From contig NC_069000.1 in NCBI RefSeq assembly GCF_001194135.2, positions 21,593,381 to 21,656,535 of the forward strand: a stretch of DNA of 63,155 nucleotides. The letters run 5' to 3'. The position numbers and the translations under genes are program-made. Source of the DNA: Octopus bimaculoides. Its lineage: Eukaryota. The notes beneath the pieces are model-generated. The model saw only the letters and a program-made list of their open reading frames with translations, ran no database searches and had not been told where the DNA came from. Positions 1-63,155 of the stretch are shown piece after piece (the first letter of the stretch is position 1; every line of letters starts with the position of its first letter).

Positions 1-176
1 ATAGCATAGATAGCAGAGGTGAATATATGCCATACTGCGATGGATTTTAGCTTGTTTACTTGAAGAATGGCCAAGTCAAGTGCTGTTCTCTCTTTTTTCA
101 GCGCATCACACTCTTTACCACTTCATACTAAAAATATCTGCCTATGGATATAATAATAGATTACTTTATTTTTTCT

Positions 177-225
177 GTCTCCGATGAAGGGAAGTACTGG
201 ATCTTCCCAGAAACAGCTGTAAGAC
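177..225 (+). ncRNA. Putative minimal type I hammerhead ribozyme (Penelope-like retroelement-associated type), variant core
   Basis: Order on + strand: stem I GTCT(177-180); core CCGATGA(181-187); stem II GGGAAG(189-194)/CTTCCC(203-208); GAAA(210-213); palindromic stem III CAGCTG(214-219); TA(220-221) completing a GUA cleavage triplet; AGAC(222-225) pairing with stem I. Confidence 0.65.
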
Positions 226-289
226 TCTATCCATAAAATACTTCTCCAACCTTACCATTGCTCTCTTTATCTTTTTATTTTTATATATT

Positions 290-323
<34 letters not shown>

Positions 324-368
324 CAGAATGGTTACAAAATAAAGTGCTTGGTGTTACATTAAATAATA

Positions 369-575
369 TGTTCAAAAATTATATCGAAGTACAAACAAAT
401 GGAAAATACACACACAAAATGTCACTGAATTTTCATCAGTTATTGTCCAAAGGATCAAGTGTGAAATTTATTATGATCCTTTGGATGATAACTGATGAAG
501 ATTTGGCAACATTCTATGTATGTATATATTTTCCATTTCTTCCATTTGTTTGTACTTCTATATAGTTTTTGAACA
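369..575. mobile_element. Short foldback element (MITE-like) with long imperfect terminal inverted repeats
   Basis: tgttcaaaaattatatcgaagtacaaacaaatggaaaatacac at the left is mirrored by ...tattttccatt...tgtttgtacttctatatagtttttgaaca at the right. The same peptide MFKNYIEVQTNG appears on both strands in the ORF track. Confidence 0.7.
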
Positions 576-921
576 TGGTGCACCAGCATGACCGCAGCCA
601 TTTGGCTGAAATAAATAAATAAATAAATAAATAAATATATATATATATATATATATATNNNNNNNNNNNNNNNNNNNNNNNNNNNNNNNNNNNNNNNNNN
701 NNNNNNNNNNNNNNNNNNNNNNNNNNNNNNNNNNNNNNNNNNNNNNNNNNNNNNNNNNNNNNNNNNNNNNNNNNNNNNNNNNNNNNNNNNNNNNNNNNNN
801 NNNNNNNNNNNNNNNNNNNNNNNNNNNNNNNNNNNNNNNNNNNNNNNNNNNNNNNNNNNNNNNNNNNNNNNNNNNNNNNNNNNNNNNNNNNNNNNNNNNN
901 NNNNNNNNNNNNNNNNNNNNN

Positions 922-960
<39 letters not shown>

Positions 961-1387
961 CACACATAAACACGTGTCTCTGTGTGTGCATCTCCTTGTC
1001 TTGATGGTTCATGGTAGTTGTAAGCAAGCTACATCATCAAATATAAAAAGTCTCCTTTGTTTCCAATCTTCAGTGAAGATATATCTAGTTGCAGGGAAAT
1101 TTTACCTTGTCTAGAAAGAAGGTGAGGGTTGGCAACAGAGATAGCATCCAGCCATAGAAAATCTGACTTAACAAATTCAATCTGACCCATGAGTGCATGT
1201 AAAACTGACCATGGGAGTGATGATGATATAAATATTCTTCGCTCTAATCACATCCAGATGAAGAATACTTTGTTTTGCACTTAACTTGGTTACAGAGAAG
1301 TAATATTTGTCTTCTTTAAATATATTCATTCTTCACAATAAATAGAGTATTTTTATTCCTTTTTCAGAAATTATTATCAGAATATAT

Positions 1388-2075
1388 ATGGCTGTGTTAA
1401 GACGTTTGTGTCCCAACAATATGGTTGTGGGTTCAGCACCTTGGGCAAGTATCTTCTACTACAGCCTAAGGCTTTCCAAAGCCTTTGTAGACAGAAACTG
1501 AAAGAAGTTTGTCATATGTGTGTATGTGTGTTTGTTTGTACCTTCCAACCGTCTCACAACTGGTGTTGGTGTGTTACATCCCTGTAACTTAGCAGTTTGG
1601 CAGAAAAGATTAATAGAATAAGATGCAAGCTTAAGAAGTAAAAAGTACTGGTGTTGTTTCGTTCGATTAAAAATTCTTCAGGGCAACGCCCTAGCATGGG
1701 AGCAGTCTAATGACTGAAACAAGTAAAGGTTAGAAGATGCATATCTTTATCTTTTACTTGTTTCAGTCATTAGATTGTGGCAATGCTCAAGCACCTCCTT
1801 AAAGGGTTATAGTCAAAGGAATCCAACTCCAGTACTTACTTTTTAAAGCCTGGTACTAACACTGAACTGCTAAGCTATAAAGATGTAAACAAACCAACAC
1901 TAGTTAAGCAGTGGTGGGGGACAAACCCAAACACACACATAACAAGCTTCTTTTGTTTTGCATCTGCCAAATCCACTCACAAGGCTTTGGTTTGGCTCAG
2001 GTAGATACTTGCCCAAGGGGCCACACAATGGAACCATGTGGTTGAGAACCAAAACATGGTACCACATAGCCATGC
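1388..2075. mobile_element. Two copies of a tRNA-derived SINE (family with 'tggctgtgtggtaag' head) in tail-to-tail inverted orientation
   Basis: Plus copy about 1388-1738 ends aatgactgaaacaagtaaaggttagaagat. Minus copy starts atctttatcttttacttgtttcagtcatt and runs to accacatagccatg at about 2075. Both match the family's younger copy at 3752-4187. Confidence 0.8.
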
Positions 2076-2090
2076 CCTAAATGTGTGTGT

Positions 2091-2411
2091 CTTGATTATC
2101 TGTCCTGGTTTTTAGAACAGAACTATCCTATTCCTGCATGTTATCAGAAGCAACTAAAAGATTAGCAGCAGAAAGGCTTCCAGTCATAAAATACAGCTCT
2201 GCAAAATCATGTCACAGCCATTTTCATTGTCACAGCACAGAAAAGCAAGCATAAAAAGGAACACACACTTATTTTTCAATGCTGGCATGAAAAAGGCTGT
2301 GACATGATTTTGTGTGGTTGCATTTTATGGCTGGACGCCTTTTTTACTGCTTCTTACAACATGCAGGGATATGATTGTTCTGTTCTTAAACCAGAGCACA
2401 CAATAATCAAG
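2091..2411. mobile_element. Palindromic foldback element with roughly 140-bp arms
   Basis: cttgattat...agaacagaac...cctgcatgtt...caaaatcatgtcacagcc is mirrored by ggctgtgacatgattttg...aacatgcagg...gttctgttct...ataatcaag. Confidence 0.75.
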
Positions 2412-2534
2412 ATAAACTGCAAAACCATATAGGTATATTTATGTATATTAATTTAAGTACACTTGTCCATCTGTATTCATTTGGGTATAGAAACAGGACA
2501 AGAAATACTTGATAAATGTAGCTGAGTATAAATA

Positions 2535-3071
2535 CGAAGGGGTGCTGAAAAGTTCCTGGCTTTGGATAAAAGAAAATACAGGAGGATCAGTTAATTATTC
2601 TATTCATCATATTCCCCTAGAACAGTGCTTCCCAAACTTTTTTGGGTTGCCACCCTCTTGACATCCAGGCCACATTCTTAGCGCCCTCACTCCATCTAAC
2701 CATCACAAACATAGACCTCTTTCTGAAGCAAATTCAAAGCAACTGTATTTCACAAATGAAAATTAACCTAATAAACCCATTATTTTGTTATTTTTACAGG
2801 AATCACTCCCCCATTATCGCCCCACTTCTCTTCGATGCCCCATTGGAACTTTCCACTGCCCCCAAGGAGGCAATACTGCCCTAGAAGATTCACACACTTA
2901 TNNNNNNNNNNTCCACTGCCCCCAAGGAGGCAATACTGCCCTAGAAGATTCACACACTTATTGCAGCAGCTCTTCAGTTTTTCTAAGCCCTGTAAAAGAA
3001 CTTGGAAGGTTAGGCCTCCAACCAGGCCTTTCATGATACCCTTAAAGCCAGAACTTTTCAGCACCCCTTCA
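2535..3071. mobile_element. Tc1/mariner-type MITE
   Basis: TIRs cgaaggggtgctgaaaagttcctggcttt and aaagccagaacttttcagcaccccttca, flanked by TA at 2533-2534 and 3072-3073. Confidence 0.8.
2623..2878. mobile_element. hAT-type MITE nested inside the mariner MITE
   Basis: Starts cagtgcttcccaaact. An 8-bp target duplication CCCTAGAA lies at 2615-2622 and 2879-2886. The right TIR is eroded. Confidence 0.7.
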
Positions 3072-3751
3072 TATGTATATTCATGCCAAGTTGATAATCC
3101 CCTTCATTGCTGTTCTGAATTTCCCTCCTTTATATATTGGTTTTGGTGGCTAAAAATAAATATGTTAAGGCTACAGAATATTATCATGATCCTTCTTAGT
3201 TTCCATTGGTCAGTTTTGGTTACATGTTATTGTTGAGAATACTGTTAGAGCATTTAGTGTTATAGCTGGTTCTAGCCTGTCTTAATATGGTCAAGCGATT
3301 GATCCCTGATAGAAATAGGTAGAGGACATTGTGTAGAGGAAGAAAGGTAGATAGATTGATAAGACTATTTATTAAAACAGTGGAGTTTGAAATTACACTG
3401 TAATTGGTGAGGTTATTAAGATTAAATAGGCTTATGTACAAATTAGTAATCATCATTATTATTTAACGTCCATTTTTCCATACTTGCAGAATATTGGAAA
3501 TGAATGACATTGTATAACTATGACACTTATTTACAGTTGTTGTGCCATATCAAGACAAGGAAAAACAACACACACACACTCACATACAAGGGATATCTCT
3601 CAGTTTCTGCCTACCAAATCCATGTACAAAGCTTTGGTTGACCTAGGGCCATTGTAGAAGATACTTGCCCATTGTTGCATTGCAGTGGAACTGAACCTGG
3701 AACACATTCACCTATATAATACAATCAGAATTTTCAGAAAAGCAATTGCCA

Positions 3752-3912
3752 TGGGAGTGGCTGTGTGGTAAGTAGCTTGCTTACCAACCACATGGTTCCG
3801 GGTTCAGTCCCACTGTGTGGCACCTTGGGCAAATGTCTTATACTATAGCCTCGGGCTGACCAAAGCCTTGTGAGTGGATTTGGTAGATGGAAACTGAAAG
3901 AAGCCCGTCGCA

Positions 3913-3959
<47 letters not shown>

Positions 3960-4187
3960 GTGTGTGTGTGTGTGTTTGTGTGTCTGTGTTTGTCCCTCCA
4001 ACATCGCTTGACAACCGATGCTGGTGTGTTTACGTCCCTGTAACTTAGCAGTTTGGCAAAAGAGACCGATAGAATAAGTACTAGGCTTCCAAAGAATAAG
4101 TCCTGGGGTCGATTTGTTCGACTAAAGGCTGTGCTCCAGCATGGCCGCAGTCAAAAATGACTGAAACAAGTAAAAGAGTAAAAGAGA
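3752..4187 (+). mobile_element. Young tRNA-derived SINE with internal (TA)n/(TG)n tract
   Basis: Head ggagtggctgtgtggtaag with B-box-like ggttcagtccc; tail catggccgcagtcaaaaatgactgaaacaagtaaaagag. Related copies near 22335, 24080(-), 25080, 27500, 58160, 60050(-) and 60805. Confidence 0.85.
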
Positions 4188-4920
4188 TACTTGTAGTAGT
4201 AAAAGAAACTGGCGGTGGATACAGCTTGATGATGCGCAAAGAGAGAAATGTCGGCTCTTAAATGTTCTTGTCTTCTGCTTTATGTTACTGATTTATATTT
4301 CATTCAGTTGTGTAGATTTGATACGCAGCATCTTTTTTTTTTATATCTGTGACAAAAATAAATGATGTCATGAATTATCCGCACGCACGCACACACACTT
4401 GAAAGCAGCGAGAACTGTCTTGTCATCGTAAAGGATGACTGTTGACTTGTCTTGTGACTGTGTTTAAAGTGAAGAAGAGTTGCATACCGTGAACCTCACT
4501 CAATCCAGTGGCAAGACCAGGTCAAGATGACTGGATGCAGCGGATGACCAAGATGCCTTGTTTACCTCATCTTGTTCCCTGCACTTTACAATGTATCACC
4601 ACAGCTACATTCCCTCCTATTGAACTGTGAAGGCTTCTTCCACAGAGTCCATTGAATCTGGTCGTCTTGTGCATAGGTAGGCAAGCCCTAAAATGTTGAT
4701 CAACGCATAGCTGGGACACTGACAGGCGCTACCACTCTGGGCCAAAGCAGATGCAGGAACCATAGTGGCTAACAGATGGTTCTACACATCTTGCAACTCT
4801 GGAACTCTCAAGCCATAGCCTCACTGTCAGATGCAGTTTAAAGCCATACCCAGGATACGAACACACACACACTCTCTCTTTCCTTCTGTCTCTCTCTCTC
4901 TCTACTACTTTTGTTCATAT

Positions 4921-5155
4921 CAGTGGTTCTCAATCATTTTTACTTGTGGACCCTTTTCATTACTGTTTTACTCTATTGGACTCCCATAGCCATTTGAAGT
5001 TTTTAAAAAATCCCATTGTATTTTTATATTTAAATTTTATTATGAATTGTAGAAAAAAATCCTAAAATATTTTGTGTATTGTAGAAGTATAAGCAATTTA
5101 TTGTACATAAATTTTAACAACAAAATCTTATATGGACCTTGGTTGAGAACCACCA
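4921..5155. mobile_element. hAT-type MITE
   Basis: TIRs cagtggttctcaa and ttgagaaccacca. Near-identical 8-bp flanks GTTCATAT and GTTTATAT. Confidence 0.7.
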
Positions 5156-5940
5156 GTTTATATAAGTGTACAACACACTTGTGTTTGAAGTGTAGAATCT
5201 AAGATGCCATTTTCGTATGCAAGGTAAATAGCATTAAATTACATGGCACATACACCCTCAAAATGAACCAACAAAGGGACTTCTACAGGGTCACTTCATT
5301 TGCTAGAAATAGATAAATATCCTTTAAACTACACACCAAAACCCTAATGATTTTATACACTCTCCCATAGGATTGATTGCATCACTCCATTCAATGTGAA
5401 TACAGTGTGAGTGCAGGCAAACAAAAAGTGATTAAATGACATCCTTGGAATCTAATCTTGTTTCCTTTACTTATAACAAGCATATAAGACATTTTAACCA
5501 TGAAATTGGGCACCCATAAATATGTTTGTGTGTACCTTTCTTTCGACCTCATATGATGGTTGTAAACAAGCATCATCACTATACAAGTGATGTTGTTCAT
5601 TTTCAATCTGCCATGAAAAAAAGTTGGTGACATCAAGGGTATCTGGTCATAGAAAATCTGCTTCAACAAACTTCGTCTAACTCATGCAAGCACGGAAAAG
5701 TAGATGTTAAATGATCATGTGTGTCATTTATACAAATGACATATGAGCTTCAACCACCAAATGCTGTTTTGTTTCATCTTTTCTATTTTTGATTTTATTA
5801 AGAAAAAAATAAGTCTTTTTTTTTTATATTGTCAAAAGAAGTTAAAAAAAAAAATCTGCTTGCATTGCCATTGTTATTATTATTATTATCATTATTGTTC
5901 ATTTTTTCATTATTTTTGTTGGCTTATGTTTTTCTTCCAG

Positions 5941-6063
5941 GCAGTAACACTGTTTTTGGGTGTGCTTATCCTGTGCCTGTCAATGGTGATCGTCTATTTC
6001 CTAAACAACCGGGCAGAAGTCATCTTCCCTACCACATCAGCTTTCCCTGCTCATGATGGCTAA
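5941..6063 (+). CDS. Terminal coding exon A: transmembrane helix plus short tail (AVTLFLGVLILCLSMVIVYFLNNRAEVIFPTTSAFPAHDG*), gene unidentified
   Basis: Acceptor ttttcttccag| at 5940, open phase-0 frame to TAA at 6061-6063, about 21 hydrophobic residues, clear paralogy to the exon at 9394. Confidence 0.7.
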   Translation, partial: AVTLFLGVLILCLSMVIVYFLNNRAEVIFPTTSAFPAHDG

Positions 6064-8782
6064 ATAACCTGCAATTTCCCAAATAGGCTTGTTCTCTTCT
6101 ACTCATATTTGCATAGGCATGTATTCTTCAACTTAACTCTGTGCACATCCACCTTAGCATTGTCAGTGATTCTGTTCTTAATGTTGATGTTGATGCTGCT
6201 GCTGCTATTGTTGCTGCTGCTGCTTTTATTTGTCTAATTTATTGTCAAATGTATGTGGGTGGGATAGATCATACTTTAGGCCTTTCACACAACTAAATTT
6301 ATTATAGGAAAAGCTAAGAAATTATTTACATTTTTATTTAAATAAGCTACTGGTTTCAATTGTTTTAAAAAGTGATTTAGTCATGCTGAAATAAAAGGAA
6401 AATTAAATTGAAATTAACTAAATTAATCCTTTAGCATTTAAACCAGCTATATCCAGCCAAAATAGTTTACCTGTTTTATGTTCAAATTGGTTAGATCCAG
6501 CCTCTCGTGCCAACCCTGCAATATCATTCTAAAAATTAAGTTACCTCATTGAAATCTCAAAGCTACAAGACGATGCATGGTTAATTTGAAACAATGTGAA
6601 TGAATAAACATTGGTCTTGACAGAATAATGTGAATGCTAAAGGTTAAATTAATTGTTATGAAGAGCATCCAGCCATAAAAACTGTGTCAAATTATTCAAT
6701 GGAGCTCAATACAGTCTTGCAGGTATCCTGGATGTTAAATGATGACAGTGATGAAGACGACAAATATCAGTTGTGGAAGTTCACATAATTTTCTTATAAA
6801 AATCACACTGTGTTGTATTTTGTTTCGTTCTGATTGTTGCTTGGTAAGTAGATAGCTGTGGTAGTAGCCAGCAACTTGACTGCTAACTAGGATCCAGCAA
6901 CAGTCAGAAAGAGAAGAAACAACACCATAAGAAAAACACATGAACTTCTTGAACTGATAGTAAGGAAGATTAATTTGATTTATTTCAGTTTACTTTCTCT
7001 TTTATTTTAGTATGACTAAATCGTCTATTTAAAGTAAATGAAACTGGTAGCTTATTTAGATAAAAATATGATTTCTTTCTTTAAATAAAGTTCTCAAAGC
7101 ATTTCCTTATTTTTGTCTTTATATATGTTTGTGTGCATATGTGCGTGTATATATATGTATGTGTTTATATATGAATGTGTGTGTATGTGTATATATGCAT
7201 GTATCCGTGTGTGTGTGTGTGTAATGTTACCAGTAGGAGCTTAGCACAACAACACAAACACTTAACTGTACATGTACACCCAATATAATCCAACAAGAGA
7301 GCTTCTACATGGTCACTCAGTCTACTAGAAATAGCAGGCAAATATCCTTAAGTCATGCACTATTTCTTAATCATTTTGGAAAAAGAAAGACATTAGACAA
7401 TGCAGTCTTATATCTGAAACACTTTGCTCATTAGTCTACTGGATTAGGATCAAAACAATAATGTAACAAGAAGACTTCTTATGAGATTTGCTTAGCTTGC
7501 TAGAAAGAACAACAAAGTATCCTTCAAATCAAAACCCTATCTTAAAAATGTAAGACACATTGGATAATGTAATCCTAGATACACTATATCTGAAAAGTGA
7601 TTGTTTGCTTACAGCTGGATCATCTTTAATCATAGGCCTGCTAAGTCAAAGCAAACCTGGGGTTAAACAATCCCCAATATTTCTATGTACTTGTCATCTA
7701 AATAATTATCAAACCTGTTCAAGCGAGCACAAATCACCGTCAGTTTCCTTGAGCCCCAAAGATTATTAACTTGACTCCATGTCTCATGCTTGAAATTGAG
7801 TGTTTGCTGAGAAAACCACAATGGAATGTTGGTTAACATCATTGCATTTATGTTGCCTAAGGAGCCTCAAGGAAAGGCCTGAACATCTCATTTTTTTTTT
7901 AATCCATATAAAATCTTTGTTGTACTTAGACAAAAAGAAATTTATGTACATTTTGTAAATCAAGTTACTTAAAAGTAGTCTTCTTTAGAAATGTCTTTTA
8001 TTCACAAATTCAAGAAAATGAAGATTATTAGTGTGTGTATATGTTGGACATCTTTGCTCTGTATTTCATGTTTCTGTATATTGTCTTTGAAAATTTTTCA
8101 CAATGTATTTATCCTCCTTTTCCACCTCTTTTCTCTCTCTCTCTCTCCCTCTCTGTGACACCAACTGTATTACTATAAAAGAAAAATTAAACAAAGTGGA
8201 GTAGGTTTGTAATTCAAAGACTGTGTGATGTGAGACTATTGCAAGTGGGAATTTAAATTGGGGACATGGATTCGAGCTTGTTCAGACTTGACTGTTAACT
8301 TCTTAAAATTCACTAACATAAACTCATTGTAACCATTGCAGAAATGAACACTTTTGTTTCAGTTGAAAGACACAACTGATACTTTATTTTCATTGTTTGA
8401 AAAGAGAAAGAAAACATTTCCTTTTTAATGACATTAATTTGAATTTAACCCTTTGTGTACATGATCAAAGAGCTGTTAAATGGGGCTGTAAAAGAAGGAA
8501 AGGTTGTGTTCATAGTCTTTGCAGGTCCTCATAGACAGATGAGATTGATACAGATGAAGCTCATTTTAAACATTTGTAGATTGATCTCTGTAGGAAAATC
8601 ATAGTTGGGGTTTGTAATGGATTTCAGTGCGTATTTTACAGCTGCAGGCCATTGTTGTTGTTTACCATTTGATGTTTGGTCCTTCCTTTATTTATCTAAT
8701 GTTTTTTTTATGTCCATGCAAGAATAAGATTTTGGATGATCCTACATACCAACTCAAATCACATTGGAGAACCCTCATTTAA

Positions 8783-8999
8783 CCCTTTAGCATTCACATT
8801 CTGTCAAAAGTAATTCTTATTTATTCAAATTGTTTTGAATTAATCATGCATTATCTTGTAGCTTTAAGATTTTGACAAGGTAACGGTTAATCTTTAGAAC
8901 GATATTACAAGGTTAGTGTAAAAGGCTAGATCTGGCTAGTCTCAACATAAAACAGGTGAAATATTTTGGCCGGATGTGACTTGTTTAAATGCTAAAGGG
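8783..8999. mobile_element. piggyBac-type MITE (TTAA-flanked, CCC...GGG ends)
   Basis: ttaa|ccctttagcatt ... aatgctaaaggg|ttaa. Relatives near 6430-6650, 15335-15480, 25441-25530 and 51300-51520. Confidence 0.8.
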
Positions 9000-9393
9000 T
9001 TAAGACATTTATGAACAAACAAAAACCTATATTATTCACTTTTCATTTATTTCTTAATAGTATTGTCTATTCTGAATTGTTGAAAAGTTTCATCATACAT
9101 AGCAACATGGCACAATTCAACATAATTTCTATGTATTTGTTCATTCATTCTCAAACAAGTTGATTTAATTTTGATCAATACAGGAAACAAAGCAGATGAC
9201 ATCAGTGATGATGGTTTCTTAGAAAAGACAGTTCGACTGCTCCAATTTCTCAAAAATTAACATTATTTCAGTTGTAATTAATATCCTTTGACATCAGACA
9301 TCTTCATAAGCAATGTTACATGTATTTTTTTCATAATCTTTGTTGTTGTTTTTTTTTATTAAACATTTATTGTTTTTCTTCTTTCTATTGCAG

Positions 9394-9504
9394 ACTCTCA
9401 TTTTGTTACTGGGTATCATCATCTTTGTGGTCTCTTTGGTTGTGGTCTATGTGTTAGTAGAGAAAGCAGATATTATTTTTCAGACTGCTCACAAACACTA
9501 CTAA
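9394..9504 (+). CDS. Terminal coding exon B: transmembrane helix plus short tail (TLILLLGIIIFVVSLVVVYVLVEKADIIFQTAHKHY*), paralog of exon A
   Basis: Acceptor tttttcttctttctattgcag| at 9393, phase-0 frame to TAA at 9502-9504. Aligns without gaps to exon A, sharing G7, S14, V18-Y19, A25 and I28-F29. Confidence 0.7.
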   Translation, partial: TLILLLGIIIFVVSLVVVYVLVEKADIIFQTAHKHY

Positions 9505-10029
9505 CTAGCTTGAACCTGAATCTAAACTAACTTTACCTAATTTAACTTAAAAAAAAACTAGACTACACTTCTAGTAAGCCACTATGGCAAAGCTTATGTC
9601 AATATATTTGTTAGCACAGAATACTTCTTGCTTTCCTTTCAATTTTGTTTTGGTAAGGCAAATGAAGCACAAGAACAAAGAAGAAATTTCTCACACGAGG
9701 GACCAAAGAACCATGAACCAGTTTCAACATCAAGAATTGATAATGATTTTTTTCCTCTTTCTACTAAACTATCATCTTTTCATTCCCCTCCTCTCTGAAT
9801 ACATACACACGCACACGCACACACATATTTATATATACATATGCTCCACACACACACACACATTTATATATACATACGCACCCCCCACACACATTCACAC
9901 GCACACATTTTGTGTATGTGTTTCCAATAACAGGTGTGGATGTTATACTTTCAACTTTTCCATGTAAGTTGTCTACTTAATAATAAGGAGTGTATAAAAT
10001 ATTTGTTCATATTTATGTGCACTGATGTT

Positions 10030-11760
10030 AGCAGTATCACTACCATTCTATATCCGCTTTTCCAAGCTTGCATGGGTTGGGTGGGTCTTCTCCAGTACAC
10101 CATCTCACCATTTATTGCAATTGTTTGACATCTTGAGATCAGCTTTCACTGCTTCTATGTCTTCCTTGGTTTTTCCCCTTCCACTCAGATTGCTTGCATT
10201 TTTTAAAATTAACTAGCACCCTCCATATGCATCAAATGCCCATAACAGTGTTGTCTTCTTTCTTGTACACAACATTTGAATCCTCTTATACTCTTGATAG
10301 CTCATTTCATTTCTTTTCACATCTTCCATGTTCAGTGTCCATGTTTTGCTACCATGCAACCTCACACTTTGTCAGTAGCATTATACAGTCAACTCTTTTC
10401 CAGGTTAGTGAATCCCTTTGTTGCATGCAAAACCAGTAGCTTCCTGAACTGGTTTAACCTCATCCTTATTCTGGTTTCTATGCTTTTGGAACATCATCCT
10501 CTACCATTAATTATGTCACCTACTTAATGGAAGCTATCAACTTGTAGTTGATAACTATGGAGTCTTTCAAGAATTTAAGGGAATCCATTTCATGGGTGAC
10601 CTTAATGTTCACTACTCAAGCGTCTGCTATATATGGAGTCTTTTCTTCTCTGTCTACCTGCCTGTGATTCCACTGTATTTGTTGTACTCTGGAAGTTTAC
10701 ATTTGGTACACTGTGCAGAGTTACTACTTAACTTCTTTTCTGCATATTGAGCAAGGCCGCTTCCCATTAGAAAGGTGGCTATGCTTGATGTGCTAACTAG
10801 AACTTTTGTCTCTGCAAGGTTTATTTTGAAGCCTCTAGATTCTTGCTTCCATGTTTGGAATATTTTTCATAATTTTCATTTGATCAGCTATGAGAACTAG
10901 ATCATTCAGAAGTTCCCTTGGATAGACAGTCTGAAATTCTGTGAATTGGCTGGACAACAATTATAAACAGTAGCGAGCTAAGAACCAAACCTCGATGAAT
11001 GCTTATCTGCAAGATTTTTCACTTAACTCATTACTAACTTTAATTTTGTTGGCAGCATCTCTCTACATCACTCACTCCATCCACTTGCCTTCACCTAGTT
11101 CTTTTAGCGATGACCTGACTACAGAACATGATCTCCAAACTGCCTCTCATCTAAGCAACTTGTCTTTCTTGTCACTTGTACTATAATCCTTTCTGTTACT
11201 TTTACAACCAGGTTCATCAACTTGATGACTCTGTACTTACTTCTTTCTGTCAAATTTCCTTTGCCTTTGTAGTTCTTGTTGATGATAGTGCTACACCAGT
11301 CATTAGGTATGACTCATCCTTGTACTGCCTGATTGACTACATAAGTGATTATTAGCACATGTCCTCCTTCATTGGATATTTTCAGTATCTCACTAGCTAC
11401 CTTTGATGGTATCGCTACTTTCACTGCCTTCATGTCCTCGATTGCACTTTTGACCATGCTGCTGTCCACTTGAACAGCTGCTTCCTCTGTTGGATTTACT
11501 TGGGGTAGAGCCTCTCTCATTCTGTTCAGTCAGTGACTTCATTGTGCCCCTTTCTTCTTGGTGTCAGTCACAAAAGTGTGTCATTTTCTTTCCATACACA
11601 CTTTTCCCCAATGACCTCTTGTTTCATACTGAAACACTTCTTTGCAATTCAGAACACCTTACTTTCATCTTCTTTCTTTGCTATCTTTATCTGACATCTA
11701 GCTTCTTTTTTTTTAGGTATCTGATATGATTCCTTGCTTCCCATTTTCTCCAAATCTTTC
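10030..11760 (-). mobile_element. Decayed RTE-clade LINE (reverse transcriptase to C-terminus)
   Basis: Minus-strand peptide VKSAIEDMKAVKVAIPSKVASEILK resembles the RT N-terminal KA.GP.....E.LK motif. An RGFKCCVQERR-like C-terminal segment lies near 10270 and the RTE tail near 10040. Many stops and frameshifts. Confidence 0.75.
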
Positions 11761-11925
11761 TAGGTCAATCCTTTAGCTTTTATGGCAGTATCTAAAGTAT
11801 CACCATGTTACCTTTCTGTCAAGCTGGAACTCCCACTCACAAGTTCTGTTTGTGACTTACAACTGGTTGTATCACAGAAACTCCCAGTTGTCCTTAGTTA
11901 CGTATCTATCATGTGTGTGTGTGTG

Positions 11926-11959
<34 letters not shown>

Positions 11960-12050
11960 TACATGTATACATCTGTATGTATCTATACATATGTAATATA
12001 TTATATGTATATACGTCTGTGTGTGCATGCACATGTGTATATATATATAT

Positions 12051-12093
<43 letters not shown>

Positions 12094-12616
12094 CACACAC
12101 ACACCAGGTATTGAATTCACATTAATCAGAGGACCAGCTCTGCTTGTCTCTTTTTATCAACTCAATGATAATAAAAACATATCCTCCTCTTCAGCTTCTT
12201 TTGTTTTCATCCTCTTCCAGTTTTTTTCTTCCACAACTGAGATTTTCCTTGCGTGTTATCTTCATCTTCTCATTTCATTTCACTGTCCTTAACAGATCTC
12301 TCCCCATGATCAGCACCACTGGATCTGACTAAATTCTTGTTCCTCACCACATTCAATTTTTGCAACTGCTTTGATTCTTTTCAAACTTTTACTAGATTTG
12401 GGTCCTGTATTGCTTGTTACCTGATGAAAGTGCAGGCTTCTACAAAACATTAAAAGTGGGGGAGAGTGTTTTGGTGGAGAAGATTAATAACTTGTTGTTT
12501 AGCCCTGATTTGAACACAACTGTTGATCAAATAAAGACATTCCAACCACCATTATTATCCTGTCTTCTTTTTTTCAGACAGGCTACCTATGACTACATTT
12601 TATTAAATGTGCTCTT

Positions 12617-12651
<35 letters not shown>

Positions 12652-13235
12652 CATCATCATCGTTTAACGTCCGATTTCCATGCTAGCATGGGTTGGACGA
12701 TTTGACTGAGGACTGGTGAAACCGGATGGCAACACCAGGCTCCAAATATATATATATATATATGTATGTATGTATGTGTATATGTATATATGTATATATA
12801 TCTTTAAATAGTAGAGCACAGTTGGGAAGATTTGGCTGCTATTTCTATTGGGGGAAGGTTCATATTGATTTGTAAAAGAAATATTCAATAATGCTTTGAT
12901 GATTCAGACGTTTGGTAATACATTGGTTTCTGAGTTGGGAGTGCCTAGGTGGAAGTGGCATGAGATGAACCTGCTTTGAGGAGCAAAGGCTACTGTTGTT
13001 TGTTCATTGTTGATACTGTTTTCCTAAAAAGTAATTATATTTGGATTAAAACAATATTTTTTTTTTGTTTGAGATTTAAAATTTTGTTTCTGTCAGTAGA
13101 TAAGAGATAGACTTATTTTCCTTTAGACTTAGTACATTCTGAAACAATTACCTTTCTCACTAAATCTTGTATGTAAATGTTTCTGTTTAGTCTATATATG
13201 AGTGTGTGTGTGTATTTAGTCACACAAATATGTGC

Positions 13236-13272
<37 letters not shown>

Positions 13273-14606
13273 CCCTTCCCTTCCCTAATACTCTCTCTGT
13301 TAATCTCTCTATATATTCTTACTGTAATAAACTTTTTCTCTCAGCACCTCACTTAAATTCATCACCCTTTCTTCTGCTCTCTTGTTCTCTCTTTGTGTGA
13401 TGGGGATCTTTACTCATTGTAAATCAAATTTACATGTTAAACTTCACCAGATCTGTTGACATGAAGGAAGCATCTAGTACCCCTTATAAAGTGGTTGGTG
13501 TTAGGAAGCCATCCAGCTGTAGAAACCTTTCCAAAACAGAGACAGTTGAGCAAGACATGGTCCTGTGATTTGTTGAACTGCTCAGCCAATGCCAGCATGG
13601 AGAGCAGTTATACAATGGATGAGAAACACTATTCAATATGTACAGTAGAATTTATTTGTTTGAATATAGTAATTTGCTTTGTTGCTTCTCTGAATTTTTT
13701 GCTTTGTACATTTATTGAAGTGACATGAAGCATTAGCTTGAAAGGAATGCACATATACATATCCTTACTCTAATTCCCTTTTTTTCTCCCCTTCACCATT
13801 TTCTAGCTGTCTCTCTCCCCCTCTTTCTCCGTTTCTCTCTCTTGTTGCTCACACGTGACCATCATCCATCTTTCTTTTCCTCATGTAATCATCTTTCTTT
13901 TCTTTAAGGACTGGACATCTCTCTCTTCTATCTTTTCTCCTTTCAAAGAAAATATTCCTCTTGCATTCACTGTTTTACCCTCTGTTATATCGCAATACTA
14001 CACAGTGGCTGTGTGAGCATCTTCATCTCCGTCGCCACTGTTATATCACACGTTCGAATGACCTCTACTCAACTTCTAGACTTCTCCCTCTATATCTACG
14101 TATTGGGCTAGCCTACTTCATCGTCTGGGGGTGTCGACACAACACCCTCATTCTAGTCTATCGACCCTCCATGTTTGTTTTCGGTCGTTTTCCTTGTATG
14201 TTTCCACTGTCCTGTTTTTGTTCCCAACTTTGACCCTCCATAAATCCCAAATTATATATATATGTATATATACATACATGTGTATATACTTGTGTGTGTG
14301 TATATATGTATAGATATATATATATGTATACATATATGTGCATATATATATGTTTGTGTACATATATATATGTGTAGTATATATATATATATGTGTGTGT
14401 GTGTGCATATATACATATATGTGTATATATATGTTTAGTGGTATTTTGTTCTGAGTTCAGATTCCGCCGAGGTCGACTTTGCCTTTCATCCCTTTGGGGT
14501 CAATTAAATAAGTACCAGTTATGCACTGGGGTCAATGTAATCGACTTAATCCTTTTGTCTGTCCTTATTTGTCCCCTCTATGTTTAGCCCCCTATGGGAA
14601 ATAAAG

Positions 14607-14645
<39 letters not shown>

Positions 14646-15118
14646 ATGCAATCACACAGCATATGGTTGTGCGATTAAGAAGTCTGCCTCCCAGCCCATT
14701 TTGTGGCACCTTGGGCAAGTGTCTTGTACTGTAAGCCCTGGGCCAATTCAGACCTTATCAGTGGATTTGATATGTGGAAACTGAAAGAAACCTGGTGCAT
14801 GTGTTTGTGTCAGCATCATATAAGAAGTGTTATTTTGTTTCCAGTCTTTGAAAATGTCTGGCCAGGAAGGAATACTATTTTGCTTGGGAACAGGTGAGGG
14901 TTGGTGACAGTAAGTGCATCTGGTTGTAGAAAATCTGCCTCAGTGGATTCATTCTGACCCATGCAAGCATGGAAAAGTAGATGATAAAACAATTACTACG
15001 ACACATGTAGTAACAAGGATAACCAAAAGACTATTTGTTGTATTGGTGTGAACACCTTTAGTTAGTAATAACAAAACTGTTTTGGCATTTCACACCTTTT
15101 TTTATTTTCTCTTCTCAG

Positions 15119-15133
15119 GCATTTTTTAACCAG
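15119..15133 (+). CDS. Candidate 15-nt frame-preserving microexon (AFFNQ in phase 0)
   Basis: cacctttttttattttctcttctcag|GCATTTTTTAACCAG|gtaaaa: long pyrimidine tract, CAG|GTAA donor, length divisible by 3, located in non-repeat sequence. Confidence 0.4.
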
Positions 15134-16481
15134 GTAAAAAAAAAAAGAGTTATAAATATTTATCAATCAGTGATTTTAGTAGAATCATTAATGCTGGACA
15201 AAATACCTTTTCAGTATTTAATTTAATTACTTTACATTTTGATTTCATATCTCACTGAAGTCAGCTTTGCCTTTCATTCTTCCATCTGGCAGTGGTTGAT
15301 AAAATAAAGTACCTGTCAAGTACTGGGGTCTATTTAACCCTTTATTAATCATGCATTATTTCGTAGCTTTGAGATTTTGATGATGTGACTGTTTATTTTT
15401 AGAATGACATTGTAGGGTAGATGTGAGAGGCCTCATCTGGCTGGTTTGAACATAAAACAGGTAGAATATTTGGGCTGGATGATGGACTCTCCCGTCAAAG
15501 ATGACAGATGAGTGTTCAGCTTTTGCCAAGTGACCTGCATAACTAATTTATAGTGGTCAAACTTATATGTTGTACATTAGCTTACTCTCTCCTTCAAATC
15601 AACATTTCCTAAACAGGTGAATGGTGTATCACATCAGGTGTTGAAGTGATTGCAGAGCAATGTGAGATGCAGTCAACACAAACCTAATCTAGGGACTGAA
15701 ACCATGATCCCACACTTATGAGTGCAACACCCTAACCACTAGGCCATATGTCCTATAGCCAGTATAAATGCAAAAGAGTTAATCCAGGAATCTTGCTCTT
15801 CTCACGTTTGTGGCCATGTGAATTTATAACAAATTGTTATTGTTGGTGAGGTTTCGTTGATGTTTACCCTGCTATCACCATCACCAACCAACTCCCACTT
15901 CTCAAATTGAACAAGCATTTCTGTCCAGATCATCCCATTTTTATTTATATCTAGGACTTCATTGTCCAATTGCAGCAAGTTGAGTGGCCTCACAGAAGCT
16001 CTCTTGCTGTCATGGTGAGTAGTCTGATGTGGCAGAAAACTTTCACTAAATAGCTTAATCATTTATTTTTTTTCTTTCCAATCTCTAGAGTTCTTGCAGC
16101 ACTTAATGTGCTTAATGTGCTTAAGTTGCTGTTACCAACTCTCATTAACTTTTGAAGACTTCATTCTTAATAAAGGAAAAACTTCTTTTTAAAACCTCAT
16201 AATCAAGTCATTGTCATTTGCCAAGTGAAAGATGTATTTTGTTAAAAACCCGGAAGAAACATGCTAATTTTTACTTGGGGGTGGGGTGGGGNNNNNNNNN
16301 NNNNNNNNNNNNNNNNNNNNNNNNNNNNNNNNNNNNNNNNNNNNNNNNNNNNNNNNNNNNNNNNNNNNNGGGGGTGGAAATTAAAACTTCTTTATTTTCT
16401 AATCCTATTGCTGTAAATGTTTCAATGCTGTCTCTGCAGGGTTCACTGTCCTTAAATTTCAACTGAATTATTATTATTTAA

Positions 16482-18035
16482 GGCGGTGAGCTGGCAGAAT
16501 TGTTAGCATGTTGGACGAAATGCTTAGTGGTATTTTGCCTATTGCTATGTTCTGAGTTCAAATTCCATCGAGGTCGATTTTGCCTTTCATCCTTTCGGGG
16601 TCGATGAAATAAGTACCAGTGAAACACTGCGGTCAATGTAATTAACTATCCCCCTCCCCCAAATTTCAGGCCTTGTACCTATAATAGAAAGGATTATTAT
16701 TGTTATTATCATCATCATCATCTGACCTTATGCTTAAAGTAGAAACAGCATTATCTCATCATCTGAGCAATGGGTTGGCAGAATTGATACAGGCAATGGA
16801 CAAAATATCTTTTAGTATTTACTCACATCCCTTTACATTCTGTGTTTGAATTCTGTCATTGTCATCTTAGCCTTTCATTCTTCTCAGATTAATGAAATAA
16901 GTACCAGCCAAGGATGGAGTGCATGAGTGAATGGAGGGGATATAATTCTGAGTTTCAATTCATTCTCACCCTGTTCCACCCCCAATTGTGGGGTTTTTTT
17001 TAACCTGTTAGAAATTATTATTACTAGGGTGGCAAGCTGGCAGAACCATTAGCATGCTGTGAAAAATGCTTAGTGGCATTTTGTTTGTCTTTATGTTCTG
17101 AGTTCAAATTCTGTTGAAGTCAACTTTGCCTTTCATCCTTTCAGCATGTAATTGACTGTAATGTAATTGATGCAATTGACTAATTCCCTTCCCCAAAATT
17201 TCAGGCTTTATGCCTTTAGTAGAAAGGCGGCGAGCTGGCAGAAACGTTAGCACGCCGGGCGAAATGCTTAGCGGTATTTCGTCTGCCGTTACGTTCTGAG
17301 TTCAAATTCCGCCGAGGTCGACTTTGCCTTTTATCCTTTCGGGGGTCGATAAATTAAGTACCAGTTACGCACTGGGGTCGATATCATCGACTTATTCCCT
17401 TTGTCTGTCCTTGTTTGTCCCCTCTATGTTTAGCCGCTTGTGGGCAGTAAAAGAAATAAGAAAGGATTATTATTATTACTAAGATAGTGAACTGGCAGAA
17501 TCATTAGCATGCTGGACAAATTGCTTAGCATTTTGTCTATCTTCACATTCTGAGTTCAAATTCCACCAAGGTTGACTTTATCTTTCATCTATTTGGAGTT
17601 GATGTAATCAACTTACCCCCTCTCCTGAAATTGCTGGCCTTGTGCCAAAATTTGGAACCATTATTATTATTACTACTACTAAAGTAGTGAACTGGAAGAA
17701 TCGTTAGCATGCTGGGCAAAATGCTTAGTGGCATTTTGTCCATCTTTACATTCTGAGTTCAAATTCTGCTTAGGTCAACTTTGCCTTTCATCCATTTGGG
17801 GTTGATAAAATATATACCAGTTGAGCAGTGGGGTTGATGTAATTGACTAGCCCTATCTCTCAAATTTTCAAGCTTTGTGCCTATGATTGAAAGAATTAAT
17901 ATTACTAGGGTGGCAGGCTGATAGAATAATGTACCAGTCAAATACTGGGAAGAGGTAGGGGGCTTTGATGGTACTGACTAACTCTCCCTTTCCCCTTGAA
18001 ATGGGTGGCTTTGTGCCTAAATCAAACATTGTTAT
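16482..18035 (+). mobile_element. Head-to-tail array of about 7 copies of a second tRNA-derived SINE ('ggcggcgagctggcagaa' head)
   Basis: Heads near 16482, 16765, 17028, 17226, 17483, 17682 and 17907, most preceded by (ATT)n/(ACT)n tails. B-box gagttcaaattcc is present in most. The young copy 17228-17458 has target duplication AGAAAGG at 17221-17227 and 17459-17465. Confidence 0.85.
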
Positions 18036-18747
18036 AGCTGCTGCTAACCACATTTCACTAAATTCTATTGGGAAAGCTGTAAATGTGTCATTTTTACCTC
18101 ATTTCACATCCCTTTCAAATTTATCAATCTTTATGCAAAAATAAATAATTGCTCGCATTGCAAATTGCAATACCTGAGTAATTAAGATGTTAAAACTCTT
18201 GGATAATGAACCAGGAGTTCAAAACCAGCTGCAAGCATTGTCTCACTAAACACATCACATTCCTTATTTTCCTTTGTTCCTTTTTAAAATATCATGCTTA
18301 ATTAAAAAAAAAAGATTATTATTATAATCTTTATTATTTTTGTATATAAACTTTTTTTTCCTTTTGTATTATAAAAAAACAAAAACATCTTAGAAATGAT
18401 TTGCTTAATAAATTGGTTTCATTTATTCCATCACTATTGTAATCTTATCTTTATTCACTTTGGTATACTGTGTCTTTGATTGAGCTGTTTAGTTTGCTAT
18501 TTTGAACCTGGCATGACTTCAATCAACATATATATATATTGCTTCATCTTTGGGCATGATTCCTAGGGAGGCACTTGGTCAGATAATTTTGCATTGTGTC
18601 ACTATAGGTAAACTATCAATCATATTTCATTGATTAATTGCTCTGTACTCAGCTGGGAGGATTCTTTCCTGGGTAACCAACCAACCAATCACATCATCAT
18701 AAGCTCAGATTTTATTACATCCTTTGAATTGTATTCTGAGGCAAGTC

Positions 18748-18783
<36 letters not shown>

Positions 18784-18919
18784 GACAAAAATACAAATGG
18801 TCACACTCCTTCCTTGTAACAGAGTGATTAGCAGCACAACAGAAACTGATCCATGTTTTTCCTTTTAAAAAATTCTCTGAATCAGTGGCTATCTACAAAA
18901 TAACCAGTTCTCAAAAAAG

Positions 18920-19290
18920 CAAAAACAAAAAAGAGGTGAGGGACGAGGTGGTAAAGCATGATCTTCGAATGTTGAGCCTCACTGAGGCGATGACAAGTGA
19001 CCAAGACCGGGACAATATGCTGTGCTTGAGAAGACTTGTCAAGCCAAGTGAAACTGTAGTCATGACTGTTGCGAGTGTCTTGTGAATGGCACCCATGAAA
19101 TCGTAGTCATGGACATCACTAGTGTCATGTAAATGGCATGTAAGAAGCATCTGTTACACTGTCGGAGTGGTTGGTGTTAGGAAGGACATCCAGCTGTAGA
19201 AACCATGCCACATCAGACTGGAAATTGGTGCAGCTCTATGACTTACCAGTTCCAGTCAAATCGTCTAACCCATGCCAGCATGGAAAGCAG
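18920..19290 (+). mobile_element. 3' end of an RTE LINE with its (GAT)n tail
   Basis: DEVVKHDLRMLSLTEAMTSDQD matches the RTE C-terminus, followed by the tail catgccagcatggaaagcaggtgttaaatgatgatg. The same tail recurs near 12655(-), 44800, 46270 and 49170(-). Confidence 0.75.
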
Positions 19291-20616
19291 GTGTTAAATG
19301 ATGATGATTAATGAGTTGTCCAATACTTCTACTCCAGCAAGGATTAAATGTAGTCAAGGATTCCTAGGAGATACCTAATTACACTTGATCCTGGCTTATT
19401 TCTTTTTTTATGAAATGTTAACCCTTTTTATACCAACCCACCTGGGACTGCCCCTGGTCCTATGATACAAACTTACTGTTTTTAAATAATCAAAATTTCG
19501 TGTGAATTTATGTTCCAAATACTAGTTGAATAATGACAGTTATTTTGGTAAATTGTTCAATATTTTTAAAAATTAATTAAAACAAAGGTGGTGCATTTCA
19601 ACAGAAATTTGGTCACAAAGGAGTTAATCTTCAAGCACTTTCAGTAAGGTACTTTTCTCAATCACACTCATCCTTCCACTTTGGAAGATTATGCAGGCTA
19701 TGGACACAACTTGTCACCTGTGAAACTACTTTCAGGTTTATGCTTTTCTATTCAAGTATTATTAAAACTGCAACTTAAATATACTAGTCCTTTCTGTTTT
19801 AGTAATTCTGAAATTATTCTTTCTTGCTTGAAACTCGTTTCTTCTTTGTCAGATTATATGTTAATTTAATTTAACTTGAACAAAATCAATTTTTGTGAAG
19901 TAGAGAGTTATTTACCTATAGCACTAGCAACAACACCTACTTTTGCTTTCTTCTTCACTCCGAGACAAAGAGCAAAGCTGGAAATGCAGGACTCTTTACT
20001 CTTCTTACCAAACTTACTGAAATCTCCAATGAGTATTTCAGTGTGTATTACTGGTACTAACGAATGAAAAACAAAATTGAGCTCAACTCATTCTGATAGT
20101 AAAACATTGCACCAGATACAATAAACTGCTTGGTTTGGTTTTCTTTTGCCCAGATGGTCCTGTCTTCACATATCAACCTGACTTATGTCTTTCAGTTCAT
20201 AAAACGGATTATACTATATATAAAGCACAACCCTTGAGCTGTGGAACTCCTTGTCAGAGAAACTATTACATTCAGTCAATGCTACACTCGTTCTTCAATA
20301 CCTTTAACAGAGATGTAGCACTCAGCACTTTACTCTGTTCAGTTAACACTAATGCCAAACCAACTCTTAAGGCCTACATAGGCTAAAGAGTAGAGCTCTT
20401 CATCTGTGGAACCTGCGTTTGTTTCATAACCAACTGTTTTATCTTTCTACCCATGTGGAACCTATATGGCTTATGGGTACAATAATTCCTCATAAGATGC
20501 ACATTTTGGGATTAGTGGAAACTGGTGGTGTCAGGAGACTGTTTACAACGACCCAGTAGTTACAATTTGAAGGAGATTTAGCTGCTATTTTCACCTGGTC
20601 AAGCAACTATCTAGAA

Positions 20617-20914
20617 CAGTGGTTCTCAAATGATGCACTAATTTGTCTTAATGTATATTTTGGTGTGCCACAGATTCCCAAAAATTAAATTTAAGGCTTT
20701 AGAAAATCCATCTTAATGCTTGAGTGTCTTGTAAAAGGAGTTATTGATAATTTTCTTATATAAAAGTATGATTAATAATACAAAATAGTTTACTTCTCTT
20801 TTTCTAAATTTTAAACTAATGTGTTTTTTTCTAATTTTCAATGCACAGTGTACCAATAATTTTTTATTTGATCTCTAGTGTGCCATAAAGAGAAATAAGA
20901 TTTGAGAACCACTG
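20617..20914. mobile_element. hAT-type MITE
   Basis: TIRs cagtggttctcaaa and tttgagaaccactg. Diverged 8-bp flanks ATCTAGAA and ATCAAGAG. Confidence 0.7.
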
Positions 20915-22291
20915 ATCAAGAGTTACTGTTACTGACTNNNNNNNNNNNNNNNNNNNNNNNNNNNNNNNNNNNNNNNNNNNNNNNNNNNNNNNNNNNNNNN
21001 NNNNNNNNNNNNNNNNNNNNNNNNNNNNNNNNNNNNNNNNNNNNNNNNNNNNNNNNNNNNNNNNNNNNNNNNNNNNNNNNNNNNNNNNNNNNNNNNNNNN
21101 NNNNNNNNNNNNNNNNNNNNNNNNNNNNNNNNNNNNNNNNNNNNNNNNNNNNNNNNNNNNNNNNNNNNNNNNNNNNNNNNNNNNNNNNNNNNNNNNNNNN
21201 NNNNNNNNNNNNNNNNNNNNNNNNNNNNNNNNNNNNNNNNNNNNNNNNNNNNNNNNNNNNNNNNNNNNNNNNNNNNNNNNNNNNNNNNNNNNNNNNNNNN
21301 NNNNNNNNNNNNNNNNNNNNNNNNNNNNNNNNNNNNNNNNNNNNNNNNNNNNNNNNNNNNNNNNNNNNNNNNNNNNNNNNNNNNNNNNNNNNNNNNNNNN
21401 NNNNNNNNNNNNNNNNNNNNNNNNNNNNNNNNNNNNNNNNNNNNNNNNNNNNNNNNNNNNNNNNNNNNNNNNNNNNAATTTCAGTTTTAATTTTAGCCAG
21501 TTATTTCATGAAAATTCACTTTTTTTTAACCCCTACAAATATACATAGTTTTTGTTTTCTTTTACTGTTTTTTCTCTTTCATATGGAGCTGGTATGGCCA
21601 TGGTATATTAAAACACATCTATATATTAATTAACATATACTTGTACATACATGTTTTAATTACAAATGTACAGACATTGAGACATGCCTTTGTAGCATGA
21701 ACATTGTACCAGTTGACAGAAACTGACCCAATCTTAAGGTAGGGTGATGGGAAATATAACCCTTGGTTTCACATTTTTTAACTTTTGATTTCATGTAATA
21801 TTTCATGCTTTCCTATGATTTTATTTTATTATGTTTGATTTTTTTCTGTTTGTTTATTGGCATAAAACTTCATGAATGCTTAAAGGCTCTTAATGAATCT
21901 GATGAAAGTTATACAGTATGTGTATGTTAGAGAGTGAAAGAACTCGTGTGTATGTGTGTGTCTTTGGCTATGTGTGTACATGCATGCTGAGTGATTTTTA
22001 ACTATGATGTTCTATTACTTTCAGTTGAAGTGTGCAAATGATTTTTAATTTATTTCTTTCCTGGTGTTTAAATTTTTGATGATGATTGAATAAACAAATT
22101 CTGATAATTTTTGCAAGGAAAAATAAAATTTAAAAAATGTGTACCATATGGCTTTGAGTTGAATCAATTTTTTTTTTTTTTGAAAATTTATTAACCTTTT
22201 GGTATCTGGAGTGTAGTCACACACTTTGACTCTGTCATTTTATACATGATAGATGTACAGGCAATACCAGTGCAGTTTGTGTGTGTATATA

Positions 22292-22334
<43 letters not shown>

Positions 22335-23424
22335 CAGGCATGGCTGTGTGGTAAGAAGCTTACTCTCCAACCACATTATTCCAGGCTCAGTCCAACTATG
22401 TGAAACCTTAGGCAAGTATCTTTTACTATAGCTTCGGACCAACCAAAGCCTTGTGAGTGGATTTGGTAGACAGAAGCCCCTTGTGTGTGTATATTTATAT
22501 GTGTGTGTGTGTTATTGTCTGTTTGGCAACCAGTGTTAGTGTGTTTACATACCTATAACTTAGCGGTTTGGCAAACGAGACTGATAGAGTAAGTACCGGG
22601 CTTAAAAAAGAAAGTACTAGGGTCGATAAATTGTGATAAATATTACCTCTCAATATTAATACAGCCTCTGTTGCTAATATATATGATACAGCAAAGGCGG
22701 TGAGCTGGTAGAATCATTAGCATGCTGGGCAAAATGCTAAGCAGCATTTCGTCCATCTTTACGTTCTGAGTTCAAATTCTTTTATTTAAGACAGCATTAG
22801 GGGTGTGATTTGAGGGAGATTAGGCTACTATTTCTTTCATTGGCTTGTGTGTGCAGTTTGGTGGTTTATCTTCTCAGCAATGCATATCTATAATGAACAG
22901 ATATGTAAATAGAACCTGAGCAATAATTCCACAATATCAATACCAGCAACCACATTCCACAAATGCAGAGATGTGAAATCATTTCCTAGCTCATACACAG
23001 AATGGTTACCTAACCTACCTGCATGTATGCCTTGCTCTGCCCTAGTCAAATGGGATGTGCTCCATTTCATTTATGGGGTGAATTAACTTCTTATCTGCCT
23101 TCATACTATAACACACGACAACTATTACACAATGGATATGTGCCAACTGATGGTATTGCTATTTTTGTCTTGCAAGTTGTTTACTGGTAGCTTTCTGTTT
23201 GCCAAGAAAGCATGTACATGTATGTGTGTGTATTTATATATATATATATATATATATACATACATATGGATACACAAACACTTTTATATTAGCTTCTTTG
23301 TGTATCATTGCACAGATCATATAAGACTGTTTCTATTTGTTTTCAGTTATCTAAAAGTTATTGCACAATTGCAGACTGAAGCTAAAGCATCTGTTCTTTT
23401 GTTTAATAGATAAAGTGGCTATTG

Positions 23425-24070
23425 TTGAAGTATTTAGCAACAGCCCTTTACATTCAGAGTTCGAGTAACACTAAGGCTAACTGCCCCTTTCATCCTTCTA
23501 CTATTGATGAAATAAAGTACCAGTCAAGTAAGTACTGGGGTTGATGGTATGAAAACCCCATTGCTCAAAACTGTTGGCCTTGGGCCTAAATGAGAAACCA
23601 TTATTATTAGTAGTAATATTATGGCAGTGAGCTGGCAGAATCATTAGCACACCAGGCAAAATGTTTAGTGGCATTTTGTTTGTCCTTATGTTCTGAGGTC
23701 AAATTCCACCATGGTCGACTTTGCCTTACATCCTTCTGGGGGTCATTGAAATAAGTACCAGTTGAGTGCTGGGGTTGATGTAATTGATTCACCTCTTCCC
23801 CTGAAACTGTTGGCCTTGTGCCAAAATTTGAAATTACTACTACTACTCCTGCTGCTGCTGCTGCTGCTACTACAACAAAGGTGGTGAATTGACAGAATCA
23901 TAACTGTGCCAGGCAAAATGCTTAGTGGCATTTCATCTGTCTTTACATTCTGAGTTCAAATTCCAATGCGGTTGACTTGGCTTTTCATCCTTTCAGGGTG
24001 GATAAACTAAGTACCAGTTGAGTACGGGGGTTGATGTAACCGTCAGTAACCTTCTCCACCAAATTTTTAG
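23425..24070 (+). mobile_element. Second head-to-tail array (three copies) of the 'ggcggcgagctggcagaa' SINE
   Basis: Heads near 23425 (degraded), 23623 and 23879, separated by (ATT)/(ACT)/(GCT) microsatellite tails. Confidence 0.75.
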
Positions 24071-24490
24071 TCAAATGAAGTGACCCCAGTACTTATTTTT
24101 GTGTCAAGCCTGGTACTTATTCCGTCAGAGTCTTTTGTTGAACTGCTAAGTTACAGGGATGTAAACACACTAGTTGTTAAACAGTGGTGGGGGAACAAAC
24201 ACAGACACGAAGACACACACACACACACATATACAGTGGGCTTCTTTCTGTTTCCATCTACCAAATTGACTCACAAGCCTTCGGTTGGCTTGAACAGTTG
24301 TCCAAGATGCCACGAAGTTGGACTGAACCAGAACCATGTTGCTGGGATGCAAGCTTTGTATTACACAGCCACACCTGCACCTATATCAGCAAAAAAAAAA
24401 AAAAAAATTGTAGCATGTTTACATCTGTGTAAAACAACAGACACATGTCACAATGAAATTGGTTGGTTGTTCAGTTACTATTAGCCCTAG

Positions 24491-24866
24491 GTGGAGGCGC
24501 AATGGCCCAGTGGTTAGGGCAGCGGACTCGCGGTCATAGAATCGCGGTTTCGATTCCCAGACCGAGTGTTGTGAGTGTTTATTGAGCGAAAAACACCTAA
24601 AGCTCCACAAGGCTCCGGCAGGGGATGGTGGCGAACCCTGCTGTACTCTTTCACCACAACTTTCTCTCACTCTTTCTTCTTATTTCTGTTGTACCTATAT
24701 TTCGAAGGGCCAGCCTTGTCACACGCTGAATATCTCCGAGAACTATTCTTTAGGGTACACGTGTCTGTGGAGTACTCAGCCACTTGCACGTTAATTTCAT
24801 GAGCAGGCTGTTCCGTTGATCGGATCAAATGGATCCCTCATCGTCGTAACTGATGGAGTGCCAACC
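24491..24866 (+). mobile_element. Third tRNA-derived SINE family, full-length young copy
   Basis: A box tggcccagtgg and B box gtttcgattcc. An 11-bp target duplication ATTAGCCCTAG lies at 24480-24490 and 24867-24877. Confidence 0.9.
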
Positions 24867-26500
24867 ATTAGCCCTAGATTCACTTATGCCACATTACCAG
24901 TGAAAATATTTGTCAATTCCTTTCTGTTGGACCTTCCTTTAACTGTAAAAAAGGGTAGTGTGTCTCAAACAGTACATTGCAATGTGTACATAGGTGTACT
25001 GTGGATTTTTTAAACATAGTTTTGGTCCTTGAAAAATCCTTATTGATGATGTTTGAGCATCTTGAATAATTCATAAGCCCAACATATGTGTGTGTGTGTG
25101 TCTGTGTCTGTCCTCACCACTGCTTGACAATCAGTGTTGGTTTGTTTATGTCCTCATAACTTAGGAATTTGGTAAAAGAGATCTATAGAAGAAGTACCAG
25201 ACTTTACAGAAAATAAGTGCTGGTGTCTGTTTGTTTGACTAAACCCCTCAAGGCAGTGCACCAGAATGGCCACAGTCCACTGACAGAAATACATAAAAGA
25301 TATAAGACAAGTCGGATTAATAAAACAAGATAAGCAATAGTTTTCTTTCTTTTTTTTTTTTTTTGATTTTCTCTAAATTTCTAACTTAAAAGTTTTTAAA
25401 ACTTTCCATAGAAGGACATCACTAATGTTTTATTTGATCTTTAACCCTTCAGCATTCAGATAACTGTGTCAATATAAAATAAGTAGACTATTTAGGCCAG
25501 ATATGGCTGATTTAAACATCAAAGGGTTAATATGCCATGAGCTACAAAACAAAAAAGATTGAGAATCAACCAATTTAGGATTTCATTGGGTAAAAACAGA
25601 TTTTAAAAAAAATTATTTTACACCAGAATATGAAGATGTGATAAGTCTCAATTAGGCAGACATTGGTTATTAGATAATGATAATCAATTTCAGGGAGTAG
25701 GTTACTGTAAACTTAGTGTTACTCACAAATGCAACCATACAAAAATAATGAAATCTCTCTTACTTATTCCAGTATCATTTTTATTGATCAAGGTGAGTTG
25801 AAAGGTTAAGTTGACCTCCACTTGAGTTAAATATAGAAAGTAAGCTATCAGACAGTTCTACAATTACAGTTCTAGACCAGTTCTGTTTCTATCACTGGTC
25901 TATTGTTCTTCTGCATTGTCCTGGATGTTTTTGACAAACATCACTGTTCAGCAGACTGGTCTGAATTGGGTATGTTATAGCTAAAGTTAGGACTTAAAAA
26001 TTGTGTAGTCTTAGTAGTTTACACAGAAAGGAGTTGACTTGTGTACATAGAAGCTACTTCTCTGATTGGACTGCAACTCAAAAAAAGTATGTGGGAAGAA
26101 TGAGTTCAAATCATAAAAATCCAGATGGCTTATCTCGATCTTAATGTAAATGTATTAGAGGAAGACAGACAAAAAGCAATCAGTCACAGAAAGCTTTGAT
26201 GTGTATGAAGAACATTGTCATGACAACATGGTGTTACAATATCTTAGTTAATTTACAAAACAGAAAATGAGATAAGAATCAGTTGAAAAGAAGGAATTTT
26301 ATGCTTTATCCTGTTTCAAGTATAAGGTCTGTCAGATAGAAAAACTGAGTGTATATTTGAGGAAAGAAAGAAGCTATACTTAATGTTAAAGAGTTTTGCA
26401 AAGTTGAAAGTATAATCATATACTGAACTTACTAAAGTGATAGCAACTGATGAAATAAATATACATAACTGTATATTTGTAGGTATATATACATATATAT

Positions 26501-26882
26501 GTGGAGGCGCAATGGCCCAGTGGTTAGGGCAGTGGACTCATGGTCATAAGATCGCGGTTTCGATTCCCAGACCGGGCGTTGTGAGTGTTTATTGAGCGAA
26601 AACCCCTAAAGCTCCACAAGGCTCCGGCAGGGGATGGTGGCGAACCCTGCTGTACTCTTCCACCACAACTTTCTCTCACTCTTACTTCCTGTTTCTGTTG
26701 TGCCTGTAATTCAAAGGGTCAGCCTTGTCACACTGTGTCGCACTGAATATCCCCGAGAACTACGTTAAGGGTACACATGTCTGTGGAGTGCTCAGCCACT
26801 TGCACGTTAATTTCACGAGCAGACTGTTCCATTGATCAGATCAACTGGAACCCTCGACATTGTAAGCGATGGAGTGCTAACA
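26501..26882 (+). mobile_element. Second full-length copy of the same SINE family
   Basis: Highly similar to 24491-24866. A 12-bp target duplication ATACATATATAT lies at 26489-26500 and 26883-26894. Confidence 0.9.
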
Positions 26883-27460
26883 ATACATATATATAGAGAG
26901 AGGTTTATATTGGAAACTGTGTTATTCTCATGAGACATGAACATTTACAAAAAGAAGGTGTTGGAGTGTTATATTTCAAGTAACTGGAGACTAGTAAATC
27001 CAGCCTGAACTGTTATATGTGAGACAAAATTGCTGAGTAAAGTGCTAAATTGAAGGACCCAAAGGTAGTAATGTGGGACTTTAACAATGAATCACTTGTT
27101 GAATTGCAACACAAACACCAAATAAGATTATCCCTTTCTATTTCATTACATAATTACAATAATTATTTTACTTAAGCAGTTAATAAATGCAGGAAAATTT
27201 TCTCAACATTCAGGGCACAGGTGTAGTTGTGTGTAGCACGCCAAGTGAAATGCTTAGCGGTATTTCGTACGTCTTTACGTTCTGTGTTCAAATTCCGCCG
27301 AGGTCGACTTTGCCTTTCATCCTTTCGGGGTCGATAAATTAAGTACCAGTTACGCACTGGAGTCGATATAATCGACTTAATCCCTTTGTCCTTGTTTGTC
27401 CCCTCTATGTTTAGCCCCTTGTGGGCAGTAAAGAAATAAGAAGCTTGCTTCCCAGCCATA

Positions 27461-27503
<43 letters not shown>

Positions 27504-29258
27504 ATATATATATATATATATATATAAACACACCAACACCAGTTGTCAAGCAGTAGTGGGGGCAAATACATACACACACTATAGCCTTGTGCTGACTTGT
27601 GAGTGGATGTTGTAGACGGAAACTGAAAGAATCTCATCAAATATATATGTGTGTGTCTGTGTGTAAGTGTTTGTCTCCCACCACTGCTTGACAACTGGTG
27701 TTGGTGTGTTTATGTCCCCACCACTTAGTGGTTCAGCAAAAGAGACCAATAGAATAAGTACCAGACTTTACAAAAAAATAAGTACAGGGGTTGATTTGTT
27801 TGACTAACATTTTTCAAGGCAGTACCCCAGCATGGCCACAGTTTTATGACTGAAACAAGAAATAAAAGATATACGTTCAGACCTAGCTGAGTGTTTAAGA
27901 AGTTTCCTTTACAACCACATGATTTTGAGTATGAAACCACTGCTACTGTGGCCTTAGTTTGCCCATACCTTAAGTATGAAATTTCACAGATGGGAACTGT
28001 GCAGAAGCCTGCTATATATGTGTTTATTGGTAAGGAATTACCAATAAATTGGTGCATAAAACAAAAGTGTCTTGTGGAATCTATTCAATACAAGTTGCTT
28101 CCTTTTGTGATGAAGAGAAATTAACTATTCCATAGAGATTGATAAATTAAATTCCAGACAAAGTACTGGGTTCATTATAATTGACTAAATTGCCTTGAAG
28201 ATAATGCCCCAAAAAACAGCATTTACAAGACTGAAAATAGTGAAAGAATGATATATTACATTGTGGTTGCATGCGTTTTGCTCAACTAACAATAATTTTC
28301 ATCATTGACAGAAGTTATTTTGTTACGAACTGATATAATTTAGAAAAAATATAAAATAAATTCCAGATAAATAAAAAAAGAGGATTTTTCTATTGTTTTA
28401 CTTAGTAAGAATTGATTAAATTTTGGATTTATTAGCATCAGTTTGTTTCTGTCAAGAAACCAGAGGAAATGATCTAGAAATCACAGACAAAACAAGGTGG
28501 ACATTACACTTTTAATGTTTTTTGTGGTTTCATCAGAGGAGAAAAGGCCAACATTTCTGTCATTTATTTTTTCTTTTGTCAGGGCCTCCAGGACTGACTG
28601 GGGAAAGGTAGAAAGTTATCTTAAGACTGGAGATCAGGTATAGATGCTTGTAACAGAATGAACACCACTAAAGACACCCATGGCCCAAGTGGTTATGTTA
28701 AACTGGGTGCTGCCACCCCAAAACAGGAATTTTTGCAGTTTCTAACAAACTTCACTCACAAGTCTTTGGTTGACACAACACTATGGTAGAAGAGACTTAT
28801 TCAAGATGCTACACAGTAAAATTAAATCAAAAGCTATCTAGCCATGAAGTAAACATTTTAATCATATATCATGGTAGATGAAGGAACATTGGTAGGGATG
28901 CACAACAAACTTTCAATGGTGTCAAAATGACCCAGCAATGTCATTATAATCTAATTCTTCCAGGTTTATAACAGAGAAAGTATGCAGTTTTAATAGACTG
29001 TTGTCCATAAATAAAGAATTTGGTTGACATGACAATAAATATCATGTTGTCAAATCCATATGTTTGTCTTAGTTCACAAGTAGGCCACACATAAATCTTT
29101 ACTATAAACAGGGCAAACAGTTGAAAAGGTAACATTTGCTTCAACTTCTAAATAACGGTAATGTCCAAACTAGTTATTATTTCCACGTCTTGAATTTTCT
29201 CTGATTAATAAACCAGGTTATTTGTTTTTTAAAAAAAGCTTTAATCCATGATCCATTA

Positions 29259-31451
29259 CACTGGTATGTATTTGGGAATTTTAAAAAATTTTTATTTCTA
29301 TTCATGAATGTGATCTTATGTGTTTCTTGGGCTGGTGATTTTAAATATCTAAACCATTTTGTTCTTTCACATAAAGCTTTTTAATAAAATACAAATTAAT
29401 GATTAAAAAAAATGTGAACTTTTAATAAATTGTTACTTTATTAAAATGAAACAAGAAATCATGGAAAAGCATATTCTGCTAGTTTTAAGAACATATGTAT
29501 TCCAAATCAACATGAAATGAATAATGAATCATTAACATCAGATCAAATGAATGTTAAAAAATATATGCTCCTAATGGTTGATTCAAATGAAAGAGGACTG
29601 CTTTGAATTTCGCTTGTGTCGTGCATCTCGACCATCACGTGCCAATGACCAGCAGTAATTCACAATCATACTGACATTCCATTTGCCCTGGTATTAAGCT
29701 TCCATGGTGCAAATATCTGGATAGAATCACTCTCCTTGTTCCTCACTGTAGTTTCCACAATTCTCGGGAAAATAGTCAAGATGTGAGTGCAAAAACTGCA
29801 TCTTGACACTCATTCTAGACTCAAGTTGTTGGAAACTTGAAATCAGATCTTGGATCACTTTTTCATATTCTGGGGAGTGGCTATTTCTCAAGAAGTTTTG
29901 GACCATCTGCTTGAAGGAAAACCATTCACCTCAATACCTGCTAATGCTTCTTCAAAATACTTGTCCTTCATCAATTCCCTAATCTGATGGCCAACAAAGA
30001 TTCCTGCTTTTACTTATACAAGGAAACTTTGACTCCAGGTACTTGAAAGCAACTCCATTCTTGTTCAGAGCTTTCACAAAATGTTTCATAAGCCCTAGTT
30101 TGATGTGGAGTAGTGGCAGCAGAATTTTCTTGGAGTCAACTTGTGGCACAGCTTTCACGTGATTTCTGCGTAAGAAACTGGTTCTTGGTGGTCAGTCTTT
30201 TTGTTCATAGTGCTGGCTGTCTGCCCTACTACTCCAAAGACAAAGGAAACAGGGATACTTGGTGTATCCTCTTTAAAGATCTAGTAGGAGAGCAATGACT
30301 TTTAAATCACTACAAATGAGAAAATTGTGATCATGGTACTTGATGACAGTTATTAATGTCTTCATATTTCCATAAATTTCTTACATTTAGACACTGTTGC
30401 CAATTGACACAGATGCAGCTGTGTTGTCATTGTAGAGATGAACAGCTTTTAAATTTCTGTTAGAAGAATCAATGAAGAGTCTCCGTTCATCTACTTTGTA
30501 TGACATCCCATGTGTTCAATAAGGCTAGAAATATTTGAGCAGTAAACTAAGGAATCCTGTTTCTCAAAGAACTCAGTGAATTCCACCTCACAATGATGGC
30601 ACCAAGCAAATGTTGTTCCAGGAACTAGAAACCTGTGTCCCTTCAGTCTAGATCTAGAGTAAAGTTACTGTGCACTTTCGTTTGGAAGGTTAAGGTCTCT
30701 CACCAAGTCACTTAGCTCAACTTGGTTGAAAAGTTTGGGATCGTCATTTGTTGGTGGTTCATAGTCTACTTCGATCTCTTTTGTACCACCAGTATCAGAC
30801 TCTGATGAAATTTTCCATGTCTCAGATGGCACAGGTACAGAAATACCATCTGAGTGTGGAACAAGCCTTATTGCTGATGGAATATTTAGGTATATAATGT
30901 GATCCTTAGTCTTGTTGAATCCAGCTATTTTAGTCATACAGAAGTATCAGTCGTCATAATAGTTCATCTACTTTCGCCATGCCATTGGTACTCTAAAGGG
31001 TATACATTTCAGTTTTCCAACTGACCACATTTAGAGCTTACTAATGCAACTCTTGCAAGCTCTGTGAGGTGCAAATGCCTTGTCCTGGTCTCTCAACCTT
31101 GCAGCCAAAATAAGCTAAGTAGCAGCGCTTCAACAAAGGAGTAATATATTGCTCTGGGAATCCGAAGGGGTAAATTACCTGCAGACATAGCAAAATATGG
31201 CTGGTGAATTTATGCAGCCTCTAGATATTTTCACTAAAAAAAAAAAAAATTAGATTTAATATTTAAGTCAATATAAGGTAAGCATTTTCATTGGTATACG
31301 TATATTATACAAAGAGAAAAGTAACGTTTCTGTATAACTTGAGAACCTGATGTAAAAGAGATGAGTAGAAAATACTTTGAATCACTATTTTTAAAATATA
31401 TTTTGAAAAAGATACCATACAATCAATAAAGAAAACCCATGCAGACCAGTG
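29259..31451 (-). mobile_element. Full-length (2193 bp) decayed DNA transposon, most likely Chapaev3 (CMC group, RAG1/Transib-related transposase)
   Basis: Termini CACTGGT...ACCAGTG with TTA duplicated at 29256-29258 and 31452-31454. Encloses the transposase remnant listed next. Confidence 0.8.
29583..31228 (-). pseudogene. Disrupted Chapaev3-type transposase
   Basis: Minus-strand motifs in order: SRGCINSPAIFCYVC; LNIPSAIRLVPHS; ELSDLVRDLNL; RLFIDSS..NLKAVHLYN; ICSDLKV; YTKYPCFLCLWSSR; LLPLHIKLGLMKHFVKAL; GIFVGHQIREL; FLHSHLDYFPENCG..SEEQGE; YQGKWNVSMIVNYCW. The start is decayed to ATA at 31228, and there are several stops and frameshifts. Confidence 0.85.
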
Positions 31452-34400
31452 TTATTAAGCTGCACCCTCTTTTTATCACTTCTTACCATTATTTCAACAG
31501 AATTTGCCCTTATTTTCACTTCAGACTTAGTTGCACAAAATCACAGGTATTCCTTCATTCCAAGGATTATCATCCTGTAGAATTCCTTTTGCCTTTCTCA
31601 CATTCCATCTATTGACTTCAGATCAGTACTTCCATGAACTATGGTGAGTGTTCTCACAAGCTATTCCTCTCCTCCTATATGGAAATACACACACATGCTT
31701 TTATACACAGGTACATAACAAATATGCCTCCAGCTCATGTCAAACAAGAATGGTGAATTGATTTACTAGAGTTAACAATCAAATCAGCTTCAAATCACAC
31801 CCTAACATATTTAAAAAGAAGGAAGACATGTATCTAGGAAAATGTAGTCCTGGATACACTACATTTTGAAAAATGTGATGGTTACAGCTCAATTAGAGTT
31901 GACCAAGGGTTAAACAACATACACTAGCTCAAAAATTCAAACACACAGTATAACTAAATTTTACACGGCTTACTAAAGTTACCATTTTTTTAAGAAATGA
32001 CATGGCAATGAATACAGAAACCAGAGAAATTTTCTTAAACCTTTAATTTGAATCTAGAGAAACTTTCTGGTGTGGTTTAAGCCCTGATTAACCATATTCA
32101 AGCAAATATACACTCTTTCTAACTATGACACTCCACCCACCCAGACATAGAGTTCTTGAGAAAACATTAATCTAACTGTTTCGTCTTCTTTTATAAAGCA
32201 AAATGGTTTATAGACATATTGTATCAGTTACAGAAGTCAACTGATGCTTTATTTTTATCTATCTTGAAGGGATGAAAGGTAGAGCTGACTTCAGTGGCAT
32301 TTGAATTCAGTATATGAAAAAAAACAAAAAAAACTATCAATAAATACCATAAGTATTTTGTACAACACTAATGATTCTGTTAGTTTACCAATTTGAGTGT
32401 AATTTGATTCCCACATCTAGCAGCTTGAGCTACTTTATGGAGACTCCCTCAACATAAACAAGACACCAAGAAGACAACCCAAACACTCAGTCTGCAAGAA
32501 TAGCAGCCAAATTTCCCACGAATCCTATAATGGTAGCTTTAAAAAAAATGGAAGAATATATTAGATAATGTGGTTCTATATACATGTATAAAAGACATGA
32601 TGGTTATGGGCTGGAATTCCCTCACTTATAGGTTTATGTGATTAGGCCTAACGAGAGACTAAGCAAGAACTCGAGAGTTTCAAACCAAGGAAGGAACCTC
32701 TAAGTGGTTGATTGAACAGCTAGAAATAGCAGCCAGGTTTCATTCAAATCATTTTAAAGAGAATACAATAAGTAATGTAGTCCTAGATATATTAAGTTTG
32801 AATAAAAGACGAGACGGTCACGGCTGTAATGCATCTGATCATATGTCGACTTGATTAGAGTTGAGCAAGAGCTAAGCAACCACAACAGGAACCCTTCAGC
32901 TGGTCGCTCAAACAGCCAAGATAGCACCCAAATCACACTCGACTGCATTTTAAAAGGACACATTCGAAAATGTAGTCCTAGATATATTAAGTCTGAAGCG
33001 AAGACGAAATAGCCAAGTTTGGAATATCTTTGATCATAAAGCCTACTCAATTTAAATCAAACCCTCTACGTAAAAGATAATAAAAAATCTTTTATAACAG
33101 TTGTTAGAAAAACCAAAGAACACCGACAAGCAGATGTGAATTGAGATAGCAGACTTGCGTAGAAATACATACGCTGATAACAGTGATCGCGATTGCGACT
33201 GATTAAAATTAAACTGCAAAGAATAAAATGAGAACAAGAATCAAGATCGGTGGTAAGGCTTCAAACTCATTCAGTTATCACATTCGAATCTCCTGCATTG
33301 ATATTTTCAACGACCTAACCACTTAGACAAAATATCCAGGTGATGTTTAAGTTTTAGTAACAGACCCGAAAGGTGGTTAACTCACATTTCAAGGATCGGT
33401 TACTAAATGGAAAATTTCTATTTTTCCAATAGGTTAATTCTTTCCCAACAATTTTGCTAATTTAGTCGCAAAAATGTTTTACGTCATAGCGAGTGACAAA
33501 ACTGTTAATTTAGTTCAATACAAGCGTAGCAGAAAAGCCAAGTTGCACCTTGTAATAAATCTAATTCTTAGATATGAATCCTATAGTGTGAGTACAGGAG
33601 CTCCTAACTTGGTCAGATCGGCCGAAAGAGGCAGCTATGGTTCTTTTCTTTTTTTTTTCCGAAGGATCACTTAAAGCACAAAAGGGTGGAGGACCAAACA
33701 GCTTTTTTTTTCATGTCTGTATCAATCATTCGAGGATATAAAAACCACACTTCCCATTCGTGATTTTTAAGACGGCAGAGTAAGTGAAAAAAAAAAATTA
33801 TATATATATATATATATATTAAAAATACGTGAGTCGTACTAGTCATTCGGCCATCTAATCTGGGAGCTATTCAACAACGTCTCCTGGTTATTACATAACG
33901 AATCCGTCAAAATGTGTTTTAGTTTTATAACTAATGTTTTCTTGCAACGAAAACAATGCTGCAGGTTTCTAGGAAATGATAAACGAAAAGAAAGTTATCA
34001 CTGTTGCACAAGTGAAATGAAATGCTTACAATTGGGGAAAAGAAACCTAAACTCCAAACTCAGGATCTCTATGAGTTTTATTCACAAGCCTCTGAGTGGG
34101 TGCTCGGTTTACTAAAAATATCAGCCAAAGCTTCCTTAAATAATACTCTGCATTGGATAATGTGGCCATAGATGCACCGTGCATAGGAAAAAGCAAGGAG
34201 GATCACGACTGGAATGCCTTCGATCATAGGGTCTGCTCCATCAGGGCTGACCTGGGTCTAAGCAGCAGCAACGCACGTCTTTATAAAATAATGATTTATA
34301 TCTAAGGTTAGTATAGGGATTGAATCGATGTAGAATGATATTGGTGCGAGAGGGACAAATAGACGACTGAGTATTATAATTTAAAAAAACGAAACAAAAA

Positions 34401-35488
34401 AGGAACCATGTAGTTGGGAAGCAAACTTCTCGACCACATAGCCATAAAGGCTATCTTCCTTTTTAACCAATTTTCAGATCTTGACATTATGGAATGTTAA
34501 TCAACTGAGCTGTTCTCTCTTCTAGGGAGAGGTTAGCCTGTCCCTGGGTTGTCATAAAGAACAATCCTGGTCGAAAACACATTATATCAAAGACATTCCA
34601 GGCATGACCATTTCATTTCATTTACATCGGACTATGTTATCTAACATGCCATTTTTTTTAAAGACGATAAGGTGTGATTTGAGATTTGGTTGCTATGTCT
34701 AACAGGTCGAACGATCATGTAGTTTTCCTCGTTGACTCGAATTTTTTTTAGCGTAGGTGTGGAATGAAACCAGATTGTCTGGTTATGCAATAAATATATC
34801 GATCAGACTGACCGAGCTAAAGAGACAAATAACTATGATTACAATGGACCGACCACAAAATAGTTAATAAATCGTATTCTCTTGACCAGACAGGTCACAG
34901 CCTGTAGATATTGATTCTTTAGTTTTGATGTTTACCGAGAGATAGGGACGTGTGTTCCTGCTATCCATCATCAAAGTCGGTTACAACTGTCTTACTAACC
35001 GCAGGTTACAACTGAGTCCTTAAGTTTCTGACAGTAAGCCAAATAAACTCACAGAGATAAGTAGATATTCGACTCATTAAAACAATGTTTCGCAATAAAA
35101 TTAACGACAAAGAAAGTTTTGTTTTTCCTTTTTTTTTAATGAAACAGTTTCCTTCCACCCATTCATTACATACCGTCTCTTACTCATTCTACATAACCTT
35201 CTTCCCAACTATAGATGACCAGCAACTCATGCGCAGACACACATACGGAAAAATCGAAAGAATAGTTCTTGAAAATGAAATTGTTATTAATATGTTCAGG
35301 AAAAAATCTGTTTAATAAACCGTTGAAATGTGCACTTATCAATCTGTATTTGCTAAGGTTTGGCGAAAAATGTATTGCAGATTAAAGAGACAATATATAT
35401 ATATATATATATAAACAAAACAAACGGAAGCGAACTGGCTCTGACAGAATAGTCTTAAGCCCAGTATTACATTCCTGAGACATATTAA

Positions 35489-35759
35489 CCCTTTCAATGT
35501 CACGTCAGCCTGGTAAGCATGTTTTGAACATCTGTCTTACAGCTTAGGCTAGATTATAGTGGCAGCAAAGTGGTTGAGTGTCGATAGCTGATATATTTAA
35601 CTGGTTCCAAACCTCGATATCTGTTCGAGCATCGATACTCCGCCCCTCATTTTCACCTCTATCTCAACTTATCCGAAGACAACACGATTTCATGTAATGA
35701 AGAACACTGCCATGCAGTAGTAACCGCCGTCACTACTGAGAAATATCGACTGGAAAGGG
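35489..35759. mobile_element. piggyBac-type MITE, second family
   Basis: ttaa|ccctttcaatgtc ... gactggaaaggg|ttaa. Confidence 0.65.
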
Positions 35760-37400
35760 TTAAAGCACGTGAATTGCTGATTATATTGATGAAGTGAAAC
35801 TGGAGAACTGTTAATATGACAAGCCTTGTGCAAAACAAATCCAACCTTCAACATTTGTAGTCTTCGTGCTACGCTGAAAAAATTTCATTAACAACTTGTT
35901 TTTAAAATCTGAATCAAAATGTAGTTTAGTTACGCAAATTTTTATTTATCAATTCAAAGATGTGTTACTGTTTTTTCCTAACCACCTGCTGTTGCAGTGT
36001 TTAAAATAACTATTATTGATTTTTCTCTTTTTAATGCTAAAACTATGAGATTCTTTACGTTTAACAATCTACAATAACACATCTGTGAACAGAACGACAG
36101 TTTTCTTTTCAACATAACATTTATATGTTTTTAATGACAATATGTGGCAAATACCACAGAGTAAGTTCCTAGCAAATAGAGTCTGCAACATGGTTTTCAT
36201 TCTCGTTAGTAACAATTTCACTTGATCTTCCATCGCTAAAGTATTTGAGGCATGAACGTCACACAACTTCTTTCTCTCCTCCATGAATCCGAAGTCCTGT
36301 GCAATGACAACACACATTATGCGACTCTACAAAGTTGGACTTAAGTTTTTTTATCTATGTCGCGATAGAAGGGACTGATTTCGATGAAATATATATTTAT
36401 AATACATCGACGGAAATGAAGGATAAACAGTGACAGTCTGGAGGACATCAAGGAACTGTTGAGTCGATATCTTAAGCTCCATTTATTTTAATGGAAGGAA
36501 AAGAAAGAATAACACCAACATATCCGTCAAAAAACAACAAACAAAAAAACATCTTCGTTGATGTCGATACAGTGAACTTGTAACTTAATTCTTTAATCAT
36601 AACTAACGAAAATGAAACTTATTTAATTTCCTCTTTCCAGTATTTATATCACGGACACAGAACTATATCCCATAACAATTAAATTTAGATTGTAATGCAT
36701 TTTCGGACACGAAGTGTTTGTTTAAATACATTTTGTAAACAATCGAAGCTCAAAGGATTCTCGCGGTGGAATGAATGAAAGAAAAAAAAAAAGTATTATG
36801 TATTAATATATATGTCTATACAGATGTATAACTGTGACAATCAGGAATCTATCGAAAGTTTTAAACGTCACCTGTAATAGTAATGAATTTGAAACGATTA
36901 ATAAGTGAAGAATTAAAAAAAATTCAGAAGATAGCTGAATACGACAGGTCCTTGTTGCATGTGGAGAGTATCTTAACTCTTCCTTTCTCTTTGATGGCAG
37001 AATATATTTTTGAAAAATATATATATACTTAAATACTTATTAATATATTACCTCATTTTAATCAGTTTCTATGTTTTTTTTAAAAAAAGAGAAAATTCGT
37101 GAAGAATACGATAAATTACAACAAAATGAAATTTCTCTTCGCTGAGAAGATTGTTTATACAAGTCAAATTTTCCTTGAAACTTTTACCCTGAAACCAGAG
37201 ATGTTTATAGCACACATTAGAATATAATGAATAAATAAGGAGAATATATTAAACTTTAGTACGAAAATAAATCTAAAATAAAGAATGCTGGCATTCAGCA
37301 ATGCAGTAAGATTGTTACAGTAGGAATATAGGCTAGCCGAGCTGATATTCTATTGTAGACTTGTTTCGAGGCTACGCACGCCGGGTCGAGTATTCTGAAG

Positions 37401-37473
37401 ATGGCGGGTGTTTTGTTTGAAGATATTTTCGACGTAAAGGATCTTGATCCCGATGGCAAGAAATTCGACAGAG
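37401..37473 (+). CDS. POLR2H: First coding exon of RNA polymerase I/II/III shared subunit RPABC3 (RPB8)
   Basis: ATG at 37401 in good context (gaagATGG) encodes [24 protein letters not shown] plus 1 nt, then a strong donor |gtgagt. This is the recognisable RPB8 N-terminus with a phase-1 intron after 73 nt. Later exons were not found in the window. Confidence 0.93.
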
Positions 37474-40400
37474 GTGAGTGTTTAAAAACCTCAACTATTA
37501 GATTCTATTCGTTTCATACTGCGCAGTCATGATATGCTTTTATCTCGTTATCGCTTCATTTGTTCACTAAACAGTCCTACAAGCCATCGCCACGTTTTTC
37601 TTTTAGTTTCTTCCTGTCTTACACTTCGACTTTCTATTATTCCAATAAACTCGTGACTCTCTCTCCTTCTCTCGCTCTCTCTCTGCTAATAACCACGACG
37701 CTTTTTTTTTTACCATCTCTTTTTCAATACATTCTTCTGTATCTTCAAACTATTTGCAAAATTCATGCTTATTTTAGTTGACTAAATGAATGACTTAATT
37801 GTTGCCACTCTAAGTTTTCTGAAAATTAAACAGACATAATTAATCAGTGTTCGAAAACATTATTATTTTGGATTTTAGCGCAACTTCTTACCACTGATTC
37901 AAAGAATCAATCGCAGTTCTTTCTGATTTGAATAGCTTTTCTCTTTCTTTTTTAATTTTCACTCAGATTAGTTATAGCTTTTAATATTTATTTTGATTTT
38001 TATGAATTGTGTATGTGTGTGCGTGCACACACACACACATACATACATATATACATATATATTATATGCATTGTTATTTTCCGCAATATTTCATTGACGA
38101 TGAACCCAGAATCGTTCGGTGTCCAATTTGCTTTCCACACGTGATATTGCGAACCACCTGATCGATCTTGTAATTAGGATTCAGTTAGAGATAACGCTAG
38201 TTGGGTTTTCTTTTACGTTTTACAACTTCACACCTGACTTCGTTTTTCTGTCTACGAGCCAAGATGAGAGCCTCTATGCGGTAACGACCTGTTAGAAACA
38301 TCAGCTAAATTCCCCCAAATCACTGCGTCTTAAAAAAAAAAAAAAAAAAGGGGGATAAATATATCTAGACATAGATATTCTTAAATACGGGTGGTCATGG
38401 TTGAAACAACGAAGGTCTTCTAAATTAAAACTGACCTGGGGGCAAGCCATAATCTACGGAGTCAGTTTTTTCCTGCTAGAAATAGCAGTTAAATTTTAAC
38501 CCACGCCCAACCATCTTAAAGGAAAGACAGTTAATGTAGTTTTAGATAAATGAGATGGCTCGACCAAGTCTGACCTGGGGCTAAATAATTATTACTACTC
38601 GAGCCAATAAAGGAACCTCTGGTCATCCAGTCTGCTAGAAACAGTCACACCCTACAATTTTGGAAAGGAGGGACTCCTGCCAATAACGCGGTCTTAGATG
38701 TATATGCCCGAAAAAAATGGGATGTCACGACTGGAACGCCTCTGATCATAAGTCAGATCGCGCTGGGGCTAGATGACAAGTACAACTACATAGGAATTAT
38801 TGGTTCTGTAATTTCGAGGTAGATTAAAGGAAAAATAAAAAGACCTTTCGCCATTACCCTTTCAAAATATTTCCTAATTCTATGTAATAAAGATGCCGTG
38901 TATTTTTCAGTGGACAGTATTTTTATTACAAATCACCATCCTCATTATTACGTTGCAAAACCGATTATGGAATGCTGTTATTTTAAAATGCATGACTTTC
39001 ACCGAAAAATAACTTGGAACAATTTCAGAAAGCCGGTTCCCATCTTTCCTTCCAACCGCACGTGATTAATAAATAAAACAAAAATTTTTTTTCTGCTTTC
39101 AGTTTCGTTATTGCGCAATAACTGCTAAAAGTTGTATTGAGAAGATTAATTAATTTACAGATTAAACCTAATTTCTTCGGTGAAGACATACCCCCCCCCA
39201 CACACTCACACCTCCCAGCACGCGCACCTTATCAATAATTTATGTCGATTATTTTCTTAGTTCCCACTCGAAATTTTACTCACTGATTCGACCCCTTGAA
39301 CGTTTTGATAGCCATACGTACATCCCGTTTCAATTTGTTCTTATTTCTTTTATAAATTAACTTGCTAAATTACAGTTCTATTATAATGAAGTGAGCTTGT
39401 CTAGTCTTTTCTCCTCTACTCTTCCTGTCATCTTAAACATATCTATCTGCCTGCCAGGTGTGTTCATTTGCAATAAGAATAGCTCGTTTGTCATGATGAT
39501 AATATATATATATATGACATAAATTTTTTTTCTGTATGTATTTGGACGTATATTTATAGCTAAGTCAAAACAAGAAATCGATTTTTATGGCTTAGATAGT
39601 AGAACGTTGGAGTAAATCATGACAATGTTTAGTTCCATTCTGCAAACTCAGTTTCCACAGGTCAAATCTCATGCGAGTTGACTTTTTCTTTTCATCCGTT
39701 AGGGTCTGTTATCTTCGATACATATTGTACAAATATTCTTGTTTGTCAAAAGAAATTCATTTTTAGTTGAATTTCCCCACTCTAAAGAGATAAAGGAACT
39801 GTTAACAATATTCTGAAAATTTACCAGACAGAATTGTTTGAAGTTCGGGGAGAGAGGGAGAGAGAGAAGTTATGAAGTTAATCTCATACAAGAAGAGTTT
39901 AGTCATATCTGTGGGTTTAACTATTTAACAACATCTGTCACAGAACAGGTGTTGCCTGTTATGATTATTAACATCAGGTTGCAATTTTACTTTATGTTTC
40001 TTTGTAGCCACATATACACATATCTGTACATATTTTTGTTTTATATGTATTTTTCTCTTAGCATAATTGGAAGAGATTTGCAAACTTATATGTTCAAACA
40101 TATATGTTTGTATATAACTCTGTGTGTGTGTGTGTGTGTATGAAGAAATGAATAAAACATTTTGAGGTTTGTAGGCTTGAAATGATTTGAAGCATGATAG
40201 CTTGTCTCAAGATGTTATGATAGGCAAAACTTTGTGCAAAAAGATGTGACATTTCCCTGAGTAACTGTAGAAAGAAAGAAGTTTATGTACAAGAGATTAC
40301 TGACCAGAGGTGTATCATGGACAGTGTAGAAATAGTCTTTCTCCAGAGAAACCTGTAGCAGATCTCTTTGAGGCAATTGTAAATGAAACAGTTTTAGATG

Positions 40401-43024
40401 TATTTATTTCTATTTACATATCTGTGCAGTCTATTAGGTCTGTGCATGCTAATGGTAACCATGTCATTAGCCCTTTAGTGACTATATATATATATATAAT
40501 CTAATGAAACACTCTTATGTGTTTTTAATTTTGAAAATAGTCATGAATTGGCAGGGGTGTGTACAAAAATATCTATGTCACTTATTAGTTTATTAAGCTG
40601 ATGTTTGGAATGTAGCTAAAGTTTTTACACATAATTATGATGACAGGTTTTAATTTAATTATGAACATTTTAAAATACTGGTAGAAGCAAGGTGGTTTCA
40701 GGTAGGTTGATGTAAGTGTTCAGCTGACAGAAAGAGTACCAGTCTACATTGCAGGTAGCTTTTTATTTTTTGTTATATGAGAAGAATTAAATTGTGTACT
40801 GCAAGCTAATGAGCTGATTTTTGTTTTTACAATGTTGCTGCTGTTTACATCACTCTGTTGAGGGTTAAGTGTATTAACCACTTGTACTTCAATGACTGAA
40901 TATCAACAAACTGTTGGCTTGTTGTTTGTTTGTCTATCTTCTACTCTATCATGTTTTTGATTGAGATCACAAAGACTTGGAAAGTTGTGATAAGCTTTTA
41001 ATCAACTGGTACCAGTCATCAAGAACCACAAACAGTTGTCTGATTAGTATATGAGTGAAACAGCTTTGTCTAATATATATAGAAAGGTGGGTAATCCATG
41101 TACATAGTAAGTGCACAAGAGATGCAGTGTGGTCTCTAGTAAACTGATTTTAAAACAGACCTTTTGATGCACAGATGCATCAGAGTAGCTAATAACATAA
41201 CAACAGAGCAGTTCTATTTGCAGGAAAAGATAGGAAGTAAGTTCTGTTATGTTAGGTGATATAATTGTTGTTGTACTTCTTAGTGAGAGCAAGAGAATAA
41301 TATTTGATTATTTAACCCCTAAAACAAATAAATGGAAATAAAACATTTTATTTTCTTAGTCAGAACCAGGATGTATTTCCCATTAATCATTGTTATATCC
41401 ACTGATATTTGAAAGATATGTTGCTTTCTACAGAAGTGTATATGTATTTTCTATGCTATTTAATTTTACTTGTGACTTATATTTTTGTATAACCAGCATT
41501 GTTAATGCATCTTATTCTTATTTAAATATATTACTGATTTCGTTTCTCATATACCCATGACATAGTCAGGTAATTTGCTAGTAAAGTAAAATTTGACAAA
41601 ATAATAGAAAATATTAAAAAAAAATATTTTGCTTGGTTATCATTTATAAAAAAGGTAAACAAAAGGAAAATTGGTGTCTTAGTTTCAGTATTTTCTAAAC
41701 TACCAGAGCAGACATCAAGCAAGAAATGAAACTGGATAAACAGAGATACGTCTTTGCTTTGTATTTGGATCTGTCAAATAAGTGTGGAGGTAACAGCAGG
41801 AGTATACCATAAATTCAAGGAATTAATGATATCATAATTACTGTAGGGCTCAAAAGAAGTGGAAGAAGTTTTGAGAACTGTTACGCCTGCTTGACTTAGA
41901 AGTGTTTATCTACCTGAATAGCAGATTGTATAATTATAGTCATTTTTAAGTTGGGCACAATACTATATGTTCTTAGAGAAGGAACAATTGATTAAATCAA
42001 TTCAGAATATTACTAGTACTCTATGGATCCTGGCAAAATTTAAACTTGGAATGGAAAAGATTGTAACTAAATATTGCCCCTCTACCAATTCTGCCATTTG
42101 CTGTCCTAATAATAGCAAATAAAATAATGTTTTCTATGACAGGTATCTGACCAGTTTTTGAATGAGAGTCTTGTCTAGTCAATTATATCGGTGCCATTAC
42201 TTGACTGGTACTTAATTGTGTCACTCCTTCCATCCCACACACACTCCCCAGGTGATTGAAAGGTAAAGTTGATTCCAGTGGTATTTGAATTCAGCAGAAT
42301 ATATCAATAAGTTTGATACTGTATAGTAGTACATGTCGAAAACATTTAAGAATTAGACAACAAGATGTTGAGAATGTTGTTCTGTTGATACAGTTAAGAA
42401 AGCGATGGTTAGGTGAAGACAATGAATTGAAGCAGCAACTGGATGTACAAGAAAATCAGTGACAAATATATGAGTAAGGGTGATTAGTGTTGTTTGTTTT
42501 AACTTCTGGCCAACTCTGATTGAACAGACGTTCCAGTTGTGACCACCACATCATTTTAAGGTTACATCAAAGACTATCTTATCAAATGTGATCCTCTTTT
42601 TGCTTTAAGATGGATAGGTATGAATTGCAAGAGACTTGGCTGCTGTTTCTAACTAACTGAGCAATTCCGCAGACTCCATAGTTGATTCAGACATAATGAG
42701 ATTGGGTTAGTGGTAGGGTATATGGTTGGTGGAAACTGATTTGATATTGGTGTAAGTTACTGTAGTAGAGCGATGTTGCTGTTTTTTTAGTCCCAGTTGG
42801 CACTGGTCTAGCAGAACTTATGATTAACATGTTCACCCCTTGATCTTTTTAAAGTTGGAATGTGATTAGGACTAAATTTTCTAATGTTTGCTAACCTTTT
42901 AATTGCATAGACTATAATTTTATAAAGACTTGACTGCTATTTGTTGGAAGTTGGATACTGCGTAAAAGCTTACGCACTATACTGATGTAATTATGTGTCT
43001 GTGTACACACACGCACACACATAT

Positions 43025-43065
<41 letters not shown>

Positions 43066-43200
43066 AACACACACAAACATACATATACATGCATATATTT
43101 ATATATAGATACATGCACTCATGCATATATATATACATAGAGAGAGAGAAAGACACACACACATACAGTATACAAACACATGATTATTTTACATATACTT

Positions 43201-43256
<56 letters not shown>

Positions 43257-43273
43257 TACAAACACCAGTCTGA

Positions 43274-43319
<46 letters not shown>

Positions 43320-43896
43320 TTGGAAAGAGATAGAGAATTAAGAAGCATCATGGTGAATTCTATGCATTATCTTGATTCTCATGTTAAAACTGTTCGTTAT
43401 GAGATCCCGTGACTTCAGTCGTCTTCAGACAATTGAACAAAATTCCGTCAAATCTGTTAAAATCATACCGGCTCTCTCTTACATCTGCACACACACTTAT
43501 GTAAAGCTTGTCTGTATTATACACATTTAGTGTTCTATTGCTGCTTTGATAAGAATGCACACAATTGTGTAGATGTTGGTTTACCTTGATTACAAAAGCT
43601 CTTTGCAATATTATATAATAAAGCTGCTGCTTCAGCCGGTCAAGTCTGCGGTTTCGTTGTTGTTATAATAGTTATTAGAAATATTTACTTGAGTGTCAAT
43701 TAATATGAGAATTAATATGGAAGTTCATTGATTTATTGATTTAGATTTCCACTGTTCTGAGGTACGTTTTTTTTTCTATTCTACTGCCCATTTTCACACT
43801 TAACTTTTCTACCTTAAATAGCATTTTGTCTAGAAAGTCTGTTGCTTGTCTTTTGTTCAGTATTTGTTTATAAGAACATTTCTAAGGATGAGTAAA

Positions 43897-43899
<3 letters not shown>

Positions 43900-43927
<28 letters not shown>

Positions 43928-44531
43928 CACGTGTCGGTGTGCAACTGTACATCTGCATGTATACTATATGTATGTAGGTATATGCTTGTATGTGTTTGTA
44001 CATGTGTGTATGTCCATGTGTGTGTGTGTGTATGTATGTACATGCATGTGTGTGTATGCATGCGTGTGTGTGTGTATGTATGGATGTGTGCGTGTATGTA
44101 AATTATGTATGTGTATACATGTATGTATATGTATTTACATAATTGTGTATGTACATGCATGAGAGTATATATTTACCTCCAGGTATGTATGCATACATAT
44201 ACCTGGATCTGTGTCTGTATACATGTAGATACATGTATTGATACATGTAACTATATGTATATGTGCATATGTATGGCTGTGCATATGTGTATGTACATAA
44301 CTCTGTACATATGTGTGTATACATAACGCTCTGAATATGTGTATATACATAACTCTGTACATATGTGTATATATATAACTCTGTGCATATGTGTGTATAC
44401 ATATCGCTGTGCATATGTGCGTATTCATATCTCTGTGCATATGTGTGTATACATATCTCTGTGCATATGTGTGTATATATATATATAGATTTCTGTGCAT
44501 ATGTGTATATATAGAGATCTCTGTGCATGTG

Positions 44532-44560
<29 letters not shown>
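43900..44560. repeat. Degenerate (TG)/(TA) microsatellite grading into a roughly 28-30-bp minisatellite
   Basis: Recurring unit ctctgtgcatatgtgtgtatacatat from about 44300 to 44540. Confidence 0.85.
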
Positions 44561-44563
<3 letters not shown>

Positions 44564-44704
44564 AACCTACACGACTAGGTGAAAAGCGCTTCATTTAATA
44601 TGTGACATTAATAAAAATCTGTAAATGTACAAACATCCAGGTTTCTGAGTACCTTTATTAAAAATTTTTTTCTATATAATTTCTGTACATCACTTCCAAA
44701 CCTT

Positions 44705-44749
<45 letters not shown>

Positions 44750-46209
44750 GTGCACACACACACACACACATACACACACATATATATATACACACATACA
44801 TTTGGTGTTAGAAAGGGCATCCAGCTGTAGAAACTTTGCCAGATCAGTTTGGAACCAGGTGTAGTCTTCTGGCTCGCCAGTCCTCAAACTGTCCAACCCA
44901 TGCCAGCATGGAAAGCGGATGTTAGAGGACGATGATGATGATGACATTCATATATATTTAAATGAATGTGTATGTCATCATCATAATCATCATCCTTGTC
45001 GTTTAGTGTCTGCTTTCTATGCTGGCATAGGTTGGCAAGCTGGGAGGTTTCACCACGAACCAATCTGATTTGGCAAGGTTTCTACAGGTGAATGCCCTAC
45101 CTAACACCAACCACAGCGAGAGTGTAGTGTGTACTTCTTCAGTACCACCATCAAAGAAGCCAGTCAGGTGGCACTGGCATCAGCAACACATCAGCTAGCA
45201 CAGGTACTAGGCAGGCAGCACTGGCTTCGGTCATGCTCAAACGATGCTTATACATGCTACTGCCAACGTGTGAAGTCATGTGGTTCTGTCATCAGTGACG
45301 CTCCAATATTGGTTTTTATTTTCCGTCAGCATGGGTGCCAGTCAGGTGGCACTGGCATCAGACACATGCAGAGGGGTTTTTTAACGTGCCACCAGCAAAG
45401 GTGTGTGTCAGGAGGCACCAGCATCAGCCACAGCTACAATTTCACTACATATATATATATATGTGTGTGTGTGTGTATGTGTGTGTACATATATGTACAA
45501 ATATATATACATATGTACATACATATACATATGTATATACATATATATATGTATATACATATATATATGTATNNNNNNNNNNNNNNNNNNNNNNNNNNNN
45601 NNNNNNNNNNNNNNNNNNNNNNNNNNNNNNNNNNNNNNNNNNNNNNNNNNNNNNNNNNNNNNNNNNNNNNNNTATATATATATATATATGTATATACATA
45701 CATACATATACATATATATACATATATATATAGACGTACATATACATATATATATATATGCTGAGACTCCCTTTGATCATGACTGACCATGCGATTGCAC
45801 CCAAAAAGTTACCCTCCCAGGCAAAAGTCTGGGTAAGGTTGTTTATGGAAGACCAGCAGTCACCCATGCACGCTAGCCTCCCCTGTCCATGCCATCAGTG
45901 TTATCCAAGGGAAAGGCAAAGGCCGATATAGCTTGGCACCTGTGACGTCGCAACTCATTTCTACAGCTGAGTGAATTGGAGCAACATGAAATAAAGCGTC
46001 TTGCTCAAGAACACAACATGCAGCCTGGTCCAGGGTTCGAACTCACAACCTCATGATTATAAGCTCGATGCTCTAACCACTGAGCCATGCGCCTTCACAT
46101 AAACATACATACATATATATATATGCATATATACATACATATATGCACATACATTTACACGCGTATATATATATGCATATATACATACATATATGCACAT
46201 ACATTTACA

Positions 46210-46253
<44 letters not shown>

Positions 46254-46399
46254 NNNNNNNNNNTGGTGTAGCCATCTGGTTTCACCAGTACTCAATCAAA
46301 TCGTCCAACCCATGCTAGCATGGAAAGCGGACGTTAAACGAAGATGATGATGATGATGATATATATACACTTAGAGAATCATCTCGATGCAACATGTCA

Positions 46400-46810
46400 G
46401 CTACTAGGAAAGAGTTAAAGAATTAAAACTCTTCTCCCGGGAACAAAGGCGGGAGATATACGCATTGATATACATCTGGAAAATCCTAGAAGGACTTGTA
46501 CCAATCTTTGGCATTGAAAGTTACGCAAATTGCAGAACGGGGTGCCACTGAATAGTGCCAAAGGTCCTAGCATCGCCATCAAGATACAGGACAATATACT
46601 GCAACAGCTTGAGCTTCAAGGGCCCACAGCTCTTTAATATCCTTCCAAAATGCCTGAGAGACCAGCATGGCGTGGATGTAAGTGTCTTTAAAACAAAACT
46701 AGATCTCTTCCTGTTACGGGTTCCAGACAAGCCTACCGCACGGCAGGAAACACGGATGAGGGCAGCAACATCAAACTCCCTCATTGACCAAATGCCACAT
46801 ATCAGAAGAG
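46400..46810 (+). mobile_element. 3' fragment of a CR1/L2-group LINE ORF2
   Basis: ELKLFS.EQRREIYALIYIWKILEGLVP, followed after a frame break by YRTIYCNSLSFKGPQLFNILPKCLRD...FKTKLDLFLLRVPDKP. Confidence 0.75.
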
Positions 46811-46933
46811 GATCCATATAATGGTGTAGCTGAATCAACAGTGGTGCTCCAGCATGACCGCAGCTTTGTAGTTGTAACATTTTTAAATTGTTAAAGTAGA
46901 TACATATATACATATATTTACATATACATACAT

Positions 46934-46974
<41 letters not shown>

Positions 46975-47213
46975 CATAATATATATACACAGACATACAT
47001 ACACATATATACACACATATACGTATACATATATACATATATATGTATATATATATATATATATACACAAATATATATACATATATATAAATATATATAC
47101 ATACATATGTATATATGTACCTATAAGCATATACATACATATATATGTACAAATACATATATATATACATACATGCATCATCATCATCTATATATCTATA
47201 AAACTCAAAATGA

Positions 47214-47247
<34 letters not shown>

Positions 47248-48401
47248 NNNNNNNNNNNNNNNNNNNNNNNNNNNNNNNNNNNNNNNNNNNNNNNNNNNNN
47301 NNNNNNNNNNNNNNNNNNNNNNNNNNNNNNNNNNNNNNNNNNNNNNNNNNNNNNNNNNNNNNNNNNNNNNNNNNNNNNNNNNNNNNNNNNNNNNNNNNNN
47401 NNNNNNNNNNNNNNNNNNNNNNNNNNNNNNNNNNNNNNNNNNNNNNNNNNNNNNNNNNNNNNNNNNNNNNNNNNNNNNNNNNNNNNNNNNNNNNNNNNNN
47501 NNNNNNNNNNNNNNNNNNNNNNNNNNNNNNNNNNNNNNNNNNNNNNNNNNNNNNNNNNNNNNNNNNNNNNNNNNNNNNNNNNNNNNNNNNNNNNNNNNNN
47601 NNNNNNNNNNNNNNNNNNNNNNNNNNNNNNNNNNNNNNNNNNNNNNNNNNNNNNNNNNNNNNNNNNNNNNNNNNNNNNNNNNNNNNNNNNNNNNNNNNNN
47701 NNNNNNNNNNNNNNNNNNNNNNNNNNNNNNNNNNNNNNNNNNNNNNNNNNNNNNNNNNNNNNNNNNNNNNNNNNNNNNNNNNNNNNNNNNNNNNNNNNNN
47801 NNNNNNNNNNNNNNNNNNNNNNNNNNNNNNNNNNNNNNNNNNNNNNNNNNNNNNNNNNNNNNNNNNNNNNNNNNNNNNNNNNNNNNNNNNNNNNNNNNNN
47901 NNNNNNNNNNNNNNNNNNNNNNNNNNNNNNNNNNNNNNNNNNNNNNNNNNNNNNNNNNNNNNTATTTTGGCACTGGCTTGAAGCCTCTGATTCCCAAGAA
48001 AATTGCAAAAATCTTTGGGAAAACATCGATTTTTCGCATTTCTGCAAAGAAAACTTTTTACTGGAAAGTCCAATTTCCTTGGATTTTATAATTAAGAAAA
48101 CCACCATGTAACAGTGGTTCTATCAAGTATCTGTTCCATTTCCAAAGGCATCCGTGTGACAAAAAACTGCGAAAAACTGAAAAAAATTGATTTTTATACA
48201 CTTTTTTCCCTTTTAAATCTTCAAAAACTTCTCACTTCTTTGGTGGATTGCTTTCAAACTGGACACATTATTTACTCATCCTAAGGACAACATTAGGAGA
48301 CTCCAATTTGCACAGAATTCATCTGCGTATGACCAACAATTGCGAAAAACTGAGTAGAAAATCGTTTTTTTTTTCACCCTTAAATCCTTCATTTTTGACC
48401 G

Positions 48402-48731
48402 AACATGAGGGCCCAGCTTTTCAGCAACAGCTTATTGGGTGACTTCTCCAAGCAACTTCTCACCATTGGTGATGGCACAGCTCCGATGCAGCTAGAGATG
48501 ACTGCCTAACATGTAGGCACACCTGTAGACACTGTAGACAACCTTATGACCGCTGTTTTTCCTGATCTGCACATAAACTACCAAAACCTGAATTGGCTGC
48601 GCGAAAGAGCCATATTAGCTCCCAAAAACACATTTGTTACGAAACTCAATGAAGACCTATTGCAAAGCCTTCCTGGAAACCTTCACACCTACAAGTCTGT
48701 GGACACTGTTGTGGACCAAGAAAAAATATAG
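48402..48731 (+). mobile_element. Helitron RepHel Pif1-helicase fragment
   Basis: NMRAQL...DFSKQLLTIGDG followed by WLRERAILAPKNTFVTKLNEDLLQSLPGNLHTYKSVDTV, characteristic of the Helitron Pif1 helicase C-terminal half. Disrupted. Confidence 0.8.
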
Positions 48732-49090
48732 GAGAATTTGTTTTTGAAAATTCATCTGAATTTGAAAATATTGTCACTCTTTCTAAATAAATTCATTTAC
48801 ATACATACCTAACTATTTTCAACAATCTTTTGTTAATCAATGGTATAAATGTTTTTCAAACAATGGGATTTTAAAAATTTTAAATTGTGAAGTAGAAAAC
48901 ATGTTTAAATGATAAAATGTTTACAAAATTCAAGCCCTGGTCACAAAATTTTCCAAGCCCTGTACACATCGGAAAAAACAATCACACACAAACTGTAAGA
49001 AAAAACACCCTGTTTTTTTANNNNNNNNNNNNNNNNNNNNNNNNNNNNNNNNNNNNNNNNNNNNNNNNNNNNNNNNNNNNNNNNNNNNNN

Positions 49091-49157
<67 letters not shown>

Positions 49158-49445
49158 CATATAAACATATATCATCATCGTCATTTAATGTCTGTGTCCA
49201 TGCTGGCGTGGGTTAGATGGTTTGACTTAAGGTGAGGAGCTGCACAAACACACACACACAATTATATAAATAATATGCATACACACTTGTACACATCTAT
49301 ATATATATATATATATATACATGTATATATACATGTACACAATATACATTCATAAATACACACAGAAACATACCTAACAATTTGCCAGGCATCTGATTAC
49401 CTACCAATCAGGTGAACACACAAGCCAGATATATTTTGTACTTAC

Positions 49446-49556
49446 CTTGAAATGACATATGCTACTGGTCTCTAATATTAAGACAATTTCATGATGAAAA
49501 ATGAACCACTCTACACATTTATGTGATCAGAAACCTCAAAATCAGAGCTAAATTGA
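49446..49556 (-). other. Candidate exon of an unidentified minus-strand gene (5' UTR plus possible start, MSFQ)
   Basis: On the minus strand: acceptor ttattttgtgtcttgtag| and donor CAAG|gtaagt. The exon is 111 nt with stops in all through-frames, but ends with ATG TCA TTT CAA G. Confidence 0.4.
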
Positions 49557-49843
49557 CTACAAGACACAAAATAACCTTAAGCTGGACAGCAGTTTTAATA
49601 AGTACAAAATAAATAGCCAAGAAAAATAAGTACTAATATTCAGAAAACTGCCCTGAGGGCAGTTTTCTACAAGAATTTGTCATGTTTGCATTTCTACCAA
49701 TATACACACACAACCTTTTCTTTATTTTTGCAAATATCAAATGATATCTGCAAAGCAATTTTGATATGTTAGATATAGTGTAAACATTTTCTGAAATATT
49801 CTCAAAGTATCTCAAAGAAAATCTTTGAAATCACTTGTTTTGA

Positions 49844-49874
<31 letters not shown>

Positions 49875-50271
49875 TGTATAGAGAGAGAGAGAGATAGAAC
49901 AGAGTGAAAGTGACAACTGTGCTGGGAAATAAAGAATTAAGTGAAATGACAAGGCAAAGGTTACGAATGAAGTTTGTGAGACAGAGAAGAGACAAAAACT
50001 GAAGGGTGAAATGCAGCAAAAAAAAAAGAAGAGAAAAAGAACACAAAGTCAGTTTAAACAAAGACTATAATTCAAGGGTTTCATTTTGCAAAGGACTATG
50101 GTTAACACAACTGTCCACAATGAAATAATACTTCTATGTAATTTTGATACATTAAATATAAAAATTTCCACAGATATTCTTAAAGTATCTTAAAGAAAAG
50201 CTTTTCTTTTAATGGAAACAATTGAAGAGGAGGGGGGCATATTGTTACAATATTTTAATGAAAACCATTAA

Positions 50272-50415
<144 letters not shown>

Positions 50416-50599
50416 GTTTGTTGCAGTGAATAAAAATTAGCTTTGTGATTGAGAAGCGTGCTTGAATCTTCAATAAAAGAATTTAGAAAATCTCATTTTG
50501 ATCAAAAATATACATTAAAATTGGAATTTATAAGAATATTTTTAGACATGGTAGGCTTACATAGTTTCAACTAATAAATAAGCAGCTTTCTTTATTATA

Positions 50600-51250
50600 G
50601 TATAGACATATAAGCAGCAACTTAGTGTTTCTGGGAAACCACTTTCAGCAAACCGATGGAGCAATCTTCCAGCCAGACAGAAGGTGACATAGTGGATTGG
50701 TACAAAAGATAGAGTTCTGAAAGCTAATTAGCAGATATGGATAGATTTGGGGAAACAGAGAAGCAAGAAAACCTAAATATCAGATATACATAGTTAGGAG
50801 AAAAGATGAAAGCAAGAGGCTTCCAAATATTTTGCAATAACAGAAACCAAAGCATGTGTTGCTCCAAACTGCAAAACAATGCATTAGACTCAAGACATAA
50901 GGCAAAAATATGCATGGAATTTTATGTTTGCGTTCCATTCACTAAAATTCAAGAAAAAAGAGGCATAGAAATGTTACTAGAGGTTGCTGAATGAGTATGT
51001 GAAGGAGAGAGAAGTTCTGCTTGAAGTAGCCGCAAGAGAGAGAACATCTGTAGGATCGGAAACATAAACATATGAATCTAGGGAAAGTGGCTGTAGAATT
51101 AGGGACACTCACATGCTACAAATATTTGAAGAAGGTTGCATGCTGTCATGCACATAGTCAAGTATAACAGGGAGGTGTTACAGCCACTGTCTTCATCAAC
51201 TGCTAGAAGATAGGAGATACTTGAGTAAGAACTAGAGAGGCATCAAACCA
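50600..51250 (+). mobile_element. Possible heavily decayed restriction-like-endonuclease LINE (R4/Dong-like) C-terminus
   Basis: Fragments VCVPFTKIQEKR, AVELGTL and TAR..ILE occur in the order expected for that domain. Similarity is weak and judged by eye. Confidence 0.3.
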
Positions 51251-51529
51251 ATGGACTGAGTAATTGAAAAAGCTATAGCACGAGTGATAAGAAAAAGAAT
51301 TAGCACATAAACCAGCCAAACTTGGCCTAAATATTCAACTAATTTTATATTCAAAAAAGACAGATCCAGCCTATCATTCTTCCCTACAATGTCATTCTAA
51401 AAATAAACTATCACATCATTGAAATCTCGAAGCTATGAGACAAATACTTGATTAATTCAAAACAGTGTGAATAAATAAGCATTACATTTCACAAAATAAT
51501 TTGAATGCTAAAGGGTTAAATGAGGTGCC

Positions 51530-52660
51530 ATTCAGATTTGTATCCAAGTGGGATGTCCCTCTTCCTAGTGAGATAACTTCATTAGTTCTTGGCTAAAATA
51601 AAGCCACTATTCCTGGTATTTGTCAACCTAGTAAGCCTTTGACAAGATGCCTTACTCTCTCAACTAAGAAATCTAGAAACAAATGGCTTGTGAGTGGTAT
51701 GGAAACCTTGTACAGAGACCTTATCAGCCAGGTAAAAGTTAGTAACAAGATTAGCATAAAATTGAGTATGGAAGTAGATGTCCACCAGGGCTCAGTTGCC
51801 CATCATTTATTACAGAACAAAGTCGTTTACATCCAGTTGTCTATGGAATTTCATGTAAGCTAATAAGAAATATAGAAGAAATTCTAAACATGCAAGTAAA
51901 CCCTCAAATCATGAGGCCTAACTATATATTTTGAAGATAGAATTTCTAGCAAACTGGGGAATAGGACTCCACTGCCATCAAGGAGATTGCTATGCCCCAA
52001 TATTTTGAAAAAAAGTAAAGAACTCTGAACTGCATGGCACATGCAAAATATTGGTACACAATAGATGACATGACGTCACAGACAGGCCAGCAGATTAGAA
52101 AGATCTCAGAGGAAGCAGACGCAAATGAGTTGTTAGACATAAGAGAAGTCATGAAATGAATTCTTTCAAATATTCATACAGTGAAAGTGATTGTTCAAAA
52201 ATATAGGGGTAAAGTTCTGAAAGCCATAGTTTCTGCTGGCAACAAGATGGTTCACTCTCTGAGGGAAAAGCAGAGTCCAAAGTGTGATGTTACTTGCAAA
52301 ACATGGGCATTGAATGTGAAAGATATATTAAAGCAAGAAAGAAGTGATACAAAACATGCTCCACTGGAGATGTAATGTTAGTGTACACAAACACAAATGA
52401 ACTGGAAGAAAAATTGTGTATAAAAAGAATACGATGGCATGCAAGAAAGAAAATGCACTGGCACAGGCATGTAGAATACATATAAAGGATGACATTTGAG
52501 TAAAGAAGTGCTGAGTAATCCAAGTAGAAGGAACTGGTGAAGGAAAAAGACCAAGGAAGGCACAGGAACAAGCAGTGAAATCTAATCACAAAAAGCTGAA
52601 CCTCTTGAGAAAGAATATAAAAGACCACAAAAATATAGCAAGTTACTTGTATTAGAAAAG
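51530..52660 (+). mobile_element. Decayed RTE-clade LINE
   Basis: EVDVHQGSV (RT motif VGVHQGS) and C-terminal segments similar to the 10030-11760 copy. Confidence 0.7.
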
Positions 52661-55358
52661 ACTCTCCCAACCTATGCAAGCCAGAAAAAGCTGATGCAAA
52701 AATGATCAAGAGGATAACTATGTATACATTATTGATTACACATAGAAATGACACATACACAAAGTTTTATTTTTTCATATATATCTTTTTGAAAGTCTTC
52801 AGTGGTGCCTCTTATGAACTTTGGATTATAGAACTATCAAAATCAGCATCATCAGTTAAAGTCCATGTTCTACGCTGGCATGGGTCAAGCAGTTTGAAGG
52901 ATCCAATGGGTCTGAGGACTGCATTATGCTCCAATGTCTACTTTGACATGGTTTCTATGACTGGTTACCCTTCCTGATACCAACTACTTCACAGTGTACT
53001 GGCTGCAGTTTTTCATGGCACCAACACTAGTGAAGTTGTCAAGCAGCTTGCAAGACTAAGATGCCTTTCAATTAAGTGGCACTACAGTAGAGGGTAGGGG
53101 TGGCTTTATGCTAGAAGATGAGGGAATAAAGTCTGAGAGAAGGGGCCAGAAGAAAACAAATTTCTTGCTGTAAGGGAGCTACATGGTTGATCACAAAATA
53201 GCAGAGTGTTGGAGTGGAGATAGAAAAAGATAAATATAGTGAAAAGATGTAAAGGCGTACACTCAAGATACAAGGGATGTAAAAATAAGTGTAGGTAGAA
53301 CAGGGAGTGTGGGTGAATAGAAGTTGCAAGAATATAGATGAGTGAAAGATGGTTAGAGGTGGGAATATGAGCAAAGAGGTGAATATAATGATGAACAACA
53401 AAGGAGGTGAACATACCGTAGAACAAGTTTTGAAGGATGATAATTAGAGAAGGTGGTGGATGAAGTAAATGGTGGAAAGAAATAGAAGTTAGGGGTGAGT
53501 AGAAGACAACTGGTAGCATAGAAAAAAATGAAAATATAGAACAGGAAGGGATAAAGCCCAGCAAAATCATAAATTCAAAAATTCATTAAATTATAATTAT
53601 TTGAACTGAATATAGGTAAATATCTGTGCTGATAAAGATTGTGTCCTAGAGACAGCCATCATATTATTTTACAACATAGATGGAACACTCTCTCAAAATA
53701 TAGATTTCTTCAAGTCATAACTCAAAATAATGCTTGTTGCAAAGAAATCTGCTTACAGGCATTGCCTCCATCATACAGGGAAGCACTTAGAACAAGAATT
53801 ATCTTACATTCCCATATGATTTCAATTGCTAGTTTATGCTACGTCATTCAATCACACTATGAAAAACAATGGATTGGCAGAATTTGTACAGTATGTCTCC
53901 TTATGTTGGATCCTGCCTCTGTGGAGCAAGCAGGAAGGGCACAAAAACAAGTACTAATTGAAACTTGGCAATATGATCAACTATGTCCTATCATAAAACT
54001 GAGGCCTTGTACTTATGTTAAAAATCAATATTATTGCATAATAAACCAACATTTCAGATCTGAAATACCTCCACATTGAAAATATTAATTTGACCAGATC
54101 TCAGCTTCTTTTGAATAGAATTTACTCTAAAAGACAATATCAGTTATCATTTTAATACTTTGGAAAGGTATGCTCTGAACTTTTCAGTGGAGAGCTTTGA
54201 GAGGTTTCATCCCAACCTCTGATTTTCATTTTGGCTTCCTTTTTCTTTCAATCCTCCATGTTCTGGTCCTACTCAAAGTGGGTTGGGGTAGAATAGAGAG
54301 GCTACATACATGCAAGAGATATCATGTGTAAAATAGAGGAAGAAGTGTGTGACTGAGTGTAAATGGGTTAGTGTGTGAATATAGTAGCATGTATGAATGT
54401 ATTATTGAGTATATCTCCGATTGCAGGTGTGCCTGAGAGTGAGAGAGTAAGTATATGAGTATTTGTGAAAGTATGTCTATATGAGAAGGTGTGCATGAAT
54501 GCATGCTAGCGTCAGGGAATGAATGAATGAATGCACATGAGCTAATGTGGGTGAGTTAGGGCATTATGTTACAGTGAGTGACTGTTAATATGTTAGCGAA
54601 TATAAGTGTGTTATTAGTGTATGTGAATGAGTACAAGTGTGACACTGAAAGCAAGAATGTTACACATGTATGAGTGAATGTGTGTGTAAGTGCGTTTGAG
54701 TGTGGGTAAGTGCATTAGCGTACGTGGATGAGCAACTTAATGTGAGTGGGTGATCGCGTTAGGTGGGTTGAATGCATGTGTGTGTGTGTGTGTGTGAAAG
54801 AACGAGTATGTGAGTGCCCACGTGCATTAACATATGTGGGAGAGTGCGTTAGAGTATGAGTGTGCGTGCGATAGTGTGGGTGCGTGCCCGCGTACATTAG
54901 TATGGGGGGAAATGCGTTAGAATATGTGAGTGCCCGCGTTCATGAGCATGTGTGGGTGAGTGCATCAGTGTTAGGAGGAGAACTGCATTAGTGTGAGTGT
55001 GTTAAATATTGTGCGAATGTGCGAATGAGCGTTAGTGTTGCTTTGCATTACGCAACAAAAATTTTTCCATTCCCCACCTTCCAGTCTTGCATGGTTGTCA
55101 GAGTGGGCAGCAAATTCGTGTAGCGTAACATTCGGATTTATCTTAAACCGAAATAAAGACTTGATTATAGTGCAATCTCGGCGTTGAAGACAAAAAAGTC
55201 CATACCACTATCACACACACACACACACAGCATAACGATAGACTTTTCCACTGATGAGTTTTGTGACGACAAGGAAGCAGCCAAGTTGCGACATTCATTC
55301 GGTCTTTTCCAAAGACACTAAACAGACATTAGCAGCATACATACACAAACCTACATTA

Positions 55359-55359
<1 letters not shown>

Positions 55360-55399
<40 letters not shown>
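55360..55399 (+). repeat. 40-nt poly(A) tract in otherwise unique sequence
   Basis: Directly visible. No SINE or LINE body was recognised immediately upstream. Confidence 0.9.
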
Positions 55400-55401
<2 letters not shown>

Positions 55402-56329
55402 ATCCAACTATTTAAATATTATTTCAAACCATTTCTTAAAAAATTGTCATCAAAGAAATTACAGAAAAACAAGCATGACATCCAAGTATGAGTCCATTAT
55501 TAAATTGTTTGACCTCGCTAGGTGGTTAAAACGGAAGAACTCTAGTTATGATGACAGTTGTAATTGTTTTGAGAAGTTATTTTGTACTGCGTTGTGGGTT
55601 TTCTTTTTTTTCTCCTTTTTCCACACTCACTCTTTTTACGTAACATTTTTATTTTTACTTCGCCACACTAACACGGGTAAGGAAGAACAAAGAGAAGGAG
55701 AAAAAGAAGAGAAAGGTGTTAGAAAGAGAAAGAGGGGGTAAGGGCGAAAAAAGATTTCTTCGCTCACAACATAAAACTGTCTACACCCAAGCCAGCCAGA
55801 ACCATTACACAGAACCAAGCGACAAAGATGAACCACTTTTCCTCTCATTAAACAGTTGTCATCCCGCCCCCAACTCAAAGACACAAGGTGGGGGTGGGAG
55901 GACGAAAAAAGAAAAAGTACGATGCACAGAATTAGATGAGTTAGGGAGTGGGGGTACCTCAGTGTCAGGAGATGAACCTGCAAGTGCATAAGAACTTGTC
56001 GGCGCGCATAGTTAATATTATAAATTCATAGGTTATGTAACAAATATTAAATTACTTGTTTTTAATTTTCGCTCGTAAACCGCCTTCTTTTTTTTTATAG
56101 GTTTCAGAGATACTAACAAGAGCCTATTTCAACTTATAATGAAGGCAAAAATAGTGCCCACGAGCGAGAGATTCCTCCACCCCTGGAGTAAACGATAGGG
56201 GTAGATAGAACGAAGCAGTACGAGGAGGTTTAAAAGTATCCTAAGGCTGACGAACAATTATTCTAATAAACCCCGACCAACTACACAAACACAGATTTTC
56301 TTTCTTTTTCAAATTACAACACAGCTTAC

Positions 56330-56690
56330 CTGACCTGTGAAGTCCAAATAGTTGAATTTTTTTAAAAACATTTTCTTTGGACATATTGCAAAACTAGATT
56401 TACTTAAAATCTCCAAAAGACTTCAACTTTGGCTTTTGCATAATGTTAAAATTTTATGTCCAGTTAATTTTTCTTTTTCCTTTTTATCTATTGAATTTTC
56501 TTTCTTTATGTTTTCCACATTTTTTTTTTCTTCTTCGTTTTTTTTTTTTTCCAGTAATTTGTTTTCTTTCCCACTAACCCACCAGCTGCAAAATCTGCGG
56601 ACAGAAATCAGATTGGTATCGATTGTTCTAGCAGCACAGTGCGCGTGTGTATGTGACATCATCGTTATTATTTTAACTTTATGTAAGCCT
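56330..56690 (-). other. Candidate non-coding first exon of a minus-strand gene (5' limit approximate)
   Basis: Near-consensus donor GTCAG|gtaagc at 56330, repeat-free CpG-retaining context, and a CT-rich block upstream on the minus strand at 57320-58150. Confidence 0.4.
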
Positions 56691-57319
56691 TGTAGTTGTT
56701 TGTTCCTTTTCTTCTTCCAGACTTTTCCCCCCCNNNNNNNNNNNNNNNNNNNNNNNNNNNNNNNNNNNNNNNNNNNNNNNNNNNNNNNNNNNNNNNNNNN
56801 NNNNNNNNNNNNNNNNNNNNNNNNNNNNNNNNNNNNNNNNNNNNNNNNNNNNNNNNNNNNNNNNNNNNNNNNNNNNNNNNNNNNNNNNNNNNNNNNNNNN
56901 NNNNNNNNNNNNNNNNNNNNNNNNNNNNNNNNNNNNNNNNNNNNNNNNNNNNNNNNNNNNNNNNNNNNNNNNNNNNNNNNNNNNNNAAAATAGTAATGCC
57001 AAATTAAAATTGGTTAGAAACAGGAGACAAGATCGAACAGGATTGCAATCGAACTTAAAAGTGATAAATTGATAATTGGTATAGTAAAAAGAACATGTGT
57101 TGAGGCATGTCTAATAGTTTCTTTTCTACGTTTGTTTGTTTGTTTTTTTTTTTTTAACTTACGTGTAAATAAAATTTAAAAAATAAAATAATTAAAACGA
57201 ATGCGAAGGACACAGGTTGTGTGTGAAAGGGGAAAAAATTTTTTCATCGAAAATGCAGCTACAAACGTAGCAGGTTGAAAACAGCGGCCAACTTGATACA
57301 ATTACAGATTACGCAATTG

Positions 57320-58150
57320 ATCAGACGGAGATGGGGAAAGAGAAATAGTGGTGCGCGAGTGAGATGGGGAGAAAGAGAGTAGGAGAAGAGCGAAGGAGGA
57401 AGGAGGTGATTAGACAGAAGTTATAACACGACAGTAAGAGAGAGATGGGTGGGGGGAGTTAAAACTACGAACGGAAAAGGAAGACGGGTGAATGAAATAG
57501 AGAGAGTGAGGGGGAAAGTTATAAAGGGGAAGAGAGGGAGGGATACAGAAAAATAAGATGTTAATGAGAGGGGAAGACAAACGTAGACAGAGCATTGATA
57601 TATAAAATAGGAGGGAGAGAGTGAGTGAGTGAGTGAAGGTGGCAACAGTGAAGAAAAATTGGAAAGACGGAGGGGGAAGGCGTGAAGGTGGCAACTGTGA
57701 GGAGACATAGGAGAAACGGAGGGAGGGAGTGAAGGTGAAAAGACATTGGAGGGAGGGATAGAGAGAGGGTGAAGGTACCTACTGTGTGGAGAGATGGGAG
57801 GAGTAAGAGAAAAGAGTGGAATGAATAGAGGCGGGGAAGGAGAAATGTGAAAACAAAAAAATGAGGTGGGGGAGGAAATATGAACAGACAGAAGAGAGGT
57901 GGGGGGAATGGAGAAAAGAGTTTTAAAGGAAAATTAGAGGATGGATCAGAGGAAGGAGGAGGTGACAGTACTGAAAAAAACAGAGGAGAGGGGGGAGAAA
58001 GACAGGAAAGGTGGTGGTGGGGGAACATAGTGAAGTAATTCATAGAGTAAAAGAGGGCAGAACAGAAACAGAAAACGGGACTGAGAGGGACGGGAGAGGA
58101 GGAGGATAAAGAGAGAAAGGACAAATAAAAGATGAGAGAAAAAAGACGCA
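57320..58150 (+). repeat. Polypurine low-complexity block with internal imperfect repeats (gtgaaggtggcaac)
   Basis: Strong A/G strand bias. gtgaaggt recurs near 57633, 57682, 57730 and 57770. Confidence 0.8.
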
Positions 58151-58288
58151 GGGACAGGAGTGGTTGTGTGGTAAGAACTTTGCATCCCAACTACATGGTC
58201 CCGAGTTCAGTCCCACCTTAGGCTACCTGTCATCACCTATAGCCGCAAGCCAACTAGTCTTGAGTGTTAGACAGAAACTGAAAGTCTA

Positions 58289-58325
<37 letters not shown>

Positions 58326-58526
58326 TGCGATTAGACTACGGTTATGATAAGGTGCCACCTCCAAGGGTTTTAGTCGATCTCAGTACTCATTTCTGTCTGG
58401 TAATTGCCTTGTTAATCTCTACGTTTCGAATTACTATCACAGACGACACATACAACATCGGTTAAAGGTATAAACACACACACACACACAAAAAAAAATA
58501 TATATATATATACACACGCACACACA

Positions 58527-58690
58527 CACACACACATTTGTTCCCTCACCTGTCATCTTTTGTTTTCTATAAATTGAAACTACACACACACACACACACA
58601 AAATATATACACACGCACACACACATTTGTTCCCTTACCTGTCATCATCTTTTGTTTTCTATAAATTGGAATTACACACACACACATCCT
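58527..58690. repeat. Local tandem duplication (about 90-bp period)
   Basis: cacatttgttccc(t/c)..cctgtcatc..ttttgttttctataaattg.aa.tacacacacac occurs twice. Confidence 0.85.
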
Positions 58691-59319
58691 CATGAAGCTA
58701 AAGTAAGTTTATTGAATAAAATACATGTGAAACTATGTACAAATCATTTACCGAAACAGATATAGAAAAAGAGAGAGAATGTGAACTTGGTTTTTATGGA
58801 AAACTACAGTCTCGTCTAGTCTACCGTCTTCATCAGGACTAAGGTTATACTTTCCCAACAGGCAAAGTGACGTCAAAGTATGTCGTCGGATCTCTGTATT
58901 CAACAAGTTACTCCGCATGGTACTAGGTAACTCGGTCTCCAGAAAGTAGCTATCAATTATTTCTTAAATATCACTCTCTATCTAAGAGGAAAATATTGGA
59001 CAATGTATTTCTTGATACACAAAAAGACGGAATGATCAAAAGTGCATTTAATTGGGGCTGATCACTCGACTAGGTAGAAATAGCTGCCGAATTTTCGTCA
59101 CATCACGTTTCTATCCTAAATTAGAAGATATAACACGAAATAACATATATATAAAGAAAGTGAAAACCAACAGGAGAGCAATGACTGGTTCTCCTAGTAG
59201 ATATAATTTGTGTCCAAATAAGCACACATTTTGGGCGTACAAACATGAAAGAAAATGCTCCTAGTTTATCGCTTCTTGTTTTCTAAACGCCTGAATGAAC
59301 GCAATTATCATTATTTTTA

Positions 59320-59580
59320 TCATTATGGCCGAGTTCCAACCCGGGCCGCAGCAACAAAGTCCACCCGCCACACTCCTCGGTCCAACACCACCTTCTCGAG
59401 GTCCTGGATACATTCCAAGCCACTGTCTGCGAATAAGTCGTTGATGTGTGACGATGTTTTGCTCTTCGTGCATCCCCATGAACAGGGTTCCACTAAACTA
59501 ATTTGGATGCCTCCAGTTCAGGGTGGCGCACGCAGTGACCACATAGTCGCAGCCATCTTTGCCTGATCTTCTCGCTAACT
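59320..59580 (-). mobile_element. 3' end of a second RTE-like LINE family
   Basis: Minus-strand SEKIRQRWLRLCGHCVRHPELEASKLV*WNPVHG, typical of the RTE C-terminal RLR..GH..R motif. Confidence 0.75.
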
Positions 59581-60965
59581 TTCTCCATAAAGGCATTCGT
59601 TTGTGATATGTCGCCACCATTTCACATTTAGAACCAACTGCAAATCATACTCGTGCGCGCGGGATAAACAGGGGGTTTCCAAATCCGCGTTAGGCTATCT
59701 ACTGTTGTCTCTACTCGGGACACTTATGGTCAGTCTACACAACTGTCGACATGAAATAGAATCTAAATCCTCTAGAAAGGTCACTGTATACCACGAGAAG
59801 AAAGGTGTCTGGCATTCGCTTCATGCTAAGAAACACTAGCCAGGACGACCAGCCTTAGAAGTAATGCTTTTGATAAATTTCTGATTAATCTAGTCAGTCT
59901 TAACTGAGCAGACTCGTCGTCAAATGTCAACCACTCATGACAACGTTTGACTTTTCTTTCTCTCTTTCTAAATCAAGCTTTGTCCCAAACTATTAGAAAG
60001 GTTCGCGTGCATAGAGCATAATTTCACAAGGAATCTTTCATATTTTACTTGGTTCAGTCACTTGGTGTTTTAGTCGAACGAATTGAACCCAGTACTTGTC
60101 TTTTATAAACCTGGTACTTATTTCTACCAGTCTCTTAAAAAACCGAACCGCTAAGTGACGGGGACGTAAACAAGCCAACACCGGTTGTGAAGCGGTAGTG
60201 GGAGACCAACACGACCACACAAACTTCTCGTCACACAAACACACCTACGTGTATGTGTGTGTTGAAGGCACTACTTTTAACGTGTCTTTTCCATTTCAAA
60301 TAGCTATGTTGTGATCTGAAAGAAATTTGGCCATGTTGTGACACTCGCAATTGGCTCGTGACGTCATTTTCAGGCGTGTGTGTGTATGCTTGTGTATGCG
60401 CGCGCACATGCACACACTTGTGGGGTTCTTTCGAAGTTTGCACATATAACATGACGGACAATGTGGAAGCTAAAACAAATTACCGGCAACTAATCGGCAA
60501 GTATTCAAGCATTCAGTTGACAGACATCAACAATACATAGGAATACAGCAGCAAAGGTCATGAAGTCACATGAAAAGTAAATATCTGCCATGAATAAATG
60601 TTTTTGTTTTTTTTTAGGCAATCACTCTAAAAGAACGTTTTTATATTGGTGGTCACTAATATTCTATAGTCCAGTTTAATTGTTAAAAAAAAAATGAAAT
60701 AAAATGAATTAAACGAATTTTACGCAAAATCTGATTCTACAATAACCATTTGTTACACCAGTTATCTACTGAACGAAATTTCATTGCTCATTGTTAACAA
60801 TTTAAGCGCAGGCGTGACTGTGCGCTTTCCTACCACATTCTTCCAGGTTCAATCTCACTGTGATGCCTTGGGCAAGTATCTTCTACTATAGCTTCGGGCT
60901 GGCTAAAGTCTAGTGAGTGTATTAAATAGACGGAAACTTAAAGAAGCCCATCGCGCGCGTGCGTG

Positions 60966-61009
<44 letters not shown>

Positions 61010-61807
61010 TGTGTGTGTGTGTGTGTTATACACACTTCTGTGTCATTGTGATTGCCCCCCACCACCGCTTGATAACCAGTTTTGGTTTGTTTTCGTCCCT
61101 CGTAACTTACCGATTCGGCATTAGATATCGATAGAATAAGTACCAAGCTTAAAAGAACATATAAGTACTAGTGTCGATTCGTTCAAGGCCGTGTCCTAGT
61201 ACGACTGCAGTCCAATGACTGAAACAAGAAAGATATTAAAAAAAAAGATAAACTAAATTAAACGAATTTTACGCAAAATCTGATTTTACAATTATTCTTT
61301 GTTGCATCAGTTATCTATCTATAACTATTATTTCAAAGATATAAAGACTGTTTATATCTTTCACAATAATTCAGTGCAATTTGTTTCACTTCGTACGCCA
61401 TATTCGTACGTAGAAACGTCACCGCGCGCACACATATACACTCACTTCAACTTACGCCGTTTCGAGTTACGCCATTTCTTTTTTTTTTTTTTTTTAACTT
61501 TATGTCGTTCTGTTAATTTCTTAACAGTAAAAAAATAAACCTCGACTACAGTCCATTTTATCCGACTTCTCGTCGGTCTCAGAAAACATTTTAATAACAT
61601 AAAAACTGGACTGGTGGGAGGGGGGGTTACACGGAAAATCGAATAAAAGACAAGTAAAACTATGAACAAATCAATTACTGAAACAGATATAAGCTAGTAT
61701 ATAAAGGCGGTGCTCCAGCATGGCCGCAGTCAAATGCCTGAAACATAAAAGAATAATNNNNNNNNNNNNNNNNNNNNNNNNNNNNNNNNNNNNNNNNNNN
61801 NNNNNNN

Positions 61808-61869
<62 letters not shown>

Positions 61870-63155
61870 GCGCCGAAAGTGTACTCTGTTGAAGGCAACC
61901 AAAAGGCCAGGTAGTGGTGTTAAACTGACAACGGGTGAAATCCGCTACTCGCGAAATTATCGCCGTTTACAAACACGCAATGCCATCACAAGTTTCATCG
62001 GATTCGAATTGCTTCACTGCAGATATTAAATGGAGACCGCTCAACCGAACAACAGTACACTATATTTAACGAATGTCTCGTTTAGAGTTGCAATGATGAC
62101 ATCAAGATCCTCTGGAGAAGGCAAGAGATCATGTCCGGCATTCTTCAATTATTGCTCAACATACGAGTCAACAGAGAATGAAATGGCCATCGAGAGCGGT
62201 GTAGCGCTGCACGAAAGATATTAACAAACAGGCTATTAATGAATCCTAGAGAAGACTTTCTTCCTTCACTTTCAGAGAAAGAAGCAGGGTTAAGGTTAGG
62301 GTTAGGGTTATCTGTTTTAGATTTAGTTCCGGCTCTTGGAATGCATATGTTCATCTTGTTTTTCTACAGCTGTTTTCCAAGTCTAGAAATCCGAAAAGAC
62401 CGCATTCTTTCCTATTAGTGTCACATCCACATATGTCTTATTGCCAAAATGCCTTCCATGTATGCAAAATACTTGGGTCATTTGTTTATATTTTTTAACT
62501 TTCACTTATTTCAGTCAATGGACTGCGGCCATCCTGTAATTCTTTTATTTTTAAGTTTGTCGGTGTCTCTGACGAATCGCTGGATTACGGAGACGTAAAC
62601 AAACCAAGGTTATCAAGTGGAAGGGTGGACAAACACAAAGACACACAAATCCACTGACAAAGCTTTGGTCGAAGTAGGACTATAATCCAAGATATTTGCC
62701 CATGGTGCCATACAGTGTGACTGTCATTTTTTTATACATATCTTATTCTCTTCGCTCATTTATACTCCAGCAGCTTTTTGTAGTTGACGCCACCAAGCCG
62801 AACAATATGACCGATAAAGCGTAGAAATTGCGATGGTTTTTCGGTCGATAACTGATGAGGGATGTGTGTGTCCACGTCCTTTGTACGTTCTGCCGTTTTC
62901 CGGATGTTTAACTACTGTACCATGTTTGCCTGTTATCTCTCTGCACAGACACACGTTCGAAAGTCATGACCCCGACCGCTATCCTAAGTTTCTAGCTTGT
63001 GTCCTTTTGAATACACTCGAAACAAATGAGTGGTCTCCGGCTGGCTAAACTTACGCGTATTGAATACTTTCTCTCATGTCTGTAAACTAAAGTGTGTGTG
63101 CATGTATATGTATATATGTGTGTGTGTGTATATAAATATATATATAAATAAATAA

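What the first reader, a model, noticed from the sequence alone, without database searches (positions are those of the whole stretch)
5941..9504. Duplicated alternative last exons encoding two versions of a C-terminal membrane anchor
Seen: two exons 3.3 kb apart, both with good acceptors in phase 0, both ending in TAA, and aligning without gaps (AVTLFLGVLILCLSMVIVYFLNNRAEVIF versus TLILLLGIIIFVVSLVVVYVLVEKADIIF). The amino-acid pattern is conserved while the DNA has diverged, which suggests selection. Neither is called as such by the ORF track. No convincing coding exon lies between them, so tandem whole-gene duplication is less likely. Inference: one gene switches between two TM-plus-tail modules (PTTSAFPAHDG versus QTAHKHY), possibly changing organelle targeting. 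Identity is unresolved; the G-x6-S-[ML] spacing recalls the last helix of SLC38-type transporters, and LG[VI]...VY recalls synaptobrevin-type tail anchors.
Basis: partly seen in the sequence, partly recalled or inferred. Interest (0 to 1): 0.72.

Follow-up and report, generated by a model that had tools for sequence, protein, structure and literature searches.

The report
Nicastrin's two alternative membrane-anchor exons
The two look-alike exons are the already-annotated alternative last exons of the octopus nicastrin gene (a γ-secretase subunit); they give the protein two versions of its membrane helix and tail, an arrangement shared with other molluscs.

Summary
Exon A (5941-6063) and exon B (9394-9504) follow good acceptors, end in TAA and align without gaps. 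Their similarity is far above chance, and their DNA divergence is typical of coding sequence under selection.

The gene is nicastrin (NCSTN), the large type I glycoprotein subunit of γ-secretase. It is not a SNARE or an SLC38 transporter. The window is probably Octopus bimaculoides. Public gene models already hold both products: a 711-aa isoform ending in exon A and a 707-aa isoform ending in exon B, identical over their first 671 residues. The shared upstream exon lies outside the window; in two sister species the last intron is 12.5-13 kb.

Both exons are intact, in the same order, in four octopod genomes, with dN/dS of about 0.3 for each. Haliotis and Crassostrea have the same tandem pair, and Mytilus and Mizuhopecten have isoform pairs of the same kind. 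One annelid has a second such exon; a nemertean and a starfish do not.

Both versions keep the glycine, serine and tyrosine needed to bind APH-1. The residues that distinguish the two classes lie on the opposite face of the helix and in the cytosolic tail. So the likely result is two assembly-competent γ-secretase variants. The functional difference is untested, and I found no paper describing it.

The parts
1..5940 (+). 3' part of the last intron of nicastrin. The shared penultimate coding exon (…YSTWTESIWDNDAMSVRVFLVPSNKLQ) lies upstream of the window.
   Evidence: tblastn with full-length nicastrins finds no other nicastrin exon in the window. In O. vulgaris and O. sinensis the penultimate exon ends 12.5-13 kb upstream of exon A.
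5901..5940 (+). Polypyrimidine tract and CAG acceptor of exon A.
   Evidence: Sequence. It lies within a 235-nt run (5901-6135) that is identical in three Octopus species, the longest such run in the 7-kb alignment.
5941..6063 (+). Alternative last coding exon A: 40 codons plus TAA. It encodes the TM helix and cytosolic tail of nicastrin isoform X1 (711 aa).
   Evidence: Identical to the C-terminus of P0131 and P0010. 0 of 123 nt differ from O. vulgaris and O. sinensis. An intact orthologue is present in Argonauta, with dN/dS about 0.30. A-type tails are joined to the nicastrin body on intron-free transcript contigs of decapodiforms.
6084..6146 (+). Conserved non-coding element just downstream of exon A's stop codon. 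It contains ATAGGCATGTATTCTTC. Its role is unknown; it may regulate exon or poly(A) choice.
   Evidence: It is the only flank still alignable between Octopus and Argonauta (66 nt, 85% identity).
6390..6395 (+). AATAAA, a candidate poly(A) signal for transcripts that end after exon A. A second AATAAA lies at 6603-6608.
   Evidence: Hexamer scan. Both hexamers are present in all three Octopus species. Actual use was not tested.
9326..9393 (+). Polypyrimidine tract and CAG acceptor of exon B.
   Evidence: Sequence. It lies within runs identical in three species, 9326-9437 and 9439-9535.
9394..9504 (+). Alternative last coding exon B: 36 codons plus TAA. It encodes the TM helix and cytosolic tail of nicastrin isoform X2 (707 aa).
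   Evidence: Identical to the C-terminus of O. bimaculoides XP_014778224.1 (P0129). 1 of 111 nt differs from the sister species. It is the annotated last exon in Argonauta, with dN/dS of 0.32 overall and 0.18 for the core.
9505..16455 (+). Putative long 3' UTR of the exon B isoform (low confidence).
   Evidence: The O. vulgaris gene model ends at L001:86468, which maps to about window 16455. No AATAAA or ATTAAA occurs between 9505 and 12170.

Best explanation
Shown. The two exons are the alternative 3'-terminal coding exons of the Octopus nicastrin gene. Nicastrin is the type I glycoprotein subunit of γ-secretase. Both gene models share the same first 671 residues. The penultimate exon, which lies upstream of the window, is joined either to the acceptor at 5941 (exon A, 711-aa isoform) or to the acceptor at 9394 (exon B, 707-aa isoform). 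Each exon supplies the single transmembrane helix, the juxtamembrane …A(E/D)xIF segment, a short cytosolic tail and its own stop codon.

Inferred. Use of A probably goes with cleavage and polyadenylation after A. Use of B requires the donor to skip A and gives a different, long 3' UTR. Both versions keep the glycine, serine and tyrosine (human G676, S683, Y688) that nicastrin needs to bind APH-1 and the ER-retrieval receptor Rer1p. So both should enter γ-secretase. The residues that distinguish the two classes lie on the helix face pointing away from APH-1, in the juxtamembrane charges (NxRAE against (V/A)(E/D)KAD), and in the tail (P…P..DG against a basic tail that ends in Tyr in Octopus and P0005). 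The switch would therefore make two γ-secretase populations. These would differ on the outward surface of the nicastrin helix and in its cytosolic tail, for example in sorting, lipid environment or accessory partners.

The exon pair is old. It predates the split between octopods and decapodiforms. It is probably the same pair seen in gastropods and bivalves.
For: Identity of the gene. A profile of the two peptides finds only nicastrin among solved structures, at the TM helix (human residues 672-698; E = 3e-4 for 2n7q). The exhaustive HMMER search finds nicastrin C-termini. O. bimaculoides P0131 and P0129 end exactly in exon A and exon B. Both carry the Pfam Ncstrn_small and Nicastrin domains and the DYIGS motif.

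One gene, two ends. The isoform pairs are identical up to residue 671. Each upstream exon occurs once in the O. vulgaris and O. sinensis loci, with A and then B downstream.

Selection on both exons. 0/123 and 1/111 nt differences against about 8% background. Both are intact with acceptors in Argonauta, with dN/dS about 0.30 and 0.32, while the introns no longer align.

Transcripts. A-type tails sit on intron-free contigs; for example, 676 aa on a 2,167-nt contig.

Wider distribution. Isoform pairs of the same kind are annotated in Haliotis, Mytilus, Mizuhopecten and Crassostrea. Tandem exons in the same phase are found in the Haliotis, Crassostrea and Paralvinella genomes. Within-species pairs are sisters in 0-1% of bootstraps, and a cephalopod-only duplication appears in 4%.

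Helix faces. Human E669, T672, G676, S683 and T687 face APH-1 (PMC4726005). The same residues plus Y688 are needed for APH-1 and Rer1p binding (PMC2064021). A/B identity points to that face, at 262° against 200-260°. The class-specific TM positions 1, 2, 5, 9, 13 and 20 fall in a 120° arc centred 168° away (P = 0.01).
Against: I saw no RNA read or transcript contig that joins the penultimate exon to exon B. Its use rests on gene models from four octopod annotations. The only search for such transcripts was uninformative, because it also missed known positives.

The helical-face statistics are marginal and depend on the assumed helix pitch: P = 0.06, and P = 0.002-0.11. They are also partly circular, because conserved positions cannot be discriminating ones.

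Most A/B differences are conservative (V/I/L, R/K, E/D), so the two proteins may be functionally equivalent. The T672-equivalent is Thr in exon A but Ile in Octopus exon B. The T687-equivalent is Val in both.

Orthology of cephalopod A/B with the gastropod and bivalve V/T exons is not resolved by 29 residues. Poly(A) site use was not tested. I could not count APH-1 or presenilin paralogues in octopus.
Confidence: 0.85

Rival explanations
1. Both exons are used, but the two proteins are functionally equivalent. What selection maintains is the choice between two 3' ends, that is, different 3' UTRs and poly(A) sites that control mRNA stability, localisation or translation. The duplicated coding exon is only the vehicle for this.
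For: Most A/B substitutions are conservative, and the APH-1-binding residues are kept in both. Exon B appears to be followed by a UTR of several kb, while exon A has AATAAA signals within 330-540 nt. A conserved non-coding element sits directly after exon A.
Against: Class-specific residues and tails are kept across deep splits. The A-type …RAE…P..DG is shared by octopods and decapodiforms. The B-type …KAD… is shared by Octopus, Argonauta and P0005, with a terminal Tyr in Octopus and P0005. T-type tails in other molluscs and single-copy tails in vertebrates also end in Tyr. The discriminating TM positions cluster on one helix face. That pattern is not expected if only hydrophobicity were under selection.
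Confidence: 0.12
2. One of the two exons, most likely B, is a decaying duplicate that is rarely or never spliced in. Its appearance in gene models is an annotation artefact.
For: All transcript-derived cephalopod nicastrins recovered here carry the A-type tail. No B-junction transcript was found.
Against: Exon B has 1/111 nt differences among three Octopus species, against about 8% background. It has an intact frame, acceptor and stop in Argonauta, with dN/dS of 0.18-0.32. It is the exon chosen by the Argonauta annotation. It resembles the ancestral single-copy exon of outgroups. An odd O. vulgaris model (P0130) also enters exon B's acceptor. The transcript search that found nothing also missed known positives.
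Confidence: 0.03
3. The similarity is a chance resemblance between two hydrophobic reading frames in T-rich DNA, or the two exons belong to two different genes.
For: T-rich sequence often translates to Leu/Ile/Val/Phe-rich peptides. The shared upstream exon is not in the window.
Against: The A-B score is 68 against a next best of 30-38 in 120,249 windows. The codon-position pattern is 12/25/9 of 29. Both exons match nicastrin specifically. The sister-species loci contain a single set of upstream exons.
Confidence: 0.005

Closest known systems
Human nicastrin (NCSTN) TM helix and C-terminus (PDB 5A63 and others; isolated TM domain 2N7Q)
   Same: Same protein family and same position in the protein. 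The pattern x3-L-x2-G-x6-S-x4-Y-x5-A-(D/E)-x-(I/L)-F aligns without gaps to human residues 670-698. The G, S and Y of the APH-1/Rer1p-binding face are kept in both octopus exons.
   Different: The review consulted (PMC4285130) attributes mammalian γ-secretase heterogeneity to presenilin and APH-1 variants only. Octopus and other molluscs have two alternative versions of the nicastrin helix. The T687-equivalent is Val in both octopus exons.
APH-1a short/long splice variants and the PS1/PS2 and APH-1a/b paralogues as sources of γ-secretase heterogeneity
   Same: Subunit variants that are mutually exclusive within a complex give several distinct γ-secretase complexes. APH-1aS and APH-1aL are produced by alternative splicing of one gene (PMC4285130).
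   Different: There the variation is in presenilin and APH-1. Here it is in nicastrin, and it replaces the whole membrane helix. Whether the octopus variants differ in activity is unknown.
LAMP2 exons 9a/9b/9c; otoferlin exons 47/48; SLMAP tail anchors TA1/TA2 (recalled from my own knowledge, not tested here)
   Same: Duplicated alternative terminal exons, each encoding a transmembrane segment plus a short tail, which produce isoforms with different trafficking or function.
   Different: These are unrelated proteins. In LAMP2 the functional difference lies in the cytosolic tail. SLMAP and otoferlin are tail-anchored. Nicastrin's helix is a subunit interface inside a four-protein complex.
Drosophila Dscam1 exons 17.1/17.2 (recalled from my own knowledge, not tested here)
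   Same: Two alternative exons encode alternative transmembrane segments of one type I protein. They are reported to direct different subcellular localisation.
   Different: The Dscam1 exons are internal and mutually exclusive, without stop codons. The nicastrin exons are terminal, each with its own stop and 3' end.
Synaptobrevin-type tail anchors and the last helix of SLC38 transporters
   Same: Only a hydrophobic C-terminal helix containing Gly, Ser and Tyr.
   Different: The host protein has a hydrophobic N-terminus, nicastrin small and large lobes and a ~670-residue ectodomain. It has no SNARE motif and no amino-acid transporter domain.

Membership tests
Nicastrin (γ-secretase subunit) | Nicastrin small-lobe and large-lobe domains in the protein that carries these exons | tested here: met
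   P0131 (ends in exon A) and P0129 (ends in exon B): PF18266 at E = 1.9e-57 and PF05450 at E = 4e-45.
Nicastrin (γ-secretase subunit) | Conserved DYIGS motif in the ectodomain | tested here: met
   DYIGS at residue 329 of P0131.
Nicastrin (γ-secretase subunit) | Type I topology: N-terminal signal sequence, a single C-terminal TM helix and a short cytosolic tail | tested here: met
   The N-terminus MKGYTIPFSLILLWAIFLWNAAAIR is hydrophobic. This was judged by inspection, with no predictor run. The only other hydrophobic segment noted is the exon A or exon B helix, followed by 19 or 14 residues.
Nicastrin (γ-secretase subunit) | TM helix with the polar face (human T672, G676, S683, T687, Y688) that binds APH-1 and Rer1p | tested here: met
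   Gapless alignment to human 672-698. Exon A has T-G-S-V-Y and exon B has I-G-S-V-Y at these positions. G, S and Y are kept, and the Thr positions are partly replaced.
Nicastrin (γ-secretase subunit) | Physical assembly with APH-1, presenilin and PEN-2, and a requirement for γ-secretase activity | not testable with these tools
   Needs co-immunoprecipitation and rescue experiments.
Alternative last exon event | Both terminal exons are joined to the same upstream donor exon | tested here: met
   Gene-model isoforms are identical through residue 671 in O. bimaculoides and in O. sinensis/O. vulgaris. There is a single penultimate exon in L001 and L002. This evidence is at the level of gene models.
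Alternative last exon event | RNA evidence for each junction | tested here: inconclusive
   A-type junctions are seen on intron-free transcript contigs of decapodiforms. No B-type junction transcript was recovered, but that search also missed known positives.
Alternative last exon event | A separate poly(A) site after each exon | tested here: inconclusive
   AATAAA at 6390 and 6603 after exon A. The nearest hexamer after exon B is at 12170. The O. vulgaris model ends at about window 16455. No 3'-end data were available.
Tail-anchored SNARE (synaptobrevin type) | SNARE motif next to the anchor, no signal peptide, cytosolic N-terminal domain | tested here: not met
   Pfam finds only nicastrin domains. 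All significant structure matches are nicastrin.
SLC38 amino-acid transporter | Multi-pass amino-acid transporter domain upstream of the last helix | tested here: not met
   No such domain in P0129 or P0131. The host protein is single-pass.

The most novel reading that the evidence does not exclude
Switching of the nicastrin membrane helix is an ancient, conserved way of making two kinds of γ-secretase in molluscs and possibly annelids. Both kinds dock on APH-1 through the same conserved face. They present different outward surfaces and cytosolic tails, and so differ in sorting, lipid environment, partners or substrate handling. Nicastrin would then supply the kind of heterogeneity that presenilin and APH-1 paralogues supply in vertebrates. 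I found no paper that describes this.
Probability: 0.4. Interest if true: 0.6.

Novelty: already known. Interest (0 to 1): 0.35.

Why it matters
For this window the result is mainly a correct annotation. An 'unidentified membrane-anchor switch' turns out to be the two annotated C-terminal isoforms of nicastrin.

Beyond that, the review I consulted (PMC4285130) attributes γ-secretase heterogeneity to presenilin and APH-1 variants only. Here, a swap of nicastrin's single helix is under purifying selection in octopods. The same arrangement appears across molluscan classes. The swap spares the APH-1 and Rer1p contact residues.

If the two forms behave differently, they are a natural experiment. 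They would show what the outward face of the nicastrin helix and its cytosolic tail do, which is hard to separate from assembly defects by mutagenesis. They would also offer a way to study how invertebrates diversify Notch and other γ-secretase-dependent processing.

Tried and rejected
- **Word-index search with the joined peptides.** It found nothing. This was a false negative, because P0010 and P0129 contain the peptides exactly.
- **Upstream exons in 1-5940.** I looked by eye and by tblastn and found none.
- **Families recalled from memory before testing.** These were SNAREs (VAMP, syntaxin), LAMP2, otoferlin and other ferlins, SLMAP, the SERCA2b tail, p24/TMED, iGluR and Cys-loop M4 helices, and ALDH3A2. 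None fitted the spacing. The structure search returned nicastrin and nothing else significant.
- **P0001.** This ankyrin-repeat protein was the top hit of the exhaustive search. It is a spurious repeat match.
- **Locus look-ups.** They failed for Mytilus, Mizuhopecten and Liolophura, and for the shorter Crassostrea isoform, probably because only the longest product of a gene is indexed. The Sepia gene is too long to fetch. So a decapodiform B-type exon could not be sought in a genome. P0005 is a B-like ORF from an unidentified assembly.
- **B-junction transcripts.** The search was uninformative.
- **Literature.** I found no paper on nicastrin isoforms with alternative anchors. I have an unverified memory that early Drosophila nicastrin papers reported alternative C-terminal forms. 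The one I tried was not held.
- **Other scans.** Rfam and tRNA scans of the window found nothing. A Pfam scan of eight other ORFs found nothing above threshold. An inverted-repeat scan for selector-type pairing found only a repeat-derived pair.
Full report
**1.

Exon A (5941-6063) and exon B (9394-9504) each follow a polypyrimidine tract and CAG, and each ends in TAA.

The window is T-rich, and T-rich DNA often translates into hydrophobic peptides. I therefore scored each 29-residue core against all 120,249 six-frame windows. The A-B score is 68. The next best scores are 30 (against A) and 38 (against B), the mean is -29 and the SD is 13. No third copy exists in the window.

The DNA has the signature of an old coding duplication:
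- Codon positions 1, 2 and 3 are identical in 12, 25 and 9 of 29 codons.
- Synonymous sites are saturated (pS 0.80), while pN is 0.36.
- The flanks do not align.

**2. The gene is nicastrin**

A first word-index protein search found nothing. That later proved to be a false negative. The plus strand upstream showed no recognisable exon.

From memory, the pattern G-x6-S-L-x3-Y…K-A-D-x-L-F recalled the C-terminal helix of nicastrin, so I tested it.
- **Solved structures.** A profile of the two peptides found five significant matches. All are nicastrin, and all align to the TM helix and juxtamembrane segment (human residues 672-698). E was 3e-4 for the isolated-helix entry 2n7q. The next hit was unrelated, at E = 2.6.
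- **Exhaustive HMMER search.** It returned proteins whose C-termini match. Pfam calls the two long ones nicastrin.
- **Family search.** P0010 (nicastrin isoform X1 of O. vulgaris and O. sinensis) ends exactly in exon A.
- **Cluster members.** Each Octopus species has a 711-aa and a 707-aa isoform. They are identical for 671 residues and then continue with exon A or exon B.

The window's exon B peptide equals O. bimaculoides XP_014778224.1. O. vulgaris and O. sinensis have Phe where the window has Leu. So the window is probably O. bimaculoides.

P0131 and P0129 carry both nicastrin Pfam domains, the DYIGS motif and a hydrophobic N-terminus. The anchor is therefore the single helix of a type I glycoprotein. 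It is not a tail anchor, and the SLC38 and synaptobrevin resemblances are wrong.

**3. Gene structure**

In the O. vulgaris (L001) and O. sinensis (L002) loci, tblastn places 14 upstream coding segments, each matched once. The penultimate exon ends 12.5-13 kb before exon A, and exon B follows A by about 3.4 kb. The window has only 5.9 kb upstream of exon A, so the shared donor exon lies outside it. These loci also exclude a tandem gene duplication.

**4. Both exons are under selection**

- **Within Octopus.** Across 7 kb aligned among the three species, identity is about 92%. Exon A has 0/123 differences and exon B has 1/111. The longest runs identical in all three species are 5901-6135, which contains exon A, and 9326-9437 plus 9439-9535, which contain exon B.
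- **Argonauta.** An unannotated A-type exon lies 2.2 kb upstream of the annotated B-type exon. It reads AVTLSVGLLLLVFSLVIVYLINKRAELIFPNTTPLPVNDG*. Both exons have acceptors in the same phase.
- **dN/dS, Octopus against Argonauta.** It is 0.30 for A and 0.32 for B, or 0.18 for B's 29-codon core. The introns no longer align.
- **Decapodiform transcripts.** Nicastrins of 676-702 aa on contigs of 2.2-3.9 kb cannot hold introns. All of them carry the A-type tail.

I found no transcript contig with a B junction. However, that search also failed to return proteins that contain the query exactly, so its silence means nothing.

**5. Distribution beyond cephalopods**

NCBI isoform pairs in Haliotis, Mytilus, Mizuhopecten and Crassostrea differ in exactly the same way. 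The body is identical, and two alternative ~37-44-residue ends begin at the same codon.

| Genome | Terminal TM exons found |
|---|---|
| Haliotis | Two in tandem; 'V…PQS' type proximal, 'T…YYTY' type distal |
| Crassostrea | Two in tandem; V-type proximal, T-type distal |
| Paralvinella (annelid) | Annotated exon plus an unannotated second one 0.7 kb downstream, with an acceptor |
| Lineus (nemertean) | One, within the gene plus 10 kb |
| Asterias (starfish) | One, within the gene plus 10 kb |

In bootstrapped neighbour-joining trees of the 29-residue core:
- The two exons of one species are sisters in 0-1% of replicates.
- A cephalopod-only duplication appears in 4% of replicates.
- The cephalopod A class gets 61% support and the B class 77%.
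- In the unresampled tree, the distal T-type exons group with the single-copy exons of outgroups.

Exon B is distal, starts with Thr and ends in Tyr, like T-type tails and vertebrate tails. Exon A is proximal and has a Ser/Thr/Pro-rich tail, like V-type tails. A single old duplication is therefore the simplest reading. However, 29 residues cannot settle orthology across classes.

**6. What the switch changes**

Position p of the exon corresponds to human residue 669+p.
- In human nicastrin, E669, T672, G676, S683 and T687 face APH-1. V696-A700 also contact the membrane and APH-1 (PMC4726005).
- The same residues plus Y688 are needed to bind both APH-1 and Rer1p, which compete during assembly. 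That paper numbers them T670, G674, S681, T685 and Y686 (PMC2064021).
- Exon A has T-G-S-V-Y at these positions, and exon B has I-G-S-V-Y.

In six species pairs, the two exons agree mainly at positions 4, 7, 10, 14, 18, 19 and 29. The direction of this conservation is 262°, and the APH-1 face lies at 200-260°. Positions 5 and 9 on the opposite face are never identical. The periodicity test gives P = 0.06.

In cephalopods, the positions that separate all A-type from all B-type exons within the helix are 1, 2, 5, 9, 13 and 20. They fall in a 120° arc centred 168° from the APH-1 face. P is 0.01 at 100° per residue and 0.002-0.11 for 97-103°. The remaining fixed differences are juxtamembrane (N-x-R-A-E against (V/A)-(E/D)-K-A-D) and in the tails.

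My inference is that both isoforms can assemble, and that they differ on the outward surface of the helix and in the cytosolic tail. This step is not shown.

**7. Known or new**

The two isoforms are in public annotation for this species, so the feature itself is already known. Swapping a membrane anchor through alternative last exons is also a known kind of event. In the searchable literature I found no description of nicastrin isoforms with alternative helices. A review attributes γ-secretase heterogeneity to presenilin and APH-1 variants only (PMC4285130). I have an unverified memory of alternative C-terminal forms in Drosophila nicastrin, and could not read those papers.

**8. Verdict**

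The gene is nicastrin. The functional meaning of the switch is open and can be tested directly.

Noticed in passing
window 6084-6146: A 66-nt stretch starting 21 nt after exon A's stop is still 85% identical between Octopus and Argonauta, although every other flank has diverged beyond alignment. It contains ATAGGCATGTATTCTTC, which includes GCATG. From my own knowledge GCATG is the core of the Rbfox-type splicing-regulator motif. Its role is unknown.
   Followed up: partly
window 8360-8482: A 123-nt block in the interval between exons A and B is identical in three Octopus species. It is the second longest such run in the 7-kb alignment. The overlapping ORF (8367-8531) has no significant family match.
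   Followed up: partly
window 6423-6626 and 8798-9003: An inverted repeat of about 200 nt, about 80% complementary, with arms about 2.2 kb apart. It spans most of the A-B interval, and one arm includes the AATAAA at 6603. A related copy lies elsewhere in the intron of O. vulgaris, so it is probably a repeat family. It could loop out the interval in the pre-mRNA, but that is speculation.
   Followed up: partly
L001 (O. vulgaris) about 75545-79030; window about 5960-6117 and 9394: A third O. vulgaris model (P0130, 698 aa) removes most of exon A through an internal GT at about 5961. It then uses a mini-exon at about 6087-6117 with a GC donor and enters exon B's normal acceptor out of frame. The product would lack the helix. 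It is probably a non-productive or noisy transcript, but it hints that the B acceptor is used in RNA.
   Followed up: partly
L003 26128-26250 (Argonauta hians); L007 about 30635-30770 (Paralvinella palmiformis): Unannotated second terminal TM exons of nicastrin, each with a good acceptor in the conserved phase. Argonauta has an A-type exon upstream of the annotated one. The annelid has a second exon (LACLIGGLIFFLVSMAMVFFCNRRNSILF…) downstream of the annotated one.
   Followed up: yes
tool behaviour: The word-index protein search missed proteins that contain the query exactly (P0010, P0129, P0128, P0006). Negative results from it should not be read as absence.
   Followed up: yes
window 10000-14000 and 50000-58000: Strong strand-asymmetric composition. 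GC skew reaches -0.22 and AT skew -0.24 at 10-12 kb, and GC skew reaches +0.35 at 56-58 kb. Long CT-rich and GA-rich low-complexity reading frames lie there. Ten N-gaps and many TA/TG/CA microsatellites occur across the window. No tRNA or Rfam family was found, and the ORFs I scanned outside the nicastrin exons had no Pfam match above threshold.
   Followed up: partly
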